The translations under genes and the position numbers were made by a program. Below, piece after piece: positions 1-56,437 of a DNA stretch of 56,437 nucleotides (positions within the stretch are counted from its first letter, which is position 1; each line of letters starts with the position of its first letter). The stretch lies in contig JAUQYZ020000229.1 in the NCBI GenBank assembly GCA_030587475.2, positions 1 to 56,437 on the forward strand. Direction: 5' to 3'. Source of the DNA: Candidatus Sigynarchaeum calidifontis. Lineage in GTDB: Archaea; Asgardarchaeota; Lokiarchaeia; Sigyniarchaeales; Sigyniarchaeaceae. A model generated the notes under the pieces. It was not told the origin of the DNA and searched no databases. It was given only the letters and a program-made list of their open reading frames with translations.

Positions 1-730
1 TTATCGGGCTCTCGAGGCCGATGCTGTCCTTGTTCTCGATCGTGAACAAGAGCACGATGTCGGGGGCCTTGAACTCGACGGGCTTGTCGATGGCCTTGCT
101 GATGGCCGCCCCGACGAACCTGTTAAAGTGCGACTTGATGAGCTCCCCCCACTTCAGCTCGTTCTCCACGCGCATTTCCTCTTCCTTTTCCATCACGCTG
201 GTCGAAAACCGCGAGCCAACGAGAAAGGTGTGGAACTCGACCTTGCCGGCTTGCTCGCGTGCCATTCGAACCGCTGTTTCCTGCACCTGGCGGGAGAACA
301 CGCCCCCGCACAGCTCGCAACCATCCCACTCCCACGGCACCTTCGGGTCAAGCTCGGGAAATGTGGATCCATCGCCTTTCTCGTTTCCGGTAATGGCCCC
401 GGTGGTTCCGGTAACGGTACGGGCGCTCGTGCTGGCGCCGCCCGGGACCATCGCGTTCAGCTGCTTGGCGAGCCTTGCACCGAGGGGATGGCACGCCGCT
501 GCTTGGCCGATCACGAAGTTCTTGTTCGACGCGTACCCCTCATCTTGCTCCGCGTCTACTTTTTCCTTGAGAATGCCGTGAGCATCGAGCAGCGCTGCCT
601 CGCGCAATATCATTCCCCTAAAGCCATTCTCGATCCCCGTGCCGAGGGCAGCGAACTGCCGGCCAAGACAGTGGTCGCAGAGCGCGTGGCGAGCGAGCAG
701 CTGCTTCACGACATCCGTCAGTCCTGCCAA
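1..730 (-). CDS. pus10: tRNA pseudouridine(54/55) synthase Pus10, N-terminal part (runs off window start)
   Basis: Not in the ORF track because it is open at the edge. Manual translation from TTG at 730 gives LCDHCLGRQFAALGTGIENGFRG, a second CELC pair, EFHTFLVG and WGELIKSHFNRFVG...KPVEFKAPDIV, typical of the Pus10 Zn/THUMP N-terminus. GGGAGG lies upstream. Confidence 0.88.
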   Translation of the reverse strand, partial: MAGLTDVVKQLLARHALCDHCLGRQFAALGTGIENGFRGMILREAALLDAHGILKEKVDAEQDEGYASNKNFVIGQAAACHPLGARLAKQLNAMVPGGASTSARTVTGTTGAITGNEKGDGSTFPELDPKVPWEWDGCELCGGVFSRQVQETAVRMAREQAGKVEFHTFLVGSRFSTSVMEKEEEMRVENELKWGELIKSHFNRFVGAAISKAIDKPVEFKAPDIVLLFTIENKDSIGLESPI

Positions 731-744
731 CCTTGTCGCCTCCC

Positions 745-1143
745 TCAATCGTCCACCGTCATCGACTTGACCGTTGCTTGCCGGCCACCCGCGATCTCCG
801 TTTCCGTGCCGCCGCAAGCCGAGCACGTGAAGGCCCCGGGGTTCATCATCGCCAGCGACGCGCCCACGCCATCGGATGATTCCTTCTTGAATGAGATCTC
901 AGTGATTGCACCACACGCGCCACACCGGATCTTGCCGGGCATACTCGTGACCACGAGCTCCGAGCTAGCAAGTTCTTGGTGGTTTATTTTTATGATATCA
1001 TAGCTGTGACGCAAGAATTCCGGGATGATCATGGTGAACTCGCCGACCTCCACGAGCACCGAGCGCACTTTTTTCACGCCGTTTTTCTTCACGTTTTGCA
1101 GGACGACGTCGACGATATTGCTGGCGAAGGAGAACTCGTGCGT
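745..1143 (-). CDS. hypA: Hydrogenase maturation nickel metallochaperone HypA (apparent ACG start)
   Basis: Motifs (T)HEFSFASNIV...VEVGEFT...IPEFL...CGACG...CSACG...IAGGRQ. The conserved MHE N-terminus is encoded ACG-CAC-GAG at 1143; the track start at 1092 is internal. Confidence 0.88.
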   Translation of the reverse strand, partial: THEFSFASNIVDVVLQNVKKNGVKKVRSVLVEVGEFTMIIPEFLRHSYDIIKINHQELASSELVVTSMPGKIRCGACGAITEISFKKESSDGVGASLAMMNPGAFTCSACGGTETEIAGGRQATVKSMTVDD

Positions 1144-1150
1144 GTCGTGG

Positions 1151-1654
1151 TCACCCGGTGTCGTCGTTATCGAGGAGGCCGTCGTACTTCGACAGCAAGC
1201 CGTCCTTGTCGCGAAAATGCGCGCCCCTCCAAAAGAGTTGCGCGCATTTCGGGCATTCCCAGAAGCTGTCGATGGTCCGGTAGGTGCCTTCCTTCACCCG
1301 GCCTCGTACCCGATCCTTTGGAATGGGCAACAGAATTTCATTGCACTTGGAGCAGCGGCTATTGGCCTGTTCGAAGGAAAACTCGATGCCAAGCTTGGTT
1401 TTCAAGCAAGCGATTTGTTCGCGCAGTGTCTTTCCCTGGACGAGAACCACGCGAGCCGGGTCGCGCAGCGAGAACTGGTCGTCCTTCGTGAGCACGAGCC
1501 GCCCGGTTTCGAGGGCAAGCTTGTAGATGTCGCCGTCGGGCAGCGCGTCCCGGTCCTTCTCCAGCTCCCCCACGTAGAGCGTGTCGTAACCGAAGAAACG
1601 CAAGTTGCGGGCCAGGTTTCCCAGCATGGCATCCACGATGAAACGAGGTGTCAT
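1151..1654 (-). CDS. Mut7-C RNase domain protein (PIN-like plus zinc ribbon, DUF82)
   Basis: FIVDAMLGNLARNLRFFGYDT, LTKD, SRCSKCN, FWECPKCAQLFWRGAH. ATG at 1654. Confidence 0.88.
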   Translation of the reverse strand: MTPRFIVDAMLGNLARNLRFFGYDTLYVGELEKDRDALPDGDIYKLALETGRLVLTKDDQFSLRDPARVVLVQGKTLREQIACLKTKLGIEFSFEQANSRCSKCNEILLPIPKDRVRGRVKEGTYRTIDSFWECPKCAQLFWRGAHFRDKDGLLSKYDGLLDNDDTG

Positions 1655-1743
1655 GGTCCATGACCGGATAAGCTGTCGATTGAACGAATGCCGTGAAAGA
1701 ATCAAGGGGAATGGTGAAAAAAGACGAGGGAAGATACGAGCGG

Positions 1744-2367
1744 CTACGTGGCCTTCTCGGCCGCCTCGTTCTTGATGCAATCGAGGATGAGCCGGGCACA
1801 CTCGTCGTTCTGGTCCTGGAACTCCGCATTGGACTCGGCGACCGTCACGTAGAACCCTTCGACCTTGATCTGCCGCTTCGAGGTGAAATAATCCCCGATC
1901 TTCTTCTTGATCGCCTCGATCTTCTTGTTCATGTCTGCGCCGAGCAAGTCCGCCTTGTTCAAGGCGACGATGATGGTCCGGGGAATGAAGCGCACGGCCG
2001 AGTAAAACTCGAACTGTTCGTCGATGTCCCTGCTCACGTCGAAGACGGCCACGATGAGGCGGGCGATGCGCGAAACCGTCGTGATGCCCATTCGAACCAG
2101 CGGGCGATCATCTCCGCCGGGAGCGAAAAGCGTGTGCATCTTGTCGCCGATACGGAACACGACACGGTTGGGGTGGATCGTCTTCGTTTCTTTCATGTCA
2201 TCCTTGCTCGGCAACGTGGCCTCGCCTGAAAAATCCGCCTTGACGATCGATGCCTCGCCGGTCTTGAACTTGCTCTGGAGGGTCTTGTCCTCCACGTACT
2301 TTACGAAGAGGCGAAGGATTGTCGTCTTGCCGACCGACACGTCCCCGAGGATGCCGACGTTGACCAT
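1744..2367 (-). CDS. Small Ras-superfamily GTPase with atypical G3 (MglA-like)
   Basis: G1 GDVSVGKTT, likely G2 Thr in ETKTI, G3 position LFAPGG (no DxxG Asp), G4 NKAD. Confidence 0.85.
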   Translation of the reverse strand: MVNVGILGDVSVGKTTILRLFVKYVEDKTLQSKFKTGEASIVKADFSGEATLPSKDDMKETKTIHPNRVVFRIGDKMHTLFAPGGDDRPLVRMGITTVSRIARLIVAVFDVSRDIDEQFEFYSAVRFIPRTIIVALNKADLLGADMNKKIEAIKKKIGDYFTSKRQIKVEGFYVTVAESNAEFQDQNDECARLILDCIKNEAAEKAT

Positions 2368-2370
2368 GAT

Positions 2371-3255
2371 TTATTTCGCCTCCTCCATCTTGTATTCAAG
2401 TATTTTATTCAACAAACTCTCATAATCCTCGATTTTATATTGCATTAACATCGAGTTTGAGTGAGCCGTTATGAAGGCCACGAATAGATCTTTCAGATTT
2501 TCGACGTCCTTGTTGACAAAGTCGATTAGACTTTTTTCGTCGGGGTCACCCGTGTAATTTTTTGGTGCCGTACCGAAACCGAAGCGTGCATTTTCCGGCA
2601 AGTTATCGAAGAACCCGAAAGCAGAATTGCCCTGGAACGTGAAGAAAACCATGTACCTGCTGCGAACGGATTCCACGACCTCGGTGAGCTGCACCGACGG
2701 GTACAACTCGGCAAGAAGGAGGTCCTCGTCGTTTTTAATGACATAATAGGGGGTAATGGGGGTTTGTCCCTCCTTGAGCATTTGCTTGGGAGGCATGCTC
2801 ACGAACGGCTGCTTTTCCTCGAGAATTTCCGCCAGGTCGGGGCGATTGTTCTTTTCCAGCACTTCCTTTATCTCGTTGTAGGCCTGGTCGTAATCGGTCT
2901 GGTACGGGACGAGACCGCTCAAGTAGATGCTGATGCAAGAGAACACCGCGTCGAGCACGGGGCGACGGCCGGATTTCTTCGTTTCCGGCCGGATTGTGCC
3001 CGGCCAGTAGCGGATCGTGCTGTAGGTGAAACCGAACGCGCCGAGAAAACCACCGGTGAGCAAGAAAAACTTGAAATTTTCCCCGCCTTCTTGCTCCCCG
3101 AACAATTCTTGGGCCTTTTTCACCAGTGCCTCCTCCACCTCGACGCTGTGAATTTCCGAGTGGACCGAAGGAAACAGCAACCAATCAGATTTTTTTACCA
3201 TTGATCGAACCACGCGCGCGTGATCATTAATTCCCGATCCTTGTAATATGGTCAA
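2371..3255 (-). CDS. Hypothetical protein directly upstream of the GTPase, possible internal duplication
   Basis: 294 aa ORF ending 3 nt before the GTPase ATG. Start may be ATG 3201. PSV...FF...AFGF occurs twice. Confidence 0.7.
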   Translation of the reverse strand: MTILQGSGINDHARVVRSMVKKSDWLLFPSVHSEIHSVEVEEALVKKAQELFGEQEGGENFKFFLLTGGFLGAFGFTYSTIRYWPGTIRPETKKSGRRPVLDAVFSCISIYLSGLVPYQTDYDQAYNEIKEVLEKNNRPDLAEILEEKQPFVSMPPKQMLKEGQTPITPYYVIKNDEDLLLAELYPSVQLTEVVESVRSRYMVFFTFQGNSAFGFFDNLPENARFGFGTAPKNYTGDPDEKSLIDFVNKDVENLKDLFVAFITAHSNSMLMQYKIEDYESLLNKILEYKMEEAK

Positions 3256-3480
3256 TATTGACTCTGTCTCATATATTCTTGTTTATTTAACACGGATAGG
3301 AACTCGACTTTCCATATCCTGGCTTCTGTTGCCGCCATGCGCGCCTGGCAGCTGGCAATTATACATGTCGGCGATGACCAATTTCAGAAAGAGGTGCTGG
3401 GATAATCGAGCATGCCGCCATTTCGATGAAAATACCAAGTTGGACAAGTATAGAGGAAAAATCAAGGACAAGCAACGCTT

Positions 3481-4431
3481 TTAAATGCCGTCTGATAACT
3501 TTGAACCGCACTCGCCGCAGAAGACCGCACGCGGGTCGCTCGTGGGCACCGTGGCGCCGCAGTTCGGGCATTTGCGAACGCCAGTGAAGCCAGCCATGCC
3601 AGGCGGGCTAGCCGCCGGGTTCGTTGGCCCTGCCCGCCCGTCCCACGCGCCGGGCGGCTGGTACCCGTACGCGTCCCGTCCTGCCCACGACGTCGTGCTG
3701 GACGGCGTGGAAAACCGGGGCACCTGCGGCCTCAAGCTCCCGAGCAACGCGAAGACCTGGCTCAGGGTAAAATACCCGATGACCGACACGATGGTCGTCG
3801 CGATGCCCAAGAGCTCGCTCGCGATCAGCTGGGGAATCGGCATCACGATCGCGATGTTTTCGGGGTCGATCGTCGGGTTGTTGATGATCAGGGGAATGCC
3901 CACGATCAGCGACGATGCGATGGCGATGCTGCGCCCGACGATCGCCAGGATCGCGCCGGGCTTCCCGCGGGCGCGGGCATCAATTTCCTCCAAATGGTCG
4001 AAAAACGTGAGCATGAATATCCACGCGATCAACTCGAGGACGATCGTCAAGAGCGAGATGACCGTGCCCGCGGTCAAGATCGGCGAGATGTTGATGGCGC
4101 CCATGCCGCCGCCCGCGAACTCCTCCAGCACCGCGACGAAGGTCAGGGCGAAGATGAGGCCGACCGAGGCAAACGACGCGACCAGCGACACGATCATGAG
4201 GGTCGCGAACATGTTCAAGCGGTCGAACTGGTATTCCTTCGCGGATTTCTTCGCGCTGACGATGATGAGGATCTGGAAGATGAGTAGCGGTATGGAGACG
4301 TAACCCGATATTGAAAAGCCACTAGGGAGTAAATAATTGTCGACGAGGTCGAGCATGGCAGATACCAGAGTGAGAATGGCGAATACCTTGAACCTTAAGC
4401 CGAGTTTGGTGAGATCGTTCTCCATCATCAT
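3481..4431 (-). CDS. Multi-pass membrane protein with C-terminal zinc ribbon
   Basis: About 6 hydrophobic segments, a Pro/Gly linker, then CPNCG...FCGECG. Confidence 0.8.
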   Translation of the reverse strand: MMMENDLTKLGLRFKVFAILTLVSAMLDLVDNYLLPSGFSISGYVSIPLLIFQILIIVSAKKSAKEYQFDRLNMFATLMIVSLVASFASVGLIFALTFVAVLEEFAGGGMGAINISPILTAGTVISLLTIVLELIAWIFMLTFFDHLEEIDARARGKPGAILAIVGRSIAIASSLIVGIPLIINNPTIDPENIAIVMPIPQLIASELLGIATTIVSVIGYFTLSQVFALLGSLRPQVPRFSTPSSTTSWAGRDAYGYQPPGAWDGRAGPTNPAASPPGMAGFTGVRKCPNCGATVPTSDPRAVFCGECGSKLSDGI

Positions 4432-4528
4432 GGGAAAAACTGACCCCCGAGTAACAAGTCAATCTTACTGGACACATGAGAACCTAAGCATAAAAAGGCA
4501 TGCCGGCCGGCACCGGCCACCAGGTCGT

Positions 4529-5314
4529 CTAGTTCCCGGTGATGAGCTGGTTCTTTTCGGCGAGAAAGTCGATGTATCGCTTGATGCTCTCGACCTCGTC
4601 CTTGAACGCGCGGACTTTCATGACGAGCGGCGAGTTCCGGCGATAGGTGAGGTCGATCGGCGTGTCCTTCACGGCGTCCTCGATGAAGATCTTCTTGCGG
4701 CCCTTGAGCGAGTGCATCAAGAATTCCTTGATGTACGGGTCGATCTTGGCCAGTTGATCGACGATGGCCATCTGGATATCGAACTCGGTTGCTTTCTCGA
4801 GGGCCGCGATGAGCGCCTTCGATGCTTTCACGTCTTTGAGCAAAAAGCTTCCGATGAGCTCGACCGCCTTGAGTTTTACCTCTTTATCCGTCTCTTTATC
4901 GAGCCGGTCGATGATCGTGTCGATGATGTTCGCCGATTCGAATTCCACGATCGATTCGAGGACCATCTTGCGGATCTTTGGATCGCCATCCTCGAGCAAC
5001 TTCAAGATCGCGCCCAGGATTTCGGGGTTGCTGGTGTATTTCGCCAGCGTCTTGAGGGCGATCGTGCGAACGCTCTCCTCCGGATCCTTGATCTTGGGAA
5101 TAAGCAGCGTGATCTTGTCCGATGTCTTGTACTTGCCGATGGCCCAGATCGCCGCGCTGCGCACCTCGGCGTCCGCGTCATCGAGCAAGCCGACCAGCGC
5201 GTCGAGAGCACGGATGTTCTTTGAATACCCAATCCCCTTGATGGCTTCGATCTTGTCCTTCGCGCTGGTGTCGGCGGATTTGAGGGTGGAGATCAAGTTA
5301 TCGATAGAACTCAA
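4529..5314 (-). CDS. HEAT-repeat protein
   Basis: Repeated L.D.D..VR..A...L units (DADAEVRSAAIWAIG, DPEESVRTIALKTL, DGDPKIRKMVLESI, ETDKEVKLKAVELI). TTG start. Confidence 0.85.
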   Translation of the reverse strand: MSSIDNLISTLKSADTSAKDKIEAIKGIGYSKNIRALDALVGLLDDADAEVRSAAIWAIGKYKTSDKITLLIPKIKDPEESVRTIALKTLAKYTSNPEILGAILKLLEDGDPKIRKMVLESIVEFESANIIDTIIDRLDKETDKEVKLKAVELIGSFLLKDVKASKALIAALEKATEFDIQMAIVDQLAKIDPYIKEFLMHSLKGRKKIFIEDAVKDTPIDLTYRRNSPLVMKVRAFKDEVESIKRYIDFLAEKNQLITGN

Positions 5315-5470
5315 ACCGAATTCCTCTGGTAGGGTCGATGTTGAATTCGACTTATGCCTTTCAAACTACGGGTCGAATTAAAAGTGTCGAAAGTCACTCG
5401 TGGAACTCGTCGACGAGGCGTGATGCCCCATGGTCGAATCGAGTGGGGGTTCGAAAAGCGAAAAAAGTGA

Positions 5471-7804
5471 TTAGAAAGGAGTCTCACCGAACATGAAGAT
5501 GAAAAATGCCATGACGTGGTTCGCGCTCGCGTCTTGCACCTCGGCGACCACGTAACACCCGTCGCCAACGACATCGGCGGGTTCCACGTCCACGATATAA
5601 GGAACGACCGGGTTGGGGATGACCGGGCCTGCCGGGGGCCCCAGAGGCTCGTTCGTGGTCGCGTTGTACTTGTGCACGTAGATCACCCAATCAGGCATGA
5701 ATGCACCGAGATCCGTGCCCGCGAAGGTTATCACGTTCATGTAGATCATGAACGGCCCCGGCACGTGCAGCGTGTTCGACACCCTGCATCGGTAACCATC
5801 GAAAATCGTGCCCGTCAGGCCATCGGTCGTGCACGTCGCGTTATACGGGTATACAGGGATGCCCGGCGCCCGGGAGTAATCCGGCTCGTTGGGCGGGTTG
5901 GTCGGCTTGTTGAACATCTGGTATGCGGGCTTGAACTGGACGGTCACGTTGCAAGCCGCGGTGTCGTTTAAGTTCATCTTCACGAGGCGCACGTTGTCTA
6001 CCTTCGAGGGGTCGATCGGGATAGGTGCTTGCGTGGAGCCCGGCGTGTTTTTCACGGTATAATGGTAGATCTCGGTGCTGCCGTCCTTGCGTTCGATGAT
6101 CACCGTCACCGAAACGGCCTGGCCTGGCTGCGGCGTTATCCAGATCTCCAGCGGCGCGGACCCCAGCATGGCGAAATCCTCGACGGCGGCACCATAAGGC
6201 GCGACGCTTTCGGTTGACGTGTAACCGGCATCGCCGACAGGCATCGACTCGTCGGGTTTCACCGCCGGGACGCCGTTGTTGTCCTCCGCGGACCCGTCCG
6301 CCCGCCACTGGTAGTACCGGCGGAGCAATTCGGCAAAAGACAGGCCGGTCGCGGCCTCGGCGGCTTCGCGGAAGCCCACCGACCCGCTCATCGAGTTCGT
6401 CAAGTTCTTCAAGACACCCTCGCCGAACGTCTCGTTGATGAACTTGAGCAGCAAGAAGCCATTGCAATAGTCACCATGGGTGAACCCGAACCTGGTCGTC
6501 CCGTTGACCGTGCCATTGCCGAACGTCGGCATGTTCAGGCTCTTGCCGTGCTTGTCCCATGACTGGCCTGGGATGCCCCTCGAATTCACGATCTGGCCGA
6601 TGAGCGTGTTGACTTGCTGCACGGTCAGGTTGTAGTTCCGCGCCGCGCTAACCGTGCCCCAATACGTCGCCTCGCCCTCGTAAAAGGCTTCATTTCCCTT
6701 CTTGATGATGCCTTGCTCGTACTGGTAGGCATGCACGACCTCGTGCTCGACGTTGTACTTCAAATCGACCTTACCCCGGAACTGGCGGGCCGCATCCCCG
6801 GACCGGATCTCGTTTCCCACCCAAATGTAGATCGACCCGTTCGGATACGTGGCGCCGAAGGATGAATTGGCACCCTCGTGGACGCCGATGTGGATGTCGA
6901 GCACGTTGTCATTGCCCAACTTCGGGCCGCCAGCACGCCCGAATCGCGCGAGGTACCTTATCGTTGCCTCGACCATCTCCTTTATCTCGCCCGGGGAGAT
7001 GCCAGGCGTCGGATGCGCGTTCGTGACCGCGATGGGAACGGGGTTGGGGGACTGCGCCCCCACGTACGCGGGGTAATGATCGAGGAACCCGTTGTAGATC
7101 ACCTCGGCGACGTCGGGCACGCTCCCGTTTCCCGCCGGGTCGTCCACGACGTTGTGCAAGTTGTTGAAGGAGGCGGGCGTGGGGGTGTCGTTGTACCAGT
7201 TGCATGACCTGTCTTGGTCCCAGCCCCAGATCGAGATCGATTCGGAATCATTGCTGGTCGAAGCCCCGCCATCCGAGATGTCCCAGCCGGCAAGCCCGAG
7301 AGGCGCCGCTAACCCGCCATAGCAGACATAATCGATGAGATATTCCGTCCCGTTGTCAAAATAGAGGAGCACGTGCCCGGACTGCTCATCCAACAGCCTC
7401 GCCGGGACATCGAGATGCACGACGGCGCTCAACGTGGTGGCATCGATTGACGTGGATCCAGCATCGCCGCGGATGCACGCGTGCCAGAACTCGCCGAACC
7501 CGGCGATCTCGGGGATCGAGGTCTTCGGAACGATGACGTTCCCGTCGCGATCCCTTGTCTCGATGTACCAGTTCTTCAAGGAATTCGTTGAAAAGTTCGT
7601 GAAAGAATACACCTCGATGAACTGGTCGTTCAACAATATGCCGCTGTCAGACTTGTACCTGATTTCGGAAATCATGACCTTAAATGGCTTTCCAGGCGTG
7701 CTGCCTGGAAGGAGGAGGAAACCAAAAACGATGGCCAATGATGCACCCGCGACCATCGCCGAAATCGCGATGGCCCTGGCGTGTTTTATTGTTCTCGGCG
7801 CCAT
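5471..7804 (-). CDS. Secreted or membrane-anchored protein: lamin-tail-like domain plus HEXXH zinc metallopeptidase
   Basis: N-terminal hydrophobic anchor; ISEIRY...DQFIEVY...IDYVCYG...PTPA resembles LTD; HEVVH followed by FYEGEATY is gluzincin-like. ATG 7804 preferred over 7939. Confidence 0.72.
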   Translation of the reverse strand: MAPRTIKHARAIAISAMVAGASLAIVFGFLLLPGSTPGKPFKVMISEIRYKSDSGILLNDQFIEVYSFTNFSTNSLKNWYIETRDRDGNVIVPKTSIPEIAGFGEFWHACIRGDAGSTSIDATTLSAVVHLDVPARLLDEQSGHVLLYFDNGTEYLIDYVCYGGLAAPLGLAGWDISDGGASTSNDSESISIWGWDQDRSCNWYNDTPTPASFNNLHNVVDDPAGNGSVPDVAEVIYNGFLDHYPAYVGAQSPNPVPIAVTNAHPTPGISPGEIKEMVEATIRYLARFGRAGGPKLGNDNVLDIHIGVHEGANSSFGATYPNGSIYIWVGNEIRSGDAARQFRGKVDLKYNVEHEVVHAYQYEQGIIKKGNEAFYEGEATYWGTVSAARNYNLTVQQVNTLIGQIVNSRGIPGQSWDKHGKSLNMPTFGNGTVNGTTRFGFTHGDYCNGFLLLKFINETFGEGVLKNLTNSMSGSVGFREAAEAATGLSFAELLRRYYQWRADGSAEDNNGVPAVKPDESMPVGDAGYTSTESVAPYGAAVEDFAMLGSAPLEIWITPQPGQAVSVTVIIERKDGSTEIYHYTVKNTPGSTQAPIPIDPSKVDNVRLVKMNLNDTAACNVTVQFKPAYQMFNKPTNPPNEPDYSRAPGIPVYPYNATCTTDGLTGTIFDGYRCRVSNTLHVPGPFMIYMNVITFAGTDLGAFMPDWVIYVHKYNATTNEPLGPPAGPVIPNPVVPYIVDVEPADVVGDGCYVVAEVQDASANHVMAFFIFMFGETPF

Positions 7805-7927
7805 ATCGAGCACTCCCTGGAAAAACGTAGAAAACGACCGCGGATCAACATAAAAACCTTTCTTTGGGCCAGGTCGAGAACGAGAGAAGGCATAAAGACT
7901 AAAAATGGGTAATCGGATTCTATCCAG

Positions 7928-8416
7928 GTGATCCATCAATACCTTTCTCTGGTCGCTTTGTTCAATAACATCTTCTTGATCGCCATCTTCGTGATACGCA
8001 AGAACCCGGAATCCCCACTTCTCCGGAAGGTTGGCAAGACGTACCTGGGACTCTTCATCCCGGCAGGATGCGCTGGCATCGTCATCGCGCTGGTGGAGAC
8101 AGTGGATCCAGCATATGTCTTTTTCCTGGTCATGTTCCTCGCTTACCTCGGCCTCGAGACCTTGTTCGACTACGTGCTGAAGGTGGATTTCCGTAGAAAC
8201 TGGAAATTACTAGTGCCATACCTTGTCTTGTACTACATTTACAACTATGGCTTCTTCGTGATGCCGTGGAAGCAAGATCTGGTTCTCGGCGTCATCCTCC
8301 TGTCCCTATTCATCGCCCAACTCGTCACCAACGCCATCACGCATCCCAGGTCTGAAAAAAAGGCAGGGATTGGGGGAGAGGGAAAGCACGCGGCGCCTGT
8401 GGATCCAACGCCGTGA
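7928..8416 (+). CDS. Small multi-pass membrane protein, unknown function
   Basis: About 5 hydrophobic helices. Confidence 0.7.
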   Translation: MIHQYLSLVALFNNIFLIAIFVIRKNPESPLLRKVGKTYLGLFIPAGCAGIVIALVETVDPAYVFFLVMFLAYLGLETLFDYVLKVDFRRNWKLLVPYLVLYYIYNYGFFVMPWKQDLVLGVILLSLFIAQLVTNAITHPRSEKKAGIGGEGKHAAPVDPTP

Positions 8417-8426
8417 ACCCGCGCGT

Positions 8427-8960
8427 CTACGCGCCCTTCCCGGCACTCGCTCCACTTTCCCACGGGAAGACGATCCAATCGCGCGTGTCATCTTTTTCGG
8501 CAACGAAGTCTGGAATAAACGCGGAATAGGATTTCAGGACCAGCGAGGCCGTGTACACGCGGCGAAACCCGAGCCTTTCGATGCTTGCTTTCATGTACTC
8601 GAACGTGCGACCCGTGTCGGATATGTCGTCGACGAGGAGCACGTTCATCTGCCCGCGGCGGTCGCCGGGGATCGAGTAAATGTCCTCGTCGGCGACGCAC
8701 GCGAGACGACCCGGCATGCTACCCTCGTCTTGAGGGCGGATGATGGCGAGGGGCAGCTCCCCGAGCCGGGAAACGAGACAGCGGGCGATCACGAGACCGC
8801 CGCGAAAGATGCCGAGTATCATGTCGACGTGCTCGTGTTTTTCCGCGAGCTGCCCGGTTATTGCTTCGACCAACTTTGTTTCGAGCTGGCCATACTCGGC
8901 CCACATCATGTGCCGCTTCGGGCGCAGGTGCTCGCCCCGCTCCTCGTCGACTTGCTTCAT
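8427..8960 (-). CDS. Type I phosphoribosyltransferase (purine PRTase-like)
   Basis: ILGIFRGG, PRPP loop LLVDDISDTGRT, WIVFPWE. Start overlaps the queC stop region. Confidence 0.88.
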   Translation of the reverse strand: MKQVDEERGEHLRPKRHMMWAEYGQLETKLVEAITGQLAEKHEHVDMILGIFRGGLVIARCLVSRLGELPLAIIRPQDEGSMPGRLACVADEDIYSIPGDRRGQMNVLLVDDISDTGRTFEYMKASIERLGFRRVYTASLVLKSYSAFIPDFVAEKDDTRDWIVFPWESGASAGKGA

Positions 8961-9673
8961 CTACCGGGTGCCTCGCTGAACCCCTTGGAGCGCAGGATGC
9001 AAGAATCGCACGTGCCACACGGTTCTATCTTTCCCCCGGCGACGCGGGGATTGTAGCATGACCACGTGAGGTCATAGTCCACGCCGAGCGCTTTTCCCAT
9101 CTCGATGATCTGGGCTTTCGTCTTGTTGATGAGCGGCACGTGGATCTTGAATTTCTTGGCTGGATCGTCGACATACTTGGAACCGAGGTTGAGCGTTTGC
9201 TCGATTGACTCGATATACTTGGGGCGGCAATCTGGATAGCCCGAGTAGTCGAGCACGTTCACGCCGATGAAGATGTCCTGGATGTCCTTCGACTCGGCGA
9301 GTGCTGCCGCGTAGCTCAAGAAGATCGTATTTCGCAGCGGCACGTAAGAGATGGGGATGGCACTCGCCATCTCCTCGGCGGTCCTGCCTTGCGGGACGAG
9401 CAATGACGTGTCCACCAGCGCCGATGCGCCGATCTGCGAGAAATCGAGGTTGAAGACCGTCCACTTGTCAACGAGGCCGAGCTTCTCCAGCGTTTTGCGC
9501 ACGAATGCCAGCTCGACGACATGGCGTTGCTTGTAGTTGAACGACACGGGATACACGTCAAACCCCTCGTGGATGGCATGGTAGAGCACGGTCGTCGAAT
9601 CGAGCCCACCACTGCACAGCACGACTGCTTTTGGCTTGCCCGCTGCCTTTTCTGCTTTCTTCCCCATGGTCAT
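8957..9673 (-). CDS. queC: 7-cyano-7-deazaguanine synthase QueC
   Basis: SGGLDS, YKQRH, YVPLRN, YSGYPDCRP, TWSCY...CGTCDSCILR. ATG at 9673 overlaps the queD TGA (ATGA). Confidence 0.96.
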   Translation of the reverse strand: MTMGKKAEKAAGKPKAVVLCSGGLDSTTVLYHAIHEGFDVYPVSFNYKQRHVVELAFVRKTLEKLGLVDKWTVFNLDFSQIGASALVDTSLLVPQGRTAEEMASAIPISYVPLRNTIFLSYAAALAESKDIQDIFIGVNVLDYSGYPDCRPKYIESIEQTLNLGSKYVDDPAKKFKIHVPLINKTKAQIIEMGKALGVDYDLTWSCYNPRVAGGKIEPCGTCDSCILRSKGFSEAPGR

Positions 9674-10128
9674 CCCCCGTATTCCGCGAACGAAGACGAT
9701 GTTTCTCCGATACGCACCTTCACCTTGTAGCCCTTGAACTTCTGGGACAACGCGTCGTGGAAGTACTTCGCGAGCAGCTCGCTCGTGACGGCTGGGAGGG
9801 GGAGCAAGCACGCGTCGTCCCTCGGCACGACGTATTTCTTCCCGGAAAACGAGAACGTGATGGAATCCTTGGATTCCTCCAGCGCGAGCTCCTTGGAATC
9901 CCGAGGGACGAGAACATGGTGGTCGAGCTTGTCCACCTCGGCCTTGATTGCCTCCTTCACGTCCATGAAGTCCAAGACGAAGTAATGTTCGTCCAGTGGC
10001 CCGCTGATCTCGACCGCGACGTGAAAGTTATGGCCATGGATCCGGCCGCACTTGTCATGCCCGACGATGAAGTGGGCGCTGCTGAACTTGTATATACCAC
10101 CGCCGTCAAGTATGATTTTATAGCTCAT
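9670..10128 (-). CDS. queD: 6-carboxy-5,6,7,8-tetrahydropterin synthase QueD
   Basis: FSSAHF...KCGRIHGHNF, LDF, LDHH, TSELLA, GET. Adjacent to queC. Confidence 0.93.
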   Translation of the reverse strand: MSYKIILDGGGIYKFSSAHFIVGHDKCGRIHGHNFHVAVEISGPLDEHYFVLDFMDVKEAIKAEVDKLDHHVLVPRDSKELALEESKDSITFSFSGKKYVVPRDDACLLPLPAVTSELLAKYFHDALSQKFKGYKVKVRIGETSSSFAEYGG

Positions 10129-10262
10129 ACGGGATCACGCCTAGCAGGTTTTCACGGGAGATCATGACAAGTGGGCATAAATTTTTCTCTATTAATCCAC
10201 GTCCTTGTTAAACCGACAGATTATAAGTAGGATTCTTCGAACAGTTACACGGGTGAAGCCAA

Positions 10263-10988
10263 TTGAATATCCTCGCGGCCGTCATCATCTTTGCGTGCGC
10301 GCTCATCGCGCGCCTCGCGTGCTATGTCCTCGTATTTTCCCGGAAGGCGTCGGGCCAGGTCTCGGGCAGGATTTATTTCGTGTTTCTCGCGACAACCCTC
10401 ATCGCCGGTATCTTTTTCAACCTGCTACTGTTTTTCATGGTCCAGGACGGCATTCCCGCCGAGATCCGTACCCCGCCATTTTTCGTCGGCATCTCGGTGA
10501 TCATCGAGGTCGCGCTCGGGTGCGCCGCCAATCAAGTCGCTGTGTTTTTCACGAGAGGATTGGCGCATGCCGGCGAGGAAAAGCCCTCGCGGTACAAATG
10601 CAACGATGGCCACGTGGTAAAATCCCGTGCCGAGGCCTTGATAGACAACTGGCTTGACAGGGAGGGCATTACCCACGATTACGAGCCAGATCTCACGTTA
10701 AACGGCAGTAAACTCAAGCCAGACTGGTACATCCCCGATGCTGACGTGTACGTCGAATTTTGGGGCTTCCTGGCACGCGATAATAAAAAATACGACAATC
10801 ACCGGACGCGCAAGGAGGAACTCTACGCGAGACATAACAAGAAGCTCGTGAGCATCACGAATAACGACCTGGAAGATATTAACACCCGGGTCAAGCAAAA
10901 GCTCCTTAATTTTCTCGATGAAAGCGATTTTGGGAAGCCAAAACGATGTTCCCAATGCGGCGCGGAGCTCGACGAGCGGTATCGGTGA
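10263..10988 (+). CDS. Membrane-anchored PD-(D/E)xK-like nuclease domain protein
   Basis: Three N-terminal TM helices, then DGHVVKSRAEALIDNWL...YEP...KPDWY...YVEFWG, and a C-terminal CSQC. Confidence 0.7.
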   Translation: MNILAAVIIFACALIARLACYVLVFSRKASGQVSGRIYFVFLATTLIAGIFFNLLLFFMVQDGIPAEIRTPPFFVGISVIIEVALGCAANQVAVFFTRGLAHAGEEKPSRYKCNDGHVVKSRAEALIDNWLDREGITHDYEPDLTLNGSKLKPDWYIPDADVYVEFWGFLARDNKKYDNHRTRKEELYARHNKKLVSITNNDLEDINTRVKQKLLNFLDESDFGKPKRCSQCGAELDERYR

Positions 10989-10998
10989 ATGAAAGAAA

Positions 10999-11598
10999 AT
11001 GTTCGAGCGAACGAAGCGATTGCCCCGTATTCTCCTCATTGGCGACTCGATCCGCATGCGGTATGCCCCGATCGTCGCGAAGGCCTTAAAAAACGTTGCC
11101 AAGGTCGTCATCATCAGGGAAAACTGCGAGGACTCGGCCAAGGTTCGCGAAAACGTCCAGAGATGGCTTCAGCAAGCGGAATCCTCCAAGCTGCGAGTCG
11201 TCCACTTTAACAGCGGGTTGCATGATATTAAACGTGCTTACGGATCGGAGCGCCGCCAGCAGCCGCTCGAGACGTATGTTGAAAACTTGCGGCAAATCGT
11301 TGCTCTCTTGCGCGCTGGGAGCAGTGCAAGGTTGGTGTGGGCCACCACAACGCCTGTCATTTTTGAACGCCACCATGCGACGAAAGGTTTCGACCGGTTC
11401 GAAGAAGATGTGATCGAGTACAACAAGGCATCTCTTGCCTTGATGGAAGAGATGGGGATCCCCGTCAATGATTTGTATGATGTTATAATGCGTTACGGCA
11501 AGGAACGGGCAATTTCAAACGACGGCGTGCACATGACCGGCGAGGGAAACCGGGAGCTCGCTGCTGCAGTTGCGAATTGCTTGCGCATGTACTTGTAA
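10999..11598 (+). CDS. SGNH/GDSL hydrolase
   Basis: GDSI, NSGLHD, DGVH blocks. Confidence 0.9.
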   Translation: MFERTKRLPRILLIGDSIRMRYAPIVAKALKNVAKVVIIRENCEDSAKVRENVQRWLQQAESSKLRVVHFNSGLHDIKRAYGSERRQQPLETYVENLRQIVALLRAGSSARLVWATTTPVIFERHHATKGFDRFEEDVIEYNKASLALMEEMGIPVNDLYDVIMRYGKERAISNDGVHMTGEGNRELAAAVANCLRMYL

Positions 11599-11664
11599 CC
11601 GCGGGATTTACATGTCAACATCTTATCAAGTAGCCTTTTTAGACCGTGGGGGATCGTCAAGCTC

Positions 11665-12489
11665 ATGAAGCTCGCCATCTTGGGGGCGGACGGCGCCATG
11701 GGGCGCATCATCGCCGGGATCGTGGCCGGCGATCCCGACATGCAACTCGTGGGCGCGTTCACGGAGCCGGATGCCCCGACCATCGGCACGGACATCGGGG
11801 CATTGATCGGGAAAAAAGCAATCGGCACGAAAATCGAAGATAGCACCGGCCTGGACAAAAAAATCAAAGCATGCAAGCCCGATGTCGTCATCGACTTCAC
11901 TGTCGCAAAAGCGACAGAGGAGAATGCCCCGGTCGTCGTGAAAAATGGCATCAAGATGGTCATCGGGACGACGGGCTTGTCGCAGAAGTTTCTGGACGAT
12001 TTCAAGCACCTCGTCGAGAAGCACGATGCCCCATCCATCATCGCTTCAAATTTTTCCGTTGGCATGAACCTCTTCATGAAAGTCGTCGGGGATATCGCGA
12101 CGGCATTGCAAGGCTGGGACACGGAGGTCATCGAAGCCCACCACAACAGGAAAAAAGATGCCCCGAGCGGGACGGCCTTGACCATCGCTGACATCATCGC
12201 GGCATCGTGGAACAAGAAGCTCGATGACATCGCGAAGTACGGCCGGCCGAAAGGCCCATGCCCACGCGCCAAGGGGATGGCCGAGCTCGGCATCCACGCG
12301 ATACGAGCTGGCGACATCGTGGGCGACCACACGGTCTTGTTCGCCGGGGCTGGCGAGCGCATCGAGCTCAAGCACGTGGCGCACGACAGGTCGTGCTTCG
12401 CCTCGGGCGCGGTCAAGGCCGCCAAGTTCCTCGTGACATCGGCAAAGGAGCCCAGGCTATACTCGATGCGCGAGGTTCTTGGAATTTGA
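11665..12489 (+). CDS. dapB: 4-hydroxy-tetrahydrodipicolinate reductase
   Basis: GADGAMG, IDFT, IGTTG, ASNFSVG, EAHHNRKKDAPSGTA, RAGDIVGDH. Confidence 0.96.
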   Translation: MKLAILGADGAMGRIIAGIVAGDPDMQLVGAFTEPDAPTIGTDIGALIGKKAIGTKIEDSTGLDKKIKACKPDVVIDFTVAKATEENAPVVVKNGIKMVIGTTGLSQKFLDDFKHLVEKHDAPSIIASNFSVGMNLFMKVVGDIATALQGWDTEVIEAHHNRKKDAPSGTALTIADIIAASWNKKLDDIAKYGRPKGPCPRAKGMAELGIHAIRAGDIVGDHTVLFAGAGERIELKHVAHDRSCFASGAVKAAKFLVTSAKEPRLYSMREVLGI

Positions 12490-12528
12490 CATGGTTTTTT
12501 TCATTTTCCAGATAATATCAAGAATATC

Positions 12529-13455
12529 TTAGCCAAAATAGAACACGGGCATGATCCAGGGAATCAATGTCGAGAACCAGGCGATAAAGCTGGCCGTCAA
12601 GACGAGCGATGCAATCGGTCGTTTTTGCTTCAAGACATTCTTTTCAGCCCGCGTGTCTTCCATGTTGACAAGGATCTCCTTCTTGATGCGTGCAAGAACC
12701 CAGACCCCGACCAGGGCAATCGCGGCGAAGACGATGTAATGCGCGATCCAGCCGCCCGCCCAGATCTTGTCGGCCCCGCCCATGGCCCAGTCACCGAAGC
12801 TCGCCCAGTACCAGCCACCAGCGCTGCCCTCCGGGGTGAGGCCGATGACATGGCACACGAGCGGATCGAGAAACCCGAGGTTCAAGCAGTAAAATGCGTA
12901 GCAAACGAGAAGTGTCCTGAAAGCATCCATATAGCTATTGCTCCGCAAGAAAGCTTGCATACACATGGCACAGATCACGACGGCAGGGATGAACCAGAAG
13001 AAGAACTGGTGGTACAAACCCTGGGCGGTCAATCCCAGGAAGATGCGCGTCGTGGATTCCCAGTTCCCGTCGATCCCGGTATCGGCAAACCACGTCACGG
13101 CCAGGTCGATGGCTACCATGTACAAGAACGAGAAGGCAAACGTGACCGCAGGAACGATGTAGGTGCCGAGCACGTGCTTTCTCGCGCCGCGTTCCATGGC
13201 CTTTCGCAAGAGAAAGCATTCAAAGGCGACGATGATCAAGAATGCAGGGAATATGAGGTAATCCAGGTTCCAGCGCCAGTAGAAGACCCAGAGAAAGTCG
13301 CGGAAGAATAATGCTGGATCCCCGGGTACTTTTGCCGCATCCCAATGGATGAACTTCTCGAAAATCAGGAAACCGGCGAAAAAAAAGACGCTGGCGACGT
13401 TCATCGCGAAATACGTTTTCGAGGTGAAGAGATACTTGACATCTTGCAGCTTCAT
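12529..13455 (-). CDS. Multi-pass membrane protein, unknown function
   Basis: About 7 hydrophobic aromatic-rich segments. Confidence 0.72.
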   Translation of the reverse strand: MKLQDVKYLFTSKTYFAMNVASVFFFAGFLIFEKFIHWDAAKVPGDPALFFRDFLWVFYWRWNLDYLIFPAFLIIVAFECFLLRKAMERGARKHVLGTYIVPAVTFAFSFLYMVAIDLAVTWFADTGIDGNWESTTRIFLGLTAQGLYHQFFFWFIPAVVICAMCMQAFLRSNSYMDAFRTLLVCYAFYCLNLGFLDPLVCHVIGLTPEGSAGGWYWASFGDWAMGGADKIWAGGWIAHYIVFAAIALVGVWVLARIKKEILVNMEDTRAEKNVLKQKRPIASLVLTASFIAWFSTLIPWIMPVFYFG

Positions 13456-13516
13456 CGCGTGTCGATACCTGGTTGTTCATTGATTTTTTAAACACGACAA
13501 CCAAAGGAAACGTCAT

Positions 13517-15049
13517 ATGATCGACATCGCGGTTCTCTTGCCGTCCATCGAGTCTATCGTGAACGAGGAGCTGGCCAAGAGCCACGTGCCAGGCATCGTG
13601 GTCGGTCTCGTCAATGGTGATGGGCTCGTGTTCGGAAAAGGTTATGGGCTTGCCGACATCGAAAAAAACACCCCGATGACCACCCGGACCGTGATGCGCT
13701 GGGGTTCAATCTCCAAGCTCTTCACGTGCATCGGGGTTTTCCAGCAATGGGAGCGTGGCCAGTTCCAGCTCGCCGATCCAGTCAACAAGTACTTGAAAAG
13801 GGGCAAGATCGTTCCTAAAAGGAAGGACTGGCCCGAGGTGACGTTCGAGCACTTGCTCACGCACACGGCAGGCATCGGCGAGATACGGCGCGGTGCAGAC
13901 CTTCTCGTGAAGGGATTTCGCCTCTTGACCTATGACGACAAGCCTGTGCCAGCTCTCAGCTCGCTGCACGACCTTGACTTGCCATTGTCCGCTCCGCCGG
14001 GATCGAAATACGCGTATTCCAACATCGGGGGCTCGTTGCTGGGTTTCTTGACCGAGATCTTCAGCGGGAAGGATTTCCAGCGGTACATGATCGATAATGT
14101 CTTCACTCCACTCGGTATGGACGATTCGGACTTCGCGTGGAAGACCCGCTCGACCGCCCCCCATGCACGCGGGTACAAGTACGAGAAGGGCAAGCTCCGC
14201 CCGGCGAGGATTTGGAACAACATCATCACGCCCTCGGGAGGCCTGGCAGCCACGCTCGAGGACATGGCCAAGTTCGCGTCGTGCTTGATCAAGAAGGGCA
14301 AGCATGATAGTGGTCAGCTCCTGGATCCCAAGACATTCGATTTGCTCTGGACACCACATTACTGGGCGCACAATTCATTCAAAGATTGCGATTCACTCGG
14401 GTATATTTTCCGTTTGCAGCGATTGAACGGGGAACGCATCGTCTGGCACACGGGGGGGCTGAGCGGGTTCACGTCGACCTTCGACATCCTACCAGACGAG
14501 GGTATTGGCCTGATCACCAGCGCCAATCTCAGCGAGACCTTGTCCAGCCGCATCACCTTGCGATTGCGCCACCGCATCTTGAAGGTCATATGCGGCGCGG
14601 AAAACCGCTTCGACCCGGTTGCCTTCGCACCAGACAAGAGCTGGTGGCCGGACATGAAGGGGTACTACGGCGGGCAACCTGGCTGGCTGTCGAACACGCG
14701 CGTCATCGCCTTGGGTCTTGACTTCAAGGTTTCGGAGAAGGAGGGACATCTTATCCTCTCGTCACTATTTGGCGTGCACAAGAAAGGTACAAAACTCTAT
14801 CCAACAGCTGATCCGCTCGTGTACGAGTATCCAGTTGATGATGGTGCGGATATCGATTACGTGTCAAGGATCGGGTTCATTCCCGGCGAGCAGCAGGGCA
14901 AGATCGCTGGCTTGGCCATCGGCGACCAGAACACGCTCCGCAAGAACACGCTCGTGAACACGTTCCGGTTCAAGATGCTAGTGATCGTGATACTTATCGC
15001 GGTAACCATTACCTTGATCGCTGCATTGGATGCCATTGATTTCACGTAG
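13517..15049 (+). CDS. Serine hydrolase, beta-lactamase class C/AmpC-like family, with C-terminal TM anchor
   Basis: SxxK (GSISK), LLTHTAG, YSN, HTGG, hydrophobic C-terminus. Confidence 0.9.
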   Translation: MIDIAVLLPSIESIVNEELAKSHVPGIVVGLVNGDGLVFGKGYGLADIEKNTPMTTRTVMRWGSISKLFTCIGVFQQWERGQFQLADPVNKYLKRGKIVPKRKDWPEVTFEHLLTHTAGIGEIRRGADLLVKGFRLLTYDDKPVPALSSLHDLDLPLSAPPGSKYAYSNIGGSLLGFLTEIFSGKDFQRYMIDNVFTPLGMDDSDFAWKTRSTAPHARGYKYEKGKLRPARIWNNIITPSGGLAATLEDMAKFASCLIKKGKHDSGQLLDPKTFDLLWTPHYWAHNSFKDCDSLGYIFRLQRLNGERIVWHTGGLSGFTSTFDILPDEGIGLITSANLSETLSSRITLRLRHRILKVICGAENRFDPVAFAPDKSWWPDMKGYYGGQPGWLSNTRVIALGLDFKVSEKEGHLILSSLFGVHKKGTKLYPTADPLVYEYPVDDGADIDYVSRIGFIPGEQQGKIAGLAIGDQNTLRKNTLVNTFRFKMLVIVILIAVTITLIAALDAIDFT

Positions 15050-15075
15050 GAGCCACCGGCCACGAGGAAAACGCC

Positions 15076-16038
15076 ATGATCACGCTCGAAGAAATAGAAG
15101 CAGCCCATATCCGAATCAAGGACACGGTCAACAAGACGCCCGTGATGACATCCCGGACACTGGACGAGCGCGTGAAAGCGCACGTGTTTTGCAAATGTGA
15201 AAATTTCCAGCGCATGGGAGCTTTCAAGATGCGCGGCGCGTTCAACACGATCAGCCAGTTAAGCAAGGAGGAAATGGCCAGGGGCGTCATCACGCACTCG
15301 AGCGGGAACCACGCGCAAGCGCTGGCCTTGTCGGCGCGGATCCTCGGGGTCAAGGCCGTCGTGGTCATGCCCAAGGGTTCCCCGCAGGTGAAGATCGACG
15401 CGACCAAGGGGTACGGCGCCGAGGTCGTGCTTTGCGAGAACACGCTGGCCTCGCGCGAGGAGACCACGAACCAGCTCATCGCCGAACACGGGTACACGCT
15501 CGTCCACCCATACAACAACGACAACATCATCCGCGGCGCGGGCACCGCCGCTTACGAGCTCATCAAGGAGGTTGGTAGCATCGATTTCATGTTCTGTCCT
15601 GTCGGGGGTGGAGGCTTGCTCAGCGGGACATCGATCGCGACGAAAGGCTTGTGCCCGGGGTCCAAGGTCGTCGCCGTCGAGCCCAAGAACGCAGACGATG
15701 CCTATAAATCGTTCCAAGCGGGCAAGATCATCGAAAACAAGACTACTAACACGATAGCCGATGGATTACGCACGAACCTGTGCGAGCGCACGTTCGCCAT
15801 CATCAAGCAGAACGTCGATCAAGTCATTCTGGTCACGGAAAAAGAAATCGTCGATGCGATGCGCTTCTTGTGGGAGCGCATGAAGATTGTCGTCGAACCG
15901 TCGGGTGCTGTGTCGCTGGCGGGCTTGCTTTCCGGGCAAGTAGCCGTCGAAGGGAAGCGGGTCGGCGTCATCTTGAGCGGCGGGAACATCGATCTCGGAG
16001 AATTTTTCCAGCTCTTGCAAGCAAAGATCGTGGCATGA
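15076..16038 (+). CDS. PLP-dependent Ser/Thr dehydratase / serine racemase family
   Basis: KCENFQRMGAFKMRG, SSGNHAQ, PVGGGGLLSG, EPSGA, SGGN. Confidence 0.93.
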   Translation: MITLEEIEAAHIRIKDTVNKTPVMTSRTLDERVKAHVFCKCENFQRMGAFKMRGAFNTISQLSKEEMARGVITHSSGNHAQALALSARILGVKAVVVMPKGSPQVKIDATKGYGAEVVLCENTLASREETTNQLIAEHGYTLVHPYNNDNIIRGAGTAAYELIKEVGSIDFMFCPVGGGGLLSGTSIATKGLCPGSKVVAVEPKNADDAYKSFQAGKIIENKTTNTIADGLRTNLCERTFAIIKQNVDQVILVTEKEIVDAMRFLWERMKIVVEPSGAVSLAGLLSGQVAVEGKRVGVILSGGNIDLGEFFQLLQAKIVA

Positions 16039-16080
16039 TGTGATGAAAAGGGAAAGGGGCTGGGCGGGGCGATCGGTGCA

Positions 16081-17259
16081 ATGACGGCAACGCGGAAAGA
16101 TTTCTGGCAAGATCCATACCAGGTAGCGTTTCAAGCGCGTGTGGTCAAGGTGACAAGGGCCGGTATCGTCCTCGACCATACCTGCTTTTATCCAGCCAGT
16201 GGTAACCAAGCAAGCGACAAGGGTACACTTGTGATTGGAGGGAAAAAATACGACGTGCAAGAGGTCTTGAAGGATGGTGAAGAAATCATCCACGTGGTCA
16301 AGCCATCGGCATTGGATGATGTTGCCATTGACGTTTTCGCCGAGGGCACCGTTGATTGGACACGCCGGTACGCGCTCATGCGCGGGCACACTGCCCAGCA
16401 CGTGCTCTCGGCTTGTTTACTCGCCCGCTTCGGCGCGTCCACGGGCGAAGCTTCCATCCAGCCAGACGCGGTTAGCATCTCCGTCAAGAAACAAATTTCC
16501 CTCAAGCAACTGCAAGAAGCGCTCGCCGTAGTGAACGTGGCTTGCACGACGACTCATCCCGTCATCGCGCGCATCTTGCCTCGCGAGCGAGCGGTCGCGG
16601 AGTTCTCGGAACGCTTGCGAGGCGAGATACCGTCCGAGGATCCCGTGCGCATCGTGGAGATCAAGGACCTGGATCTCATGTGTTGTGGAGGAACACATGT
16701 CAAGGAGACGGCAGAGATCGGCCCCCTCCTCGTCACCAAGTTCAAGGGCGGCCGGGAGATCAAGTTCGTGGTGGGGTCCGAGGCGGCTGTTAGCATTGCC
16801 AAGGCGAACGCGGCCATGTTGTCTGCCGCCGCAACATTAAACAAGGACATTTTCCAGCTCGCCGATGCCGTCGAGAAGCAATCGATGAACTTGAAGGCCC
16901 TCGATGATCAAGTCGACTCGCTGTCCATCGCGTTGTTGGAACAAGAAGCTAAGGCTCCCGGGCTACTTACGAGTGGCGGTTTGCACGTGCACGTCGTGAA
17001 GGACATCACGAACAAGAATATCCTCGCGACGTGGTTCAACAAGTTCCCCCCGGAATCGATCCTGGTCGTGCAAGGAAGCCAGGGCAGCTTGAGAATTTAT
17101 TCCAATTCGGACGCTGTCAAGGCGAACGAGTTGGTACAATTGCTCGTCGCGAGGGAGGGAGGCAAGGGTGGCGGGAACCCGAAGGTTGCCCAGGGCATCT
17201 TGGAGAAAGACCCCGGGGATTTCCTTGCCCTCCTCCAGGATGTTATTGCGAGAAAATAG
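16081..17259 (+). CDS. alaX: AlaX-type alanyl-tRNA editing protein with C-terminal DHHA1 (C-Ala) domain
   Basis: TCFYPASGNQASD, HTAQH, CCGGTHV, GGKGGG. Confidence 0.9.
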   Translation: MTATRKDFWQDPYQVAFQARVVKVTRAGIVLDHTCFYPASGNQASDKGTLVIGGKKYDVQEVLKDGEEIIHVVKPSALDDVAIDVFAEGTVDWTRRYALMRGHTAQHVLSACLLARFGASTGEASIQPDAVSISVKKQISLKQLQEALAVVNVACTTTHPVIARILPRERAVAEFSERLRGEIPSEDPVRIVEIKDLDLMCCGGTHVKETAEIGPLLVTKFKGGREIKFVVGSEAAVSIAKANAAMLSAAATLNKDIFQLADAVEKQSMNLKALDDQVDSLSIALLEQEAKAPGLLTSGGLHVHVVKDITNKNILATWFNKFPPESILVVQGSQGSLRIYSNSDAVKANELVQLLVAREGGKGGGNPKVAQGILEKDPGDFLALLQDVIARK

Positions 17260-17363
17260 GTCGCTCCTTGTAAAAATGGAATTTTACCCGCGATCCCGTG
17301 GCAATTGCGGCCAAGATCGTGGGTATAAGGCGTGGAAAAAAATGGGCAGGCCACGCGTTCACG

Positions 17364-18167
17364 CTATACAGCTTTGTAGAAGTCAGGACGCCGGTCAGAC
17401 ATCACGTCGTTGAAATCGTTTATCTTCTTGTCACGCGCCGCGCGTGGATCGATGTCGACGACCGAAGCATCCACGTGATTGCTAGGCGCGCTCGCGAGGA
17501 TGTCTCCCTTGCAACCCGTGATCTGGCTCCCGCCCGTGAACGTGAACGTGTCATCGCCGCGTTTTTCCGTGCCTATCCGGTTAGCCGTCACGGCATAGAC
17601 GTGGTTCTCCAGGCACCGCGTGACCATCGCTTTTTGGCAGTACGGCATGACCAAATTGGCCGGATGGGCGATCACATCCGCACCAAGCAATGCCAGGCTG
17701 CGTGCCGCCTCCGGGAACATCCAGTCAAAGCAGATCATCAAGCCGACCTTCGCGCCCCTGACTTCGTGGACTGCGAACGGTACATCTCCAGGAGTGAACC
17801 ATTTCCTTTCCTTGTTGAACAAGTGGATCTTCCGATAGGTACAGACGATCCGATCACCATCGACGATCATCGCGGCGTTATATGCTTGATCGCAAGCGAT
17901 CTCGATGAAACCCCCTGCAACGGCTGCCCCGGTCTGGCGAGAAAGGCGTGAGAGAAATTTGGTGGTCTCCTCGCCGGGTATCTCTCCAAGGTCGTGTGCC
18001 TCGAGCCTAGATGTAAACGCGTAACCCGTCGCGAAGAGTTCAGGCAGCACGAGGAGATCGGCCTTTACATGGTTCGTTTCGACGAGCTCCATCACTTGCT
18101 TGAAGTTTTTTTCCTTGTCCCCGAAGACAGGTTCTGTCTGGATGTACCCGATTTTCATACCCTTCAC
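17364..18167 (-). CDS. Carbon-nitrogen hydrolase (nitrilase superfamily)
   Basis: E-K-C triad: LPELF, YRKIHLF, ICFDW. GTG overlaps the upstream TGA. Confidence 0.93.
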   Translation of the reverse strand: MKGMKIGYIQTEPVFGDKEKNFKQVMELVETNHVKADLLVLPELFATGYAFTSRLEAHDLGEIPGEETTKFLSRLSRQTGAAVAGGFIEIACDQAYNAAMIVDGDRIVCTYRKIHLFNKERKWFTPGDVPFAVHEVRGAKVGLMICFDWMFPEAARSLALLGADVIAHPANLVMPYCQKAMVTRCLENHVYAVTANRIGTEKRGDDTFTFTGGSQITGCKGDILASAPSNHVDASVVDIDPRAARDKKINDFNDVMSDRRPDFYKAV

Positions 18168-19090
18168 GTCGGTTCTTTTTTATCCGAGAGTAACGCGCCG
18201 GCAAGGGCGTCGCAGATCCCCCCATCAAGGATAAAGTCCGTGTGCCCCTTGTTTGGAAGGGCCTGGAACCCCCGCACCCCGGCATGGTCGCAATATGACT
18301 TCACATCCGCAAACGGCGTGACGAGGTCATCCATACCGTGAAAAACTACCACTTTCTGAAAGATATCAAGTGAAAAACGATTTTTCGACATGATCGCCTC
18401 GATATCATTGCTGGTGAAGAAGTCTAGGAAAGATCGAATCGTGGACACGGGCGTTCCGTTCATGTATTTCAAAATATAGGATGCATACGCGTCCGTGAAA
18501 CCCCGTGCCTTAACGGACGCGGCCGTGCGGGAATATTGGACGACAAAAGTATCCCACATGGCCCTGGCAAAGGGCGCGATCGACGACTGGTCGAGCCGCG
18601 CCATGCCATACCGGGAAAGAAAGCTCGCGAGCTGCCCCGCCATGCAATCGAACACTTCCCGCACGTGCCGGATCACGGGCAAGGTGGGTGCCACGAACCC
18701 GTAAACGACCATCGACGAGAATCGCTCGGGGCAGCGGTTCAGTAACGAGAGGCCGACCAGGGATCCGAGGCTCGAACCAACGAGGCGCACGTCCCCGTGA
18801 ACTTGTTTCTCGTCGATCAGCCCGAGCACGTCCGTTTGGATGGCGTCGAACGTGAACGGGTGTACGAGGGGAGGCACGTCGCCGAAGCCACGGTAATCCA
18901 TGAAGATGTAATCGAGGCGAATCCCCTTGTCTTCTATCTTGCGGTGGAGGCGGGAGAAGAGCAAGTCCCACTGGTGGTAATTGAAGAACGAGCCATTCAA
19001 GAACACGACCGTGGCAACCGGATCCTCGCCCCGGACGAGCTTGTATCGCAGGCGGTCGCCGTCCTGGGTCTCGTGAACCGTGTCTTGCAC
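18164..19090 (-). CDS. Alpha/beta hydrolase
   Basis: DYRGFG, GSSLG nucleophile elbow, HGMDDLVTP, GH. Confidence 0.85.
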   Translation of the reverse strand: MQDTVHETQDGDRLRYKLVRGEDPVATVVFLNGSFFNYHQWDLLFSRLHRKIEDKGIRLDYIFMDYRGFGDVPPLVHPFTFDAIQTDVLGLIDEKQVHGDVRLVGSSLGSLVGLSLLNRCPERFSSMVVYGFVAPTLPVIRHVREVFDCMAGQLASFLSRYGMARLDQSSIAPFARAMWDTFVVQYSRTAASVKARGFTDAYASYILKYMNGTPVSTIRSFLDFFTSNDIEAIMSKNRFSLDIFQKVVVFHGMDDLVTPFADVKSYCDHAGVRGFQALPNKGHTDFILDGGICDALAGALLSDKKEPT

Positions 19091-19122
19091 GAAACAGCTG
19101 TGTCATGAAAGGGAAAAAAAGG

Positions 19123-19686
19123 TTACGCATCAACATAGCCAAGCTCGACGAGCTTGGCCATCACTTGCCGGACGCATTCGTCGACACCGTATTTTTCCGT
19201 GTCGAGCACGAGTTCCGGATTGACGGGCTCCTCGTACGGGGCCGATGCATGCACCCCGGTGAAGTCCTTGATCTGTCCCGCCATAGCTTTCTTGTACATG
19301 CCCTTCACGTCGCGCGCGGCGCACGTGTTGACACTCGCCTTGACGTAGACCTCGATGAAATTGCCGATCTCCTTTCGGGCATTCGCTCGCATCGCGATCT
19401 CGGGAGAGATGAAGGTCGCCAACACGACCACGTCGTTGCGCGTGAGCAACTTCGCCACGAACGTGACGCGCTCGATGTTTTTGCGGCGATCCTCGACACT
19501 AAAACCGAGATCTCGCGTCAATGATTGGCGGACCACGTCACCATCGAGCCGTTCCACCTTGAAACCCTTTTGTTTGAGCAAAGGGACCAACGCGTCTGCG
19601 ATCGTGGTTTTCCCGGAGCAAGCGAGCCCCGTGAACCATACCGTGAACCCCTTCGAATCTACCTTTTTATGCGTGTTTTTCGTCAT
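19123..19686 (-). CDS. cysC: Adenylyl-sulfate (APS) kinase
   Basis: WFTGLACSGKTT, LDGDVVR, LGFS..DR..NI.R, RDVKGMY, FTG..APYE. ATG at 19686. Confidence 0.95.
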   Translation of the reverse strand: MTKNTHKKVDSKGFTVWFTGLACSGKTTIADALVPLLKQKGFKVERLDGDVVRQSLTRDLGFSVEDRRKNIERVTFVAKLLTRNDVVVLATFISPEIAMRANARKEIGNFIEVYVKASVNTCAARDVKGMYKKAMAGQIKDFTGVHASAPYEEPVNPELVLDTEKYGVDECVRQVMAKLVELGYVDA

Positions 19687-19699
19687 CGTGCATCGCCTT

Positions 19700-21136
19700 T
19701 CAACGTGGCAAGGGAATGCATTTCCCGCGACCCCCCCTTGCGACTTCAACACCGAAATGGCCCAAGATCGTGGGAAACACGTCGTATATCGAAAATTGAT
19801 GGATCCTGGTGCTTTTTAACCTCGCGTCGATCTCGGCATCTTGCGCCCGGGCAATAGCCAAGTACCTTCGCTTCGTCGTGGCGATGAACACGCCTTGCTT
19901 GGAATGGACGGCATCGTCGGGTCCCGTGTCGTTTTCTTCGAGATAGAGCCGCTTGTGCCCGACCGTTCCGGCGGAACGCCACGCGAGGTTCGAGAAGTAG
20001 ACGAACATGTCGGGATCGTCGCCCGAATACCCATCGGGATAGAGATCGCCCGAGATGAACGTTTTATTTCCGAGTATCTTGCCATCTGGCCCTTTCATCG
20101 CCTCGATCTTGTGCCGAAGCTCTTCACGCTCCCGGGGAAAGTCGGCAAGGGGAATAACGCCCTGGGGCTCCCTTCCTTCCACGTTGAAGAAGATCCGGGC
20201 GTAATAGCCTCCCCAGCCGATGGCCCTCGTGCGCTTCCAATCCACGTCGAGATTATCCGGTGGAGTTACCTTGTCAGGATACTTGTTCAAGCATAAATAA
20301 CCCTCCTGGATGAGCCATTCGTTGATACAAACGCATCCATCCATGGGCTGCGCCCCGTGGTCTGACACGACGAGGATCGTCGTGTCGTCGGGCACGAGAT
20401 CGACGATTTCCTTGACTTGCTTGTCGAGCAACCGCTCGTACTCGTCGATGTACCCTCGATATTCGCTGCCGGGCTCGTAGTGCTTGTGGTGCTCGTCGAA
20501 ATATTTCCAATACGAGTGGTGGACGCGATCGAGGCCGATCTCCACGTACCAGCACATGTCCCAGGGCTTGGTCGCGAGCAAGTGCTTGACGACCTCGTGG
20601 CGTTCTTCCGTCATCTTGACCAGGTTCTCGAACAGTTCCTTTTTTTCCTCTATCCGGAAGGAGACATCGAACGTGTAGTGGCCGAACTTGTCGAGGATCT
20701 CCTTTTTGAGGGCTGGCGGGTGGGTGAACTCGTTGGCCGTGCCTGGAGTGATGAAACACGAGACGAGATTCCCGTTAAAAGGCCGGACGGGATAGGAGGG
20801 CGGGACGCCAACGACGATGGACGGAAAACCGTTCTCGCCGAGGCATTCCCATGCAGTCTTCCCTTGGATCGACGACGACGTGGCGATCCACGCCTTGTCA
20901 TATGTCCCCCTTTTCAGGTGCCGGAACCCGTACACGCCGAGCTGGCCTGGGGTCTTGCCCGTGGCCATGCACATCCATGCCGGGATCGTGATGGGCGGGT
21001 CCGATGACTCTAGCTGGCCTCGGATGCCCGAGAGCTGCAGCCGCTTGATCGTTGGAATGTTGTGCAGGTGGCGGTCGAAAAAGAGCGCGGGTGTCGCGCA
21101 GTCCAGGCCAATGACGAGCAATTTCGGGTGTCCCAC
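19700..21136 (-). CDS. Alkaline phosphatase superfamily, nucleotide pyrophosphatase/phosphodiesterase-like protein
   Basis: IGLDCA, PPITIPAW (Thr nucleophile), TGKTPG, DRVHH, VSDHG, DDAVH. Confidence 0.9.
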   Translation of the reverse strand: MGHPKLLVIGLDCATPALFFDRHLHNIPTIKRLQLSGIRGQLESSDPPITIPAWMCMATGKTPGQLGVYGFRHLKRGTYDKAWIATSSSIQGKTAWECLGENGFPSIVVGVPPSYPVRPFNGNLVSCFITPGTANEFTHPPALKKEILDKFGHYTFDVSFRIEEKKELFENLVKMTEERHEVVKHLLATKPWDMCWYVEIGLDRVHHSYWKYFDEHHKHYEPGSEYRGYIDEYERLLDKQVKEIVDLVPDDTTILVVSDHGAQPMDGCVCINEWLIQEGYLCLNKYPDKVTPPDNLDVDWKRTRAIGWGGYYARIFFNVEGREPQGVIPLADFPREREELRHKIEAMKGPDGKILGNKTFISGDLYPDGYSGDDPDMFVYFSNLAWRSAGTVGHKRLYLEENDTGPDDAVHSKQGVFIATTKRRYLAIARAQDAEIDARLKSTRIHQFSIYDVFPTILGHFGVEVARGGRGKCIPLPR

Positions 21137-21153
21137 GGCTATTCACGCGTCGC

Positions 21154-22308
21154 TCATTTCACGAACAAGTTGTCCTTGAACTTGATGATGGCTTCCGCCA
21201 CCTCGGGCCGCATCTCCTCTGCAGGGATTTTCCCCTCGGATAACATTTGCCTGACGACCCGGCCCTTGAAATCCACTTGAAACTCGGGCCCGTGGGGACA
21301 AATCTTGTCCGACACGACCCCGCCGCATTTCTTGCACTTGTAAAACGCGCGGAAATTGATCGGGGTGATGCCGAGGTCGGGGAATTGCTTGAAGATCTCC
21401 TGGGCATCGAACGGGCCGTAATAGTTGCCCACGCCCGCGTGATCCCGGCCGACGATGAAATGGGTGCAGCCGAGGTTTTTGCGCGCGATCGCGTGGTGGA
21501 TGGCCTCCTTCGGCCCCGCGTAGTGCATTTCCGTCTCGAAGGTCGTGAGGACACACGTGTCCTTGACGTAATACTTGTCGATCAATGCCTCGTAAGCAGC
21601 AAGAATAACCTCGTCGGTAAAGTCGCCTGGTTGCTTTTTACCGATGACGGGGTTGATGAGCAGCCCGTCGCACACGGTAAGCGCTGATTTTTGCACGTGT
21701 TCATGGCCAAGATGGGGCGGGTTCCTTGTCTGGAACGCCGCTATCGTTTTCCACCCTTTCTTCTTGAACAAGTATCGGGTCTCGCGAGGCTTGAGGTTGT
21801 ATTTCGCGAAGCTCGTCTTGATCTCCGTGATCAAGTCGAGCTTGCCGCCTAGGAGCCAGGGTTTCTTCTCAAGAACCGTCTTGACTCCCGGATGGTTCGG
21901 GTCGTCTGTCTTGAACACGCTCTTCACGTACGTCATCTTATCATACTTGAAGATTTCATCCACGACGAGCTTGGCCACGATGGCGGGTGCGTTGCCGCCG
22001 GTAACAAGGAGCACTTCGTCCTTGGATTTCACGGACCGGGCAAATTCCTCGTCGACGTCGAGGACAACGGGGATGGTCCACGGGACATCATTCGCCAATC
22101 GGCAATGATCTATCACGTTCTCGAAATCATCTCGACATTGGAAACCTTCGAGGGGCGAGAACACTCCGAAGCAGATATTCTTCACATCCTTGGCAATATC
22201 ATCGTTTATTGGCAATGAAGGAAATTCCTTGGATTGTTCGATGAGTAACCGCCGTGTCTTCTCACCGCACAACCGTTCGACGAGGCGCCCGCCGTGTGGC
22301 TCTACCAT
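21154..22308 (-). CDS. sat: Sulfate adenylyltransferase (ATP sulfurylase)
   Basis: PHGGRLV, FSPLEGF, FQTRNPPHLGHE, YAGPKEA, HFIVGRDHAGVG, C-terminal Zn motif C..C...C.H. Confidence 0.97.
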   Translation of the reverse strand: MVEPHGGRLVERLCGEKTRRLLIEQSKEFPSLPINDDIAKDVKNICFGVFSPLEGFQCRDDFENVIDHCRLANDVPWTIPVVLDVDEEFARSVKSKDEVLLVTGGNAPAIVAKLVVDEIFKYDKMTYVKSVFKTDDPNHPGVKTVLEKKPWLLGGKLDLITEIKTSFAKYNLKPRETRYLFKKKGWKTIAAFQTRNPPHLGHEHVQKSALTVCDGLLINPVIGKKQPGDFTDEVILAAYEALIDKYYVKDTCVLTTFETEMHYAGPKEAIHHAIARKNLGCTHFIVGRDHAGVGNYYGPFDAQEIFKQFPDLGITPINFRAFYKCKKCGGVVSDKICPHGPEFQVDFKGRVVRQMLSEGKIPAEEMRPEVAEAIIKFKDNLFVK

Positions 22309-22328
22309 CCCCTGTTTGCACCAAGATG

Positions 22329-22571
22329 TCAGTCAATGTATCCCAGCTTTCGCAACCGATCCTCGATTTCACGCTCCTCTTCGGGCGTATAATCTTTTTT
22401 ATCTTTTTTCTCCTCCTGCTCGATCTCATCAAGAACTTTCCTTGCCAGATACGTTATATAATCGTCAACCGTTTCGAAATCCGTATTTGGAAGACGTTTT
22501 TCGATCCTCGCATACAAGGAAGCAGGGATCTTGACATCCTTGAAAGATTCAGTTGCGTCGCGGGGTGCCAT
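22329..22571 (-). CDS. Ribbon-helix-helix (CopG-like) protein with C-terminal RLRKLGY tail
   Basis: VKIPASLYARIEKR...FETVDDYITYLAR, then EEEREIEDRLRKLGYID. Confidence 0.82.
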   Translation of the reverse strand: MAPRDATESFKDVKIPASLYARIEKRLPNTDFETVDDYITYLARKVLDEIEQEEKKDKKDYTPEEEREIEDRLRKLGYID

Positions 22572-22662
22572 GAGAAATCAATATGGTTTAATTACATATA
22601 ATTATATTTCTTTTACAGACCGGGGGCAAGAAGCTTTGTATGCTTTTATGAAATAGAGTACC

Positions 22663-23514
22663 GTGGTGATGAAAATGAGCTTTGTATACGAGTCCCTCAA
22701 GTTAACACTGCTTTTCATCAAGATACCGAACTCGCTGTTCACGCTTGCATTAGCTCTCAAGATCAAAAGCCAATCCAAGTACATCTTGAATTATTTATTC
22801 TACATCGCTTTTATCTGCTGGTCGGTGTATATTGGCCTAGACGGCGTGCTGTATATCATCGCGCCGAATGGAGAATTTGCTTATACCCTTGCAAACATCA
22901 TGCGGGATCTCGGGGTACTCATGCTCGCTTTCACGCCCTTGTGTTTCATATTAGCGAGCTTCATCATCAAGGAAGGGGAGGAGATCGCGTTGCAAGTGAA
23001 AAAAACTCGCTTGGTCTTTACTTTCGTCGTGAGCTTCAGTCTGGCACTGATAATGATTCTCACGGACACGATCGTCGTGCGGGATTTAACGAAGCCCGGG
23101 AAGCCAATTATCGACCCGTCCTTGCTTCCTCCGACAGGGGCATTTAGAGTGACGTTTGATAGCGTGACACTGCAAGGCCAAGTGAGTTCCTTCTTCATCC
23201 TCGCGTTCGTGGCTTGGTATATCGCGAGCGTGCTGCTCATGTTCATCCAGCAATCGAGAGAGTCTGGAGCGAAAAAAATAAGGACCCGGCTCATAATGAC
23301 AGGCATGTTGATGATCCCGGCTGGTATCTGCTATTTTATCTTGCTACCTTACGTTTTTCCTGCTTCGCAAACGCCCAACTTGCAGCCATGGTTCAATCTC
23401 GCCGGGCAATTGGCCTGGGCAACTTCTCCGGTGCTGGTGTTCCTGGGTATGCGTGTCCGCGTTCCAGAGGAAGAAAAGAAATTAACCGTGCCGATTCAAA
23501 AAAGCCCTAGCTAG
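22663..23514 (+). CDS. Stand-alone 7-TM membrane protein (receptor-like)
   Basis: Seven hydrophobic helices with a longer loop between helices 4 and 5, and no cytoplasmic output domain. Confidence 0.7.
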   Translation: MVMKMSFVYESLKLTLLFIKIPNSLFTLALALKIKSQSKYILNYLFYIAFICWSVYIGLDGVLYIIAPNGEFAYTLANIMRDLGVLMLAFTPLCFILASFIIKEGEEIALQVKKTRLVFTFVVSFSLALIMILTDTIVVRDLTKPGKPIIDPSLLPPTGAFRVTFDSVTLQGQVSSFFILAFVAWYIASVLLMFIQQSRESGAKKIRTRLIMTGMLMIPAGICYFILLPYVFPASQTPNLQPWFNLAGQLAWATSPVLVFLGMRVRVPEEEKKLTVPIQKSPS

Positions 23515-23741
23515 ATGTACCCGAGGTTCTTGAGTCGCCTTAACACCTCTTCCTTTTCTGCCTTTCCAAGAGCGTCATTCTTTGGATCCGGCTTGCCGAA
23601 CTCGTCCCGGCCTAGGATCTCTCGTAAGACGAATGTCACGTAGCTCGACAGGGACGTGAAGCCCGTTCCCTGGATACGCCGCTTGATCTTCTCGGCCAGC
23701 TCCACGGGGATCGTGACGGACGTGAACGCGGTCTCGCTAAT
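23511..23741 (-). CDS. Ribbon-helix-helix protein with LKNLGY tail (apparent ATT start)
   Basis: (I)SETAFTSVTIPVELAEKIKRRIQGTGFTSLSSYVTFVLRE...EEVLRRLKNLGYI. The RHH beta-strand lies upstream of the first GTG (23705). Confidence 0.75.
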   Translation of the reverse strand: MSETAFTSVTIPVELAEKIKRRIQGTGFTSLSSYVTFVLREILGRDEFGKPDPKNDALGKAEKEEVLRRLKNLGYI

Positions 23742-23916
23742 CTTTGCTCGCCCCCGATGCTTTTTCCTTTTCGATCTGCTCGATCTCCTTCTCGAGCTCC
23801 TCGAGCACGTGGGTCACGAACGCGGAAGGACTGTGGAACCTCGTTCCCTTGATCCGTTGCTTGATGTGATTTGCTAATGTCTTTGGGATCGAGACCGTGG
23901 TGAACTTCTGGGTCAT
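23737..23916 (-). CDS. Ribbon-helix-helix protein
   Basis: MTQKFTTVSIPKTLANHIKQRIKGTRFHSPSAFVTHVL, a paralog of the two neighbouring RHH proteins. Confidence 0.78.
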   Translation of the reverse strand: MTQKFTTVSIPKTLANHIKQRIKGTRFHSPSAFVTHVLEELEKEIEQIEKEKASGASKD

Positions 23917-24035
23917 GAGGGTCGGGCCAATGGTGCACGAGTGGTGAAACGATCTGAAGGTGATACATCTAAAACCCATGTCGCCAAGGTAATCTATACC
24001 CGTGCGTTAATGAAAGTATCCATGGGTGAAGCGCC

Positions 24036-24557
24036 GTGCCCGAAATCGTGAAGATAATCAAGACGATACCCAATTTAAACGTGGCCTTGTTTGAAAAAGC
24101 GCTTAACTGCGACAAGTTCTGGATGGCTTGCATCACCAGCCTCGATCGAGTGGCGGTGAAGAGAATTGGGGAGGGGAAAATGCATTGGGATCTGAAAGCG
24201 TCCTTCGTCCTGGATCCGCTCGGCGTGGCCAAGATACCGGTCGAGATCCAGCAGGACTTGATGCACGAGGAGGACAAAAATTTCAAGGGCGAGGGCAAGA
24301 AATACATCTTTACCGTCCTGAACTCCAATGCCGCATCTGCCGGGGAGGGAAACCTGTTTTTCAAGGCTTCTGGTCGTGATATCAAGATCATGGCCGAGGT
24401 GACACGTCTCGAACTCAAGGCCGGCTTCCTCGACATCGCGGGCCTTGGAAAAGCCATGGTCGTGACACGCTTGCAGCAAGAGATGCAGCAGATGGTTATG
24501 AACTTGATCGATCTCGCCGGGAAGGGCAAGGTCGACGAGATCATCCAAGGCTGCTAG
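24036..24557 (+). CDS. Hypothetical protein, possible SRPBCC/CoxG-like fold
   Basis: 173 aa with a beta-rich core and a C-terminal amphipathic helix. The fold call is tentative. Confidence 0.5.
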   Translation: MPEIVKIIKTIPNLNVALFEKALNCDKFWMACITSLDRVAVKRIGEGKMHWDLKASFVLDPLGVAKIPVEIQQDLMHEEDKNFKGEGKKYIFTVLNSNAASAGEGNLFFKASGRDIKIMAEVTRLELKAGFLDIAGLGKAMVVTRLQQEMQQMVMNLIDLAGKGKVDEIIQGC

Positions 24558-24566
24558 CGAGCCATC

Positions 24567-25667
24567 CTAGAAAATCTTCTGATAACGTCGCAACGACGAC
24601 GCGATCTTCTCGCTGAGATCGACCTTTTCCTTTAACCTGTCTATCCGCAATGACTCGCGATCGATATCGAGCGTTTTTAACACCGCTTGGAAGAATCCAT
24701 CGCTGGCTTGGTTGGCGGGGGACAATTCTTCGGCTGCGATCGCGTATTTTCCAGCCGCTCGCAACGATAGCAAGTTTTCAGCCGGTTCGTCCTTCGGAAC
24801 GATGAGCGTGCTCACGAGATCTCCTATTGTCATCATGAAGGTTTCCCACCGGGCCGGGGCGCCAATACATTCGAGAACTTCGCGCTCTACGGGGGAGATC
24901 TCGTTTCCATACCACGTTGGTGAGATGATCGTTATTTTCTTGTCGAATTCTTTTAATATTTTCCTGAAATCTGGACAAGAAAAGATCAAATAGGTAGATA
25001 TGAGATCGGTGGGAATAATGACGATCCCCGCGGAATTACCGATAGGATCTCGAATCGAATCGCATAATTGAGCATCAACCAGATTTTTTGGCGAGATGTT
25101 GATTCCATCGCTAATTACCTCTTGTTGCAGGCCGCTAACCTTGTCATTCTCCACGCCCGTAGCTTTTACATGTCGGGTCCTGACCTGGTTCTCGACCTCG
25201 ATGATGTATTGGCGCAGAGGCACGCGGGTTTTCGCACATTCGACCGTGATGAGCGGGAAAGTCTTGAAGAGAGGGTAGATAGTTTTCTGGTTCAAATGGA
25301 ACATGGACACGAGTTGCATGTAAAACGAATGTTGATCGGTTCGATTTTCGAAATGGGATGCATATCGTCCCAGCATGTTGATTACGGGGGGTAATCTGAG
25401 GGGGTTGTAGGAATCGAACGTGCTCGCAAGCACCTTCAAGATGTCACTCAAGGCCTTGAATTCTCGCACTTTTTTCTCCAACAAGTCGAACAGCTCGAGG
25501 TGGTATGAAAGGCGTTTTGACGGGTCGGGGTGCTCGATCGAGAAATCCACGGAATTGTTGAAAATGTAATTGACAGCATAGTTCGTGTCGTCCACGGCCT
25601 TCAAGAACGGGCTGGGGCGGCCTCCACAACAGATAAGCGTGATCGCGTGTTTTTTTACTGAGAACAT
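24567..25667 (-). CDS. Degenerate CofD/UPF0052-like protein
   Basis: Paralog of the N-terminal half of 27326..29527 (DF..HPDP...Y.LE, YNPL, P.RQYII, PTDL, SP.W...I..VERE.LE). Layout resembles CofD but the GGTG/PDLD catalytic motifs are lost. Confidence 0.6.
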   Translation of the reverse strand: MFSVKKHAITLICCGGRPSPFLKAVDDTNYAVNYIFNNSVDFSIEHPDPSKRLSYHLELFDLLEKKVREFKALSDILKVLASTFDSYNPLRLPPVINMLGRYASHFENRTDQHSFYMQLVSMFHLNQKTIYPLFKTFPLITVECAKTRVPLRQYIIEVENQVRTRHVKATGVENDKVSGLQQEVISDGINISPKNLVDAQLCDSIRDPIGNSAGIVIIPTDLISTYLIFSCPDFRKILKEFDKKITIISPTWYGNEISPVEREVLECIGAPARWETFMMTIGDLVSTLIVPKDEPAENLLSLRAAGKYAIAAEELSPANQASDGFFQAVLKTLDIDRESLRIDRLKEKVDLSEKIASSLRRYQKIF

Positions 25668-25691
25668 GTGCACTCCTTCGTTTTTTTTCCG

Positions 25692-27209
25692 TTAAGAACG
25701 CGTGCTGGAAATGACACGCGTGATTTCTTGCAACTCGCCTCGTAATTTCTTTATATAAGTCGCGATGTCGGACTTGAACTCGCCGTAGGCCAAGAGAGGT
25801 TGCACCCGGAAGTCGTCTCCCTCAGGTACCTCATCGAGCACGATGCCAAATAACCGTTTCTCGAGATTTTTTAACCCCAGGGTTTCTCGAAGCACGTCAT
25901 CTTTTTTAACTGTGATGATTTCGAGATCCAGTTTCTGCGCGTCCTTGAAATACACGTGCTCGTGCATTATCGACCGTGTCGGAGCGACACCCGTGTTTTT
26001 AAAAATGCCCCGCTTGACCAAGTTCACCCGTCTTGAACGACCCCTCACGAGCATCCAGCCATTCTGCAAATCCGCCTGGATACGAGAGAGGATCCTTACC
26101 GGGCTCGTCTCTTGTCCTGGAAATGCACGGCTGGCTTGAACGCTTGCCTTGCCACCTTCGAGGATCTCGATCGGGAGTGCCACGTTCTCGTTGGTCCTCC
26201 CCGTCTCCATAAAATCCGTGCCTACCAGCGAGCTCGCCATGAGGATGATGGAATCTATGAAAGGAGTCGGAATGCCGAAATATCGCCCCATCGACGCGAA
26301 GGGCACGAGGCCCGTGGGCACGTCTTCCGTGATATACCGCGAGAATAAAGTAGACGGCGACCCGATATCACGGTAGGGTTCGATGTTTTGGAACGCGTCG
26401 TAATAAGTCGTGAATTCGCCACCGTAGACCTTTTTTGCCCATTCCAGGAAAGTTTCCACGCGCATATCAAGCTTCTCGGCTATCTTGCAGCGCTCCTGGT
26501 CGACCTTCTCGATGATGTTCACGACTTCCGGCGTGAGGCCTTCCCTGTAGAAGAGGAACTTTTGTTGCCTGGCGATCGAGCCAGCGTTGAGTACGACTGC
26601 GGTCGGATGGATTATCGCTCCGATGTTGGTAAGGCTCGTGATCTTGATGTCATCGGTAACATTCATTGTTGGAAAGAGTTCTGTAATGAGATAATCTACA
26701 TACCGGTTATCTTGTTCTGGATAAAAACAAAACGGGTTGTCCTCCTTAACTTTAAAAATCTTAACGCCAGTATCATCGATCTCCCGGCACGTGAACAGGA
26801 GGGTTTGTGTCTCTCCGACGTACACGTCCAGTTCGGGACGAGCCTTTTTGATGATGTTCTTGACCTCGATGGCACCCCACGTCCGCCCGGGATTCAGCAA
26901 GATGACCTGGCCATCCCGGAGGAAAGGAGCGATCTTCAAACCGACCTCCGCGTGGGCAGAGGCCGGGAGGACTACCAGGATCAAGCACGCATCGATGACC
27001 GCTTCGCGATAGTCGTTAGTAACTTTTTTTAACGGGTAAGTACCGGCAACCTCCCCCTCGGACGTGATTTGCAAGGTTTCCGCAATGCGTTTGACGTGTG
27101 AGAGCGTCCGGTTGAAGAGTATAACATCGTGTCCCCGGCTTGCTAGGTATGCTGCGAACGCCCTACCACCATTGCCTCCGCCGATAACGGCAATCGTGCG
27201 TGTTTTCAT
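25692..27209 (-). CDS. NAD/NADP octopine/nopaline (opine) dehydrogenase family protein with ~150 aa C-terminal extension
   Basis: GGGNGG Rossmann motif, LNPGRTWG, ETQTL, NIGAIIHP, VDQER, RYITEDVPTGLVP. Confidence 0.9.
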   Translation of the reverse strand: MKTRTIAVIGGGNGGRAFAAYLASRGHDVILFNRTLSHVKRIAETLQITSEGEVAGTYPLKKVTNDYREAVIDACLILVVLPASAHAEVGLKIAPFLRDGQVILLNPGRTWGAIEVKNIIKKARPELDVYVGETQTLLFTCREIDDTGVKIFKVKEDNPFCFYPEQDNRYVDYLITELFPTMNVTDDIKITSLTNIGAIIHPTAVVLNAGSIARQQKFLFYREGLTPEVVNIIEKVDQERCKIAEKLDMRVETFLEWAKKVYGGEFTTYYDAFQNIEPYRDIGSPSTLFSRYITEDVPTGLVPFASMGRYFGIPTPFIDSIILMASSLVGTDFMETGRTNENVALPIEILEGGKASVQASRAFPGQETSPVRILSRIQADLQNGWMLVRGRSRRVNLVKRGIFKNTGVAPTRSIMHEHVYFKDAQKLDLEIITVKKDDVLRETLGLKNLEKRLFGIVLDEVPEGDDFRVQPLLAYGEFKSDIATYIKKLRGELQEITRVISSTRS

Positions 27210-27325
27210 TTTTCCTATCCTTCGCTCTACAACAGAATGATCACGATCAACTCGCTTCTTAAATGGATCGTATCAAGCAGAACCAACGAAGAAAGGCAAA
27301 ATGCCAGTTCAAGGAGCACGAGTGA

Positions 27326-29527
27326 TCAATTAATTTTTACATTCATGCTGTTTTTTTTCTCATCTTTAACGATGTAAAGCTTCCCGCCGACTACTTCCAT
27401 CTTGGCCGAGATATCTCCTTTCAATATCATCTCGTAGATAAGCTTCTCGGCTTCCGGCAAAGTCATGCCTAGCTTTTCAGCAAACATTTCAAGCGGTACC
27501 GAGCCGGCCTTTAGTAACTGCGTTACATACTTGCGCTTGAATATCGCTTTTTGGACGGATGCAGGCACTTTTTTCATGTTCAAGGCTTTCTTTAATGCCT
27601 CGTATTCACCAGACTGGTACGCATCCATGATATTGCTGATGATCTTGTTGAATGATTGGCCGCAAGACAATGCACCAAGTAATGACTTCATCTTGGGATG
27701 CACTGCTTCGGGCATGTCCGTCACGATTATTTCTCCAAGCAACACTGCATCAATCAAGAGTAAAAAAAAGACGAGATTATTGATAGCTTGGTTATTCGGT
27801 TTGGGCGATTCAAGCTCAAGAGTTAAAAATTCGACAAGTATTTTTCCAATAATTGCGGCGAATCTTGGATCCTTGTTAACGAGGTAGTTAAGGATCTTGC
27901 GCGTGCGTTCGATGGCAAAGTCGGTATCGCTTGCTAGCTTTTCTTTAAGAAAATTATGTAGAACCTCTTCCCGTTTTACTTGAGACGCGCCCATGATGAG
28001 CGATGCCATGTGCATAAGGGTTTCGAATTGATCATTGTCATCTTGCTTCATGGCGTCCGATAATAATTCTGAAAGTAAATCCGTGTACGCTGTAGGATTG
28101 TGAGCAGCGAGATACAGTATTATATCTATGGTTCTTGATTCGGGATTTATTTTTTTAAGCTTTTCTAATTTGTTGACGAGAACCTTGTAGATTGATGGTA
28201 AAAGACGAGGTTTATCGATGATCGTGAGCAGAGCCGAGAGAACACCATCAATGTTAGCTTCGTATTTGGGATTAAGCACCTTGTCGAGTTCTTTTAAAAG
28301 ATTGGGCACGATTGCCTCGACCTTGGCATCACTTGGAACGAGAGCCGAGGCGGGTTCTACCGCCTGTGCAATGACCTGGGCCGCCGGCGCGGGCACCTGG
28401 GCAGGTACCGCCCCCGGGGCGACCACCTGGGCCGCCGGAATCACATCCAAGGGCGGAACCCCTAGAGGTTTTACATCAGCGCCAGGTTCCTTTTTTGCAA
28501 ACCGCTCGCTCAAGATGGAAACAATCTTCTCACCTAACGCGATGATCTTTGGATGTTGCTTTCTCTTGTTGATCCCGAGATCAAACAAAATGGACTTGAG
28601 CGTGCGATCGAGGAATTGCTCGCTCGCTTGTACCACTGGATCAAGGTTGTCCACTAGCACGGCCAAGCCTAATTCTTGTAATTTTTGAATAATGATTGAA
28701 TCCTTTTCGTCGATGATCATGATATCCGTGAAATCCTTTATCTTACTTGCAAGAGTGTACAAAGATGCGTCAATATTAGTTTTTTCGAGGATTTCTCGCT
28801 CTACAGCAGGGATAGTTCTATCGTTCCAGAAAGGAGACAAGACAGCGATCTTCGCGTCGATTTTTTTAACCGCTTCAGTGAACGAATAACATCGAGCGAG
28901 CAAGTGGAGGGAAAGCAGGTCAGTCGGAACGATGAGCACGCCTTGCGATCGCTCCATGGCCTTGATCGATTCGTCGCATATCTTGAACTTGGCGATTTCC
29001 TCGATATCGACAATACCAGTAATCATCGCGCCATTTTCTTTCTTTTTTTCGTTCTCTTTCATTATGATATATTGGCGAACAGGAATTTCGACGCCGTCGA
29101 CCTTTATATGCAAGACACGTCCTTCCTCGAACAAGGGCAGCATCGAATTGCCATCGAAAATGGTCTTAACGGTCTCTTCCCATGTCCCCATCAAGCCCTT
29201 AAGGGAAGAGTTCAAGCTCGTCATGTATTTGGTGATCAAGTAGTTTAACGTGGAGATTTTAAGAGGGTTATAAAATTCCAAAAATTTTCCAAGTGTTTCA
29301 AAGATGCTCAAGGATTCGATATGGTTTTTTGCCCTAGTTTCTAGGAGATTCGTGAATTCCAAGCGATACGTCGCCGCCTTGGCTGGATCTGGGTGATAGA
29401 GTTGAAAATCGAGCATGTTACTGCATATCCACGTGACCGGGATATCGTCCCTATCGATGATTAACTTCACGAACGGGCTCATCTTGTGCCCGAGGACGAT
29501 GATCACGAGGTTTTTTTGTGGTGGCAT
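27326..29527 (-). CDS. Degenerate CofD-like domain, Pro/Ala linker, helical solenoid and C-terminal PCI-like winged helix
   Basis: N-terminus as in 24567..25667. C-terminus VPLEMFAEKLGMTLPEAEKLIYEMILKGDISAKMEVVGGKLYI matches the PCI winged-helix pattern (L..A..L.....E.E..I..MI..G.I.AK). Confidence 0.65.
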   Translation of the reverse strand: MPPQKNLVIIVLGHKMSPFVKLIIDRDDIPVTWICSNMLDFQLYHPDPAKAATYRLEFTNLLETRAKNHIESLSIFETLGKFLEFYNPLKISTLNYLITKYMTSLNSSLKGLMGTWEETVKTIFDGNSMLPLFEEGRVLHIKVDGVEIPVRQYIIMKENEKKKENGAMITGIVDIEEIAKFKICDESIKAMERSQGVLIVPTDLLSLHLLARCYSFTEAVKKIDAKIAVLSPFWNDRTIPAVEREILEKTNIDASLYTLASKIKDFTDIMIIDEKDSIIIQKLQELGLAVLVDNLDPVVQASEQFLDRTLKSILFDLGINKRKQHPKIIALGEKIVSILSERFAKKEPGADVKPLGVPPLDVIPAAQVVAPGAVPAQVPAPAAQVIAQAVEPASALVPSDAKVEAIVPNLLKELDKVLNPKYEANIDGVLSALLTIIDKPRLLPSIYKVLVNKLEKLKKINPESRTIDIILYLAAHNPTAYTDLLSELLSDAMKQDDNDQFETLMHMASLIMGASQVKREEVLHNFLKEKLASDTDFAIERTRKILNYLVNKDPRFAAIIGKILVEFLTLELESPKPNNQAINNLVFFLLLIDAVLLGEIIVTDMPEAVHPKMKSLLGALSCGQSFNKIISNIMDAYQSGEYEALKKALNMKKVPASVQKAIFKRKYVTQLLKAGSVPLEMFAEKLGMTLPEAEKLIYEMILKGDISAKMEVVGGKLYIVKDEKKNSMNVKIN
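28374..28438. repeat. Short GC-rich direct repeats encoding the PA(A)QV linker
   Basis: acctgggccgccgg at 28374 and 28425, with a partial copy near 28395. Confidence 0.7.
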
Positions 29528-29746
29528 ACCCGGCTTAACCCTTTATCGTTGAAAATGTTTGCAACATGCTTGAGAAACGTTTTTCGTGCTTTTCCGGCAT
29601 CATACTTGCAATACTGGTCCGAACGTGGCATGGATCGCTAAGGCTGGAGCAAGGGATATTCAGATGTCCGTTTCCTCGGTGATAAATATAGTTACCTCTT
29701 TGGTTAAGCGAAGCCCTCATCTTTTTTTGGACTTGATAGAAGTCGA

Positions 29747-30651
29747 TCATATCGAGAATTGTTCCGTTCGTGGCATTTTTCTAACGAAATCGGCACTTGG
29801 CTTGAAATATTCCTCGAACACGCGCCAATAATACAACTCCTCTTTTAACCGTGCGAACACACCAGGAACGATCTCTTTTTCTCTGAGAAATTCGGCATCG
29901 CTGATCCGTGCATCCAAATAATTTCGCATGACGAGCTCGGAATGCGAACGCAGCTCAACAAAGATGCAGTCTTTGCATTCACCGGGATGGAACGCCTCAC
30001 GGCACGGTCGAGCAAGGAACGCAGCTCGACCTGTGCGTTGGCAGCATCGATACCCTGGAGCCGTGTTTGTCGTGCAAAGCGCCGGGCATCGTGGAATCGC
30101 TTGATAGTAGATGCCTTCAAGTCGGTCCAAAAAGCCGTTCCAGGCTCCAGCACGTTAGGGCAATTGCTGATCCCGCAAAATGCTTTTAATTCCGATGCAA
30201 CGACAATCTTTTCATCGTCATTGACATAATACAAAGGTTTCGACCCGAATAAATCCCTGGCGATAACGAGTTCGTCCTTTTCCTTGATCAAAATGGAAAA
30301 ATTCCCGCAAATTTGGGAAAACGCCTCGATACCATGCTTGATATAGAGCGTGCGGATAACCTCTATGGGGGGTCTCAAACCTTGTGTCGATTGTTTCTCA
30401 GCCAATCCTGTCCCGACATCGATGGAGCCATCCAAGATAGAGAATGAACGCGTCATGCCCTCCGGCGTGCCATCCACGATCATTAAATTGTTTTTTTGCG
30501 GCTTGTTTAGAAAAGCAGCAGCGAAACAAGACTTGTCATCGATTATACAGAGATAATGCTTGCCCCGGTGGCTGATTTTCTCTGCAACACGGTGAAGGTT
30601 TTCTGGAATGGTGTGGTCATTCTTTGCCTGGTAGTAGATAATGCCGGTCAT
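29747..30651 (-). pseudogene. Asparagine synthetase-like (AsnB) gene with internal deletion and frame change
   Basis: N-terminal Ntn-like region (HRG, GNFS, ARDLFGSKPLYY, ASELKA), then AVRR...ASLLS breaks exactly where SGGLDS is expected (~29952). The AsnB-like C-terminus (KEELYYWRVFEEYF) follows in another frame. Begins MTGII, so the glutaminase Cys2 is absent. Confidence 0.78.
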
Positions 30652-30664
30652 CTCCTTTGCTACC

Positions 30665-32386
30665 TCATACCTTGAACGCGAGCAATTTGCTCGCGGAAGA
30701 CTTGTCAAACTTGTCTATCACGATGCCTAGGGCCTTGAGGCGGTCGATTTCTTTTATCGGCGCCCCGGATTCGTCAACGCTCTTGCACGCGCCATCGATG
30801 ATCTTGACTCGGATTTCACCTTTTCCAGCTTTGCCGCCTTTTAACTGGGGCGCGTCGAGAATTCCTGAAGTCACGAGGCTTGCAAGCACGTTGGGGCTTG
30901 TATACGCGTCGATTACACCCTTGGATCGCGAGTGCTTGGCAATCCCGGCCAGCAAGGTCATTGCATCGCCAAGCAATTCATTTTTCCGCGATTGCACGGC
31001 CGGATCCGCGGACAAGTCCGGCAAGCCATGGAGGGAATCCTGGATAACCCGACCCACGAGCTTGCAGCTTTTAATAATGTCCTCGGGCCGGGCAGCATGG
31101 TCCCCCTCGCAATAGCTCACGACGTGCATTATATGCGGGCGGACCGACATCTGCAACATGGTCGAAGCACAAAGCTGGCCCATGGCCGTTTCCTCGCGGG
31201 GGGAAAAGTATCCCAGGCCGGCACGCGTTTCTTTCACTACCGTGAATTTTTCATCGACGAGTGGCTGCACGATCTCGATCATGGCGAGCACCCTTGCGAG
31301 GTCCATCTTGAACGTGCAGCTGGGAGGCGTGTTGAACATCAATTGCTGGACATACGTCTTAACACCCAGAGCCTTTGCGATTCTCGCCGAAAGATAGGCA
31401 GCGGCGACCACGACATGGTCGGGCGCCATCCTGAGCCCCCACTGGTGCGGGTCATTTATCTCGACGGGGATGGTCCTTCCCGCGTGCCAGCGGATCGCGT
31501 CGAAATGCTCGCCTATCGCGTCGACCAGCGAGCTCGGGCCGCGGCCGTCGAGTTCGGAGTACCAGAAAATCGGGATCGCTGCCCACGCGTTGTGTATCGT
31601 TTCCGCAAACAGCTCGCCATTCTCTACCAGATCTTGCGTTCCCGAGTAAATGCGTAGCAAAGGGTGGTTGCCGCGCTGGCTACGCCGGTAAATGGCTTCG
31701 AGGTCAAGCCGCGACCGGATCGGGACGCCGCCCGCGCCGCCGGTCTTGGTCGCGAGGATCTCGGGTCGCTGTAGCCATTCTTGCGCGGCTTGATCCGGGG
31801 CGATGGAAATCACGTCAAGGATCGAGGCTTCGGCGAGGGTGGCGATCCCGTCGAGAGTCTCCTGCATCGAAGGCAATCCAAAGTGCGCCCGAAGGACAGG
31901 ATATGGTTGCTTGTACGCGATGCGGCCAAGGAGATCGCCCGGGTATTGGGGTATTTGATTACACTTGTTACCTTTGCGCTCGGCGACACCAAGCACGGGC
32001 AACACCTCATCTACCGTTTCCCCGCCCGTGAAAACAGCATCGAATAATTCCATTTTACGGGCATGATCGGCCAATTCTGGCAGGCAACCGAGAAGGTACC
32101 GGCGCGGGTTGCGACCTCTTTCTTGCACCGCCTTGGCAAATGCTTCAAGATGCTTTTTTCCAAGGGCGGGCGTGAGCCGATACGAGATGGCGACGATATC
32201 AGCCCCTTGTTTTTCCGCGAAATCAAGTATATTCTCGATTTTTGTGGCCGGGCCAAGGAACACGGTTTCATATCCCACGGTTTCTGCAACTTGAAAAAAA
32301 TTTAACACGCCAGCAACGTGAATGCATTCCTCGATGCTCGCGCCGACGATGCGAGGACGTTTTTTTTCAGCCACTCCCTTCACCAA
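30665..32386 (-). CDS. Cobalamin-binding domain fused to an uncharacterised catalytic domain (putative B12-dependent enzyme)
   Basis: B12 His-on motif variant ECIHVAGV...FLG...SYRL...FTGG, followed by a ~430 aa second domain. Confidence 0.8.
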   Translation of the reverse strand: MVKGVAEKKRPRIVGASIEECIHVAGVLNFFQVAETVGYETVFLGPATKIENILDFAEKQGADIVAISYRLTPALGKKHLEAFAKAVQERGRNPRRYLLGCLPELADHARKMELFDAVFTGGETVDEVLPVLGVAERKGNKCNQIPQYPGDLLGRIAYKQPYPVLRAHFGLPSMQETLDGIATLAEASILDVISIAPDQAAQEWLQRPEILATKTGGAGGVPIRSRLDLEAIYRRSQRGNHPLLRIYSGTQDLVENGELFAETIHNAWAAIPIFWYSELDGRGPSSLVDAIGEHFDAIRWHAGRTIPVEINDPHQWGLRMAPDHVVVAAAYLSARIAKALGVKTYVQQLMFNTPPSCTFKMDLARVLAMIEIVQPLVDEKFTVVKETRAGLGYFSPREETAMGQLCASTMLQMSVRPHIMHVVSYCEGDHAARPEDIIKSCKLVGRVIQDSLHGLPDLSADPAVQSRKNELLGDAMTLLAGIAKHSRSKGVIDAYTSPNVLASLVTSGILDAPQLKGGKAGKGEIRVKIIDGACKSVDESGAPIKEIDRLKALGIVIDKFDKSSASKLLAFKV

Positions 32387-32402
32387 CGATGATGTTTCCC
32401 GA

Positions 32403-32565
32403 GATAGGCAGCGGGACGTGATTACCTTTCAAAAAAAGGCTAACTCCAAGGAAAGCGATCTCCTTCGCCTTTTCAAAGGAAATATAAGGCCTAGGAACGA
32501 AGACTACCTATCACGGTTCACAGAAAGTTGTTTTGCGTGATATACCCGCGATAATCCTATTTAAA
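32403..32565 (-). promoter_or_regulatory. TATA-like box plus structured 5' leader of the B12-enzyme operon
   Basis: TTTAAATA at 32565-32558. Nested inverted repeats: 32512-32504/32411-32403, 32479-75/32429-25, 32473-67/32440-34, 32465-61/32452-48. Confidence 0.45.
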
Positions 32566-32907
32566 TTTTTGTGATTTGCTTTAACGATCTATCCATTCGG
32601 AGATTGGTTTCTTGTTATTAACCTACAGAAAATCGGTGAAGTTCGACCGTTGCACGAGAAATGTTTTTCAAACATTCTTGAATCCTACAAAAATGCTTTC
32701 GATCGTGAAAGTCAAGTTCGATTCACTATCTGCAAAGGCAAAAAGCTCATTTCATTGGTTTAAACAAGGTTTATCCTCGTTTTACCGGCCTTGTTCATGT
32801 TTTCTTGCGAATTCACGAGAACGGGTTTCTGTTTCTGGGACTACACGAATCTTTAATAAACATCGGAGGTATGAAAGGGTACAATAACGCAGATCTCGTG
32901 ATCACTC

Positions 32908-34290
32908 GTGTTGCCAGCCATCATCATCACGGCATGTTTCGTCATCACGGTCGTCATCATCTTGACCGACAAGATGAACCGGGCGGTGACAGCACTCGTG
33001 TTCGGTTTAATTGCCTATTTCACGCTCGTGATAGCCGAGGGAACCGATTATTCCATATTCGTTGAATTCATAACGAGCCCACCAGCCGAGAACTTCGTGA
33101 ACATCCGCACGTTGGTACTCATCATCGGGATCTCGCTGCTGATCCAGATTTGCAAGGAATCCGGCATGTTCCAATATCTTGCCTTCAACATCATCAAGCT
33201 GGCTGGCGCGAGCACGGCGAAATTGCTGGCCATCGAGTGCTTGCTCACCGTCGTGTTAGCAGCGGTGTTGAACAACGTGCTCACGGTCTTGATAATGATA
33301 CCGCTCACGATCAAGATCTGCAACGTCCTCGACATCAATCCGAAGCCATTCATCATCACGCAAGGCATTATCGTGAACCTTGGCGCGACCTTGTTCTCGA
33401 TCTCGTCGATCCCCAACATCTTGATATCGACGAGCGTGGGGTTCTCGTTCGTTGAATTCTTCATGAACGTCGGCATCATGTCGATCTTCTGTTCCGGGAT
33501 AACGATCGCTTTTTTCCATCTCGTGTACAGGGGAAAATTAGGAACCCCACACGAGAACCTCAGCATATTAAGAGAATTCAACGCTATGCAGTTCGTGCAT
33601 GACCAGGGGCTCATGAAAAAATCATTCGCAGTCTTTCTAAGCGTGATGACGTGTTTCATCATCATTCCCTCGGAAGTGCTGTCCCCCGAGTTCATCGCCG
33701 TGATCGGAAGCCTCGTTCTCATCGTGATCAGCAAGCAGAAGGCGGAGAACATCATAGAAAAGGTGGATTTTGAATTGATCCTCTACCTGGTCGGGATTTT
33801 CATCCTGAGCGCGGCGTTGGATCGCGTCGGCGTGTTGAACTTGATGGCTAGCGGGTTGATGTACATAACGGCGGGCGATGCTTTCGTCACGATCATCGTG
33901 ATCCTCTGGTTCTCTGCATATCTTAGCTCCAATCTCGACAACATCTCGATCACGAAGATCTTGATCCCCGTGGTCGGCACGATGACCTCGGGCTTTCAAC
34001 AAAGGGATGTCGAACTATCATATTACAGCCTCACGTTTGGAACCAACTGGGGCGACAACTTGAGCCCGATGGGGGACAACATCATCGTGATGAGCGTCGC
34101 CGCGAAGAACAAGGTCATGTTAACGTCGAAAGAATTGTTCCGGCTCGGTTTCATGTCGACCAACTTGCAATTGCTAGTCATGACCATTTATTTCTCGTTA
34201 TTATCCCGGTTGCTCGTTGGATTGTTATTACTTGCTGCGATCGCGGTAATCATCCCGATCGTGCTCGTGATCAAGCGGAAAAGAAAGTGA
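32908..34290 (+). CDS. ArsB/NhaD (SLC13/P-protein-like) anion permease
   Basis: About 12 TM; LNNVLTV, NLGA...PNILI, VDFELILY..G.FIL, LDNI, TNWGDNLSP.G. Confidence 0.87.
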   Translation: MLPAIIITACFVITVVIILTDKMNRAVTALVFGLIAYFTLVIAEGTDYSIFVEFITSPPAENFVNIRTLVLIIGISLLIQICKESGMFQYLAFNIIKLAGASTAKLLAIECLLTVVLAAVLNNVLTVLIMIPLTIKICNVLDINPKPFIITQGIIVNLGATLFSISSIPNILISTSVGFSFVEFFMNVGIMSIFCSGITIAFFHLVYRGKLGTPHENLSILREFNAMQFVHDQGLMKKSFAVFLSVMTCFIIIPSEVLSPEFIAVIGSLVLIVISKQKAENIIEKVDFELILYLVGIFILSAALDRVGVLNLMASGLMYITAGDAFVTIIVILWFSAYLSSNLDNISITKILIPVVGTMTSGFQQRDVELSYYSLTFGTNWGDNLSPMGDNIIVMSVAAKNKVMLTSKELFRLGFMSTNLQLLVMTIYFSLLSRLLVGLLLLAAIAVIIPIVLVIKRKRK

Positions 34291-34428
34291 GGAGCCTTGC
34301 AAGCTCCTTCTCTGCAATCATGTGCCTCTTTTTCCCTTTATAACAAGTAGCAGCATAAAAGCAACTCTTCGAGCCTACCAATAGCATGTAATCGAACAGG
34401 TTATTAATTAGATCAGGTAGAGAGAAGG

Positions 34429-34950
34429 ATGGAAGGATCCAAGTATCGAATGGAGATGGTGAACGTGTATAACAAGATCTTGGTCGGGGTCGACGGGTCG
34501 GAGCACGGGGCAAAAGCACTACGAGAGGCGGTGAAACTCGCCCAGGCATTCAAGGCCGAGCTGCACGTGTTCCACGCCATACGGCACCACTATTACATGC
34601 CGATGTTTCCATTGGGCTTTAACTTGCCCTACCCGGCTGTCACGTTCTCGGATCAAATCACCGAGGAAAAAATGCAGAAAATGTACGAGGAATCGGGCAT
34701 GCAGATCATCGAGCAAGCCAAGCAACAAGTCGAAGCCATGAAGATCCCGCTCGAGTGCAAGGTTGTCTATAACCTGGAGATGGTTCTCACGCCCGTCGAC
34801 TTCGTGAAATCTTACGTGAAGGATAACGGGATAGGCCTGGTCATTGTCGGCTGCGAGGGGCACCATTCTCGTGCCAGGACGGCCATAACGGGCACCGTCG
34901 CGATGGACATCGTGAACAGCGCGCCTTGTCCAGTGCTTGTCGTGAGATGA
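34429..34950 (+). CDS. Universal stress protein (USP)
   Basis: YNKILVGVDGSEHG, LVIVG..G, GTVAMDIVNSAPCPVLVVR. True start may be 34450 or 34456. Confidence 0.92.
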   Translation: MEGSKYRMEMVNVYNKILVGVDGSEHGAKALREAVKLAQAFKAELHVFHAIRHHYYMPMFPLGFNLPYPAVTFSDQITEEKMQKMYEESGMQIIEQAKQQVEAMKIPLECKVVYNLEMVLTPVDFVKSYVKDNGIGLVIVGCEGHHSRARTAITGTVAMDIVNSAPCPVLVVR

Positions 34951-35121
34951 CCGAATCCAAATTATTTACTTTCGTTTTTTCTTGATCGGGTATGGTAGAA
35001 ATCAGTCGCGATGCTTTCGTGTACCAGGAGCGAGACAGGCTATCCTTTCTCCCAGGTAGCTCTTTATTGAAGAGAACCCAACAGATAATGACGTCAAGCG
35101 GAGCTAGACGCGGGATCCTTT

Positions 35122-35191
35122 ACCTCAGACGGCTCCTCTCTGTTTTCATCATTCTTGCAGCAAGTCATTCGGAGGTAACATCATCATCGGC
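35122..35191 (-). ncRNA. C/D-box guide sRNA (dual guide)
   Basis: GCC-g, C box ATGATGA (35187-81), 12 nt guide, D' ATGA (35168-65), CTTG/CAAG mini-hairpin, C' ATGATGA (35152-46), guide, D box CTGA (35128-25), GGT terminal stem. Both guides fit conserved LSU rRNA PTC sequences. Confidence 0.8.
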
Positions 35192-35231
35192 GATTCATAT
35201 CGTGAACCCGAAGAGAAATAAGCGCTGCCAG

Positions 35232-35819
35232 TCACGGAACCAAAAACACGCGCGCGTAGTGTAACAAGCCAGCGTTGAAAGCAAAAGACATGTTGCACCC
35301 CTTTGCTGCAAGAAGCTTGTCCACGTCGGTAGGCGCGAGCCGATCCTCGAATGGAGGGCCAGGCAAGTATCTTTTCTTCTTGAATTCAACGATGACAATC
35401 TTCCCACCATTTTTCAAGACACGAAATAGCTCCTTGAGAACCTGGTCGGCCTCCTTGTTGACGACGAAGCCATGCAACACGTTCGCGACGAGACAAGTGG
35501 TGACGCTGGCATCCGGCAGGGGCAAGTGTTTCGTGGCATCCGCGATAGAGGCCTCGATGTTGATGGCGCCAAGCTCCTTTACTCGCACCTTGACCTTTTC
35601 GATAGCACCAGGGTCAACGTCGATGGCGATCACCTTTCCTGCCGGGCCGATGAACTTGCTCGCGGCCTCGATGGCTACATAACCGTCCCCGCAGCCGAGA
35701 TCGAGAAACGTTTCTCCCTCTTTCAAGCCGATCTTTCGCAAGAGCTTCCCGGGATCGATGAGCCCGCGCGTGCTGCGGCCGCCGTGCTCGTGACGATGTG
35801 GTTTACCGTTTTCATCCAT
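35232..35819 (-). CDS. Class I SAM-dependent methyltransferase (UbiE/Methyltransf_31-like)
   Basis: FLDLGCGDG, IAIDVD, ADA, VLH...ELFRVLKNGG. Confidence 0.9.
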   Translation of the reverse strand: MDENGKPHRHEHGGRSTRGLIDPGKLLRKIGLKEGETFLDLGCGDGYVAIEAASKFIGPAGKVIAIDVDPGAIEKVKVRVKELGAINIEASIADATKHLPLPDASVTTCLVANVLHGFVVNKEADQVLKELFRVLKNGGKIVIVEFKKKRYLPGPPFEDRLAPTDVDKLLAAKGCNMSFAFNAGLLHYARVFLVP

Positions 35820-36017
35820 AACGCATCACTCCTGGTGTAAACAGATAGATCTCCTTTAAGGTGTTTCCGCTTTTCAAGAGCGATGACCTCGATGCCCATC
35901 ACGGCAAGCGAGAGAATTTTCCCTTGCCCATCATGGAAAGGAAGAGAATCGTTGGTCAAGGAATTGAAAAAGAAAGACCAGGCCGATAGCGACAAGAAGA
36001 TGATGGAGGCAATCGAA

Positions 36018-36050
36018 CTGGATGGATTTCTTGTAACCAACGCCATCCAG
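36018..36050. terminator. Inverted repeat just downstream of the thioesterase gene, possible terminator or processing hairpin
   Basis: ctggatgg (36018-25) and ccatccag (36043-50) form a perfect 8 bp stem, 8 nt from the stop codon. Confidence 0.35.
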
Positions 36051-36058
36051 ACGCCATC

Positions 36059-36493
36059 TCAGCCTTCTTTCGGGGCTTCCCTGATGGGCTTGCCGGTCTT
36101 GTAGAGCACGCTCGTCATGGTGGCGACCGTCTTCTTCTTGCCTCCCTCGTCGACGTAGATGTCGAAGATGTAGTGGCCGATCTTGGAAGATCCCGACAGC
36201 TCGCGGCCCTCGACGTACAGCGTCTTGCCCGGGTCGGGGCTGCTGTGGTAGCTGATGTTGCACTCGACGGCGACGGACAAGTTATTGTTGTTATTGCCGA
36301 TGACCGAGAACGCCGCGTCGGCGAGGGCATAGATCGCGCCACCGTGTGGTCGGCCGAAGAGATTCAACGAGCTCAAGTCCAAGACCATGTGCGCCTTGAC
36401 CGTGTTTTCGGTCACGTCATCGAGCACGATCTTGAACTTGTTGGCGAAATTGTCCCGCTTGAACTGTTCCTTGATGATGTCCAGGTTGTTCAT
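36059..36493 (-). CDS. PaaI-family hotdog thioesterase
   Basis: NLFGRPHGGAIYALAD, ISY. ATG at 36493. Confidence 0.9.
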   Translation of the reverse strand: MNNLDIIKEQFKRDNFANKFKIVLDDVTENTVKAHMVLDLSSLNLFGRPHGGAIYALADAAFSVIGNNNNNLSVAVECNISYHSSPDPGKTLYVEGRELSGSSKIGHYIFDIYVDEGGKKKTVATMTSVLYKTGKPIREAPKEG

Positions 36494-36537
36494 GATGATC
36501 CTCAATGTTTTCGCGAGCAAATAAACGGCGGGCCGGG

Positions 36538-37659
36538 TCACGTGCCCAGCCGCTGCCGGACGAACTCGACGACCTTGCCACATGCTTCCGTGGCCGCCTT
36601 GGTGCGGCGCGAGATTTCCATCTGGAAGGCGTGCTGCACCCCGGCCCATTCTTGCAGCGTCGCTTCGCCCCCGCTGGCCTTCACTTTTTCGACGAGACGC
36701 GTGGCATCGCTATACAGCGATTCGGACGACGATACTTGCACGAGCATCGGGGGAAGGCCACCCAGATCCGCGAAGAGGGGGGAGAAGCCAGGATCCTTCG
36801 GATCGGTCTTGGCCTGCAGAACGAGATTTTGAATGACGACGCCCATGCCGCTGGTGCCGAGCACGGGGTCGGAAACCATGTTCGGGAAGATGGAAGGCCC
36901 GCTCATCGTCAAGTCAGTCGGCGGGGACATGAGCACGGCTCCCGCGGGCGCGGGAAAACCCTCGCGCTTGGCCCGGAGGAGGAGTAGCAGCGTGAGATGG
37001 GCACCTGCCGACTCGCCGCCGACCACGACGTCGCGCGCGGCGACGCCCGAGGCGAGCAGCCACTTGTACGCGGCCGTCACGTCGTCGATCTGGGCCGGGT
37101 GGACGTGATCCGGGTAGAACCGGTAGGTGGGACTGAAGACGCGTACCTTGGCGCCCGTGGCGATCGTCGCGGAGAACGCGCGGGATGCCTTGGGCGAGCC
37201 CGTGAACCAACCGCCGCCGTGGACGTACATAAAGACCTTGCTGGCGCTAGCACCGGGCACCGTGCACCACTCGGCAGGCTTGCTGGTGCCCACGTCGACT
37301 TGCTCGAATTTCACGCCCTCGGGCAGCCCGTGCCGCTTGATGTGGCCTTCGGACATTTTTTCCACGACGTACTGCGCGAGGGGGGCGAATTTTTTCAGCA
37401 ATTCCATCGGGAGGATCCCGTCGACCTTTATCGGATCGATGGATTGCAACTGGTAAGCTCGCTCGCTGATCTTCCGTATCCGGCCATAGAGCGCGTTGAT
37501 CTTGAACACGTTCATGCGATGCTTGATGCAATAGACGAGCACGTGCTTGATAGCAAGCTTTTCGTCCTCCTTGGCGATTGCAACGGTTTCCGGGGTTAAC
37601 TTGGTCGTGTCGAGACGGAGCATGCCGGGCTCGAACCTCGTTCTTCGTCTAGTATGCAT
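36538..37659 (-). CDS. HSL-family alpha/beta hydrolase (esterase)
   Basis: HGGGW, YR..P, GESAG, SPLF..L.GLPP, HAFQ. Confidence 0.92.
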   Translation of the reverse strand: MHTRRRTRFEPGMLRLDTTKLTPETVAIAKEDEKLAIKHVLVYCIKHRMNVFKINALYGRIRKISERAYQLQSIDPIKVDGILPMELLKKFAPLAQYVVEKMSEGHIKRHGLPEGVKFEQVDVGTSKPAEWCTVPGASASKVFMYVHGGGWFTGSPKASRAFSATIATGAKVRVFSPTYRFYPDHVHPAQIDDVTAAYKWLLASGVAARDVVVGGESAGAHLTLLLLLRAKREGFPAPAGAVLMSPPTDLTMSGPSIFPNMVSDPVLGTSGMGVVIQNLVLQAKTDPKDPGFSPLFADLGGLPPMLVQVSSSESLYSDATRLVEKVKASGGEATLQEWAGVQHAFQMEISRRTKAATEACGKVVEFVRQRLGT

Positions 37660-37720
37660 TGCTTCGCTGCTCGGTGATTTTATTCTATCGGCGAAGAAAC
37701 GAGATGGTTGCAGATCACGT

Positions 37721-40700
37721 CTATTTCTTTATGACCTCCAGCAAAACGGGGCTAGCCCGGCCGCGGGCTTCCGGGTTGTACATCGCATAGACTTCCGTGC
37801 CCGCGTGGGTGCCAGAGAATGCGCGGGAAGCGATCAGCGAGTAATCAAACGAGCAGCTCGCCGAGCGGGGATACAACACGATCTTTTCCGCACTCCGCGA
37901 GAAATAATCGAAGGACAAGTTGCCTTGCATCGACGCGTCGAACGCCTCGACGTCGAGCCCGAACCCGGCGGGAATGCGTTCCTCGATGACGGCGCATTGA
38001 TCGATGCCTTGGGCTGCCGTGACCCTCACCGAGACGTTGATCGTTTCGCCGATGCGTGCCGTCTTGCTGGAGTGGACCCGCTCGATCGTGAACGCGCCTT
38101 GCCCGGGCAAGCGTTCTTTTGACCATATCTCCTCGGAGAGCTGGTATTGCACCTCCCGATCGCTCTTGACGCGGATTTCAACGTCGTTTTTACCTGGAAC
38201 GAGGAATTGGGTCACGTTCATATCGCGCAAGTTGACGAATTCTTCCGTGATGTTCGATGCATCGACATGCACGCGCCTCGAATGGCCGTTCACGAGGATC
38301 TCGCCGTTAACAGCGGGATCGCTCTCCTGGTGCAGCGCGAGCACGGCCTCCACGACGCTTGCCGTAGCCATGGTCGTCCCCCAACCGCCGTTCGCGGCCC
38401 GTGCACCAAGGATCCAGCCCAGGCAGCCTTGTAAATCTTGATCTAGGCCCGTCGCGTGTTGAAGGATCAAGAAATGAAGGACCTTGGCCGTCGCATCAAC
38501 TTTCCCGCCGAGTGCCGACCCGGCATTCCAATACTTGCCATTCCCGATCTTCACGAGCCGGTCCCGTATCCTCTCGATGCATGGGTTCTCCGGGGAGAGC
38601 CGGCTCATGGCCAGGCCGGCGATGGCCAGGGCGTTCGGATCGTCCTTGATCGAGTCCAATGCGATCCCGATGAATGATATCCCTTTTTTCACCATCGAAT
38701 CGAACTTCACCCTCCAATCGCCGGTTTCGGAGATGCACAGGAGCAGCCAGGCCGTCATGCCCGCCTCGTTCAACGACAAGGCATCCTTGCCCCAGACCTT
38801 GTCCCACTTGAGGGCTTGCTCGGGATACCACGAGCCGTTGGCTTGCTGCCTCCCGGCGATGACCTCGAGGGCATCGTTGATGACACCTTGTGGGGCGTGA
38901 AAACCAAGTGCCTTCATCTTCAGGAGCCCACGTAAAACGTATGCGGTCATGAAGAGGTTCGTCTCGTCATGTTCCCACCAGCCCCAGCCATTGTCGGCGT
39001 GGCGGAAGGAAAGCAGCCGCTGGAGACCCTTTGCCGTCATGTCCTCGCATACCTTCTTGTATCGGGGCGTGAGGCGGTGCCGTGCCTGCAACGCCTCGAA
39101 CACGAGGAGGTTCGGTAGCACGGACGACATAGTCTGTTCCACGCAGCCATGTGGGTATGCCAGCATGGCCTCGAGGCCGTCGAGTGCCAGGGACGACCGG
39201 TCGGGGATGATGCTGAGGCGCGCGTAGTGTGCCATCTCGCTAGGCGCGACATCGATGGCGAGCCTTTCGGGGGTCGATTGACCGCCGGGGATGGAGCCCC
39301 GGGTTATCTTGATATCAGGTTCCCCTTCCGGATGGACGAAGATGACCTGGTCGACCACGTCCTTGTAGCCCGGGCTGGCCGCCGTGAACACGAGATGCTT
39401 CTCGCCGCAAGACGTGGCATGTACGGTCCACGAAACTCGCTCGACCGCGTTGCTGTCCACGTGGATCTTTCCCGCAAGGGCGGACGTGATAGCAAAACCT
39501 TCTGCATCGAGGGACACATGGACGTCCATGGCTCCGGCGGTCCGATTGGTCACGACCGCGCTGACCATCACGATGTCGTTGTAGACCAGGTGTGGCGGTA
39601 TGTCGGGTTGGATGAAAAATTCCTGGCGCACGAGGATTTTCTTCGTTGCCATGCCAGCATCGCATGCTTTCGACGTGGCCTGGACGACGAAATCTTGCTG
39701 CGTGATCGTGTCCGGCAGCTTGAAAGAAATGGTTGCCTGGCCACCATCCACGATGGCTCGCGGGTTCCAATAGCCGCAATCGGGAAAATACGTGCGAACC
39801 GTGACGACTGGTCCATGGTCAGTTTTTTTTGCACTAAATGGGGTGGGGGTTGGGCGACCGCCACCTACGTCTGTCATGATCATCGTGTATTTCGGGTAAC
39901 CCACGACGACCGGGATGAAGAATCGTGGGAATTCATTCGTGGCTTGATCGCTCACGAGCGTGTCAGAAAGTTGGTCAACGCATATGATCGATTCGAAATC
40001 GACTTGCTTGAAAAGAAATACGCTGGCTTGATCGATGCGGCTCTGGCGTCGCATGTTTTCATAATAATCTAATACTTTTTTCTCGTCACTTGCTGCTTGA
40101 AAATGGCCTGGAACGGCCAGTATCACCTTGCCAGGACATTTATTGAGGTACTTGTCCACGTCGTTCAAGACTTCCACGAATTCTTGCGTGGCTCCGATAG
40201 ACTTAATGAATTTGTTGAAATCCTCTGGAGGAATGTTGCACCGCAAGGAGCGAAATTCGTGGGTGCTCCAATACAAGACTGCTTCTAGGATACCAGGAAA
40301 CTCGTCTTCGAGTGCTTGAACCAAGGGATTGCCCGGGGCAATCAAGAACTTCCACGTTTCCACGATGCAAGGAAACCATGCTAGCTGCTTGGCGAGTTCA
40401 TCCATATTCTTGTATTTGGCGCGTTGATAATCCAGGATGAACGAGATCACGGCATCTGGTGGTTGGTTCCCGCACGTGCAGCGCAAGCTCGTGAGGTGGT
40501 GCTCGATGAAATCGCTGGAGCAAAATCCGCTCCGCTCCACGAGCTTCACGAGGTGGAGCACGTCGCTGGCTGTAAAAATGCCGGAAAATGCGTACTGGTC
40601 GATGTTCTTGATGATGTCGCCCAGGAAAAAATCGAGTTCCCTCGAGAGGTCCGAATACAGCGATGTCCACGAGTCTTGCACTGCTATGGCATATCTGATG

Positions 40701-42304
40701 GGCTGGCAGATCTCGGAGAAGGGCAAAGGAACGTCCCGGCCGCGCACTGCCCTGTCGACGAGCAAGGCGCCGACCTCCAGCTGCTCGTGATCGTGAGGCG
40801 GATCAACGTGGATCGCGAGGGAGATCTGGGCACCGGGACGCGATTCGCCTGGGCCGCCAACGTGGATGCCGATGATCCTATCCTTAGGAAACACGAAGAG
40901 CAGGCGACCCTTGGTCGATAAATGACCGTTCCGTTCGACCCGCAAGATCGTGATCGCGACCAAGCCAGACGCGTCCGGGGGCACGTCGACTTGCTGGATT
41001 GCTGAATGGCTGGGATAAAGGACATTCATACCAATGACGCTGCCGTCGGCGGTCCAATAGATATAAAGAGGCCTCGTGTACCACATGGATCCCGGATCCT
41101 TGGTAGTGAATGAGATGTTACATTTACTCGGGTCATGTGCGTCGATGCTCGCGTTGAAGTCCCACGCGTGGCTCTCAGTGTCGACATCGGTTGGCCAATG
41201 CACCCGCTCGCGGTAAGTGGCCGGCGCTTCGGGTTCCTCCTGTTTCCAAACACTTACTCGCACGCTCGTGGTGGCGATCCTTCCCGCGGCGTCGCGACCA
41301 TTGATGTGAACATCGTATTCGCCAGGTTCGAGCGCTGTTGTCGGGATGCGAGCCGTGGCGGTGCCATCTTCCCGCGTGGAGAATTCGATCTCGGCCACCG
41401 TCCCCGACGCGTTCGAGACCGTCGCGGTACAACGACCGCCCGTGACAGGATCCCCGTAGTAGTACCGCGCGAGCACGGGGATCTCGATGTCCTTCCCGCG
41501 CTCCGCGTCTGCACTAGGTGGTGCTTCGACGACGAGCGTCGGGGGGATGAAATTCTTGATCGTGATAGGTTTTTCCACGACGTGCTTGTACTCGGGAAAC
41601 TCGAACCGCAGGTTGTATGCCCCTTCCTTGATCATGAAGTCCGTTTCGATCACCAGGTCGAAGACCCCGAACTCATCAGTCGAGAGCCTCTGCCGCACCA
41701 TCTCGACGGACTGCGAGTTCACGAGCGAGATGATCGCAACAGCCCCCTTGACAGGGTTCGTGGCACCAGCCTTGAATTTCCACGCGATGCCCCTCACGTG
41801 GATTGACTGGGAGGGGCGATACTGGTCGAGATCTGTAAGTATATAGAGCACTATCTTCTCGCTCTTGCTATCCGACATTGTGGAAGAACGATAGATGTTG
41901 AACGAGTCTTGTTTCTCGCCATGCTCCACCGTTAGACTGCAGTTGTTCCAGGAATCGTGCAAGAATAACCGGCCATGCTCGTCCGTCGTCCCGCGCTCGC
42001 CGGTATTCGATCGCACTTTTGCACCGGGCAATGGGCGATAGTTGTCATCAAGCACGATGACCGAGCGTCCCACTGGCGAACTCTTTCCCGATATCGGGTC
42101 GACGACAAGTATATTAACATTTTTTTTCCAGTTCAGCAATCGCTTCAAGTGATCGGCAACTTCTTTGCATTTCTGGGGAACGTGAACCAGTGCCCCGCCG
42201 AGCACCTTCTCGACTCGCTGGTCTGGTTTCACGCGCAGCAGCTCGAAGAATTCCGAAAATTTGCTCGCAGGAACCGTGCCGGGCTTGCTATCTCGTTTTT
42301 CCAT
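37721..42304 (-). CDS. Alpha-2-macroglobulin family thioester protein, no signal peptide
   Basis: MG2 (TDLDQYRP...TDEFGVF), ARYYYGDPV, LVDRAV, VRTYFPD, LPDTIT, thioester YPHGCVEQ (GCVEQ at 39148-39134), GWGWW...FMTAYVL, GGWGTT, EERIPAGF, AMYNPE. GAGGTG lies 7 nt before ATG 42304. Confidence 0.92.
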   Translation of the reverse strand: MEKRDSKPGTVPASKFSEFFELLRVKPDQRVEKVLGGALVHVPQKCKEVADHLKRLLNWKKNVNILVVDPISGKSSPVGRSVIVLDDNYRPLPGAKVRSNTGERGTTDEHGRLFLHDSWNNCSLTVEHGEKQDSFNIYRSSTMSDSKSEKIVLYILTDLDQYRPSQSIHVRGIAWKFKAGATNPVKGAVAIISLVNSQSVEMVRQRLSTDEFGVFDLVIETDFMIKEGAYNLRFEFPEYKHVVEKPITIKNFIPPTLVVEAPPSADAERGKDIEIPVLARYYYGDPVTGGRCTATVSNASGTVAEIEFSTREDGTATARIPTTALEPGEYDVHINGRDAAGRIATTSVRVSVWKQEEPEAPATYRERVHWPTDVDTESHAWDFNASIDAHDPSKCNISFTTKDPGSMWYTRPLYIYWTADGSVIGMNVLYPSHSAIQQVDVPPDASGLVAITILRVERNGHLSTKGRLLFVFPKDRIIGIHVGGPGESRPGAQISLAIHVDPPHDHEQLEVGALLVDRAVRGRDVPLPFSEICQPIRYAIAVQDSWTSLYSDLSRELDFFLGDIIKNIDQYAFSGIFTASDVLHLVKLVERSGFCSSDFIEHHLTSLRCTCGNQPPDAVISFILDYQRAKYKNMDELAKQLAWFPCIVETWKFLIAPGNPLVQALEDEFPGILEAVLYWSTHEFRSLRCNIPPEDFNKFIKSIGATQEFVEVLNDVDKYLNKCPGKVILAVPGHFQAASDEKKVLDYYENMRRQSRIDQASVFLFKQVDFESIICVDQLSDTLVSDQATNEFPRFFIPVVVGYPKYTMIMTDVGGGRPTPTPFSAKKTDHGPVVTVRTYFPDCGYWNPRAIVDGGQATISFKLPDTITQQDFVVQATSKACDAGMATKKILVRQEFFIQPDIPPHLVYNDIVMVSAVVTNRTAGAMDVHVSLDAEGFAITSALAGKIHVDSNAVERVSWTVHATSCGEKHLVFTAASPGYKDVVDQVIFVHPEGEPDIKITRGSIPGGQSTPERLAIDVAPSEMAHYARLSIIPDRSSLALDGLEAMLAYPHGCVEQTMSSVLPNLLVFEALQARHRLTPRYKKVCEDMTAKGLQRLLSFRHADNGWGWWEHDETNLFMTAYVLRGLLKMKALGFHAPQGVINDALEVIAGRQQANGSWYPEQALKWDKVWGKDALSLNEAGMTAWLLLCISETGDWRVKFDSMVKKGISFIGIALDSIKDDPNALAIAGLAMSRLSPENPCIERIRDRLVKIGNGKYWNAGSALGGKVDATAKVLHFLILQHATGLDQDLQGCLGWILGARAANGGWGTTMATASVVEAVLALHQESDPAVNGEILVNGHSRRVHVDASNITEEFVNLRDMNVTQFLVPGKNDVEIRVKSDREVQYQLSEEIWSKERLPGQGAFTIERVHSSKTARIGETINVSVRVTAAQGIDQCAVIEERIPAGFGLDVEAFDASMQGNLSFDYFSRSAEKIVLYPRSASCSFDYSLIASRAFSGTHAGTEVYAMYNPEARGRASPVLLEVIKK

Positions 42305-42315
42305 CGCATTCCACC

Positions 42316-43431
42316 TCATTTTCCTATGAACTCGTGCAGGCTGAGCCGGTGAATCACTTGCGGGCCGTTGTCCAGGTATTCCCGGCGCTGGATCCAGCCC
42401 CTCGGGTCGCCGGACGAGGCACGGGCGATGCATGCCAGGCCGCGCCAGAGCGCTATATCCGGGCGCTCGGGAACCGTGAATTTCACGGTAGAAAGGTCGG
42501 GCAAGGCCGATGCAATGCCCTTTTCCTTGCCTCGCGATGTCCCAGACAACGCGGCACGAAATTCCCGATTCAACCGCTCTTGCCAGCCGGGGAACCGCGC
42601 GGCCGACCCCACCACGGGGATGGAATCGAGAGCAGCGATGAATTTCTTGCGGCTTGCCTCGTCTTCCAATCCGGCAATGACATCATCGATGCATTGAATC
42701 ATGGCTTGCTGGATCGGCAACCCCTCGAACCCGAAATTATCCGGATCCGACCGGAAATAGACATCGAAACACTCGTCACGCTCGCCGTCCACCGCGATGT
42801 TCTCGCCATCGGGAAGGACGTACGTCGCCCTGCGTGGCGTGGTGCTCCCGCCTTGCCCGAAGACCGAGCCAAGCTTGTTAACGAGGTCAACCGTGTATTC
42901 ATACCGCCAGTATTCACCCAGAGGGATCTTCTTGTTATTCGCGAGGAGCCGGCGGACGTATTGATATACCTTGTGGAGCGAGCATTCGAGGCTCTTGATC
43001 TCGCGCGAAAGGGGAAGACCATCGATGCACGGCACGATGCTCGTGTAGGTGTCCCCGAGCAAGGCGACGAGGCCCGTTTTCTTCCCCGTGGCCGCCATCG
43101 CCGCGTTGCTATCGCTGGCCAAGCACAACGCCGGCACTGAGAACGTCTCGAACAGGATCTCGGCTATTTTTTCGAGGTCACGGCGCGGGGTCATGTCCTT
43201 GTATAGCATCGCGACCGGGTGCTCGGTTGGATCGATGCGCATTTCCGTGTAAAACATGTAATGCCAGATCTTTTCGATGGCCGAGAAATCTTCGATGATG
43301 CCGTTCTCGACGGGATATGCCAATTTTAATACTCCAGAGAGCTGCAGTGCTTCCTCGCCCACGTAATATTCTCGGGCGTACCCGCCGATTTCAACGTCGT
43401 AATAATGGTATTCTCTCGTGAACGGGTTCAA
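42316..43431 (-). CDS. Divergent actin-family protein (Asgard actin/ARP-like), N-terminally truncated
   Basis: YVGEEA...LKLAYPVENGII...EKIWHYMFY.EMRIDP.EHP...EKIAEILFETFSVPA, YVLPDG, PER...W.G...WI.R.EY...GP.VIHR all align to actin. The phosphate-1 DxGS motif is absent. Confidence 0.9.
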   Translation of the reverse strand: MNPFTREYHYYDVEIGGYAREYYVGEEALQLSGVLKLAYPVENGIIEDFSAIEKIWHYMFYTEMRIDPTEHPVAMLYKDMTPRRDLEKIAEILFETFSVPALCLASDSNAAMAATGKKTGLVALLGDTYTSIVPCIDGLPLSREIKSLECSLHKVYQYVRRLLANNKKIPLGEYWRYEYTVDLVNKLGSVFGQGGSTTPRRATYVLPDGENIAVDGERDECFDVYFRSDPDNFGFEGLPIQQAMIQCIDDVIAGLEDEASRKKFIAALDSIPVVGSAARFPGWQERLNREFRAALSGTSRGKEKGIASALPDLSTVKFTVPERPDIALWRGLACIARASSGDPRGWIQRREYLDNGPQVIHRLSLHEFIGK

Positions 43432-43852
43432 TCGATCCCCCTCGCGTCGTCGATCTGTTATCTCCTAGACGTCTTCCACCTCGGGTAATTTATACTTGTA
43501 TTAATTTAAAACGCGTGAGGGCATCTGCGTGCCACGTGGAAAAAAAAGCGACGAAATGCTTGGTATTAGTGCCCGCTGGCGGCTTAGCACGGTAAGAGCT
43601 CGACCACATCGTGGGATCAGCACGGCCAAATAACATCATCGCGTTCATCGTCGTGTCCATCGTCGTGCAGTGCCATTGCGCGTGGTCTAATTCGGTCGGA
43701 TCGGTCAAAATGCATAATCGAGGCTCTTCGTCTCGACGTGATAAAACACGTCACTCGTGCACTTCACGGGGATTCATGCTCGACTCGCGCCCACCAACCT
43801 TGAAAGATGAGCCGGGAACATGGAAATTGTGGGGGAACATGAGAAAAGAAGA

Positions 43853-46615
43853 TCAGCGCGCGGCCCGCGCGCGCATCTTGTGCTGCACGAGCTTTCGCAG
43901 CTCGTCGCCGAAGAATACCGTGCTCGCGACGGCGAATATCTCGACCCATTCCAAGAGCGTGAGTGGCGTGGTACCCAGCCCTATCTGGAATATCGGCACG
44001 TAGGTCACCATCACTTGCAGCGAGATGGAAAGCACGATGGAGAAGAGCAAGTACTTGTTGTTCCGCAACCCGATCGTGAACACGGATAGCGTGCGCGACT
44101 TGCAATTGAGGGCATTGAACACCTGGAACATGGCAAGCGTGGTGAAACCAACCGTCCTCGCTTCCTGGAGGTTCCACGTCGATGTCCACGTGATGTGAAA
44201 CAATAACAACGTCCCGATCATCATCAGCGTGGACACGAACAGGGTGTTTTGCAATATCTCGCGGTTGATGATCCGGGCATCTGGCGGGCGTGGTGGCTCG
44301 TCCATGACATCGCGTTCCTTCGGTTCCATGGCAAGGGTGACGTCCAGCACCCCGTCGGTGACCAGGTTCACCCAGAGGACCTGGACAGGCGTGAAGATGA
44401 TGAAATCATATTGTACCCCCGTGAGCAAGGGCATCAACGTGAGCGAGACGATGATCGTGAGGATCTCGCCGAGATTCGTGGAAAGCAGGTACTTCACCAC
44501 CTTGCGCACGTTGGAGAACACGACCCGTCCCTCCTCGATGGCAGCAACGATGCTCGAAAAATTATCATCCGTGAGGATCATGTCCGATGCTTCCTTTGCC
44601 ACGTCCGTGCCCGTGATGCCCATGGCAACCCCGATGTCCGCCGACTTCAGCGCGGGCGCGTCGTTCACGCCATCGCCCGTCATGGCGATAACGTGGCCCT
44701 TGCGACGCAAGGATTGCACGATCTGGTACTTGTTCGTCGGGGACACGCGGGCGAACACGTTCGTGGCATCGATGATGCCGTCGATCGCGTTATCGTCCAT
44801 CTTGTCGAGTTCCTCGCCAGTGACGACACGGCCCCCCTCCCGGACGATGTTTAATTCCTTCCCGATGGCTTCCGCGGTGATCCGGTGGTCGCCCGTTGCC
44901 ATGATGACCTTGATGCCGGCCCTGGTGCAAGTGGCGATGGACGGCAGCGACTCGGGACGGGGGGGATCGATCATGCCGGCGAGGCCCAGGAAAGTACCGG
45001 GTCGCCCTCCATCCTTGAAAGAACTCTTGAAATCGGCGATCTCGTCCCTTTTTATTTCCGCATGGGCCAGGCCAAGCACTCTTAGGGCGTTGCGAGCCAT
45101 TTCCTCGTTGACTTTCAAGATCCGGGCACGTTCGCTCTCGTCCATAGCGACTGCCTTGCCGGCACGTGCTAGCGACGAGCATCGATCGAGAACGATCTCG
45201 GGCGCGCCCTTGATCAAGACATCGATCTTGCCCCCTCCGATGTCGTGGAACGTGATCATGTACTTTTCCTTGGAATTGAAGGGAACCTCGTCGATCCGGG
45301 CGTAATTCTCCTCCACTTCTTCCTTGTGGATGCCTTTTTTCGCGGCAAGGACGAGGAGCGCCCCCTCGGTAACGTCACCATATATCATCCAGCCTTGCTT
45401 CTCGCCTTCCTTGTGCTGCCGGAGACGTGCATCGTTGCAAAGCGTGGCGACTTGCAACAGCTTGGCCAACGATGGCACCGAGCTATCGTCCACTTCCACG
45501 CCATCGACTTGAAATTGACCCTCTGGAACGAAGCCGGCACCGGTCACGTCAACGATCTGCCCGTCGACGTATAATTTGCGCACGGTCATCTGGTTCGTCG
45601 TCAGGGTGCCCGTCTTGTCGGTGCATATGACCGATGCCGCCCCGAGCGTGTCCACGGCTTGCAGCTTCCGGATGATCGCGTTGCGCTTGGCCATCCGGTT
45701 GACGCCGATCGCCAGCGTGATGGTCATGACGGCGGGTAATCCCTCTGGTATGGCCGAAACGGCGGTCGCCAGGCCGAAAAAAAAGAGATCCAGCACGTGG
45801 AACGCCCGGAGAAGACCGACGACGATGATCGACGCGCTCGCGATGAGGGCGAGCAAGCCGAGCTTCTTCGTGATGTCCTCGGTCTGCTTCTGGATGGGTG
45901 TCTTGACTTTCTCGGCCCGGGTGAGCAGCGTGGCGATTTTACCGATCTCCGTCCGCATGCCCGTCGCGACGACGATGCCCTTGCCACGCCCGTGCGTGAC
46001 GACCGTGCCGGAATACGCCATGTTGACACGATCCCCGATGAGGAATTCTGGCTTGACCTTGCCGGTGCTCTTGTTCACGGTCGTGGATTCGCCCGTGAGC
46101 ATCGACTCGTCAACTTCAAGGTTCGATACCTCGAAGAGCCGGACGTCAGCGGGTACCTTGTCACCAGCCTCGAGCAAGACGACATCTCCGGGCACGATCT
46201 CGGAAGCCTTCAACCGTATCTCCGCGCATCCTGCTTGCCCGGAACATTTTCGCAACACGTCCGCTTCATGGAACGTGAGTTTCTTCAACGCTTCAAGCGC
46301 CGTCTCCGCCTTGTATTCCTGGCTAAAGCCGAGGATCGTGTTGAAGGCGATGACCGCGATGACGACGTAGGTATCCACGTACTTGCCGGCCAAGACGGAC
46401 AAGAATGCTGCAATGACGAGAACGATGAACAGCGGGTTCTTGATCTGGTCTAACAATATCTCGAGCTTGGTGACCTTGTGCCCCTCGACGAGTTCGTTCG
46501 GGCCGTATGCCTGGAGTCGACGTGTGACCTCGCCCTCCGAGAGCCCGTGGGGACCCGTGTCGAGTTCCTTGAAGACCGCTTCGACCTCCAACGAGTGCCA
46601 CTTGTTTTCTTTCAT
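43853..46615 (-). CDS. P-type ATPase, type IIA (Ca2+-transporting-like)
   Basis: YGPNEL, LTGES, AIPEGLP, DKTGTLT, KGAPE, DPPR, TGD, GDGVNDAPALK, LWVNLVTD. ATG at 46615. Confidence 0.96.
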   Translation of the reverse strand: MKENKWHSLEVEAVFKELDTGPHGLSEGEVTRRLQAYGPNELVEGHKVTKLEILLDQIKNPLFIVLVIAAFLSVLAGKYVDTYVVIAVIAFNTILGFSQEYKAETALEALKKLTFHEADVLRKCSGQAGCAEIRLKASEIVPGDVVLLEAGDKVPADVRLFEVSNLEVDESMLTGESTTVNKSTGKVKPEFLIGDRVNMAYSGTVVTHGRGKGIVVATGMRTEIGKIATLLTRAEKVKTPIQKQTEDITKKLGLLALIASASIIVVGLLRAFHVLDLFFFGLATAVSAIPEGLPAVMTITLAIGVNRMAKRNAIIRKLQAVDTLGAASVICTDKTGTLTTNQMTVRKLYVDGQIVDVTGAGFVPEGQFQVDGVEVDDSSVPSLAKLLQVATLCNDARLRQHKEGEKQGWMIYGDVTEGALLVLAAKKGIHKEEVEENYARIDEVPFNSKEKYMITFHDIGGGKIDVLIKGAPEIVLDRCSSLARAGKAVAMDESERARILKVNEEMARNALRVLGLAHAEIKRDEIADFKSSFKDGGRPGTFLGLAGMIDPPRPESLPSIATCTRAGIKVIMATGDHRITAEAIGKELNIVREGGRVVTGEELDKMDDNAIDGIIDATNVFARVSPTNKYQIVQSLRRKGHVIAMTGDGVNDAPALKSADIGVAMGITGTDVAKEASDMILTDDNFSSIVAAIEEGRVVFSNVRKVVKYLLSTNLGEILTIIVSLTLMPLLTGVQYDFIIFTPVQVLWVNLVTDGVLDVTLAMEPKERDVMDEPPRPPDARIINREILQNTLFVSTLMMIGTLLLFHITWTSTWNLQEARTVGFTTLAMFQVFNALNCKSRTLSVFTIGLRNNKYLLFSIVLSISLQVMVTYVPIFQIGLGTTPLTLLEWVEIFAVASTVFFGDELRKLVQHKMRARAAR

Positions 46616-46861
46616 GATGGTTCGACCTCGCGTTGTAAACGGTTCCCCGACTCCCCGACAAGATTTGTCGCAACACGAAAGTAGAACGGGAACCTTGGTA
46701 CGATTTGAAAAATTGTATAAGTACCCATTAAAATAGTTTGTCATGTTGAGGAAAACCCCCAATTCCAGACGAGAATCCCGCATCACCGGCGCATGGTCGT
46801 GGATTAAAACGTGCTGCTTTACGCGATAGCTAACCACAGTTCATACCTGTTCAGCCGTGCC

Positions 46862-47806
46862 ATGGGCGCGAGCATCGGGCTTGTAGAGCCAGAACCGGAG
46901 AACATCATCCGCCGGCTCTCCGCGTGCTCGCGGGAGGCGGCGCGCGTCTTGACAAGCGAGTATCCGGCGCTGGGGAAGGTACTTGTACCGGCCGTGCAGT
47001 ACGGGAACGAGTCGGACATGTACTTCGACGACCCCGGGCTGGTCGACGTGCTGGTCTCGGAGCGGGACGCCCCCGTGCCCGTGCACGCGTTCATCCACGA
47101 GACCTCGGACAAGCAGCCGCTCGTCAAGGGATTTCGTGACAAGATGGCACGGTTATTACCGCTGTGCCGCCGCCTCGGGACGCGCAACATCACGGTGCAC
47201 TTGCCACTCGACCGGGCCGACACGACCATGGCCTTGCTCGAAGAACTTTGCACCCCGGTATTTTTGGATCTCGTGCGAAAATCGCGCGTGTCGATCGACC
47301 TGGAGAATAACTGGCACGCGTCGTGGTTTGGATTCGCTGAAAATTTGATCAATTTCTACGCGACACTTGACAAGCGGTTAGATGCCATCGGGGAAGGAGG
47401 CATGAAGGAATGGTTTGGCATGACCTTCGATAGCGGCCATTTTTTCGCCCAATATCGCATCGCGGGGCGGCCGCTGCGGCCGGATCTCGACCGGCTCTTC
47501 TCGGTTCTCGGCGACCGCATCCGGACGGTGCACCTCCACGGGAACGACGGCACCAGCGACCAGCACAGGTGTTTCGAGCCCCCGCCGGCGGCTCCAGCAC
47601 AAGCAAGCACCTTCGTTTCGAACCAGCAAGCCTTGCTCGCTTGCTTGCCGTTGCTCGACCTGGCGGGCCGGGCGCGAGCGGGCGAGTGGGACATCGTGAT
47701 CGTGTCCGAGATCGCCGTGCCGTTCACGATGGAGACATATCTCGCCCACTCTCGTCTTCTTTTCGACGCCATCACGGGTCGTCCTTTAAAACCTTGCATT
47801 GCATGA
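46862..47806 (+). CDS. Xylose isomerase-like / AP endonuclease 2 TIM-barrel protein
   Basis: VHA, TVH, LENN, FDSGH, VHLHGNDG..DQH, and E metal-ligand pattern. Confidence 0.8.
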   Translation: MGASIGLVEPEPENIIRRLSACSREAARVLTSEYPALGKVLVPAVQYGNESDMYFDDPGLVDVLVSERDAPVPVHAFIHETSDKQPLVKGFRDKMARLLPLCRRLGTRNITVHLPLDRADTTMALLEELCTPVFLDLVRKSRVSIDLENNWHASWFGFAENLINFYATLDKRLDAIGEGGMKEWFGMTFDSGHFFAQYRIAGRPLRPDLDRLFSVLGDRIRTVHLHGNDGTSDQHRCFEPPPAAPAQASTFVSNQQALLACLPLLDLAGRARAGEWDIVIVSEIAVPFTMETYLAHSRLLFDAITGRPLKPCIA

Positions 47807-47889
47807 ACTCGAAAAGGCGCATCACGATCGCGGGACGTTTAAAAACATTGATCGAGTAGAGGATCGCTGGGCTTCGAGGTGCTAATTCC

Positions 47890-48729
47890 ATGAACCGCTT
47901 TTCTGTCGTGTCCTTGCATTTCACGCGCGAGTGCAACTTGAACTGTTCTTTCTGTTACCGCCCTAAAGAATTGACGGGTAAAGAAAAATCATTGCCATTT
48001 TTCATCGATTGCGTGAAATACATGAAGGAACTCGCGCCGCAAGTCGCCCTCGGCGGGGGCGAACCGTTCATGTTTCCCGGGTTCATGAACACGCTGGGAA
48101 ACGAATGCAGTAAGCACGGCATGACCCTCAACGTGACGACCAACGGCACCTTGATACGCGGCATGGACAACGTGCACCTCCACCAGGCCGTCAAGGACGT
48201 GGCCATGGTGTCGGTCAGCCTCGACCACGGGAAGTGGCACGATCTCCGGGAGTACGCGTGCGTCGTCCGTCGCCTCAAGTCGGCGAAGCCCGGCTTGCTG
48301 GTCGGCACGAATTTATTACTCGAGCCGGGCTATTTCGAGGAACATGGGAAACCGCTCTACTTCACCATCGAGTGGTGCATCAAGAAAGCCCGCGTGGACA
48401 GGGTGTTCTTGTTGTACCCCAAGAACGTGCCGCTTGGTGTCGATATCGTGCAATACAAGGACTTTTTCTCGGCGATCTCGACGATGTTCCCGGGCAGCAT
48501 CTTCGTCGACGACTTGACCCGCCAGATCCTCGAGCACGGCTACCCGCCATGGAACGTGCCTTGCCACCACGGCAGGGACATCGTGTCGATCGACGAGGAA
48601 GGGGGCGTGCACGGGTGCTCGTTCGACACCGCCCCGGTGCTCAAGATGGCGGTTCCATCCGATCTGCTCGGGGTGAAGGACATCCCGTTCGAGAGCCGGC
48701 TGTCCTGCCCTTATTTGAAGCGTGACTGA
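47890..48729 (+). CDS. Radical SAM enzyme with Twitch/SPASM-like C-terminal cysteines
   Basis: CNLNCSFC, GGGEP, TTNG, VSLD, then PCHHG...IDEEGGVHGCSF...CPY. Confidence 0.92.
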   Translation: MNRFSVVSLHFTRECNLNCSFCYRPKELTGKEKSLPFFIDCVKYMKELAPQVALGGGEPFMFPGFMNTLGNECSKHGMTLNVTTNGTLIRGMDNVHLHQAVKDVAMVSVSLDHGKWHDLREYACVVRRLKSAKPGLLVGTNLLLEPGYFEEHGKPLYFTIEWCIKKARVDRVFLLYPKNVPLGVDIVQYKDFFSAISTMFPGSIFVDDLTRQILEHGYPPWNVPCHHGRDIVSIDEEGGVHGCSFDTAPVLKMAVPSDLLGVKDIPFESRLSCPYLKRD

Positions 48730-48731
48730 CC

Positions 48732-49028
48732 ATGGACGACGAGCACATCCAATTCGATTTCAAGGGAGCCCTGGCACGTGCCGGGTATCGAGAACAACGG
48801 TTCGATTGCTGCGACACGTGCAGGTTTCATGCAAATTGGTACGAGGGGGACATGTATTGCAAGTTGCATGTCGATTTCATCGGCTCGAAAACCAAGCACG
48901 TGCATTTCGTTTTCGTGAACTGGAACGGGATTTGCAAGCATTATCGCCCGGTGAAAGATAAATACCGGCTAAAAGGCATCGCATCGAAATCGCTGAATGA
49001 CATCCGGGATAAGGTGAGATGGGAATGA
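48732..49028 (+). CDS. Small Cys/His-rich protein (possible Zn or Fe-S binding)
   Basis: CCDTCRFH...CKLH...ICKHY. 2 nt gap upstream and ATGA overlap downstream. Confidence 0.72.
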   Translation: MDDEHIQFDFKGALARAGYREQRFDCCDTCRFHANWYEGDMYCKLHVDFIGSKTKHVHFVFVNWNGICKHYRPVKDKYRLKGIASKSLNDIRDKVRWE

Positions 49029-50002
49029 TCGACTTGAATCCGAATTGCTCGGAATGCATCTTCGCGCTGAAAGGATTGTCGCGCGACGAGGCCATCGCCG
49101 CGCTGAACGCCATCGGGATATTCGAGGTGACGATCCCGGTCACGTCCAATTACGACGGCAAGACGTACGATCACGTTTATCTTGCCGACAAGGATAACGA
49201 GCTGCTGCCAAATTTCGACGAGCACAATGGCAACTTGGATCTCGACGAATGGGCAGTTGGCGTGTGTGTCCACGGCGACATCAATCTCGGCGACTATGCT
49301 TATCCGACCATGCTCAAGATCCAGAAGGCGTTCCCGCAAGGATCGTGGGAGGACATCAACGGGAGCGAGGTGGAGGAGTTCTTGCAATGGTACATGCACG
49401 ACATGCCGCCTGTCAAGACGAAGATGGACGAGAAGACCAAGAGAATTCGTGAAAAGTACGTGAACCCGCAGATTAAACAAAAAACCGAGTTAAATCCGAA
49501 TTGCTCCGAGATCGTGTTCAAGCTCCCGGGAATCACGAGGGAACAAGCCCTCGCCAAGCTCCGTGACATCGGCATCCTCGAAGTCACGATACCGCTAAAA
49601 TTATTTTCCAGGGACAATGACGACGACATTTCTTGGACAATCCTCGCGGACCGGGATAACCCGCTCGTGCCGGATCTCGACTCGGAATACGGGGGCGCCC
49701 AGCTTGACATCGAAACGTGGCAAAACGGGGAAACCGTGATTCACGGCGGCATTAACCTCGAGTATTCCGCGTTCCCGACCATGAAAAAGATCCGGGACGC
49801 GTTCCCGGCGAGCAAGTGGGAGGAAGCCATGGGAGGCGACACGGCGGGAGAATTCGAGGAATGGCTGAACAACGGGATGAGATTCACCGCGAGGCAAAAG
49901 AAAGCGGTAAAATTCGGGCGAAAGAAACCGGGCAAGGACACAAGAAAAGCGAGGAAGGAGATCATCGACCCGGCATTCGCCGCGCTGAACCCGGTGGATT
50001 GA
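49025..50002 (+). CDS. Protein of two tandem ~130 aa repeats, each beginning LNPNCSE
   Basis: The repeats align throughout (IG..EVTIP, LAD.DN...P..D, HG.INL, A.PTM.KI..AFP...WE, EF..W). Basic C-terminal tail. Confidence 0.82.
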   Translation: MIDLNPNCSECIFALKGLSRDEAIAALNAIGIFEVTIPVTSNYDGKTYDHVYLADKDNELLPNFDEHNGNLDLDEWAVGVCVHGDINLGDYAYPTMLKIQKAFPQGSWEDINGSEVEEFLQWYMHDMPPVKTKMDEKTKRIREKYVNPQIKQKTELNPNCSEIVFKLPGITREQALAKLRDIGILEVTIPLKLFSRDNDDDISWTILADRDNPLVPDLDSEYGGAQLDIETWQNGETVIHGGINLEYSAFPTMKKIRDAFPASKWEEAMGGDTAGEFEEWLNNGMRFTARQKKAVKFGRKKPGKDTRKARKEIIDPAFAALNPVD

Positions 50003-50107
50003 AGCGGTTATCCGGGCAATAGGCCAAGCGTCTAACCGCGCAGAGCCAGAAAGGATATTAAATAGAATTGGTACTGGTGACCGTGAATTGACATTCCACC
50101 TCCTCCG

Positions 50108-50716
50108 GTGCACGAAACCATGATAGTGGTATACCATGCCGGCCACGAGATCGAGCTTCCACCAGATAGCATGATCATCATCAAGCGTGCCTCGGAACGC
50201 GATTATGAATCACTTGCGAACGAGGACTTGAAAATAGAATTCGACGGAGAGTGCTTGTACATTCATTCCCCCGCATCCAAACTGCATGAAAACGTCGTTT
50301 TCAATTTAATGGCCATTTTCAAGCGTCATGTTTCTCAAAGCCCGTTTTTGGGCGATATCATCGGATCCAAGTTCGCATTGAAGTTACCAAATGGAAAAAG
50401 ACCGGAGCCGGACGTGGTTGTCGTCCCCCGAGGTGCCGTGGCGGATAATGATTCAGTCTATGAGGGCGTCCCGCCTCTCGTTGTCGAAGTACTCTCGACG
50501 AGCACGAAAGACCACGACCTCAATATCAAACACACGTGGTATGAAGAGAGCCACGTGCCCGAGATATGGTATGTCGATCTCGAAGGGCACAAGGTCACCG
50601 TGCTTCGTCTATCGAAGGATGGAACTTACACGTCAACGGATTATGCGAAAGACGTCATCATTTGCGAGGCGTTGGGACGCCTGGAGATACCACTTGCCGA
50701 TATATTCACAACATGA
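50108..50716 (+). CDS. Uma2 (DUF820) family PD-(D/E)xK endonuclease-like protein
   Basis: EFDG...SPA...H, EPDV, PPLVVEVLS.ST...D...K...Y...VPEIW.VD. Confidence 0.9.
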   Translation: MHETMIVVYHAGHEIELPPDSMIIIKRASERDYESLANEDLKIEFDGECLYIHSPASKLHENVVFNLMAIFKRHVSQSPFLGDIIGSKFALKLPNGKRPEPDVVVVPRGAVADNDSVYEGVPPLVVEVLSTSTKDHDLNIKHTWYEESHVPEIWYVDLEGHKVTVLRLSKDGTYTSTDYAKDVIICEALGRLEIPLADIFTT

Positions 50717-50848
50717 TGCATCGAGAGCCTTTCGTTTCTATATCACGCGAGACACGGCGGAACTACATCGCATTGTTTAACTTGGACCCGTTATCCTAAT
50801 TGTACCTCGCATCCAAATCCCCGTCGATCGAACCTTGGGACCTCGTGA

Positions 50849-52171
50849 ATGATCCGACAAGTGCACGTGCAGCGTCTACTGGCTATCGCGTTCGTTGCCA
50901 TGGTTTTTTCAGGGAACATTGCCTTGATCTTCATCAATTATGACACGATGCAAGCAGCCAGGGACGAGCGCCTCCTCTCGGAAGCGCGCAAGCGCATCTT
51001 GGCGATCCGCCGCGGCACGATCGAGCTGGATTTCGGTGCCGGGAATGCGAGCAAATCCGTGACCATCACGCAGCGATCGCACGCGTTCCGGTTCGGTTGC
51101 AACGCCTATCAATACGGTTTATTCAACACTAGCACGCTCAACCAAAAATACAACGACTTGTTCTCGGCCATGTTCAACTACGCGACGGTTCCTTTTTACT
51201 GGACGACCTACGAGTGGAACCGGGGCGTGTTCCCGTACGAGGCCCGGCTGCATGACATGACTGCATGGCTTCGTAGCTTCAACGCGACGGCCAAGGGCCA
51301 CCCGATCATCTGGCAAGCCGAGGAAATCGTCCCGCCGTGGATGAAAGCGCTCGACCAAGCGGCGCAACAAGATGCCGCCCTCGACCACATCGATCGCGTC
51401 CTGTCTCAATTCCCCGAGATATACACGTGGGACCTCGTGAACGAGATGACGCACGTGCCGAACACGTGGCTCGGCTCGACACCCGACGAGACGTGGAAAG
51501 CCGCGGTCGGGCACGCCCGCGCGATTCGGAACGATTGCGAGTTCATCGCCAACGAGTACTCCATCGGTGACGGGCAAAGCCCGGATCCATTTCATGATTT
51601 CGTCTCGAAGGTCGTGCTGGCTGGCGCCGCACCCGACGCGCTCGGGTTCCAGTTCCACACGATCGACCAGTGGTATCCGCTCGACAAGCTCGTTTCCACG
51701 CTCGACCGCTTCGGCACGTTCAAGATCCCGATCCACATCACGGAGTTCTTGCCAGGGAGCAAGGGAATGTACAAGGACGGGACCCGCGGCGGCGCCATGA
51801 CCGAGGCCACGCAAGCGGAATGGGCAGCCCGTGCCTACACGATGCTCTTTTCTCACCCCGCCGTCGACGCGATCACGTGGTGGGACTTCAGCGACGCGGC
51901 CTGGTCGGCGTGGATGGCGGAGAAGGGAGCGTACATGATGGCACCCGACGGCCGCGTCTTGCCCGTGTATGGCCGGCTGTTCGACCTCATCCACGTGCAA
52001 TGGAACTCGTCGTGCACGATCTTGCTGGACGGGGCGGGAAAGTGCTCGTTTACCGGGTACTACGGAAATTACACGTTCGTCATCGAGGGCGGTTCTGCCG
52101 GCGCGTTCCAGATCATCGACGATCGGCCCGCCAACGCTCGTCCCTGGACCATCGGCGACGTTCATCCTTGA
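50849..52171 (+). CDS. GH10-family glycoside hydrolase (endo-1,4-beta-xylanase-like), N-terminally anchored
   Basis: H.F.FG, FNYAT..FYW..YE, KGHPIIW, WDLVNE, ANEY, GFQFH, IHITE, SHPAVDAITWW. Confidence 0.9.
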   Translation: MIRQVHVQRLLAIAFVAMVFSGNIALIFINYDTMQAARDERLLSEARKRILAIRRGTIELDFGAGNASKSVTITQRSHAFRFGCNAYQYGLFNTSTLNQKYNDLFSAMFNYATVPFYWTTYEWNRGVFPYEARLHDMTAWLRSFNATAKGHPIIWQAEEIVPPWMKALDQAAQQDAALDHIDRVLSQFPEIYTWDLVNEMTHVPNTWLGSTPDETWKAAVGHARAIRNDCEFIANEYSIGDGQSPDPFHDFVSKVVLAGAAPDALGFQFHTIDQWYPLDKLVSTLDRFGTFKIPIHITEFLPGSKGMYKDGTRGGAMTEATQAEWAARAYTMLFSHPAVDAITWWDFSDAAWSAWMAEKGAYMMAPDGRVLPVYGRLFDLIHVQWNSSCTILLDGAGKCSFTGYYGNYTFVIEGGSAGAFQIIDDRPANARPWTIGDVHP

Positions 52172-52357
52172 TGTCCCGCGTGACTCCGAAAAACACGGTG
52201 ATCTCGTCCTCCGAGAGAATCATTCGCAGTCTTGGTTGCAGGAGCAAACGAACATCTACATCGATATTTGACCGAAAAGGCAAAAAGGAGGCAAATGGAA
52301 GACATCAGCTGCTTCCGATACATTATCTTGTCTCGACGATTACCGGGATAGTCGATA

Positions 52358-52675
52358 TCAACCGATTTCGATGCCATCGATCATTGCCTGGCTTATCATC
52401 CCTAATTGACCGCATTTATTCTCGAATTCCTTCACCGTGTAGCAGATGGGCTCGAGTTCTAGGGGATAACCATCCCAAAAATCGAGAACCAAGGCAATTC
52501 TTTCTGCAAATCTCATCCCGGCGAAATAATCGGAGATAACGATGATATCGTAATCGCTGTTTCGGAAATTGTCACCTCTAGCCCGGCTTCCGAATAGAAT
52601 GATGCGATCGATAGGGAGCTTTTCCTTTATGCGCTTTGCAAATTCTTGAATTCTTCCATCCGGTTCTTTACCCAT
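52358..52675 (-). CDS. MNT minimal nucleotidyltransferase (antitoxin-type)
   Basis: ILFGSRARGD...SDYDIIVIS. Confidence 0.9.
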   Translation of the reverse strand: MGKEPDGRIQEFAKRIKEKLPIDRIILFGSRARGDNFRNSDYDIIVISDYFAGMRFAERIALVLDFWDGYPLELEPICYTVKEFENKCGQLGMISQAMIDGIEIG

Positions 52676-53028
52676 GATATAACCCCTCTCGCAGTAGTTA
52701 AATAACGTTCTCCGATTTTCTCGTCATAATTCTCGGCTGGAATACCGTTTGCAATATCGGGATAGCGCGAGATCATGTATTCGGGATTCAACTCTCTTAT
52801 ACCGGTCATTAATTCTTGCGGGATGCCCAATTCATTCGCCAAGTAGATTAACGAATGACTCTTGGCGCTTTCATTCTTGATCAGGAGGTAAAGCCCTTTC
52901 ATGGCCTTTTCCGATGCTTGATGAGAATAAAACGCGACGCCGTCGAAGTATCCGTGCTTTTGGAGGACCTCGGCCTTCTTGTAATCCGCTTCTGCCTGCG
53001 AGATCCAATCGGTTACTTCTCGACGCAT
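52627..53028 (-). CDS. HEPN domain protein (HEPN-MNT pair)
   Basis: W..QA..D, F.SHQASEKAMK, SHSL..L, Y..SRYPD. Overlaps the MNT gene. Confidence 0.9.
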   Translation of the reverse strand: MRREVTDWISQAEADYKKAEVLQKHGYFDGVAFYSHQASEKAMKGLYLLIKNESAKSHSLIYLANELGIPQELMTGIRELNPEYMISRYPDIANGIPAENYDEKIGERYLTTARGVISWVKNRMEEFKNLQSA

Positions 53029-53312
53029 ATGGGTGATATACCTAACTTGAATTTTTCAACTTACCTTCTGTTTAACGATAAAAATGGAGGGACGCGACTT
53101 GCTTGAAAGATTACGTGGAATGCTACTCGGCGCATCCGCCACGGCGATGTCGACGATCTTTATCATGCCATTGTTAGCATCGGCATTTCGATGCTTCATC
53201 GTGTTGGAATGAAGCACGTGACCTCCCTTGCCGGGAATCGCAAACGCGATTTTCGTCGGCAGGGCGTGATGCGTAATGATTAATACCATTATGGCCAAAG
53301 TGAAAGTTGGTC

Positions 53313-56258
53313 ATGGCGCGTTCATGGACGAGCTCGGCATCTTGCAAGCTTGAGTTGAAACGAGTGCCAGCGATAGCCACGGCGGTTCTCGTCTTGTCTC
53401 AAGAGATCGTGTTGGTCGGGACGACTGCGCTTCTCGATGAATGGATTTACTCGTGGGAAACAATCATTCTTGGTTTGGCATGTCTATCGTTGATCGCTGG
53501 CATATTCCTTGGAATCCAGTTCGGCTCGAGTGGTACTGGAAGAAATGGCTCGTGGGTATTCCTCGTTATCCTGAACGTGTTTGCTGCCTGGAGACTGGTC
53601 GTTACTATGAACATGTACGGCGGGCCAGGGTATTACGACCCGATCCTGTCCATGGTCAATTACTTCTCGACCCCGGTCTCGGGTTTCATTGCTAGCTTTT
53701 ACCTTGCAGCTTCGGCTCGCGCGTGCATCACCAGGTCGACTGGCGTGCCCATCAACGGCCCTTGCAGCCCTGGTATTGATGCCAACAGCAACGGTAAAGC
53801 CATTTATCGCTGCATCATGACCGGCGCCAGTTTCCCGGCGGGTGTTGTTGTTTCGGGGTTCGTGTCCCTCCTCCACCAGCACGTCGCCCTCTATTTCGGG
53901 ATAACCGGGCTGCTCGGGCTGGTCGCCATCCTTCCCTTTACCGTGGGTGAAAAAGGTGGCCCGGTTAAACCATCACTTGCGAACGAAAGCGGCGTTATGC
54001 GGAACGATACCACGGGACGGCAGATCGGAGAAGGATTTAGCAATCTTGTTTGTAAAAATGGAGCCATGTGCACGATAATGCTGGGAAACCTGCTCTTCGG
54101 AATGTATTTCTGGAAGGAAATCCAAGCGAACGGCATTCAGATCTCCACGGGGCTCGTGTTCCCGGCTTACCTTCTTCTCGCGTCCCTGGGTTCCTTGATG
54201 GGTGCTATCGTGGCTGCAGGAACGAGAGGTGTTGCGATCACGCGTCTCTGCCTCGTCGTCTCGATGGCGATTCTCACGTGGCTTCTAGCAGCTTGCACGT
54301 CAAGCGGGGACACGGCGGTGCTGCAGGCCGGTTTTGTTACCTCGGGACTCGCGTCCGGGTTTGCTTTTCACGTGATCTGGCGGGTCTTGGGGTGTTACCG
54401 GGTAAAAAAAGGCCATGAGAAGAGAGTGGCAACGATCGCCGGGCGTTTGGTCATGGCATTCGGGCTAGTTATCAGCCAGCTCGGCTTCGTGCTCGCCTTC
54501 GCGTTCAACTCGGGGGCTGTCACGAGCGACGTGCTACTCGTGGTAGCCGGATTTGTGCTCGTCTTCGGGCTGCTCGGCGCGATACCGATGCGAGACGTGG
54601 CATCCACGCTCGCGCGTCGTGCTTTCCATCCGCGTGCACGTGGGATGGTCGCCGCGTGTGTTTTCGTTGCCTTGACAATTTCAAGCATTTCATGCGGGAA
54701 CATGGCAAACCATGTCAATCATCGTTCATTGCAAGATTGCGCGAGCGCGGGAGCCGGCACGATTCACGGTTCGGACCCGCCGGGAGATGACGTGTACTCG
54801 TACAATTCGACATGGTTCCGCTCGCCGTTCGGCTCGTGCGTTCACAACGAGATCACGGCGGGCGTGATCGAGGACCAAAAGGCGGCCTTTTTCGGCTGGT
54901 GGCGGATAGATTGGCGCTGGGACTCGTTTCAGAAGACCGGCAACACGGACTGGCATTTCGAGGAATTCGACGCGCGGGTTCAATGGTTCAACGACAACGA
55001 CATATACATGATCCCGTTGCTGTCCTACGTGCCGTCGTGGGCATGCAACAACACGGGGATGTACTGCGACGCGCTGCTCGAAGACTGGAAAAACTTCGTC
55101 CGCACGGTGGTGAGCCGGTACGCGGGTAACAAGTCCATACCTTGCTGGGAGATCTGGAACGAGCCCAACATCAACAGCGAGATATACTCGGATCCCTTGA
55201 TATACTCGATATTGCTCGCAACAGCGGCCGAGATCATCCGCGAGGTGGACCCGAAGAGCTTGATCCTGGCGGGGGGCACGTCATCGATGAACCTGGGAAA
55301 CTTGGGCTGGTACGAGAAGATCTTCGAGCTGAATGCCAGCGGGCCAGCTGCCGTCCGCGGCAAGATCGTGTTCGACGTCATCAATCTCCACCTGTATCAA
55401 GAAACCTATCGCGGCGCGATCTACGAGATCATGGCCATTCGGGACCTGGCGAGGTCGCGCGGGTTTGCCGTCCACCCCGGCGGGAGGGGCGCGATCTGGA
55501 TAACCGAAACGGGCAAGCCTACCCGCCAGCAGAACTGGCCCGCCGATCACGAGCACCAGGCAGAATTCTTGTCAAAGGTCGCCATCGGATCAAGGTACGC
55601 CGGCATCGCGCGGATCTTTTACTACGTGTGGTACGGGGAGGAATACTTCGGGATCTTGCATTCCGAGCACAAAGGCAAGCCAGCATACTACATGCTGCAA
55701 TTGATCCATTCCCTCACGTTCGACTCCATTCCAGTTCCCGTTGATTCGATGCCCGCCGCCACGAGGGAGGCAATGGTGCTGGAGCCAGAACACGATGTGC
55801 CCGTGACGGTTCGCGTCGAGGGTTTCAACCTCGCGATGAACCCGAACGTTCACGTGTTCCCGTTTTACCGGAACACGTCGGCATGGCAAGAGGTCATTCT
55901 CGCGTGCTGGACCGACCAAACAGCCCTACAAGGGACAGGATTCCGCGTGGCCAGCAGTACCCCCGCTGCAGCAGGGATGATCTATCACCACCCGGCCCGC
56001 GTGGTCACGTGGCCGCCTGCAGGGGACTCGTGGCTCGTGCCCGCATGCAACGAGACGATCGGCGAGCCGGGCGCGTGGATCGCGCTGGACTCGACGATGC
56101 CACGGCTGTATAGCGTGAGATTCCCGCACGGGATCGAGATACGTGTAACGATAGAAGTGACCCCGCCCGTGGCAATCTTGTTACTGCTCGTGCTCGGTAT
56201 TATCATCATCGGCGTTGCTGACATCATGATTACCTTGCGCAAACGCCGGTGTTCATAA
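53313..56258 (+). CDS. Polytopic membrane domain fused to a GH39/GH5-like (clan GH-A) catalytic domain and a C-terminal TM
   Basis: About 12-13 hydrophobic segments, then RIDWRW, WEIWNEPN (acid/base), NLHLY, WITETG (nucleophile), FYY.W, FGIL, and a terminal TM plus basic tail. Confidence 0.82.
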   Translation: MARSWTSSASCKLELKRVPAIATAVLVLSQEIVLVGTTALLDEWIYSWETIILGLACLSLIAGIFLGIQFGSSGTGRNGSWVFLVILNVFAAWRLVVTMNMYGGPGYYDPILSMVNYFSTPVSGFIASFYLAASARACITRSTGVPINGPCSPGIDANSNGKAIYRCIMTGASFPAGVVVSGFVSLLHQHVALYFGITGLLGLVAILPFTVGEKGGPVKPSLANESGVMRNDTTGRQIGEGFSNLVCKNGAMCTIMLGNLLFGMYFWKEIQANGIQISTGLVFPAYLLLASLGSLMGAIVAAGTRGVAITRLCLVVSMAILTWLLAACTSSGDTAVLQAGFVTSGLASGFAFHVIWRVLGCYRVKKGHEKRVATIAGRLVMAFGLVISQLGFVLAFAFNSGAVTSDVLLVVAGFVLVFGLLGAIPMRDVASTLARRAFHPRARGMVAACVFVALTISSISCGNMANHVNHRSLQDCASAGAGTIHGSDPPGDDVYSYNSTWFRSPFGSCVHNEITAGVIEDQKAAFFGWWRIDWRWDSFQKTGNTDWHFEEFDARVQWFNDNDIYMIPLLSYVPSWACNNTGMYCDALLEDWKNFVRTVVSRYAGNKSIPCWEIWNEPNINSEIYSDPLIYSILLATAAEIIREVDPKSLILAGGTSSMNLGNLGWYEKIFELNASGPAAVRGKIVFDVINLHLYQETYRGAIYEIMAIRDLARSRGFAVHPGGRGAIWITETGKPTRQQNWPADHEHQAEFLSKVAIGSRYAGIARIFYYVWYGEEYFGILHSEHKGKPAYYMLQLIHSLTFDSIPVPVDSMPAATREAMVLEPEHDVPVTVRVEGFNLAMNPNVHVFPFYRNTSAWQEVILACWTDQTALQGTGFRVASSTPAAAGMIYHHPARVVTWPPAGDSWLVPACNETIGEPGAWIALDSTMPRLYSVRFPHGIEIRVTIEVTPPVAILLLLVLGIIIIGVADIMITLRKRRCS

Positions 56259-56437
56259 ATGAACGGGCGGATATTACAGATTGACCTATCTCCGCATCTT
56301 CGCTTGAGACGATACGTTTCGTGAACTCATTCATTTCGCTTGGATGCATAGCGTGCCCGTGTTAATTCATCGAAGGCCTTGTCTGCACGCGCAAATGCGG
56401 TGCCATTCACGGCACGACGCTGCCCGCGATGACGTCG

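Follow-up and report, generated by a model that had tools for sequence, protein, structure and literature searches.

The window (the whole 56,437-nt stretch of DNA analysed) carries, on its minus strand, a predicted 70-nt box C/D sRNA that begins exactly 40 nt after the stop codon of a class I SAM-methyltransferase gene (ORF 35232-35819, minus strand; Pfam Methyltransf_31/25/11). A sequence-only reading of the same DNA had described a dual-guide sRNA here, box by box and at this distance from the methyltransferase, and on re-examination its anatomy was confirmed letter for letter and the distance proved exact (Table 1). K-turn geometry can be read directly from the sequence at both motifs. At the termini, the GCC/GGU stem is followed by a 3-nt GAU bulge and then by a GA facing the GA of box D, whilst internally the GA of box D' abuts the 4-bp CUUG/CAAG hairpin, which is succeeded by an AAU bulge and the GA of box C'. 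The closing stem comprises 3 bp only.

Table 1. Elements of the predicted sRNA and its upstream region, in window coordinates; sequences are given as RNA of the minus strand.
Feature	Position	Strand	Description
Whole box C/D sRNA	35122-35191	minus	70 nt; sequence read, strict scanner match, covariance model R1 66 bits
Terminal stem, 5' strand GCC	35189-35191	minus	partner GGU at 35122-35124
C box AUGAUGA	35181-35187	minus	fits RUGAUGA consensus; UGAUGA invariant in alignment A3
D' guide UGUUACCUCCGA	35169-35180	minus	12 nt; N+5 is U at 35173, facing LSU G2446
D' box AUGA	35165-35168	minus	GA abuts hairpin stem; same GAAUGA context in members from genus g49
Internal hairpin CUUG-CUG-CAAG	35154-35164	minus	canonical stem of C'/D' k-turn, then 3-nt bulge AAU
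C' box AUGAUGA	35146-35152	minus	sequence read; first GA 3 nt past hairpin stem, the k-turn geometry
C'-D spacer AAACAGAGAGGAGCCGU	35129-35145	minus	17 nt; D guide is its last 12 nt, GAGAGGAGCCGU; N+5 of the D guide is G at 35133 (sequence read), facing C2510 in the LSU of relatives
D box CUGA	35125-35128	minus	consensus match; invariant in alignment A3
Terminal stem, 3' strand GGU	35122-35124	minus	pairs with GCC as C-G, C-G, G:U
TATA-like UUAUUU	35216-35221	minus	25-30 nt upstream of the sRNA 5' end; sequence read

The two spacers differ in length. The C-D' spacer is 12 nt long, and the C'-D spacer measures 17 nt, or 14 nt if the second AUGA is taken as the C' box; relatives have 12-14 nt. 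MAFFT aligns this second AUGA, not the first, with the C' box of the homologs from the distant genus g49, suggesting that an AUG triplet may have been inserted in the C'-D spacer. Since archaeal guide spacers are usually 10-12 nt long (PMC7994747), a spacer of 17 nt may lower activity. Upstream, the hexamer UUAUUU is AT-rich in a genome of 54% G+C and lies at the usual archaeal TATA distance, and is possibly the sRNA's own promoter.

The surroundings of the sRNA are only partly shared with the other genome of the genus, G001. When C335 1275-2265 of G001 is compared with 35192-36058 of the window, the thioesterase gene beside the locus is 92% identical at the DNA level. In G001, the methyltransferase gene between the thioesterase and the sRNA is replaced by unrelated sequence, and the downstream neighbor is also different. 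Elsewhere in the window, an actin-related protein is encoded at 42346-43383 (minus strand, 439-aa open frame), matching Pfam Actin in two pieces of 107 and 37 bits; the same genome has two more actin genes, a full-length one on contig C144 (436 bits), which fits the Asgard assignment, and one on contig C59.

C/D sRNAs are rarely annotated in metagenome-assembled genomes. The curated Rfam families gave nothing at gathering score for the sRNA region. At a relaxed threshold there were 17 matches, all of them on the minus strand and comprising 16 box C/D families and one scaRNA. The best of these sub-threshold matches was archaeal sR1, with 24 bits where the gathering score is 45; the SNORD49 model reached 9.1 bits (gathering score 37), and the snoR38 model gave no match at E values up to 10. 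A strict scanner was set to accept only sites in which a C box is followed, 10-13 nt later, by an NNGA D' box, and which also have a C' box with no more than one mismatch, a D box and a closing stem 3 bp or longer. It returned four matches on both strands of the 4.99-Mb genome, the present sRNA among them, and zero in reversed and complement-only control sequences. The proteins of an sRNP are also encoded, with fibrillarin (284.9 bits) and Nop5 (229.9 bits) as neighbors on contig C116 and L7Ae (94.4 bits) on C154; a search for relatives of the fibrillarin returned only distant Thermoproteota and methanogens. A second copy of the sRNA was sought in the assembled genome and none was found. The three other strict-scanner candidates lie on contigs C10, C22 and C122 of this genome, that on C10 containing, for example, the stretch ...GGAUGAUGA-AGUCAAGAUUGA-CCGA....

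The sRNA belongs to a set of similar RNAs in other Asgard genomes, which we define through a covariance model, R1, as a C box, an NNUUAYCYCC guide, a hairpin, a C' box, an RGRGYYGN guide and CUGA, the two guides being directed at LSU domain V. The double-guide pattern occurs in 19 of the 400 genomes of the phylum that were scanned, namely two of the present genus and 17 of the 22 of genus g49; the reversed pattern occurs in none. R1 was built from 17 members, and its score for the present sRNA (66 bits, E 2e-13) is that of a sequence within its own training set. The sequence-only reading had proposed a covariance search of other Asgard genomes, and this search recovered more distant members in six further families: f27 (4/4), f9 (3/3), f11, f30, f31 and f19. 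When 121 genomes of the order were searched with the sRNA by BLAST, only short chance matches and the C-box/guide stretch of G001 came up, so that patterns and a covariance model were required. A MAFFT alignment of the four first-found homologs misplaced the 3' half and was left out of the model. In one g49 genome (G229, contig C187) two copies of the family lie approximately 500 nt apart on opposite strands, at 24790-24866 (minus) and 25348-25416 (plus), scoring 78 and 73 bits.

Conservation within the family is of the kind expected of a structured RNA. The homolog in G001 carries the guides UGUUAUCCCCG and GGGAAGAGCCGU and a hairpin that is wholly different in sequence and still paired. The terminal stems vary and yet pair (GCC/GGC in G001, GGUC/GACC in G031, GGGA/UCCC in G023, CACU/AGUG in g49), and the hairpins of the homologs are formed by unrelated sequences pairing at the same place, such as GUUGU/ACAAC, CGCCCUU/AAGGGCG and UAUAUGCU/AGCAUGUA. 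Pairing is kept in 88.9% of the stem cells of the family alignment, compared with 27-69% when the partners are slid against each other, and four pairs are changed on both sides; the individual helices stand at 86.8% (terminal stem) and 90.6% (internal hairpin).

These observations bear on another explanation, in which the boxes arose by chance within the 3' untranslated region of the methyltransferase gene, or the locus belongs to a small protein-coding ORF, and there is no guide RNA. Mechanically called ORFs do overlap it, one on the plus strand (34992-35264) and one on the minus strand (35149-35298), and its minimum free energy fold is no better than that of shuffled sequences (z = 0.09), a null result that is expected, as the k-turns of C/D sRNAs are left unmodelled in such folds. 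However, the control scans were empty, boxes and guides are kept whilst the stems covary, and the sRNA of G001 is present without the methyltransferase gene; we consider this explanation extremely improbable. Taken together, the strict scan, the family and the stem covariation bear out the dual-guide assignment of the sequence-only reading, and on this comparative evidence we conclude that the box C/D sRNA at this locus is real and uncatalogued, and that it belongs to a double-guide family conserved in Asgard archaea. The model R1 provides a ready means of annotating such RNAs in Asgard genomes.

LSU and SSU rRNA searches found neither gene in the assembled genome, nor in its three family-level relatives, and the pairing of the guides was therefore judged on the LSU of other Asgard families. 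Positions are in E. coli numbering, taken from an annotated E. coli 23S with a +1 offset from the standard that was corrected via U2552/G2553 and A2451. The D' guide forms 11 contiguous pairs (one or two of them G:U) with C(C/U)GGGGGUAACA of the relatives' LSU, within 2442-2453, and the D guide forms nine (one G:U) with CGGCUCUUC at 2507-2515, the next position, 2516, being an A x C mismatch. On the rRNA of these relatives, the N+5 pair of the D guide is a Watson-Crick G-C2510 and that of the D' guide is a U:G2446 wobble. The sequence-only reading had placed the D guide on 2507-2515 with C2510 at N+5, and the D' guide on 2443-2453 with G2446 at N+5, and both placements are borne out here. It had further described one wobble and one mismatch in the D' duplex; the wobble, at G2446, stands, and the mismatch does not, since most Asgard LSUs have G2448 and hence a C-G pair. 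In the organism's own LSU we would expect CGGGGGUAACA or CGGGGAUAACA at 2443-2453 and CGGCUCUUC at 2507-2515.

Among LSU and SSU rRNA, the best matches of the two guides both fall in LSU domain V, at a distance of 64 nt from each other. Against LSU and SSU, the observed score was reached by 4% of shuffled D' guides and 12% of shuffled D guides, and by 1.8% of the latter when only the 100 nt around the D' site were considered. The best matches to tRNAs were weaker or fell in dubious long-intron calls, and the genome elsewhere contains two perfect 11-mers complementary to the D' guide, which is the chance level. The shuffle figures are modest on their own, and the weight of the argument rests on conservation.

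This conservation extends to changes in the guides that follow changes in the rRNA of the same genome. In family f27 the LSU has U2510 and A2448, and the guides of the same genomes carry A at N+5 of the D guide and U at position 6 of the D' guide; in G310 the LSU has A2444 and G2448, and the D' guide of that genome carries U10 and C6. In G031 and G222 the guides likewise match the LSU of the same genome. The family is conserved across many Asgard families with guides that track rRNA substitutions within single genomes, and of the computational evidence it is the covariation at the predicted methylation site that supports the target assignment most strongly. For g49, cmsearch recovered only LSU fragments, a strict pattern led to a bacterial-looking contig, and a looser pattern found the LSU of G222. 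A separate observation concerns G001, which contains a candidate second C/D sRNA (L092, G001:C42:415-477, minus strand) with a D guide GAAGAGCUGG followed by CUGA; this guide may also place C2510 at N+5, with one G:U pair.

Together, these data enabled us to propose a model for the action of the sRNA, to which we assign a probability of roughly 80%. In this model, the sRNA would assemble with L7Ae, Nop5 and fibrillarin, and its two guides would pair with nascent 23S rRNA in domain V, at sites 64 nt apart. The D guide would bring C2510 to face the nucleotide five positions upstream of box D, and would most likely direct 2'-O-methylation of C2510. The D' guide, pairing with 2443-2453, would place G2446 at its own N+5 position; in the rest of the family a C-G pair is found there, which would direct formation of Gm2446. 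In the present copy the U:G pair would instead probably leave the D' arm only holding the rRNA, whether as a folding chaperone or as a second anchor. The anatomy, the conservation of the family, the covariation of guides and rRNA in relatives and the presence of the three sRNP proteins are shown by the data, and we infer that the sRNA is expressed, assembles into an RNP and directs methylation, as well as the sequence of the organism's own 23S.

Position 8 of the D' guide is U in the present copy only and C in all other family members (approximately 30 relatives), including that of G001 in the same genus, and position 2446 is G in every LSU examined (nine Asgard, E. coli and the seven archaea of PMC4644070). 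A Watson-Crick pair at N+5 has been reported as essential for methylation (Lui et al. 2018, PMC6009581), rendering methylation of G2446 by this copy doubtful, and conserved guides with a non-Watson-Crick N+5 have been read in the same study as interaction-only or chaperone-only. In the survey of Dennis et al. 2015 (PMC4644070), 16 of 262 double guides were of the N+5-mismatch kind. It is therefore probable that the D' arm of the present copy is a binding or chaperone arm that methylates poorly or not at all. With its U at N+5, it could be a chaperone-only arm that is methylation-dead by nature, and the U-for-C variant found here in nature offers a test case for the Watson-Crick rule.

It could be argued that both sites are methylated, either because the sRNP tolerates U:G at N+5 or because the organism's own 23S has A2446, making the D' duplex perfect. 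The D' duplex is otherwise unbroken, with 11 pairs against LSUs of the G2448 type, and the organism's 23S is missing from the assembly, so that position 2446 is judged on relatives. A variant sequence of the peptidyl-transferase centre was also what the sequence-only reading had taken a perfect match to imply. However, pattern scans for the A2446 rRNA context found no match in the GTDB species genomes and only one in the JGI metagenome contigs, an E. coli-like 23S, with no archaeal sequence among them. A variant rRNA as the cause of the wobble was rejected on the basis of these scans, with the proviso that the rRNA of this particular lineage may be missing from the collections. Given the uniformity of G2446, the C in the guide of G001 and the Watson-Crick requirement, methylation at both sites is unlikely.

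A second, unrelated C/D sRNA of this genome touches the same nucleotide. It lies on contig C119 at 6514-6590 (L063, approximately 75-151) and has AUGA, the type of D' box seen at the present locus, in both of its D-type boxes. LSU 2437-2449 is complementary to its D guide, GUCUCCGGGGUAC, which likewise sets U opposite G2446, here at the far end of the duplex, a point that speaks for the two-site reading. In a search for homologs of the C119 sRNA in G001-G003, the BLAST and pattern matches were all chance matches in coding sequence.

The peculiarities of this copy might alternatively mark a family member that is in decay or has relaxed in function, perhaps still transcribed, in which neither guide is efficient. 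Three derived features unseen in the approximately 30 relatives would fit such a history, namely the U at the D' N+5 position, the 17-nt C'-D spacer and the A x C mismatch at 2516, and so would the rearrangement of the locus relative to G001, where the thioesterase gene is closely similar and what separates it from the sRNA is not. Against this, none of the four boxes is damaged, nor is either k-turn geometry or either guide core; the G facing U2513 also occurs in f27 and is hence no sign of decay, and the assembled genome is without a second copy that could take over. We regard decay as very unlikely, and prefer the model in which the D guide directs methylation of C2510 and the D' arm probably serves only to hold the rRNA.

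In most respects the sRNA resembles the double-guide sRNAs already described from archaea (PMC4644070, PMC6009581), about half of archaeal sRNAs being double guides with sites within 100 nt of each other. Like them, it falls within 50-70 nt, has C, D', C' and D boxes, k-turns and the N+5 rule, and addresses paired rRNA sites less than 100 nt apart in the hotspot around the peptidyl-transferase centre; some members of that group also have a non-Watson-Crick N+5 in one guide. Single-nucleotide indels that shift the targeted site between members, known from the Pyrobaculum sRNA families (PMC6009581), have their counterpart in the Asgard family, in which the C-D' spacer is 12 nt in g49 and the present sRNA and 11 nt in G001, G023 and G031, where it would move N+5 to G2447. 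The differences are the D'-C' linker, a true hairpin here as opposed to the short k-loop linker of known archaeal sRNAs, the 17-nt C'-D spacer and the Asgard source. Our literature search found no published description of Asgard C/D sRNAs.

The same two nucleotides also appear to be addressed by sRNAs of other archaea. In our own parse of the sequences in Additional file 1 of PMC4644070, sR7 of Methanopyrus kandleri (MKAsR7) has a D' guide, GGUAAUCCCCGG followed by CCGA, that places G2446 at N+5, and a D guide, CGGAGAGCCGG followed by CGGA, that places C2510 at N+5, the same target pair within one sRNA; the label K7 appears twice in the 2446/2510 block of the 23S alignment in that paper. The sequence-only reading had proposed that one Asgard sRNA combines two targets conserved in eukaryotes. 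The pair was indeed found, but given the M. kandleri sRNA the combination of 2446 and 2510 is not an Asgard speciality. M. kandleri is a euryarchaeal hyperthermophile, and its sR7 has variant boxes (AUGACGA, CCGA, CGGA) and no similarity to the present sRNA beyond boxes and guides, so that common descent and convergence cannot be separated. Single targets of the pair are found in N. equitans sR03, whose D' guide AAUUAUCCCCGC followed by CCGA places G2446 at N+5, and in S. acidocaldarius sR7 (Sac-sR7), whose D' guide CAAAGAGCCGA pairs with 2506-2514 (both from the supplement of PMC4644070, our own parse); the partner guides of these two sRNAs differ. The M. kandleri and N. equitans guides, together with the known hotspot, fit an old archaeal, or convergent, need to stabilize the region of the peptidyl-transferase centre. 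The present sRNA is an ordinary kind of archaeal RNA, one of several aimed at these sites.

Published tables of rRNA modification sites enabled us to place the two targets among those known in eukaryotes (PMC11542601, PMC8817022, PMC9941101, PMC4463414). The G site, the C site and the equivalent of Um2552 are Gm2816, Cm2880 and Um2922 in A. thaliana, and Gm4392 (formerly Gm4362), Cm4456 (formerly Cm4426; SNORD49A/B) and Um4498 in human; in yeast they are Gm2815 (snR38), a C site that is not methylated, and Um2921, and in E. coli the corresponding nucleotides are G2446, C2510 and Um2552. The spacings between them, 64 nt from the G site to the C site, 42 nt from there to the Um2552 equivalent and 106 nt overall, are equal in E. 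coli, insertion-free Asgard LSUs, A. thaliana and human; for yeast the 106-nt spacing alone applies. On the strength of these conserved spacings, the predicted equivalence of G2446 with the snR38 site and of C2510 with the U49 site holds, and so does the mapping of the sequence-only reading to human Cm4456 (Cm4426)/SNORD49 and yeast Gm2815/snR38-SNORD1. The present sRNA most likely guides Cm2510, whilst its D' arm, lying at the snR38 site, is probably non-methylating in this organism.

Plants and animals share both snoRNA families, snR38/SNORD1 (RF00213) and U49/SNORD49 (RF00277), as conserved RNAs (Hoeppner and Poole, PMC3511168), and methylation of the two nucleotides themselves is likewise conserved between them. 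By position these snoRNAs address the same rRNA nucleotides as the Asgard sRNA, but they are two separate RNAs in eukaryotes whereas the Asgard sRNA unites both guides in one, and there is no significant match between it and either model. Very few archaeal sRNAs were found to share a target position with snoRNAs of LECA age (PMC3511168), and the present work adds two positional equivalences to these, in the closest archaeal relatives of eukaryotes. It is tempting to see the Asgard double guide as the direct archaeal forerunner of the snR38/SNORD1 and U49/SNORD49 functions, inherited vertically and later split into two snoRNAs. We consider this scenario distinctly unlikely, and the data do not point to a special link between Asgard archaea and eukaryotes.

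Some Asgard LSUs depart from the usual spacing through insertions in domain V between the two target sites. In G222 (L130, G222:C44, approximately 1420-1470) the insertion is approximately 46 nt long and is flanked by the inverted repeat GUGUAGA...UCUACAC, and in G157 (L155) it is approximately 32 nt long; the distance from site to site is 112 nt and 98 nt, respectively, compared with the usual 66 nt. These insertions could be mini-introns or expansion segments. Finally, an LSU fragment in a g49 bin (L131, G224:C57, approximately 1430-1520) reads GGGGAUAACUGAG and GAUGUCGUCUCUUCC, with U at 2509; it is unlike the other g49 LSUs, and may belong to a contig from another organism.

Follow-up and report, generated by a model that had tools for sequence, protein, structure and literature searches.

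The closest described relatives of the larger gene considered here encode the alpha-2-macroglobulin (A2M) and other thioester proteins, represented by human A2M (7von), A2ML1 (7q1y), CD109 (8s3o), insect TEP1 (4d94), bacterial ECAM/YfhM (5a42) and the Salmonella protein (4u48). These proteins are alike in their ring of MG domains, split MG6, CUB-TED-CUB arrangement and MG8, and they have in common with the protein described below a CxEQ motif and an insertion at the bait position, its model being native-like. Cleavage of the bait is the trigger that unlatches an A2M and exposes the thioester (10.1101/2021.09.22.461418). The closest relatives of the smaller gene encode lokiactin and eukaryotic actin (PF00022; HC1 actin 9wc4), to which it is similar in fold and in the sequence of subdomain 2. 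Proteases attack actin mainly at the D-loop, which is cut at Gly42 by grimelysin and at Met47 by subtilisin (PMC7956362); these sites are known for muscle actin and not for lokiactin.

Both families meet in a window of 56,437 nucleotides, the whole stretch of DNA that was analysed, from Candidatus Sigynarchaeum calidifontis. The genome (G000) has 5.0 Mb and is 89% complete, and its nearest relative is labelled Promethearchaeota/Lokiarchaeota. The features of the locus are collected in Table 1. The alignments indicate that a single actin is split over the two genes, with its N-terminal piece (N-piece) in the bait position of the A2M and its C-terminal piece (C-piece) encoded by the neighbouring gene.

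Table 1. Features of the actin-A2M locus, in coordinates of the window
Feature	Position	Strand	Remarks
C-terminal piece of the split, predicted ATP-dead actin	42316..43431	(-)	371 aa, TTG start; Pfam Actin E 9e-43
Signal-less alpha-2-macroglobulin-type thioester protein	37721..42304	(-)	1527 aa; Pfam TED 4e-24, A2M 2e-14, MG2 9e-10
Thioester motif GCVEQ, A2M residues 1053-1057	39134..39148	(-)	In the TED domain (~38297-39187)
All-helical insert, A2M residues ~546-730	40115..40669	(-)	Between MG6a/linker and the actin piece; confident model
N-terminal actin piece, A2M residues 772-813, equivalent to lokiactin ~12-53	39866..39991	(-)	Three strands, decayed phosphate-1 loop, D-loop
Lokiactin D-loop copy GYPKYTMIMTDV (actin 36-47)	39866..39901	(-)	11/12 identical to the lokiactin of the genome
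Gly/Pro-rich linker from the D-loop into MG6b	39809..39865	(-)	Length and sequence vary across the family; low pLDDT
Stop codon overlapping the GAGGTG ribosome-binding motif	42305..42318	(-)	Read from the sequence; coupling inferred

The thioester protein and its junction with the actin gene

Pfam, sequence matches in the PDB and the model give the A2M a layout of MG domains, a split MG6, CUB-TED-CUB and MG8. The model covers residues 330-1527 (pLDDT 80.6; Foldseek E 4e-36), and its TM-scores by query are 0.46-0.50 to the native forms of A2M, A2ML1, CD109, TEP1 and C5, compared with 0.19-0.28 to activated forms. The GCVEQ thioester motif reported in the preliminary description is present. The absence of an export signal, which had also been proposed, agrees with a Kyte-Doolittle hydrophobicity measure, used as a proxy for SignalP. 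The N-terminus, MEKRDSKPGTVPASKF, has a hydrophobicity peak of 1.23, compared with 2.4-3.4 in secreted Asgard A2Ms, and the protein carries no membrane anchor. By the same proxy, a signal-like segment is absent from 17 of the 17 complete actin-bait A2Ms tested, with values of at most 1.44 against 2.4-3.4 in 11 secreted Asgard A2Ms. The protein is thus probably a cytoplasmic member of the thioester superfamily, set apart by this lack of an export segment from the characterised A2M traps. A longer reading of the gene from the ATG at 42433 was rejected: it overlaps the actin gene, adds no hydrophobic stretch, and the homologue in the relative G001 starts at the equivalent of 42304.

The helical insert of about 190 residues is present in most actin-bait A2Ms. 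Foldseek, VIA-align and two Atlas searches returned generic helical matches only, and matches of this kind do not show that the fold is new.

The TGA of the actin gene is followed, after a gap of 11 nt (42305-42315), by the A2M ATG at 42304, and the spacing and the overlap of the TGA with GAGGTG are as they had been described. The same order of stop, ribosome-binding motif and ATG is common to the relatives G001 and L196 (TGAGGCGG and TGAGGTGG), where the gap is 10 nt, and the two genes may be co-transcribed and translationally coupled. The genes around the pair are housekeeping genes. PADLOC has no family matching the actin-like protein or the A2M, Rfam gives no match at the locus, and promoter and terminator scans of the locus stay at chance level. 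Neither a protease that cuts actin nor a parasite or a defence-island context was identified.

The divided actin

The C-piece spans lokiactin residues ~56-382 (actin ~48-375), preceded by a short N-terminal extension of its own, and is 37-40% identical to lokiactin. It is without the first ~47 residues of actin: the gene starts at about actin residue 48-50, alignment with actins is found only from residue ~42 onward, and the match to the Pfam Actin profile begins at profile position 44. A frameshift or a missed N-terminal exon was rejected, because nothing actin-like occurs upstream of the gene in any frame (scores 20-25) and because the relatives share the place of the start.

The missing residues are found inside the A2M, in the place of the bait: MG6a, a linker and the helical insert precede them, and the MG6b strand follows about 20 residues later. 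The bait position is filled by the helical insert, the actin piece and a flexible linker. The D-loop in the A2M, GYPKYTMIMTDV, corresponds to GYPKYTSIMTDV in the intact lokiactin of the same genome, a protein of 382 aa encoded on a different contig. The local alignment of the A2M with lokiactin scores 83, whereas the highest of 1000 shuffles reaches 48. A six-frame search of the genome with the D-loop 12-mer, allowing up to four mismatches, finds only the A2M and the true lokiactin. Since the N-piece lies in the bait region, the two genes encode pieces of one actin fold, and not, as had been implied, a trap with an independent actin paralog beside it.

The C-piece is without equivalents of K18, Q137, D154, G158, K213 and M305, as mapped on lokiactin. 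In the rebuilt actin of this window, 4 of 14 nucleotide residues are kept, in a set that includes G13, G15, K18, Q137, D154, G158, K213 and G302. The two phosphate loops are not on a single chain, the phosphate-1 loop region being encoded in the A2M gene. The preliminary description, which had called the actin degenerate and probably unable to bind ATP, was correct as to the loss of nucleotide residues. The protein is not merely degenerate, however, but split, with ~47 N-terminal residues inside the A2M, and the cause of the proposed ATP defect differs, in that the phosphate-1 loop would be supplied in trans from the A2M and is itself decayed. As aligned here, the product of the small gene is actin-derived; it is not a complete single-chain actin, and it retains neither the full set of nucleotide residues nor both of the filament faces.

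Modelled alone, the N-piece is poorly ordered and of low confidence. When it is modelled with the C-piece, it docks into it with a complex score of 0.91, the best of three controls reaching 0.01. The mark used for this score is reached by 58 of 80 solved pairs compared with 2 of 110 mismatched pairs, counts that are rough for the present case and were obtained with own alignments. At least 79% of the contacts recur between runs, and the pLDDT of the partner is 64-66. The closest contacts, of A2M residues 774-776 with partner residues 72-76 and of A2M residues 800-802 with partner residues 23-24 and 37-39, are as expected for actin subdomains 1 and 2. Because the halves of a split fold can pass by their likeness to solved actin, from which this score may stem, it shows fit and not binding. 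The products of the two genes very probably form a heterodimer that rebuilds the actin fold, as predicted by the model.

The search for related systems covered 400 Asgard genomes, protein collections and metagenomes. It found 22 A2Ms with a lokiactin-like D-loop in the bait, 20 of which keep CxEQ. Both parts were seen in 16 systems (one of them spread over two contigs), in genomes labelled Loki, Hel, Freya and Heimdall and in unlabelled metagenomes; the adjacency of actin and A2M, for which restriction to one genome had been considered, thus recurs across Asgard archaea. Of the remaining six A2Ms, five are truncated where their contig ends or were read without a neighbour. The sixth, P0173, carries an altered thioester motif, and no partner actin lies within 6 kb of it. 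Another actin without an N-terminus, P0167, came from a separate search and, when looked up afterward, was found 10 nt before an A2M of the actin-bait type. No actin-bait A2M was found outside Asgard archaea in the bacterial loci and the 150 best profile matches that were examined; several metagenomic members have no taxonomic label. The system is carried by 9 of the 400 Asgard genomes (~2%), across several classes, a patchy presence that fits an accessory or defence role rather than a core cytoskeletal one.

The order of the partner genes differs between systems, and in the Hel and Freya operons one or two TPR-vWA genes lie between them. The split point also varies, between residues 53 and 71 of lokiactin, with the two genes remaining complementary. 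N-pieces ending at lokiactin residue 53 have partners starting at 56-58, those ending at 56-57 have partners starting at 58-61, an end at 61 goes with a start at 65-67, and ends at 69-71 go with a start at 72. The Spearman correlation between end and start is 0.96 over the 16 systems and 0.93 over the 8 distinct pairs, with boundaries read partly by eye and with relatives in both sets that are not independent. The trees are quick searches with long branches. In one actin tree, all 17 C-pieces fall on one side of a branch (support 95); in a second, they are not grouped on one side, and the A2M tree leaves the actin-bait group unresolved. With branches of this length, a single origin is allowed and no more.

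Conservation was measured as identity mapped on lokiactin over the 16 systems, with the barbed-face, pointed-face and subdomain-4 contact patches assigned as in F-actin. The D-loop half (actin 36-47) has a mean identity of 0.94 and is the best 12-residue window of the whole actin, while the rest of subdomain 2 has 0.68, the phosphate-1 region 0.31, the 14 nucleotide residues 0.26, the barbed face 0.22 and the subdomain-4 patch of the pointed face 0.48. The pointed-face residues of subdomain 2 have a mean of 0.85. In this window the corresponding values are 0.15 for the barbed face, 0.33 for the subdomain-4 patch and 0.87 for the subdomain-2 face. Most of the actin has drifted to 0.17-0.47. The confidently modelled interface does not include the best conserved residues, SIMTDV (0.94-1.0), the residues not named there being uncertain, and this suggests that a third party reads them.

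The drift of most of the actin and the long branches would also be expected of a structural relic, in which a copy of actin was inserted into the bait, was later split and was kept because its pieces need each other to fold. Such an origin is very improbable, given that the best conserved residues lie outside the modelled interface and that the pairing survives swaps of gene order and shifts of the split point.

A possible bait that resembles actin

The function to which we give about an even chance (roughly 0.5) is that of an actin-mimicking bait, which would spring a covalent trap when its D-loop is cut; its trigger and its trapping steps are drawn by analogy from A2M and actin biochemistry. 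The preliminary description had put forward a decoy or guard module, or else recruitment of a thioester protein to filaments, and a decoy is the interpretation preferred here too. The pair would form one cytoplasmic heterodimer, in which the A2M provides strands 1-3 and the D-loop and the partner gene provides the remainder. The rebuilt actin would be ATP-dead and non-polymerising, and would display subdomain 2 of the host's lokiactin almost unchanged. Directly behind the Met47 equivalent, at the tip of the D-loop, the A2M chain leaves the actin and runs through the short linker into MG6b, so that cleavage of the D-loop or linker would cut the bait. A protease that recognises lokiactin could make this cut, which would release the latch of the A2M and expose the thioester, to which the protease would become covalently bound. 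In favour of the bait are the position of the N-piece, the co-varying split point, the complex model, the high identity and protease sensitivity of the D-loop, the retention of CxEQ and the patchy presence of the system. Against it are the surroundings of housekeeping genes, the lack of a PADLOC match and the derivation of the protease sites from muscle actin. Moreover, the two members with an altered thioester motif still keep the D-loop, and conservation of the D-loop can arise without a protease, because the permuted membrane-anchored actins of G398 and G399, described below, keep it and carry no trap. Tracking of the host by the bait D-loop was not seen in G246 and G279, where the host has E and the bait has T.

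The same permuted actins, by keeping the D-loop without an A2M, add weight to a different use of the dead actin, in which its pointed face (D-loop and subdomain 2) would bind the barbed-end cleft of lokiactin and so cap filaments or place the thioester protein on the cytoskeleton. Their polarity is the same, and a quick tree places them beside the C-pieces (support 88); the contrast between the subdomain-2 pointed face and the barbed face, together with an invariant Met44 equivalent, points in this direction as well. Binding to filament ends can coexist with trapping. It is the main rival of the bait, though the less likely of the two: it loses weight because the second pointed-face contact, in subdomain 4 (actin 199-208 and 241-245), is decayed in this window and because the 1527-residue chain exits at the tip of the D-loop, where it should hinder docking. 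By itself it leaves the bait position and the kept thioester unexplained, and the system occurs in a small fraction of the genomes searched.

A complement-like switch that works without proteolysis is quite improbable. Binding, pulling or removing the C-piece would here move the bait and fire the thioester onto a nearby target as a tag or cross-link, the proposed triggers being lokiactin, an actin regulator, an effector or the TPR-vWA proteins of the Hel and Freya operons. The two-chain split would make such a sensor dissociable, and the helical domain sits where C3 and C5 carry their anaphylatoxin domain, ahead of the alpha'NT segment. The vWA proteins inside three operons bring complement factor B/C2 to mind. 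However, the generic helical matches listed for the insert include no anaphylatoxin fold, six queries found no TPR-vWA homologue in this incomplete genome, and bacterial A2Ms need bait cleavage to transform (10.1101/2021.09.22.461418).

If the actin-mimicking bait is put in a wider setting, the system may be an intracellular device of the complement family with which Asgard archaea guard their actin cytoskeleton, the split-actin decoy firing the thioester onto the attacker when its D-loop is cleaved or engaged. It could then be one instance of a broader habit of Asgard archaea, in which actin is opened at subdomain 2 and the dead fold is coupled to different payloads such as a trap or a membrane anchor. 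We hold this whole interpretation tentatively, at slightly less than even odds. Were the decoy real, something would attack actin inside Asgard cells, and decoy-based intracellular immunity with a complement-family protein would exist in the closest relatives of eukaryotes. Trapping would make the covalent catch a usable tool that names the attacker, and docking would represent a new kind of binder of actin filament ends. In either case, the natural split points show at which places the fold of actin tolerates being opened.

Comparison with known thioester proteins, actins and decoys

Unlike the A2Ms of known structure named at the outset, the actin-bait A2M has no signal segment or membrane anchor. 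Its bait holds a helical domain and a part of actin in place of a disordered loop, and is completed by the product of a second gene. The secreted Asgard A2Ms (~1950-2080 aa; for example in G011 and G031) belong to the same superfamily and phylum, also carry CxEQ and are the commoner class in Asgard archaea. In contrast to the protein described here, they have a hydrophobic N-terminal segment, and most of them a C-terminal hydrophobic helix; they contain no piece of actin, none of the loci that were read has an actin gene beside them, and they form a separate branch (support 100). Insertion of a whole actin into these A2Ms of ~2000 aa was considered and rejected, with no actin match inside or adjoining them.

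Compared with lokiactin, the split actin is encoded in two polypeptides, and its nucleotide, barbed-face and subdomain-4 contact residues are decayed. The circularly permuted membrane-anchored actins (G398 and G399, with Wukongarchaeota/Hodarchaeota labels) are opened in subdomain 2, with the C-piece before the N-piece. They resemble the split actin in that the chain leaves toward a payload, the D-loop is kept (identity 0.92, compared with 0.39 for the barbed face) and catalytic residues are lost. They differ in being a single chain, opened at residue ~72, and in their payload, which consists of a linker, a beta domain and a hydrophobic hairpin. No A2M was found in these two genomes, and the literature searched contains no description of such permuted Asgard actins.

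In integrated decoys and tripwires, such as the integrated domains of plant NLRs, PBS1-RPS5 and NLRP1/CARD8, the host protein that is attacked is copied, and the copy is linked to a module that responds. The present system would answer with a covalent thioester trap and not with NLR signalling, and no sequence relationship is expected. The preliminary description knew of no actin-A2M operon, and none is described in the literature searched, which was mainly open-access; the same literature mentions neither a natural split actin nor a folded mimic of a host protein in the bait of an A2M, nor an archaeal A2M that is cytoplasmic. The chemistry of the putative thioester trap, in contrast, is of a known kind.

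Actin genes and other genes near the actin-bait pair

The third actin paralog of Candidatus Sigynarchaeum calidifontis carries a C-terminal extension and is conserved order-wide. The actin C-piece, the part of the split actin encoded separately from the actin-bait A2M, starts with a short extension, TREYHYY, which repeats the TREYY motif of lokiactin; the motif recurs 13 residues later, and the extension is kept in close relatives. Among other genes in the window, the radical SAM gene matches prokaryotic viperin models over residues 6-113 only (E 1e-16), and this match may reflect nothing more specific than the radical SAM family. The PCI domain of the 733-aa protein is typical of eukaryotic subunits of the proteasome lid, COP9 and eIF3.

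Features in the window and at related loci
Feature	Location	Strand	Remark
N-terminal extension of actin C-piece	window 43403-43431	-	
Radical SAM gene	window 47890-48729	+	partial match to prokaryotic viperin models
733-aa protein gene	window 27326-29527	-	C-terminal PCI domain, E 1e-6
Third actin paralog	L002:7412-8875 (G000:C59)		487 aa
Circularly permuted actins	L256:4002-6092 (G398:C7); L257:1-1713; L270:2885-5149; L271:1641-3902		
Decayed actin-bait system	L209:4139-10131		
Enlarged actin-bait A2Ms	L210:1375-8324; L211:6001-13095		
Signal-less A2M-like protein	L140:4262-10287 (G050:C155)		
Secreted thioester A2Ms, ~2000 aa	L050:6362-12604; L051:4489-10659; others		
TPR-vWA genes	L138:1398-2414; L139:5896-7966; L151:9402-10418; L208:4989-5924 (TPR-like)		

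Circularly permuted, membrane-anchored actins

Two paralogs are present in each genome with permuted actins, in which lokiactin residues ~72-380 precede residues ~10-75. Next come an acidic linker and then a beta-rich domain, and the protein ends in a hydrophobic hairpin. The lokiactin D-loop is retained in one paralog, and the second paralog is divergent. Neighbours are labelled Wukongarchaeota or Hodarchaeota. In P0348 (520 aa), a small GTPase domain is fused to the membrane-anchored tail of a permuted actin; the match is 58% and covers part of the query.

Variants and partners of the A2Ms

One of the two enlarged actin-bait A2Ms measures 2364 aa. The other is divided between two reading frames (807 + 1348 aa), with the CxEQ thioester motif replaced by YVEQ. 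L209 is a decayed actin-bait system: its A2M has CVDQ where others have CxEQ and retains the D-loop peptide, and the upstream TPR gene holds an actin-like remnant of only 9 residues (LQLRGVLKL). The signal-less A2M-like protein has the helical insert, lacks both the actin piece and the thioester motif, and its gene is followed by a prenyltransferase-like alpha-barrel gene. The secreted thioester A2Ms are a separate class, most with a C-terminal anchor; they occur in genomes of Loki and Heimdall type, three of which consist of a single contig.

In Hel/Freya operons, genes for TPR-vWA proteins with a MIDAS-like DSTGS motif separate the A2M gene from that of the actin C-piece, a position occupied by a TPR-like gene in L208. 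This TPR-vWA and A2M pairing is reminiscent of C3 with factor B in complement.

Follow-up and report, generated by a model that had tools for sequence, protein, structure and literature searches.

In Candidatus Sigynarchaeum calidifontis, a truncated actin homologue is encoded next to a thioester protein that carries a copy of the actin N-terminus, and we consider it probable, at roughly 60%, that the two yield a naturally split pseudo-actin, which acts as bait or plug module in a cytoplasmic thioester trap. Our analyses establish how the gene pair is built and that it is kept in several Asgard lineages; they further show that the breakpoints co-vary, that selection is purifying and that the CxEQ motif is intact. 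The stretch of DNA analysed comprises positions 1 to 56,437 (forward strand) of contig JAUQYZ020000229.1 from assembly GCA_030587475.2, which will be referred to as the window. Its actin homologue, extending from the D-loop to the C-terminus, was designated dN-actin and the adjoining thioester protein TEP (Table 1). A full-text literature search did not turn up any account of actin paired with A2M, or of a split actin, in archaea.

Table 1: Features of the dN-actin/TEP cluster in the window.
Feature	Position	Strand	Evidence
TATA-box-like element (archaeal) TATAAATTA, ~55-63 nt upstream of the dN-actin start; putative promoter	43486..43494	-	sequence
Shine-Dalgarno-like GAGGGGG, 5 nt upstream of TTG; putative function	43437..43443	-	sequence reading
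dN-actin, 371-aa actin homologue beginning in the D-loop	42316..43431	-	ORF, Pfam, PDB alignment, AF2
TEP, 1527-aa A2M/TEP-type thioester protein (MG2, A2M, TED)	37721..42304	-	Pfam, PDB alignment
Helical domain of ~180 aa (TEP residues ~544-724), upstream of the actin fragment	40133..40675	-	AF2
Actin N-fragment (TEP residues 771-813), ESIICVDQLSD ... GYPKYTMIMTDV	39866..39994	-	BLASTP, HMM
Linker GGGRPTPTPFSAKKTDHGPV, rich in Gly and Pro, joining the actin fragment to VTVRTYFPD	39806..39865	-	sequence
Thioester motif GCVEQ (Cys1054, Gln1057) of the TED domain, TEP residues 1053-1057	39134..39148	-	sequence
Abhydrolase_3/hormone-sensitive-lipase-type esterase, downstream of TEP, co-oriented	36538..37659	-	
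Hotdog-fold (4HBT/PaaI-like) thioesterase, co-oriented	36059..36649	-	

The dN-actin gene and its degenerate nucleotide motifs

The dN-actin gene, which ends at position 43431, represents an open reading frame of 371 codons that starts with TTG and is free of internal stops, as a preceding sequence-only reading of this DNA had recognised. Leader and promoter region occupy positions 43432-43500. The in-frame TAG, which the same reading had placed 12 codons upstream of the start, was found at 43465-43467 between the TATA-like element and the start codon. Sequence comparison revealed GAGGG at the equivalent place in three orthologous loci, and TATAAATTA aligns with TTAAAT of orthologous loci. An N-terminus encoded in another upstream frame was rejected, since nothing actin-like or DNGSG-like was detected in the three frames of 43432-43862; a 72-aa ORF upstream of dN-actin (43490..43708) was likewise discarded for want of support.

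The Pfam profile Actin (PF00022) matched dN-actin with 146.8 bits (cut-off 27), through profile positions 44-190 and 255-407 only. The best PDB sequence match was 9wc4_A ('HC1 actin', E 1e-45), followed by cytoplasmic and muscle actins, and the NCBIfam search yielded only a sub-threshold match to the tail of 'syringactin'. PDB actins align from their own residue ~42 onto residue 12-14 of dN-actin; the similarity therefore begins in the second half of the D-loop, slightly earlier than YYVGEEA, where it had been placed before. The reported erosion of the phosphate-2 and adenosine motifs was evident, with LLGDTYTS compared to DSGDGVTH of actin and VVGSAARFPG compared to LSGG(S/T)TMFPG. In addition, the equivalents of the catalytic residues Gln137 and His161 are Asp and Ser, and phosphate-1 is not located on the dN-actin chain, its copy within TEP reading DQLSD compared to DNGTG in lokiactin. 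A complete actin/HSP70/hexokinase ATPase core is thus not present on a single chain, and judged from the sequence the loss of motifs predicts that dN-actin does not bind ATP. The protein further has an insert of 15 aa and is extended by 8 aa at the C-terminus, and residues of the barbed-face groove (the equivalents of Y143, Y169, L346 and L349) are replaced.

AF2 predicted dN-actin to adopt the actin fold minus strands 1-3 (pLDDT 83, pTM 0.81; TM 0.77 to actin structures), and the structure of ECP-cleaved actin, 3ue5, was among the top structural matches of this model. Conservation of the subdomain 1/2 segment and of the C-terminal W..EY..GP..HR, which had been interpreted as selection on a surface, is real, yet the conserved parts are predicted to be largely those that pack against the relocated N-terminal strands described below.

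Conservation and phylogeny of dN-actin

Four orthologues (P0002-P0005) share the length of 371 aa and the start site with dN-actin, at 64-70% identity and without a single indel over the 371 aligned codons. ATG, TTG or ACG is found at the equivalent start codon, with upstream stops 4-12 codons away. The dN/dS values of 0.20-0.39 indicate that selection is not relaxed, and a mis-assembly is contradicted by four independent assemblies and one JGI contig, in all of which the gene has 371 codons and an unchanged start position. A truncation common to the orthologues, the absence of indels, the dN/dS range of 0.20-0.39 and conservation of the start and the ribosome-binding site argue against random decay. 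These data support that dN-actin represents an ATP-dead pseudo-actin under purifying selection, and to this extent agree with the sequence-only reading; that the protein is a free-standing truncated actin whose N-terminal segment is absent could not be upheld.

Identity of dN-actin to lokiactins amounts to 37-40%, and it does not fall within the lokiactin clade, whose members are highly conserved. In a phylogeny with lokiactins and ARPs, 13 TEP-linked dN-actins formed a separate clade (SH-aLRT 99), branching as sister to the Asgard lokiactins, a grouping that long branches may inflate given a stem of 1.16 and a quick tree search. dN-actin also groups apart from the ARP-like paralogue of its own genome (G000 C59), and a canonical lokiactin is present in this genome on contig C144. 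Two further truncated candidates, P0006 and P0007 (333 aa), were rejected because they match canonical lokiactin from the D-loop onward; being located on ~1-kb contigs, they therefore look like lokiactins cut at the contig end. Putative fusion forms, long proteins with actin at their C-terminus (P0045, P0079, P0099, P0128, P0157, P0137), consist of CRAL_TRIO plus full actin, or have a full-length Actin domain only, and are unrelated to the dN-actin/TEP pair.

The actin N-terminus is located within TEP

TEP begins 11 nt past the dN-actin stop codon, and the same adjacency was observed with 10-nt gaps in loci L025, L026 and L027. Pfam identified MG2, A2M, TED_complement and a weak bMG10 domain in the window TEP, which aligns to PDB structures of human A2M, TEP1 and CD109. 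The array of MG domains together with A2M and a TED containing CxEQ places it in the A2M/TEP family. Its GCVEQ aligns with GCGEQ of human A2M, and the thioester motif was found in every examined TEP of this actin-fragment type. Eukaryotic A2M members are matched more strongly (E 3e-26) than bacterial ones (E 1e-6). A simple hydropathy scan, as opposed to a dedicated predictor, detected a hydrophobic N-terminus or TM segment in none of nine actin-fragment TEPs (maximum KD19 in the first 60 residues ≤0.84). These TEPs therefore look cytoplasmic, and the window TEP has neither signal peptide nor lipobox.

The bait region of A2M and the anaphylatoxin domain of C3 occupy an equivalent position. At the bait-region position the window TEP holds an insertion of ~320 aa consisting of the helical domain, the actin fragment and the 20-aa Gly/Pro linker. 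The insert directly precedes VRTYFPD. This motif was aligned to residue 729 of human A2M, the position that directly follows the bait region. The fragment is a degenerate copy of actin residues ~3-42 and covers lokiactin strands 1-3, a P1 loop degenerated to DQLSD, and the D-loop up to its middle. The N-terminal segment considered missing by the sequence-only reading is hence encoded, in degenerate form, within TEP at the bait position.

BLASTP matches the fragment to the lokiactin N-terminus of the same genome. When an HMM of the lokiactin N-terminus was run against 68,879 six-frame ORFs, the canonical actin, the ARP-like gene and TEP were the only matches (window TEP, E 8e-4; next match, E>3). 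The window N-fragment is the most degenerate of all and goes undetected by Pfam, whereas the insert of the L042 TEP matches Pfam Actin positions 5-54 above the cut-off (29.8 bits). Homologous TEP inserts were recovered by BLASTP with E values from 8e-27 to 6e-7. Strands 1-3, though degenerate, are kept in register in all actin-fragment TEPs; the invariant insert positions cluster in the 16 D-loop-proximal residues, and the actin pieces close with the invariant G-Y-P-K-Y-x-S-I-M-T-D-V, immediately ahead of the MG6b/A2M domain. Of the 12 D-loop-proximal residues of the window fragment, 11 agree with the lokiactin of the host, whereas its remaining part has drifted. The larger Asgard TEPs (~2000 aa; L035-L039) showed no actin N-fragment near the A2M domain, and the insert is therefore not a general feature of Asgard TEPs.

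The helical bait domain, which is kept in the orthologues, was modelled with a pLDDT of ~80 within a bait insert of low overall confidence (60), and a Foldseek search against the PDB gave no match for it with E≤0.001. That this domain of ~180 aa shares the bait insertion with the actin fragment was counted against a trap. The linker GGGRPTPTPFSAKKTDHGPV is a candidate scissile bait or tether, and the bait might be either this linker or the D-loop. Downstream of TEP, the esterase and the thioesterase are conserved in four loci of the window's genus; the thioesterase probably starts later than its ORF, because its orthologues comprise 144-148 aa. Both enzymes lie outside the scheme of a trap and were likewise counted against it. 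PADLOC returned no match for dN-actin, TEP, esterase or thioesterase, and the cluster contains no protease gene.

Pairing and co-varying breakpoints in Asgard archaea

Actin-TEP pairs occur in at least 12 Asgard loci, which are spread over five families and show both gene orders. Wherever the context of a dN-actin could be read (the window, L025, L026, L027, L040, L042, L043, L044, L046 and L049), it adjoins a TEP, and all adjoining TEPs carry the actin N-terminal piece. At L048 the contig ends within the adjoining product (731 aa, 10-nt gap), which has no Pfam record and was only assumed to be a TEP. The TEP of L041 (G087) has the fragment, and a downstream 355-aa ORF without Pfam match aligns weakly with dN-actins (18% identity); this locus was left out of the tree and of the confirmed-pair counts.

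The breakpoints co-vary in three classes. Where the TEP piece ends at lokiactin residue 42, 45-46 or 58-60, the partner dN-actin starts at residue 34-47, 44-45 or 61, respectively. The pieces complement each other with neither a gap nor a large overlap, and their boundary co-varies, as in a naturally split protein. The variant of the window's genus is distinguished by reversed gene order, a split in the middle of the D-loop, the extra helical bait domain, and the esterase and thioesterase neighbours.

Predicted reassembly of the two pieces

Complex models of dN-actin with TEP residues 745-835 reached ipSAE values of 0.91, 0.91 and 0.90 (best control, 0.00), the mark applied being one that 58 of 80 solved complexes and two of 110 mismatched pairs attain. 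The runs agreed in at least 71% of contacts, with a partner pLDDT of at least 61 and an interface of 160-170 confident contacts. TEP residues 772-786 were placed against actin residues 72-76 and 329-333, and TEP 797-806 against actin 23-24 and 37-39, which matches native actin strand pairing. Folded in the bait insert without its partner, the fragment was disordered (pLDDT ~33). Since the predictor knows actin, however, the high complex scores may reflect likeness to solved actin rather than binding of the window copy.

In the window protein, residues of the predicted interface match the lokiactin consensus more often than those elsewhere (53% versus 29%, p=3e-4). This contrast was absent in eight distant dN-actins, and dN/dS differed little between interface and rest (0.24 versus 0.30). 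Based on the models, the two gene products probably reassemble one actin look-alike on TEP.

Discussion

Between the D-loop and the C-terminus, dN-actin is clearly homologous to lokiactin and eukaryotic actin (Pfam, 147 bits; TM of the predicted fold, 0.77), but its polypeptide lacks residues 1 to ~40. P1, which lies on the partner, is degenerate, as are P2, the adenosine motif and the equivalents of Gln137/His161, and the 15-aa insert and C-terminal extension are additional. Actin is cleaved in the D-loop by subtilisin at Met47-Gly48 and by ECP32/protealysin at Gly42-Val43, and in such nicked actin the N-terminal piece of ~5 kDa stays non-covalently bound and the fold is preserved. An actin split at the D-loop is therefore physically viable, and the chain of the split pseudo-actin is broken in the same loop as in protease-nicked actin (PDB 3ue5). 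Nicked actin, however, is cut after folding as a single chain, whereas here two genes are involved, the split site varies by lineage, and the smaller piece lies inside a protein of 1527 aa. Like the ARPs (Arp2/3, Arp4-Arp8 and the Asgard ARP-like proteins), dN-actin has, by prediction, a diverged actin fold and would be a structural module of a larger complex rather than of a filament. ARPs are full-length single chains, most of which retain the nucleotide-binding motifs; dN-actin differs in not being a full-length chain and in its position apart from the ARP-like paralogue of the genome.

The window TEP resembles members of the A2M family (human A2M, 6tav/7von; A2ML1, 7q1y; CD109, 8s3o; further Anopheles TEP1, 2pn5/4lnv; C3/C4/C5; bacterial ECAM/YfhM, 5a42; SaA2M, 4u48) in MG2, A2M, TED and CxEQ, and in bearing its insert at the bait/anaphylatoxin position before R-x-Y-F-P-[DE]. 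It differs from them in having no signal peptide or lipobox and in a bait made of a helical domain plus an actin fragment that, according to the models, would need a second gene product to fold. There is also a conceptual likeness to the integrated decoys of plant NLRs, in which the sensor incorporates a copy of a host target and thereby detects an attack on that target, as may be the case here; in contrast to those, there is no kinship in sequence or structure, the sensor chemistry is another and the decoy is split over two genes.

We propose that the dN-actin gene represents one half of a split, nucleotide-dead actin, the first ~42 residues of which are encoded within the TEP gene. The TEP-borne strands are predicted to insert into dN-actin by strand complementation, resulting in a complete actin-fold domain that would be locked non-covalently onto the bait site of TEP. 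The pseudo-actin would then display an authentic-looking lokiactin D-loop with the flexible Gly/Pro linker behind it. If this module were cut or displaced, for instance when a virus or a foreign cell brings in a protease or effector directed at actin, the plug would come free, and its release might trigger an A2M-type conformational change that exposes the thioester for covalent capture.

The reassembled pseudo-actin might instead serve as a cytoskeletal adaptor that docks TEP onto lokiactin monomers or filament ends, for instance with its conserved D-loop presented to the lokiactin barbed-end groove or through end capping, so that the thioester protein is localised on the cytoskeleton or polymerisation is regulated. 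The D-loop makes the longitudinal filament contact in actin, and both the near identity of the 12 D-loop-proximal residues to the host lokiactin, the remaining fragment having drifted, and the sister position of dN-actins to lokiactins would fit such a role. Nevertheless, we regard it as rather unlikely, as the Gly/Pro linker breaks the D-loop at its middle, the barbed-face groove residues are replaced in the window protein and all nucleotide motifs are gone, a loss that in actins would be expected usually to abolish regulated polymerisation. Improbable is the view of the sequence-only reading that a free-standing, N-terminally truncated pseudo-actin acts through its surface as capper, decoy or scaffold, the TEP stretch being an unrelated mimic. 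It is consistent with the purifying selection and the conserved truncation, and AF2 folds dN-actin confidently without the N-terminus, though from an alignment of full-length actins. Strands 1-3, however, belong to the core sheet of actin subdomain 1, which their removal would open; three co-varying breakpoint classes in which each pair sums to one actin, TEP adjacency in all loci with context and a complex prediction of 0.91 versus 0.00 argue further against it. The 'decoy' interpretation may hold, but as part of a two-gene device.

Less probable again is that the TEP fragment alone acts as bait, as a linear mimic of the lokiactin D-loop, with dN-actin as a reversible masking regulator instead of a lasting structural partner. 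Disorder of the fragment in the absence of its partner, the clustering of invariant positions in the 16 D-loop-proximal residues and the retention of both genes everywhere agree with this, whereas strands 1-3 retained in register are needed for fold complementation and superfluous for a linear bait, and the extensive predicted interface with its 160-170 confident contacts also speaks against it. To a mis-assembly or a recent 5' deletion of an ordinary actin gene we give practically no credence. Although the in-frame upstream stop and the non-ATG start TTG might suggest an artefact or pseudogene, this is refuted by the orthologues: four independent assemblies and the JGI contig agree on 371 codons and the start, dN/dS is below 0.4 without indels, and a canonical lokiactin is present elsewhere in the genome.

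If cytoplasmic thioester traps indeed use a naturally split pseudo-actin as bait or plug, the actin fold would tolerate encoding by two genes, with a breakpoint that moves in or near the D-loop and one piece grafted into another protein. The A2M/C3/TEP family would gain a form that is apparently cytoplasmic and has as its bait a folded domain which a second protein completes in trans, and two families with strong eukaryotic connections would be linked inside Asgard archaea. About a dozen annotations in Asgard MAGs, 'truncated actin' and 'hypothetical A2M', would be explained jointly. Only tentatively, and with more doubt than confidence, we suggest that Asgard archaea guard their actin cytoskeleton by a cytoplasmic complement-like thioester sensor, in which the split decoy, a dead copy of the cell's actin assembled on the bait site, is attacked by an actin-directed protease or effector of an invader, the plug is freed and the attacker is covalently tagged or trapped. 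In the window's genus this sensor would then be a derived one, equipped with an additional helical bait domain and with esterase and thioesterase as accessory enzymes. A dedicated machinery defending or regulating the Asgard actin cytoskeleton is an idea that may now be tested with two recombinant proteins.

Results

An actin homologue without its N-terminal part

The gene for the actin homologue without its N-terminal part (dN-actin) showed the frame, start codon and upstream in-frame stop described by an earlier sequence-only reading, and no actin N-terminus-like coding was present in the three frames between this gene and the upstream P-type ATPase. The Pfam profile Actin matched with 146.8 bits from profile position 44 onward only, and PDB actins align from their own residue ~42. 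Similarity to actin had been recognized correctly, but its beginning lies ~10 residues before the proposed YYVGEEA, in the second half of the D-loop. Alignment with lokiactins (canonical Asgard actins) and one metazoan actin bore out the erosion of the phosphate-2 motif (LLGDTYTS; actin, DSGDGVTH) and the adenosine motif (VVGSAARFPG; actin, SGG(S/T)TMFPG). In addition, the equivalents of Gln137 and His161 are Asp and Ser, respectively, and dN-actin is enlarged by an insert of 15 residues and, at its C-terminus, by 8 extra residues. Homology places dN-actin in the actin superfamily. It does not pass the ATPase-core test that defines actins, nor does it qualify as a lokiactin.

The genome (~5.0 Mb, 269 contigs, 89% complete), whose close relatives carry the annotation Lokiarchaeota, also encodes on C144 a canonical lokiactin (436 bits) and on C59 an ARP-like paralogue. 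A database search yielded four close relatives of dN-actin (64-70% identity), followed by ordinary lokiactins (37-40%). Gene calls gave exactly 371 aa for three of them and 343 aa for the fourth, from GCA_040961015, because its homologous start codon reads ACG and the gene caller therefore took an ATG 28 codons downstream; this ACG, upstream of which the GAGGG motif is retained, either serves as a non-canonical start or reflects an error in sequencing. In the three orthologous loci covered at the DNA level (L025, L026, L027), the start codon position is identical, in-frame stops occur at most 4 codons upstream, and the GAGGG motif and a TTAAAT/TATAAATTA box lie at conserved distances. The ~55-nt leader from the TATA-like box to the start codon is partly conserved in the window and these loci (consensus in orthologues, GG.GGA...GATAGAA.AAGC) and might be regulatory. 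The four dN-actin coding sequences align with zero gaps, with pairwise dN/dS of 0.20-0.39 (dS 0.5-1.0). These comparisons indicate that dN-actin is under purifying selection, presumably less strict than in a functional actin, and as the truncation is common to the orthologues the earlier view that the gene is not randomly decaying was upheld. Among 400 species-representative Asgard genomes the close form is limited to the window's genus, and a single 50%-identity cluster of it emerged when 1.84 billion representatives were searched exhaustively.

Coordinates of dN-actin, its partner gene and neighbouring features
Locus	Feature	Position	Strand	Remarks
Window	TEP	37721-42304	-	1527 aa
Window	dN-actin	42316-43431	-	371 codons, TTG start, 0 internal stops
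Window	Leader	43432-43500	-	
Window	In-frame TAG	43467-43465		12 codons upstream of dN-actin start
Window	P-type ATPase	ends at 43853		upstream neighbour of dN-actin
L025	HepT-like/MNT pair	6157-7244		
L026	Small GTPase	64-627		
L027	ACG at conserved start	6562-6564		
L041 (G087:C291)	355-aa ORF	3843-4907	-	downstream of TEP with actin fragment
L042	VWA gene	1401-2447	-	~345 aa, weak TPR match
L043	VWA gene	3899-4942	-	~345 aa, weak TPR match
L043	Second intervening gene	4941-5972	-	
L046	TEP variant	8996-15940		2314 aa
L048	Small GTPase	2529-3815		
L048	HepT-like/MNT pair	7207-7835		

The N-terminal piece within the neighbouring thioester protein

In L025, L026 and L027, the dN-actin gene lies 10 nt upstream of the gene for an A2M-type thioester protein (TEP) of ~1530 aa that contains A2M and TED domains; genes for an Abhydrolase_3 esterase and a hotdog thioesterase come next. 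The window has the same arrangement with a gap of 11 nt. When orthologous and more distant A2M loci were searched by tblastn with the genome's own lokiactin, the first ~40-60 actin residues were found inside the A2M genes. BLASTP of lokiactin positions 1-65 matched nine out of nine TEPs, all at the same place, and Pfam Actin positions 5-54 were detected within the TEPs of the more distant loci L042 and L043 (29.8 and 26.8 bits). The window copy (residues 771-813) is the weakest N-fragment. When the genome's complete set of 68,879 six-frame ORFs was searched with an HMM built from 13 lokiactin N-termini, the matches were the canonical actin (E = 1e-30), the window TEP (8e-4) and the ARP-like gene (1e-9), with no further match below E = 3. 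The N-terminal piece that had been regarded as missing resides, in degenerate form, in the neighbouring TEP.

All eight invariant columns of 11 aligned inserts fall in P...G-Y-P-K-Y-x-S-I-M-T-D-V, which covers the initial half of the D-loop and the strand that leads into it. The P1 loop has degenerated in every insert (DQLSD, DNLPD, ELGAD, ELGSN, TANSK). C-terminal to the insert, the window TEP has a Gly/Pro-rich linker and then VTVRTYFPD, which aligns with human A2M residue 729 (ETVRKYFPE), the first after the bait region. The thioester motif GCVEQ is intact. Since a hydrophobic N-terminus or TM-like segment is absent from this TEP and eight relatives, it probably resides in the cytoplasm, as actin does. 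By its domains and thioester motif it is an A2M/TEP, with atypical location and bait. No actin insert occurs in the larger Asgard TEPs of ~2000 aa.

Pairing and breakpoints in other Asgard archaea

Other N-terminally truncated actins from the searches also adjoin TEPs, in either gene order, at loci drawn from at least five Asgard families; at L048, the contig ends within the adjoining product, which has no Pfam record and is only assumed to be a TEP.

Gene order and BLASTP matches of lokiactin positions 1-65 to the TEP piece
Locus	Gene order	E value	Identity
L043	TEP, one or two VWA(+TPR) genes, dN-actin	8e-27	69% over 59 residues
L042	TEP, one or two VWA(+TPR) genes, dN-actin	5e-26	73% over 56 residues
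L040	TEP, dN-actin	7e-15	63% over 41 residues
L044	TEP, dN-actin	4e-10	46% over 41 residues
L025	dN-actin, TEP	1e-8	53% over 40 residues
Window	dN-actin, TEP	6e-7	58% over 26 residues
L046	dN-actin, TEP		
L049	TEP, dN-actin		

Phosphate-2 and adenosine motifs are degenerate in all dN-actins, and the 13 TEP-linked ones form one clade (SH-aLRT 99), sister to lokiactins, in a quick ML tree whose long branches call for caution. Compared with the VWA/TPR type of L042 and L043, split at about residue 60, the window's genus has a reversed order with dN-actin first, a split within the D-loop, an extra helical bait domain, the most degenerate N-fragment of all and different accessory genes (esterase and thioesterase).

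The breakpoints co-vary. In lokiactin numbering, the TEP piece ends at 42 (IMTDV) and dN-actin starts at 34-47 in the window's genus, L040 and L044; the respective positions are 45-46 (EHY(T)) and 44-45 in L046 and L049, and 58-60 (EEAxxLxG) and 61 (VLK...) in L042 and L043. As they match across three classes, each pair sums to exactly one actin. Of the arguments for the pairing, this co-variation is the strongest.

Several further observations were made at these loci. The second gene between TEP and dN-actin in L043 looks, by its N-terminus, like a paralogue of the first. In the L046 TEP (thioester motif GCIEQ) the actin fragment lies at residue ~1561, so the N-terminal half of TEPs can be greatly expanded; the dN-actin there (P0036) begins directly at M-EYSREYY. 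The L041 ORF, with ~18% identity to dN-actins and no Pfam match, is perhaps a dN-actin that has diverged to an extreme degree. HepT-like/MNT (Polbeta nucleotidyltransferase) toxin-antitoxin pairs directly upstream of dN-actin at the unrelated loci L025 and L048, where the window has the P-type ATPase, give a weak hint of a defence-island-like context. Arf/Ras/Roc-type small GTPase genes a few kb from the pair in L026 and L048 may simply reflect the abundance of small GTPases in Asgard archaea.

Modelling of a possible actin reassembly

AF2 folded dN-actin as an actin minus strands 1-3 (pLDDT 83, TM 0.77 to actins) with residues 1-18 disordered. Folded alone, the bait insertion gave a helical domain (pLDDT ~80; ~180 aa, no fold match by Foldseek against the PDB) and a disordered actin fragment (pLDDT ~33). 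The complex of dN-actin with TEP residues 745-835, modelled from custom alignments, reached ipSAE values of 0.91, 0.91 and 0.90, with 0.00 as the best value in three controls. This is a mark that 58 of 80 solved complexes attain, as do 2 of 110 mismatched pairs; as solved actin structures are abundant, this shows likeness rather than binding by the window copy. The runs share at least 71% of contacts, with a partner pLDDT of at least 61. TEP 772-786 (strand 1) is predicted to contact dN-actin 72-76 and 329-333 (PVLLTE strand and C-terminal helix), and TEP 797-806 to contact 23-24 and 37-39 (subdomain-2 sheet), which in the models is native actin topology.

Interface residues of the window dN-actin match the lokiactin consensus more often than those elsewhere (53% versus 29%, p=3e-4) and have a lower dN (0.133 versus 0.224), with a small difference in dN/dS; distant dN-actins lack this contrast. 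Among the top structural matches was ECP-cleaved actin (3ue5). D-loop-nicked actin retains its fold, and subtilisin-cleaved actin is well established; such nicked actins are a supporting indication for reassembly, as is the interface contrast.

Discussion

Beyond the observed split architecture, synteny, co-varying breakpoints, selection, thioester motif and bait position, strand complementation is predicted to rebuild a nucleotide-free pseudo-actin on the TEP. We tentatively suggest, with a probability of about 0.35-0.4 for this step on its own, that the pseudo-actin serves a cytoplasmic thioester trap as its bait or plug and would present a lokiactin-like D-loop and a flexible linker. If it were cut or displaced, the plug would come free and the thioester would be activated, a release that we liken to bait cleavage in A2M and C3a removal from C3. 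Known defence families in PADLOC gave no match for dN-actin, TEP, esterase or thioesterase; the latter two are conserved in the window's genus.

The main rival, a pseudo-actin serving as a cytoskeletal adaptor or capping module, appears rather improbable. The sequence-only reading of a pseudo-actin agrees with the degenerate ATP motifs and purifying selection, but the stand-alone role it implied is quite unlikely against a split actin paired with a TEP. That the arrangement is an artefact is scarcely conceivable, as orthologous loci share the start and the 371-codon frame at the dN/dS values reported here.

In the literature we found no account of actin paired with A2M or of a naturally split actin. 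The window TEP matches eukaryotic A2M, TEP1 and CD109 structures with E values of 3e-26 to 3e-19, bacterial A2Ms being far worse by sequence (1e-6). This closer match to the eukaryotic structures may be relevant to how eukaryotic thioester proteins arose.

Follow-up and report, generated by a model that had tools for sequence, protein, structure and literature searches.

To our knowledge, radical SAM (rSAM) enzymes that modify whole proteins amount to a handful of cases, namely anSME, QhpD, the MCR enzymes and, since 2026, CrpC. The published signature of SPASM/Twitch enzymes reads CX9-15GX4C, and the SPASM domain proper comprises a seven-cysteine motif that ends in CX2CX5CX3C and binds two auxiliary clusters. 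CrpC is an archaeal rSAM enzyme that crosslinks a whole protein, and its three-cysteine AuxI cluster has been proposed to bind the substrate cysteine (PMC13692751). NxxcB links Cys to Asn within an NxxC motif, accepts Gln as well as Asn in the acceptor position and does not work with Ser instead of Cys (PMC9389541). In the Avs2-associated Avap1/Avap2 system, the partner is DUF6375 (PF19902), and a STAND NTPase is encoded alongside (PMC11564622).

In the window (the whole stretch of 56,437 nucleotides of an Asgard archaeon that was analysed), a three-gene cluster at 47890-50002 encodes an rSAM enzyme of 279 aa, a Cys-rich ORF of 98 aa and a protein of 325 aa that carries the short tag LNPNCSE. 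We lean slightly towards the view that enzyme and tagged protein are the two components of a module for protein modification, which in this genome resides on a 2.2-kb accessory cassette.

Gene cluster, cassette and radical SAM enzyme

All genes and motifs described here lie on the forward strand. The cluster is as tightly packed as was originally noticed: the stop codon of the rSAM gene (TGA, 48727-48729) is followed by a 2-nt gap, and the second and third genes overlap by ATGA at 49025-49028. A Shine-Dalgarno-like GGTGA site lies 7 nt upstream of the tagged gene (49025-50002), for which the ATG at 49019 is a less likely alternative start. About 40 nt upstream of the rSAM start, a TATA-like archaeal element, TTTAAAAACATT (47839..47850), was read from the sequence and is a possible promoter of the cassette; the same TTTAAA element occurs in the sister genome G281, at the site that lacks the cassette. 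Comparison with this genome, which belongs to a sister species of the same genus, delimits the 2.2-kb cassette (47868..50046) as an indel: there the TIM-barrel gene directly adjoins the Uma2 gene, and ~17 bp replace window positions 47868-50046.

The enzyme (47890..48729) belongs to the radical SAM superfamily (PF04055, 45.2 bits against a cut-off of 29.5), and its homologues form ~110 full-length clusters. Its [4Fe-4S] motif, C15-x3-C19-x2-C22 (CxxxCxxC; 47932..47955), is invariant in 67 homologues, and the GGGEP SAM-binding motif is conserved. The auxiliary cluster motif of Twitch/SPASM type that had been predicted is present in its Twitch form, C225-x12-G238-x4-C243 ... C273 (48562..48708). 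In the same 67 homologues these three cysteines are invariant, while H226, G238 and G242 are conserved to at least 90%, and the spacing between C225 and C243 fits CX9-15GX4C, as in the SPASM/Twitch subgroup. C225, C243 and C273 are the predicted ligands of a Twitch-type auxiliary cluster. The SPASM domain proper (PF13186) gave no match at E <0.1, the C-terminal part having three conserved cysteines only. An N-terminal, PqqD-like RRE domain is absent as well, as no room is left for it ahead of β1 (from residue 6) and the cluster motif (from residue 15).

The AF2 model of the enzyme has a pLDDT of 96.6. Its best structural matches in VIA-align are the peptide or protein maturases SuiB (Z 21.8), SkfB (20.2) and PqqE (19.9), which align over residues 1-276, Twitch hairpin included, at 16-17% identity. 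Further neighbours are BlsE (Z 19.6), the viperins (~19), MoaA (18.2), anSME (17.8) and PFL-AE (14). As BlsE, viperins and MoaA, which are nucleotide or sugar enzymes, lie within 2-4 Z of the top match, the fold alone does not identify a peptide enzyme. The models of ranthipeptide and sactipeptide maturases scored far below their cut-offs (PapB, NF047865, 35.8 against 340; StsB, NF045574, 29.2 against 625), and NCBIfam gave no match that would place the enzyme with anSME.

A conserved tag linked to the enzyme gene

The tagged partner (49025..50002) comprises two copies of a family domain, each recognised by the HMM at ~1e-39, and its two halves share 35% identity (E 8e-28). The original prediction had described two diverged repeats of ~130 aa, each opening with LNPNCSE. 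The repeats and their tags were confirmed, but not the size: tag 1 occupies residues 4-10, as had been stated (49034..49054, start of repeat 1), and tag 2 residues 156-162 (49490..49510, in the linker ahead of repeat 2), and this period of 152 aa implies repeats of ~150-170 aa. The cysteine of tag 2 is the only one in repeat 2. The protein ends in ...AALNPVD, where we read LNP (49985..49993) as a partial C-terminal tag; relatives end in LNPN (P0004) or in NP-containing tails. At the DNA level, the reported identity of the tag starts extends over the first 14 bases. The window contains AAYCCNAAYTGYWSNGAR at two sites (49037-49054 and 49493-49510), whereas 100 shuffles gave 0, and the looser pattern MAN-CCN-AAY-TGY-WSN-GAR finds these two sites only in the whole 5.0-Mb genome (0 for the reversed control), so that the pattern is confined to the tandem gene beside the rSAM gene.

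Across the family, φ-[N/Q]-P-N-C-S-E occurs 127 times in 114 of 122 protein clusters; the remaining 8 are N-truncated records that start after the tag position. The tag cysteine falls within the first 30 residues in 102 of the ~114 tagged clusters, most tags lie 2-10 residues from the protein start, and proteins of 2, 4 or 6 repeats carry one in every repeat. All 127 tags have S at +1, 123 have N at -1, and P at -2 and E at +2 are each present in 121; position -3 holds N (84), Q (32) or another residue (11), giving [N/Q]-P-N-C in 116. A check of motif conservation and of Cys/Ser exchange, proposed with the original prediction, hence returned a motif that is near-invariant family-wide and in which Cys is never replaced by Ser. 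The (T/P)NSSS-like tags mentioned with that prediction would, if real, belong to another system.

The proteins behind the tag are diverse. In Thermoplasmatota partners, the match to the family model is limited to the first ~60 profile positions, in the partner at locus L010 it spans only ~20, and some tagged partners share little besides the tag. Many members add HQHCQ and DGGS..Y.EW motifs, and D.DNP..PD and FPT..KI are further conserved motifs of the domain; the subfamily of the window has lost HQHCQ and kept the tag. In the AF2 model of the window protein, tag 1 lies in a tail (residues 1-8, pLDDT <50) ahead of a confident fold, and this low-confidence N-terminal tail is probably flexible. 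The tagged domain itself is modelled as a generic α/β sandwich: Foldseek found nothing at E <0.001, a wide VIA-align search reached at best Z 5.8 (a CinA sub-domain along with generic ferredoxin-like sandwiches) with no informative relative, and the ESM Atlas gave no usable lead (0.84). Neither the Cys-rich ORF, nor the tagged protein, nor six canonical tag-family members matched Pfam, NCBIfam, PHROGs or PADLOC; a weak DpdC match (E 0.013) was dismissed.

Contig-level context covers ~20 loci. A PNCS-tagged ORF adjoins the clade rSAM gene in 13 of the 13 loci with enough flanking sequence (the window, L003/L010, L009, L011-L016, L018, L020, L021 and L096), whereas it is found in 0 of 67 loci of unrelated rSAM enzymes. 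The proposed test for co-occurrence of the repeat protein with this clade is therefore strongly positive in both directions. The two genes often overlap or lie 2-5 nt apart, and both gene orders occur; locus L005 shows the same arrangement, with the rSAM gene cut by the contig end. Five genomes each contain exactly one clade rSAM, and all their tagged genes lie on the same contig within ~12 kb. Furthermore, in the protein database the best matches of the enzyme and of the tagged protein come from contigs of equal size (18847, 242017, 10919, 13829 and 30275).

The pair is rare (at most 1% of genomes per phylum) and found in at least four archaeal phyla, with paired loci from Asgard archaea, Thermoplasmatota, Methanosarcinales and Nanohaloarchaea. 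Its scattered occurrence in island-like positions suggests that its function is accessory and may lie in genetic conflict. A scan of viral contigs and genome contigs with an alignment of the Asgard-type tagged domain gave no match.

The Cys-rich ORF of the window (48732..49028) has a coding-like GC content by codon position (0.49/0.34/0.65) and is a lineage-specific orphan. It had been predicted to be an accessory factor; as a conserved component it was rejected: among 5.8 billion proteins only the ORF itself was found, it is missing from every other locus, including L005, L014, L016, L018 and all Thermoplasmatota loci, and the 141-aa small Cys ORF at the same position in L009 shows no similarity to it. 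It is absent from between the rSAM and tagged genes in L005 and L011-L014, and these two genes abut in L005, L014, L016, L018 and all Thermoplasmatota loci. The ESM Atlas returned only unnamed, mostly viral clusters (0.91), and likeness to the zinc ribbon of P0010 reaches E 0.03 only. Judged from these searches, the ORF is a local addition outside the conserved core system. It is wedged between the two core genes and carries five cysteines, and non-homologous small Cys-rich or zinc-ribbon modules recur, as the L009 ORF, as a zinc-ribbon gene upstream in Thermoplasmatota and as N-terminal CxxC...CxxC fusions in P0008, P0010 and P0163. Even so, we find it scarcely credible that the ORF encodes the actual RiPP-like precursor or an accessory that the enzyme cannot do without.

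A proposed modification and its rivals

With enzyme class, gene linkage and tag invariance all observed, the sequences point to an enzyme-made modification of whole proteins that is hitherto undescribed; the literature searched, on the motif as well as on Twitch enzymes of archaea that act on proteins, does not describe it. We infer that the tag is the enzyme's substrate, and most likely it is the tag cysteine that would be modified. The most far-reaching form of this view, to which we assign a probability of roughly 45%, is a previously unrecognised tag-directed modification, in which a minimal, RRE-less Twitch rSAM enzyme reads an [N/Q]PNCSE tag of 6-8 residues, usually N-terminal, on structurally diverse archaeal proteins, including those of Asgard archaea, and converts its single cysteine into a crosslink or a protein-derived cofactor. 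The pair would move between lineages as a small cassette, possibly in conflict or defence.

Mechanistically, the compact enzyme would hold one SAM-cleaving [4Fe-4S] cluster and, in its Twitch-type hairpin, a second cluster bound by three cysteines only, which would leave one iron free. It would recognise φ-[N/Q]-P-N-C-S-E-φ-φ directly, without a leader-binding RRE, at a site preceding the first β-strand of the partner and, in the tandem protein of the window, at two such tags. The tag cysteine would then ligate the free iron of this second cluster, a neighbouring tag residue would lose an H atom to the 5'-deoxyadenosyl radical, and a thioether would form within the tag. The best acceptor candidates would be N/Q at -3 (giving an NxxC-type ranthionine, cf. 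NxxcB), N at -1 and E at +2. By analogy, the product is perhaps an NxxC-type thioether, a reading that is weakened by position -3 not being invariant.

Counting against the tag as substrate, a motif that stands out in a family by its conservation may just as well form the active site or metal site of the family members themselves. Alternatively, the enzyme might transform a small molecule, for example a nucleotide as in viperin, MoaA or BlsE, while the tagged protein binds, carries or converts the product with the tag cysteine as its own catalytic or ligand residue, a scenario we regard as possible but rather unlikely. The best sequence matches of the N-terminal half of the enzyme are viperins (NF038283, 7.6e-15; PADLOC pVip, 1.2e-16; PDB 6b4c), BlsE, viperin and MoaA reach Z 18-19.6, and the further conserved motifs of the tagged domain are such as an enzyme or binding protein would have. 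However, the match to NF038283 amounts to 54.8 bits against a cut-off of 180 and is limited to residues 6-113, and viperins have no auxiliary cluster, whereas the three extra cysteines of this enzyme are invariant; a viperin-like antiviral enzyme was rejected accordingly. Furthermore, the tagged domains or paralogues that go with one enzyme number 1-6, and some partners have little in common besides the tag; this fits substrates better than a stoichiometric partner, and the tag persists in the window's subfamily despite the loss of HQHCQ.

It appears improbable that the proteins instead process themselves or are cleaved at the tag (Asn|Cys), or hold a metal there, to release or organise the repeats while the enzyme serves another step such as cofactor insertion. 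Asn-Cys is the residue pair of intein C-terminal splice junctions, the tags sit exactly at repeat boundaries, partial tags occur at the protein ends noted above (LNPVD, LNPN), and HQHCQ could, where present, form a metal site together with Cys and Glu of the tag. Yet there is neither a protease nor an intein-like fold in what is a generic sandwich, cleavage so close to the start of most proteins would remove few residues, a Cys or His motif as partner is lacking in the window protein's repeat 2, and the strict linkage to the rSAM gene would be left unexplained. The enzyme might also be an activase, cf. pyruvate formate-lyase activating enzyme, from which the partner would receive a stable radical or a redox-active group, with the tag as the site of docking and activation. 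This would suit its small size and the lack of an RRE; JGI labels several homologues 'organic radical activating enzyme', and NrdG2 and PFL-AE are among the weak matches. We consider this reading very improbable, with PFL-AE at Z 14 against 20-22 for the Twitch/SPASM maturases and NrdG2 (TIGR02495) at 40.2 bits against a cut-off of 131.15; moreover, known activases have no Twitch cluster, and the Gly that they target, in a C-terminal loop, has no counterpart in the tag.

Should the tag-directed modification hold true, it would add an enzyme clade of ~110 sequence clusters and a substrate family of ~120 clusters that has no Pfam or NCBIfam model, joined by an unusually simple recognition rule, a short tag with neither leader nor RRE. 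With its 279-aa enzyme and 7-residue tag, the system is small and lends itself to direct tests, and the recent insertion of the cassette in an Asgard archaeon would allow a clean comparison of natural plus and minus states. Protein engineering might also profit from the tag, if it yields a defined crosslink or cofactor.

Comparison with known systems

A relationship to Avap1/Avap2 was rejected, as neither the window protein nor the six canonical members match PF19902 and no STAND gene adjoins the cassette. The pVip viperins are the best profile matches over the first 113 residues of the enzyme, yet its C-terminal half is unrelated to them in sequence, and they act on NTPs without an auxiliary cluster.

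SuiB, SkfB and PqqE are the best structural matches, yet they use an RRE (fused, or PqqD) and leader peptides, and their chemistries differ from one another (Lys-Trp, Cys-to-α-carbon and Glu-Tyr links, respectively). Like the enzyme described here, anSME (whole-chain Z 17.8) has no RRE. It reads a short motif around one cysteine in a full-length protein and converts that cysteine into a functional residue, as is proposed here. However, anSME measures ~370 aa and holds two auxiliary clusters (7-8 Cys) against three auxiliary Cys in this clade, its motif C/S-x-P-x-R allows Ser whereas the tag [N/Q]PNCSE has Cys only, and neither a sulfatase nor any other Pfam domain was found in the tagged partner.

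CrpC/CrpA of Methanococcus voltae and QhpD/QhpC resemble the proposed module in that thioether crosslinks are put on a whole protein encoded alongside the enzyme. CrpC combines a full SPASM domain (two auxiliary clusters) with an RRE, and its substrate is a Cys-rich repeat protein; here, a 279-aa enzyme with one three-Cys Twitch motif and no RRE faces a single Cys per tag. NxxcB/NxxcA of Streptococcus orisratti, a β-thioether synthase and its substrate, shows no detectable sequence relationship to the clade beyond the rSAM core, and NxxcA is a short, leader-containing streptococcal RiPP, whereas the tag is carried by folded archaeal proteins of 150-400 aa without leader or RRE. Nevertheless, its N-x-x-C motif has the spacing of [N/Q]-P-N-C as found in 116 of the 127 tags, activation of the cysteine on an auxiliary Fe-S cluster has been proposed for it as well (PMC9389541), and its tolerance of Gln together with its strict need for Cys parallels the N/Q variation and the invariant cysteine of the tag.

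Gene organization and a conserved N-terminal tag

The interval 47890–50002 is filled by three genes, all in the same orientation. The first (47890–48729, plus strand) encodes a radical SAM enzyme of 279 aa (rSAM) and ends with a TGA at 48727–48729; the second, a 98-aa ORF with five Cys (Cys-rich ORF), starts at 48732, 2 bases after this stop, on the plus strand, and its own TGA overlaps the start of the third gene as ATGA (49025–49028). This third gene, also on the plus strand, ends at 50002 and encodes the 325-aa tagged protein. Ribosome-binding-like sites lie 7 nt 5′ of the first (GAGGTG) and third (GGTGA) starts, and a TTTAAAAA element is found ~40 nt upstream of the rSAM gene. The halves of the tagged protein are 35% identical in self-alignment (E 8e-28) with a period of 152 residues, and LNPNCSE opens each repeat unit (residues 4–10 and 156–162). 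The corresponding N-P-N-C-S-E coding pattern occurs twice in the window versus zero times in 100 shuffles, and a looser form has no further occurrence in the whole 5.0-Mb genome. Gene layout, half alignment, tag positions and pattern counts thus confirm the tight packing and twofold LNPNCSE described in the original prediction, except that the repeat length of ~130 aa has to be corrected to about 150–170 aa.

The tagged protein has no match in Pfam, NCBIfam, PHROGs or PADLOC. Word-based searching across 5.8 billion proteins retrieved only 15 clusters; with a profile, 119 clusters were recovered from 1.84 billion representatives, 80 of them with E <1e-10. Most members comprise 150–250 aa, the profile alignment begins within the first few residues, and usual N-termini are M-x-LNPNCSE or MxIExG-[IFVM]-[NQ]-PNCSE. 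The tag is present in 114/122 clusters counted, and the other eight are represented by N-truncated records that begin past the tag position. Numbered relative to the tag Cys, 127 occurrences show a hydrophobic residue at −4, N (84) or Q (32) at −3, P at −2 (121/127), N at −1 (123/127), S at +1 (127/127) and E at +2 (121/127). The motif is conserved as anticipated, being nearly invariant around the Cys. The suggested check for Cys/Ser exchange gave none: Ser replaces the tag Cys in no member.

In 102/114 proteins the tag Cys is one of the first 30 residues; the remainder carry a ~45-aa leader-like extension, an N-terminal zinc ribbon or a multi-repeat build, such as a 983-aa protein with six domain matches, four with a clear tag, and an 831-aa ORF in locus L005 with four domain matches. 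In a 51-sequence alignment, strict invariance is limited to the tag residues P, C, S and E. Most members also contain D.DNP..PD, HQHCQxQLFPT..KI and DGGS..Y.EW; the Asgard-type subfamily of the window has lost HQHCQ and kept the tag, whose Cys is the sole Cys of repeat 2 in the window protein. An AF2 model of repeat 1 (pLDDT 83, pTM 0.80) gives a generic α/β sandwich with no informative structural relative: Foldseek returned no match at E <0.001, and the best Z in VIA-align wide was 5.8. Residues 1–8, which hold the tag, score <50, and this position is probably flexible according to the model. Asgard-subfamily proteins finish with a partial next tag. The window protein has LNPVD (49985–49993) and P0004 has LNPN; other tails contain PNP (C-termini of P0013 and P0011). 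These ends could be left over from truncation of a tandem array, or LNPN could functionally belong to the preceding unit.

The radical SAM enzyme and its linkage to tagged genes

Gene 1 is identified as a radical SAM protein by PF04055 (45.2 bits, cut-off 29.5). All sequence matches in NCBIfam, PADLOC and the PDB are confined to the first ~115 residues, and they stay far under family cut-offs; the best of this kind, viperin, was rejected as an identity (54.8 vs a cut-off of 180). Full-length homologues form ~110 clusters at 35–77% identity. Across 67 of them C15, C19, C22 and C225, C243, C273 are invariant, and H226, G238 and G242 are ≥90% conserved. The spacing C225-x12-G238-x4-C243 fits the SPASM/Twitch hairpin signature, CX9-15GX4C, in line with the predicted auxiliary motif. 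Because a second Cys cluster motif is absent from rSAM, its C-terminal domain appears, from sequence, to be Twitch-like with three Cys ligands. In the AF2 model (pLDDT 96.6) the core begins at residue 6, which leaves no space for a RiPP recognition element (RRE). VIA-align Z scores of 21.8 for SuiB, 20.2 for SkfB, 19.9 for PqqE, 19.6 for BlsE, about 19 for viperins, 18.2 for MoaA, 18.1 for CteB, 17.8 for anSME and 14 for PFL-AE place rSAM among Twitch/SPASM maturases.

Scanning species-representative genomes with the rSAM alignment yielded 13 true-clade loci, from Thermoplasmatota, Methanosarcinales, Nanohaloarchaea, uncultured archaea and one labelled uncultured bacterium (L014), together with 67 unrelated-rSAM loci as controls; tagged ORFs were sought with local HMMs and motif scans. 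A tagged ORF starting with M(x)LNPNCSE, MILNPSCSE, MIFYPNCSE or similar directly adjoins rSAM in every clade locus with enough flank (L010–L016, L018, L020, L021) and in 0/67 controls, so that the expected co-occurrence holds at all assessable loci. Left out of this count were L017 (rSAM 185 bp from the contig end), L019 (rSAM truncated, 169 aa) and L022 (contig ending inside rSAM). Clades differ in gene order: the partner lies upstream in L010, L015, L016 and L018 and downstream elsewhere, mostly spaced by 0–5 nt or overlapping. In L009, a distant metagenome locus rich in AT, the genes are arranged as in the window, with a small Cys protein encoded between rSAM and the tagged protein; in L005 a tagged-protein gene comes immediately after rSAM, and one with four repeats comes next. 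Five whole genomes contain exactly one clade rSAM each, with all tagged genes on its contig within ~12 kb, and in five cases the closest rSAM and tag-protein matches in the protein database lie on contigs of equal size. Linkage of enzyme and tagged gene is strict across phyla and gene orders.

Partner groups are unconnected by BLAST once the tag is removed. Thermoplasmatota partners fit the family model over the first ~60 profile positions only, the L010 partner over ~20. The divergent rSAM clade of L015–L018 (about 175–200 bits) is paired with its own partner group, as would be expected if enzyme and partner had diverged together.

Two conserved small genes, encoding a ~85-aa membrane protein and a ~71-aa zinc-ribbon protein (CPxC...C..C), both without a Pfam match, precede rSAM in the Thermoplasmatota loci L011–L013 and L020–L022. 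An α-2-macroglobulin/TED thioester protein (L005:4576–7416, minus strand) is encoded ~1 kb from tagged-protein genes, which may reflect gene order common to related Asgard genomes and not a link in function.

Distribution and mobility of the cassette

In the window's phylum, 4/400 genomes carry the clade rSAM. The tagged gene is adjacent in three (G000, G123 and G164, the last with the tag LIPNCSI), and the fourth rSAM sits at a contig end; upstream of it lies an ATPase with a GIGKST P-loop, OLD/AAA_15-like by eye (L097, G139:C411, 3–1244, minus strand). The pair is similarly rare in sampled Thermoplasmatota (3/401), and a viral contig scan with the Asgard-type domain alignment gave no match. 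In the same-genus genome G281, the TIM-barrel and Uma2 genes, 78–83% identical in DNA to those flanking the cassette, are contiguous, with ~17 bp replacing window 47868–50046, and the cassette is thus a precise 2.2-kb indel. The overall picture is of a horizontally exchanged accessory module.

The flanking genes for a xylose-isomerase-like TIM-barrel protein (46811–47806, PF01261) and a GH10 glycoside hydrolase (50849–52171, PF00331) are unremarkable and have no relation to the cassette. Directly downstream of the cassette, 50108–50716 encodes a putative restriction endonuclease of the Uma2 family (PF05685, 3.6e-29) that also matches PDC-S03, a candidate defence family in PADLOC (9.8e-25); the sister genome, which lacks the cassette, has this gene as well. 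Two overlapping minus-strand ORFs of 105 and 133 aa (52358–53028) resemble a nucleotidyltransferase (GSRARGD) and a HEPN-like protein and, judged by motifs, would form an MNT/HEPN toxin-antitoxin-type pair. In L009, rSAM (4357–6366) is split at the conserved ALGGGEP motif by a ~390-aa insertion with intein splicing and LAGLIDADG homing-endonuclease domains, and 2.5 kb upstream there is a gene for a DNA N6/N4 methylase.

A candidate tag modification and its relation to known systems

An almost invariant short Cys tag accompanies a Twitch-type, RRE-less rSAM with three auxiliary Cys, and we consider it somewhat probable (roughly 0.55) that rSAM modifies the tag. The rSAM fold by itself may also be compatible with a small-molecule substrate, the tagged protein then serving as a Cys-dependent partner; we regard this as a distinctly weaker candidate. 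That the tag is a processing or metal site is improbable, and an activase role of rSAM, whose PFL-AE score is the lowest listed, still more so.

The Cys-rich ORF looks coding by codon-position GC, has no homologue among 5.8 billion proteins, is missing at all other loci and shows no similarity to the ORF at the same position in L009. Its proposed role as an accessory factor hence loses ground; at most the ORF was added in this particular lineage, and that it is the real substrate seems very improbable. Non-homologous small modules with Cys or a zinc ribbon are nonetheless seen repeatedly, some as fusions with the tagged protein and some encoded next to it.

In the likeliest mechanism, rSAM would bind the tag directly, as anSME does its motif; the tag Cys would ligate the auxiliary cluster at its open iron, and the 5′-deoxyadenosyl radical would take a hydrogen from a nearby tag residue, leading to a thioether. 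An intra-tag thioether as product is a tentative proposal, to which we give less than even odds. The tag fits [N/Q]-x-x-C in 116/127 occurrences, the same spacing as the NxxC of NxxcB, which crosslinks Cys to the Asn β-carbon, tolerates Gln and refuses Ser for Cys (PMC9389541). CrpC provides the precedent for archaeal radical SAM enzymes that crosslink whole neighbouring proteins, and its three-Cys cluster may hold the substrate Cys (PMC13692751).

The models in Pfam, NCBIfam, PHROGs and PADLOC do not cover the tagged family, nor the rSAM clade at family level, and we found no description of the motif, or of such an rSAM–tagged-protein pair, in the literature. The window proteins lack DUF6375, the signature of the N-terminally tagged proteins that accompany a different radical SAM enzyme beside Avs2. 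A radical SAM maturase with a protein substrate is a known kind of system, yet the rSAM clade, the putative substrate family and the putative RRE-free tag rule are new.
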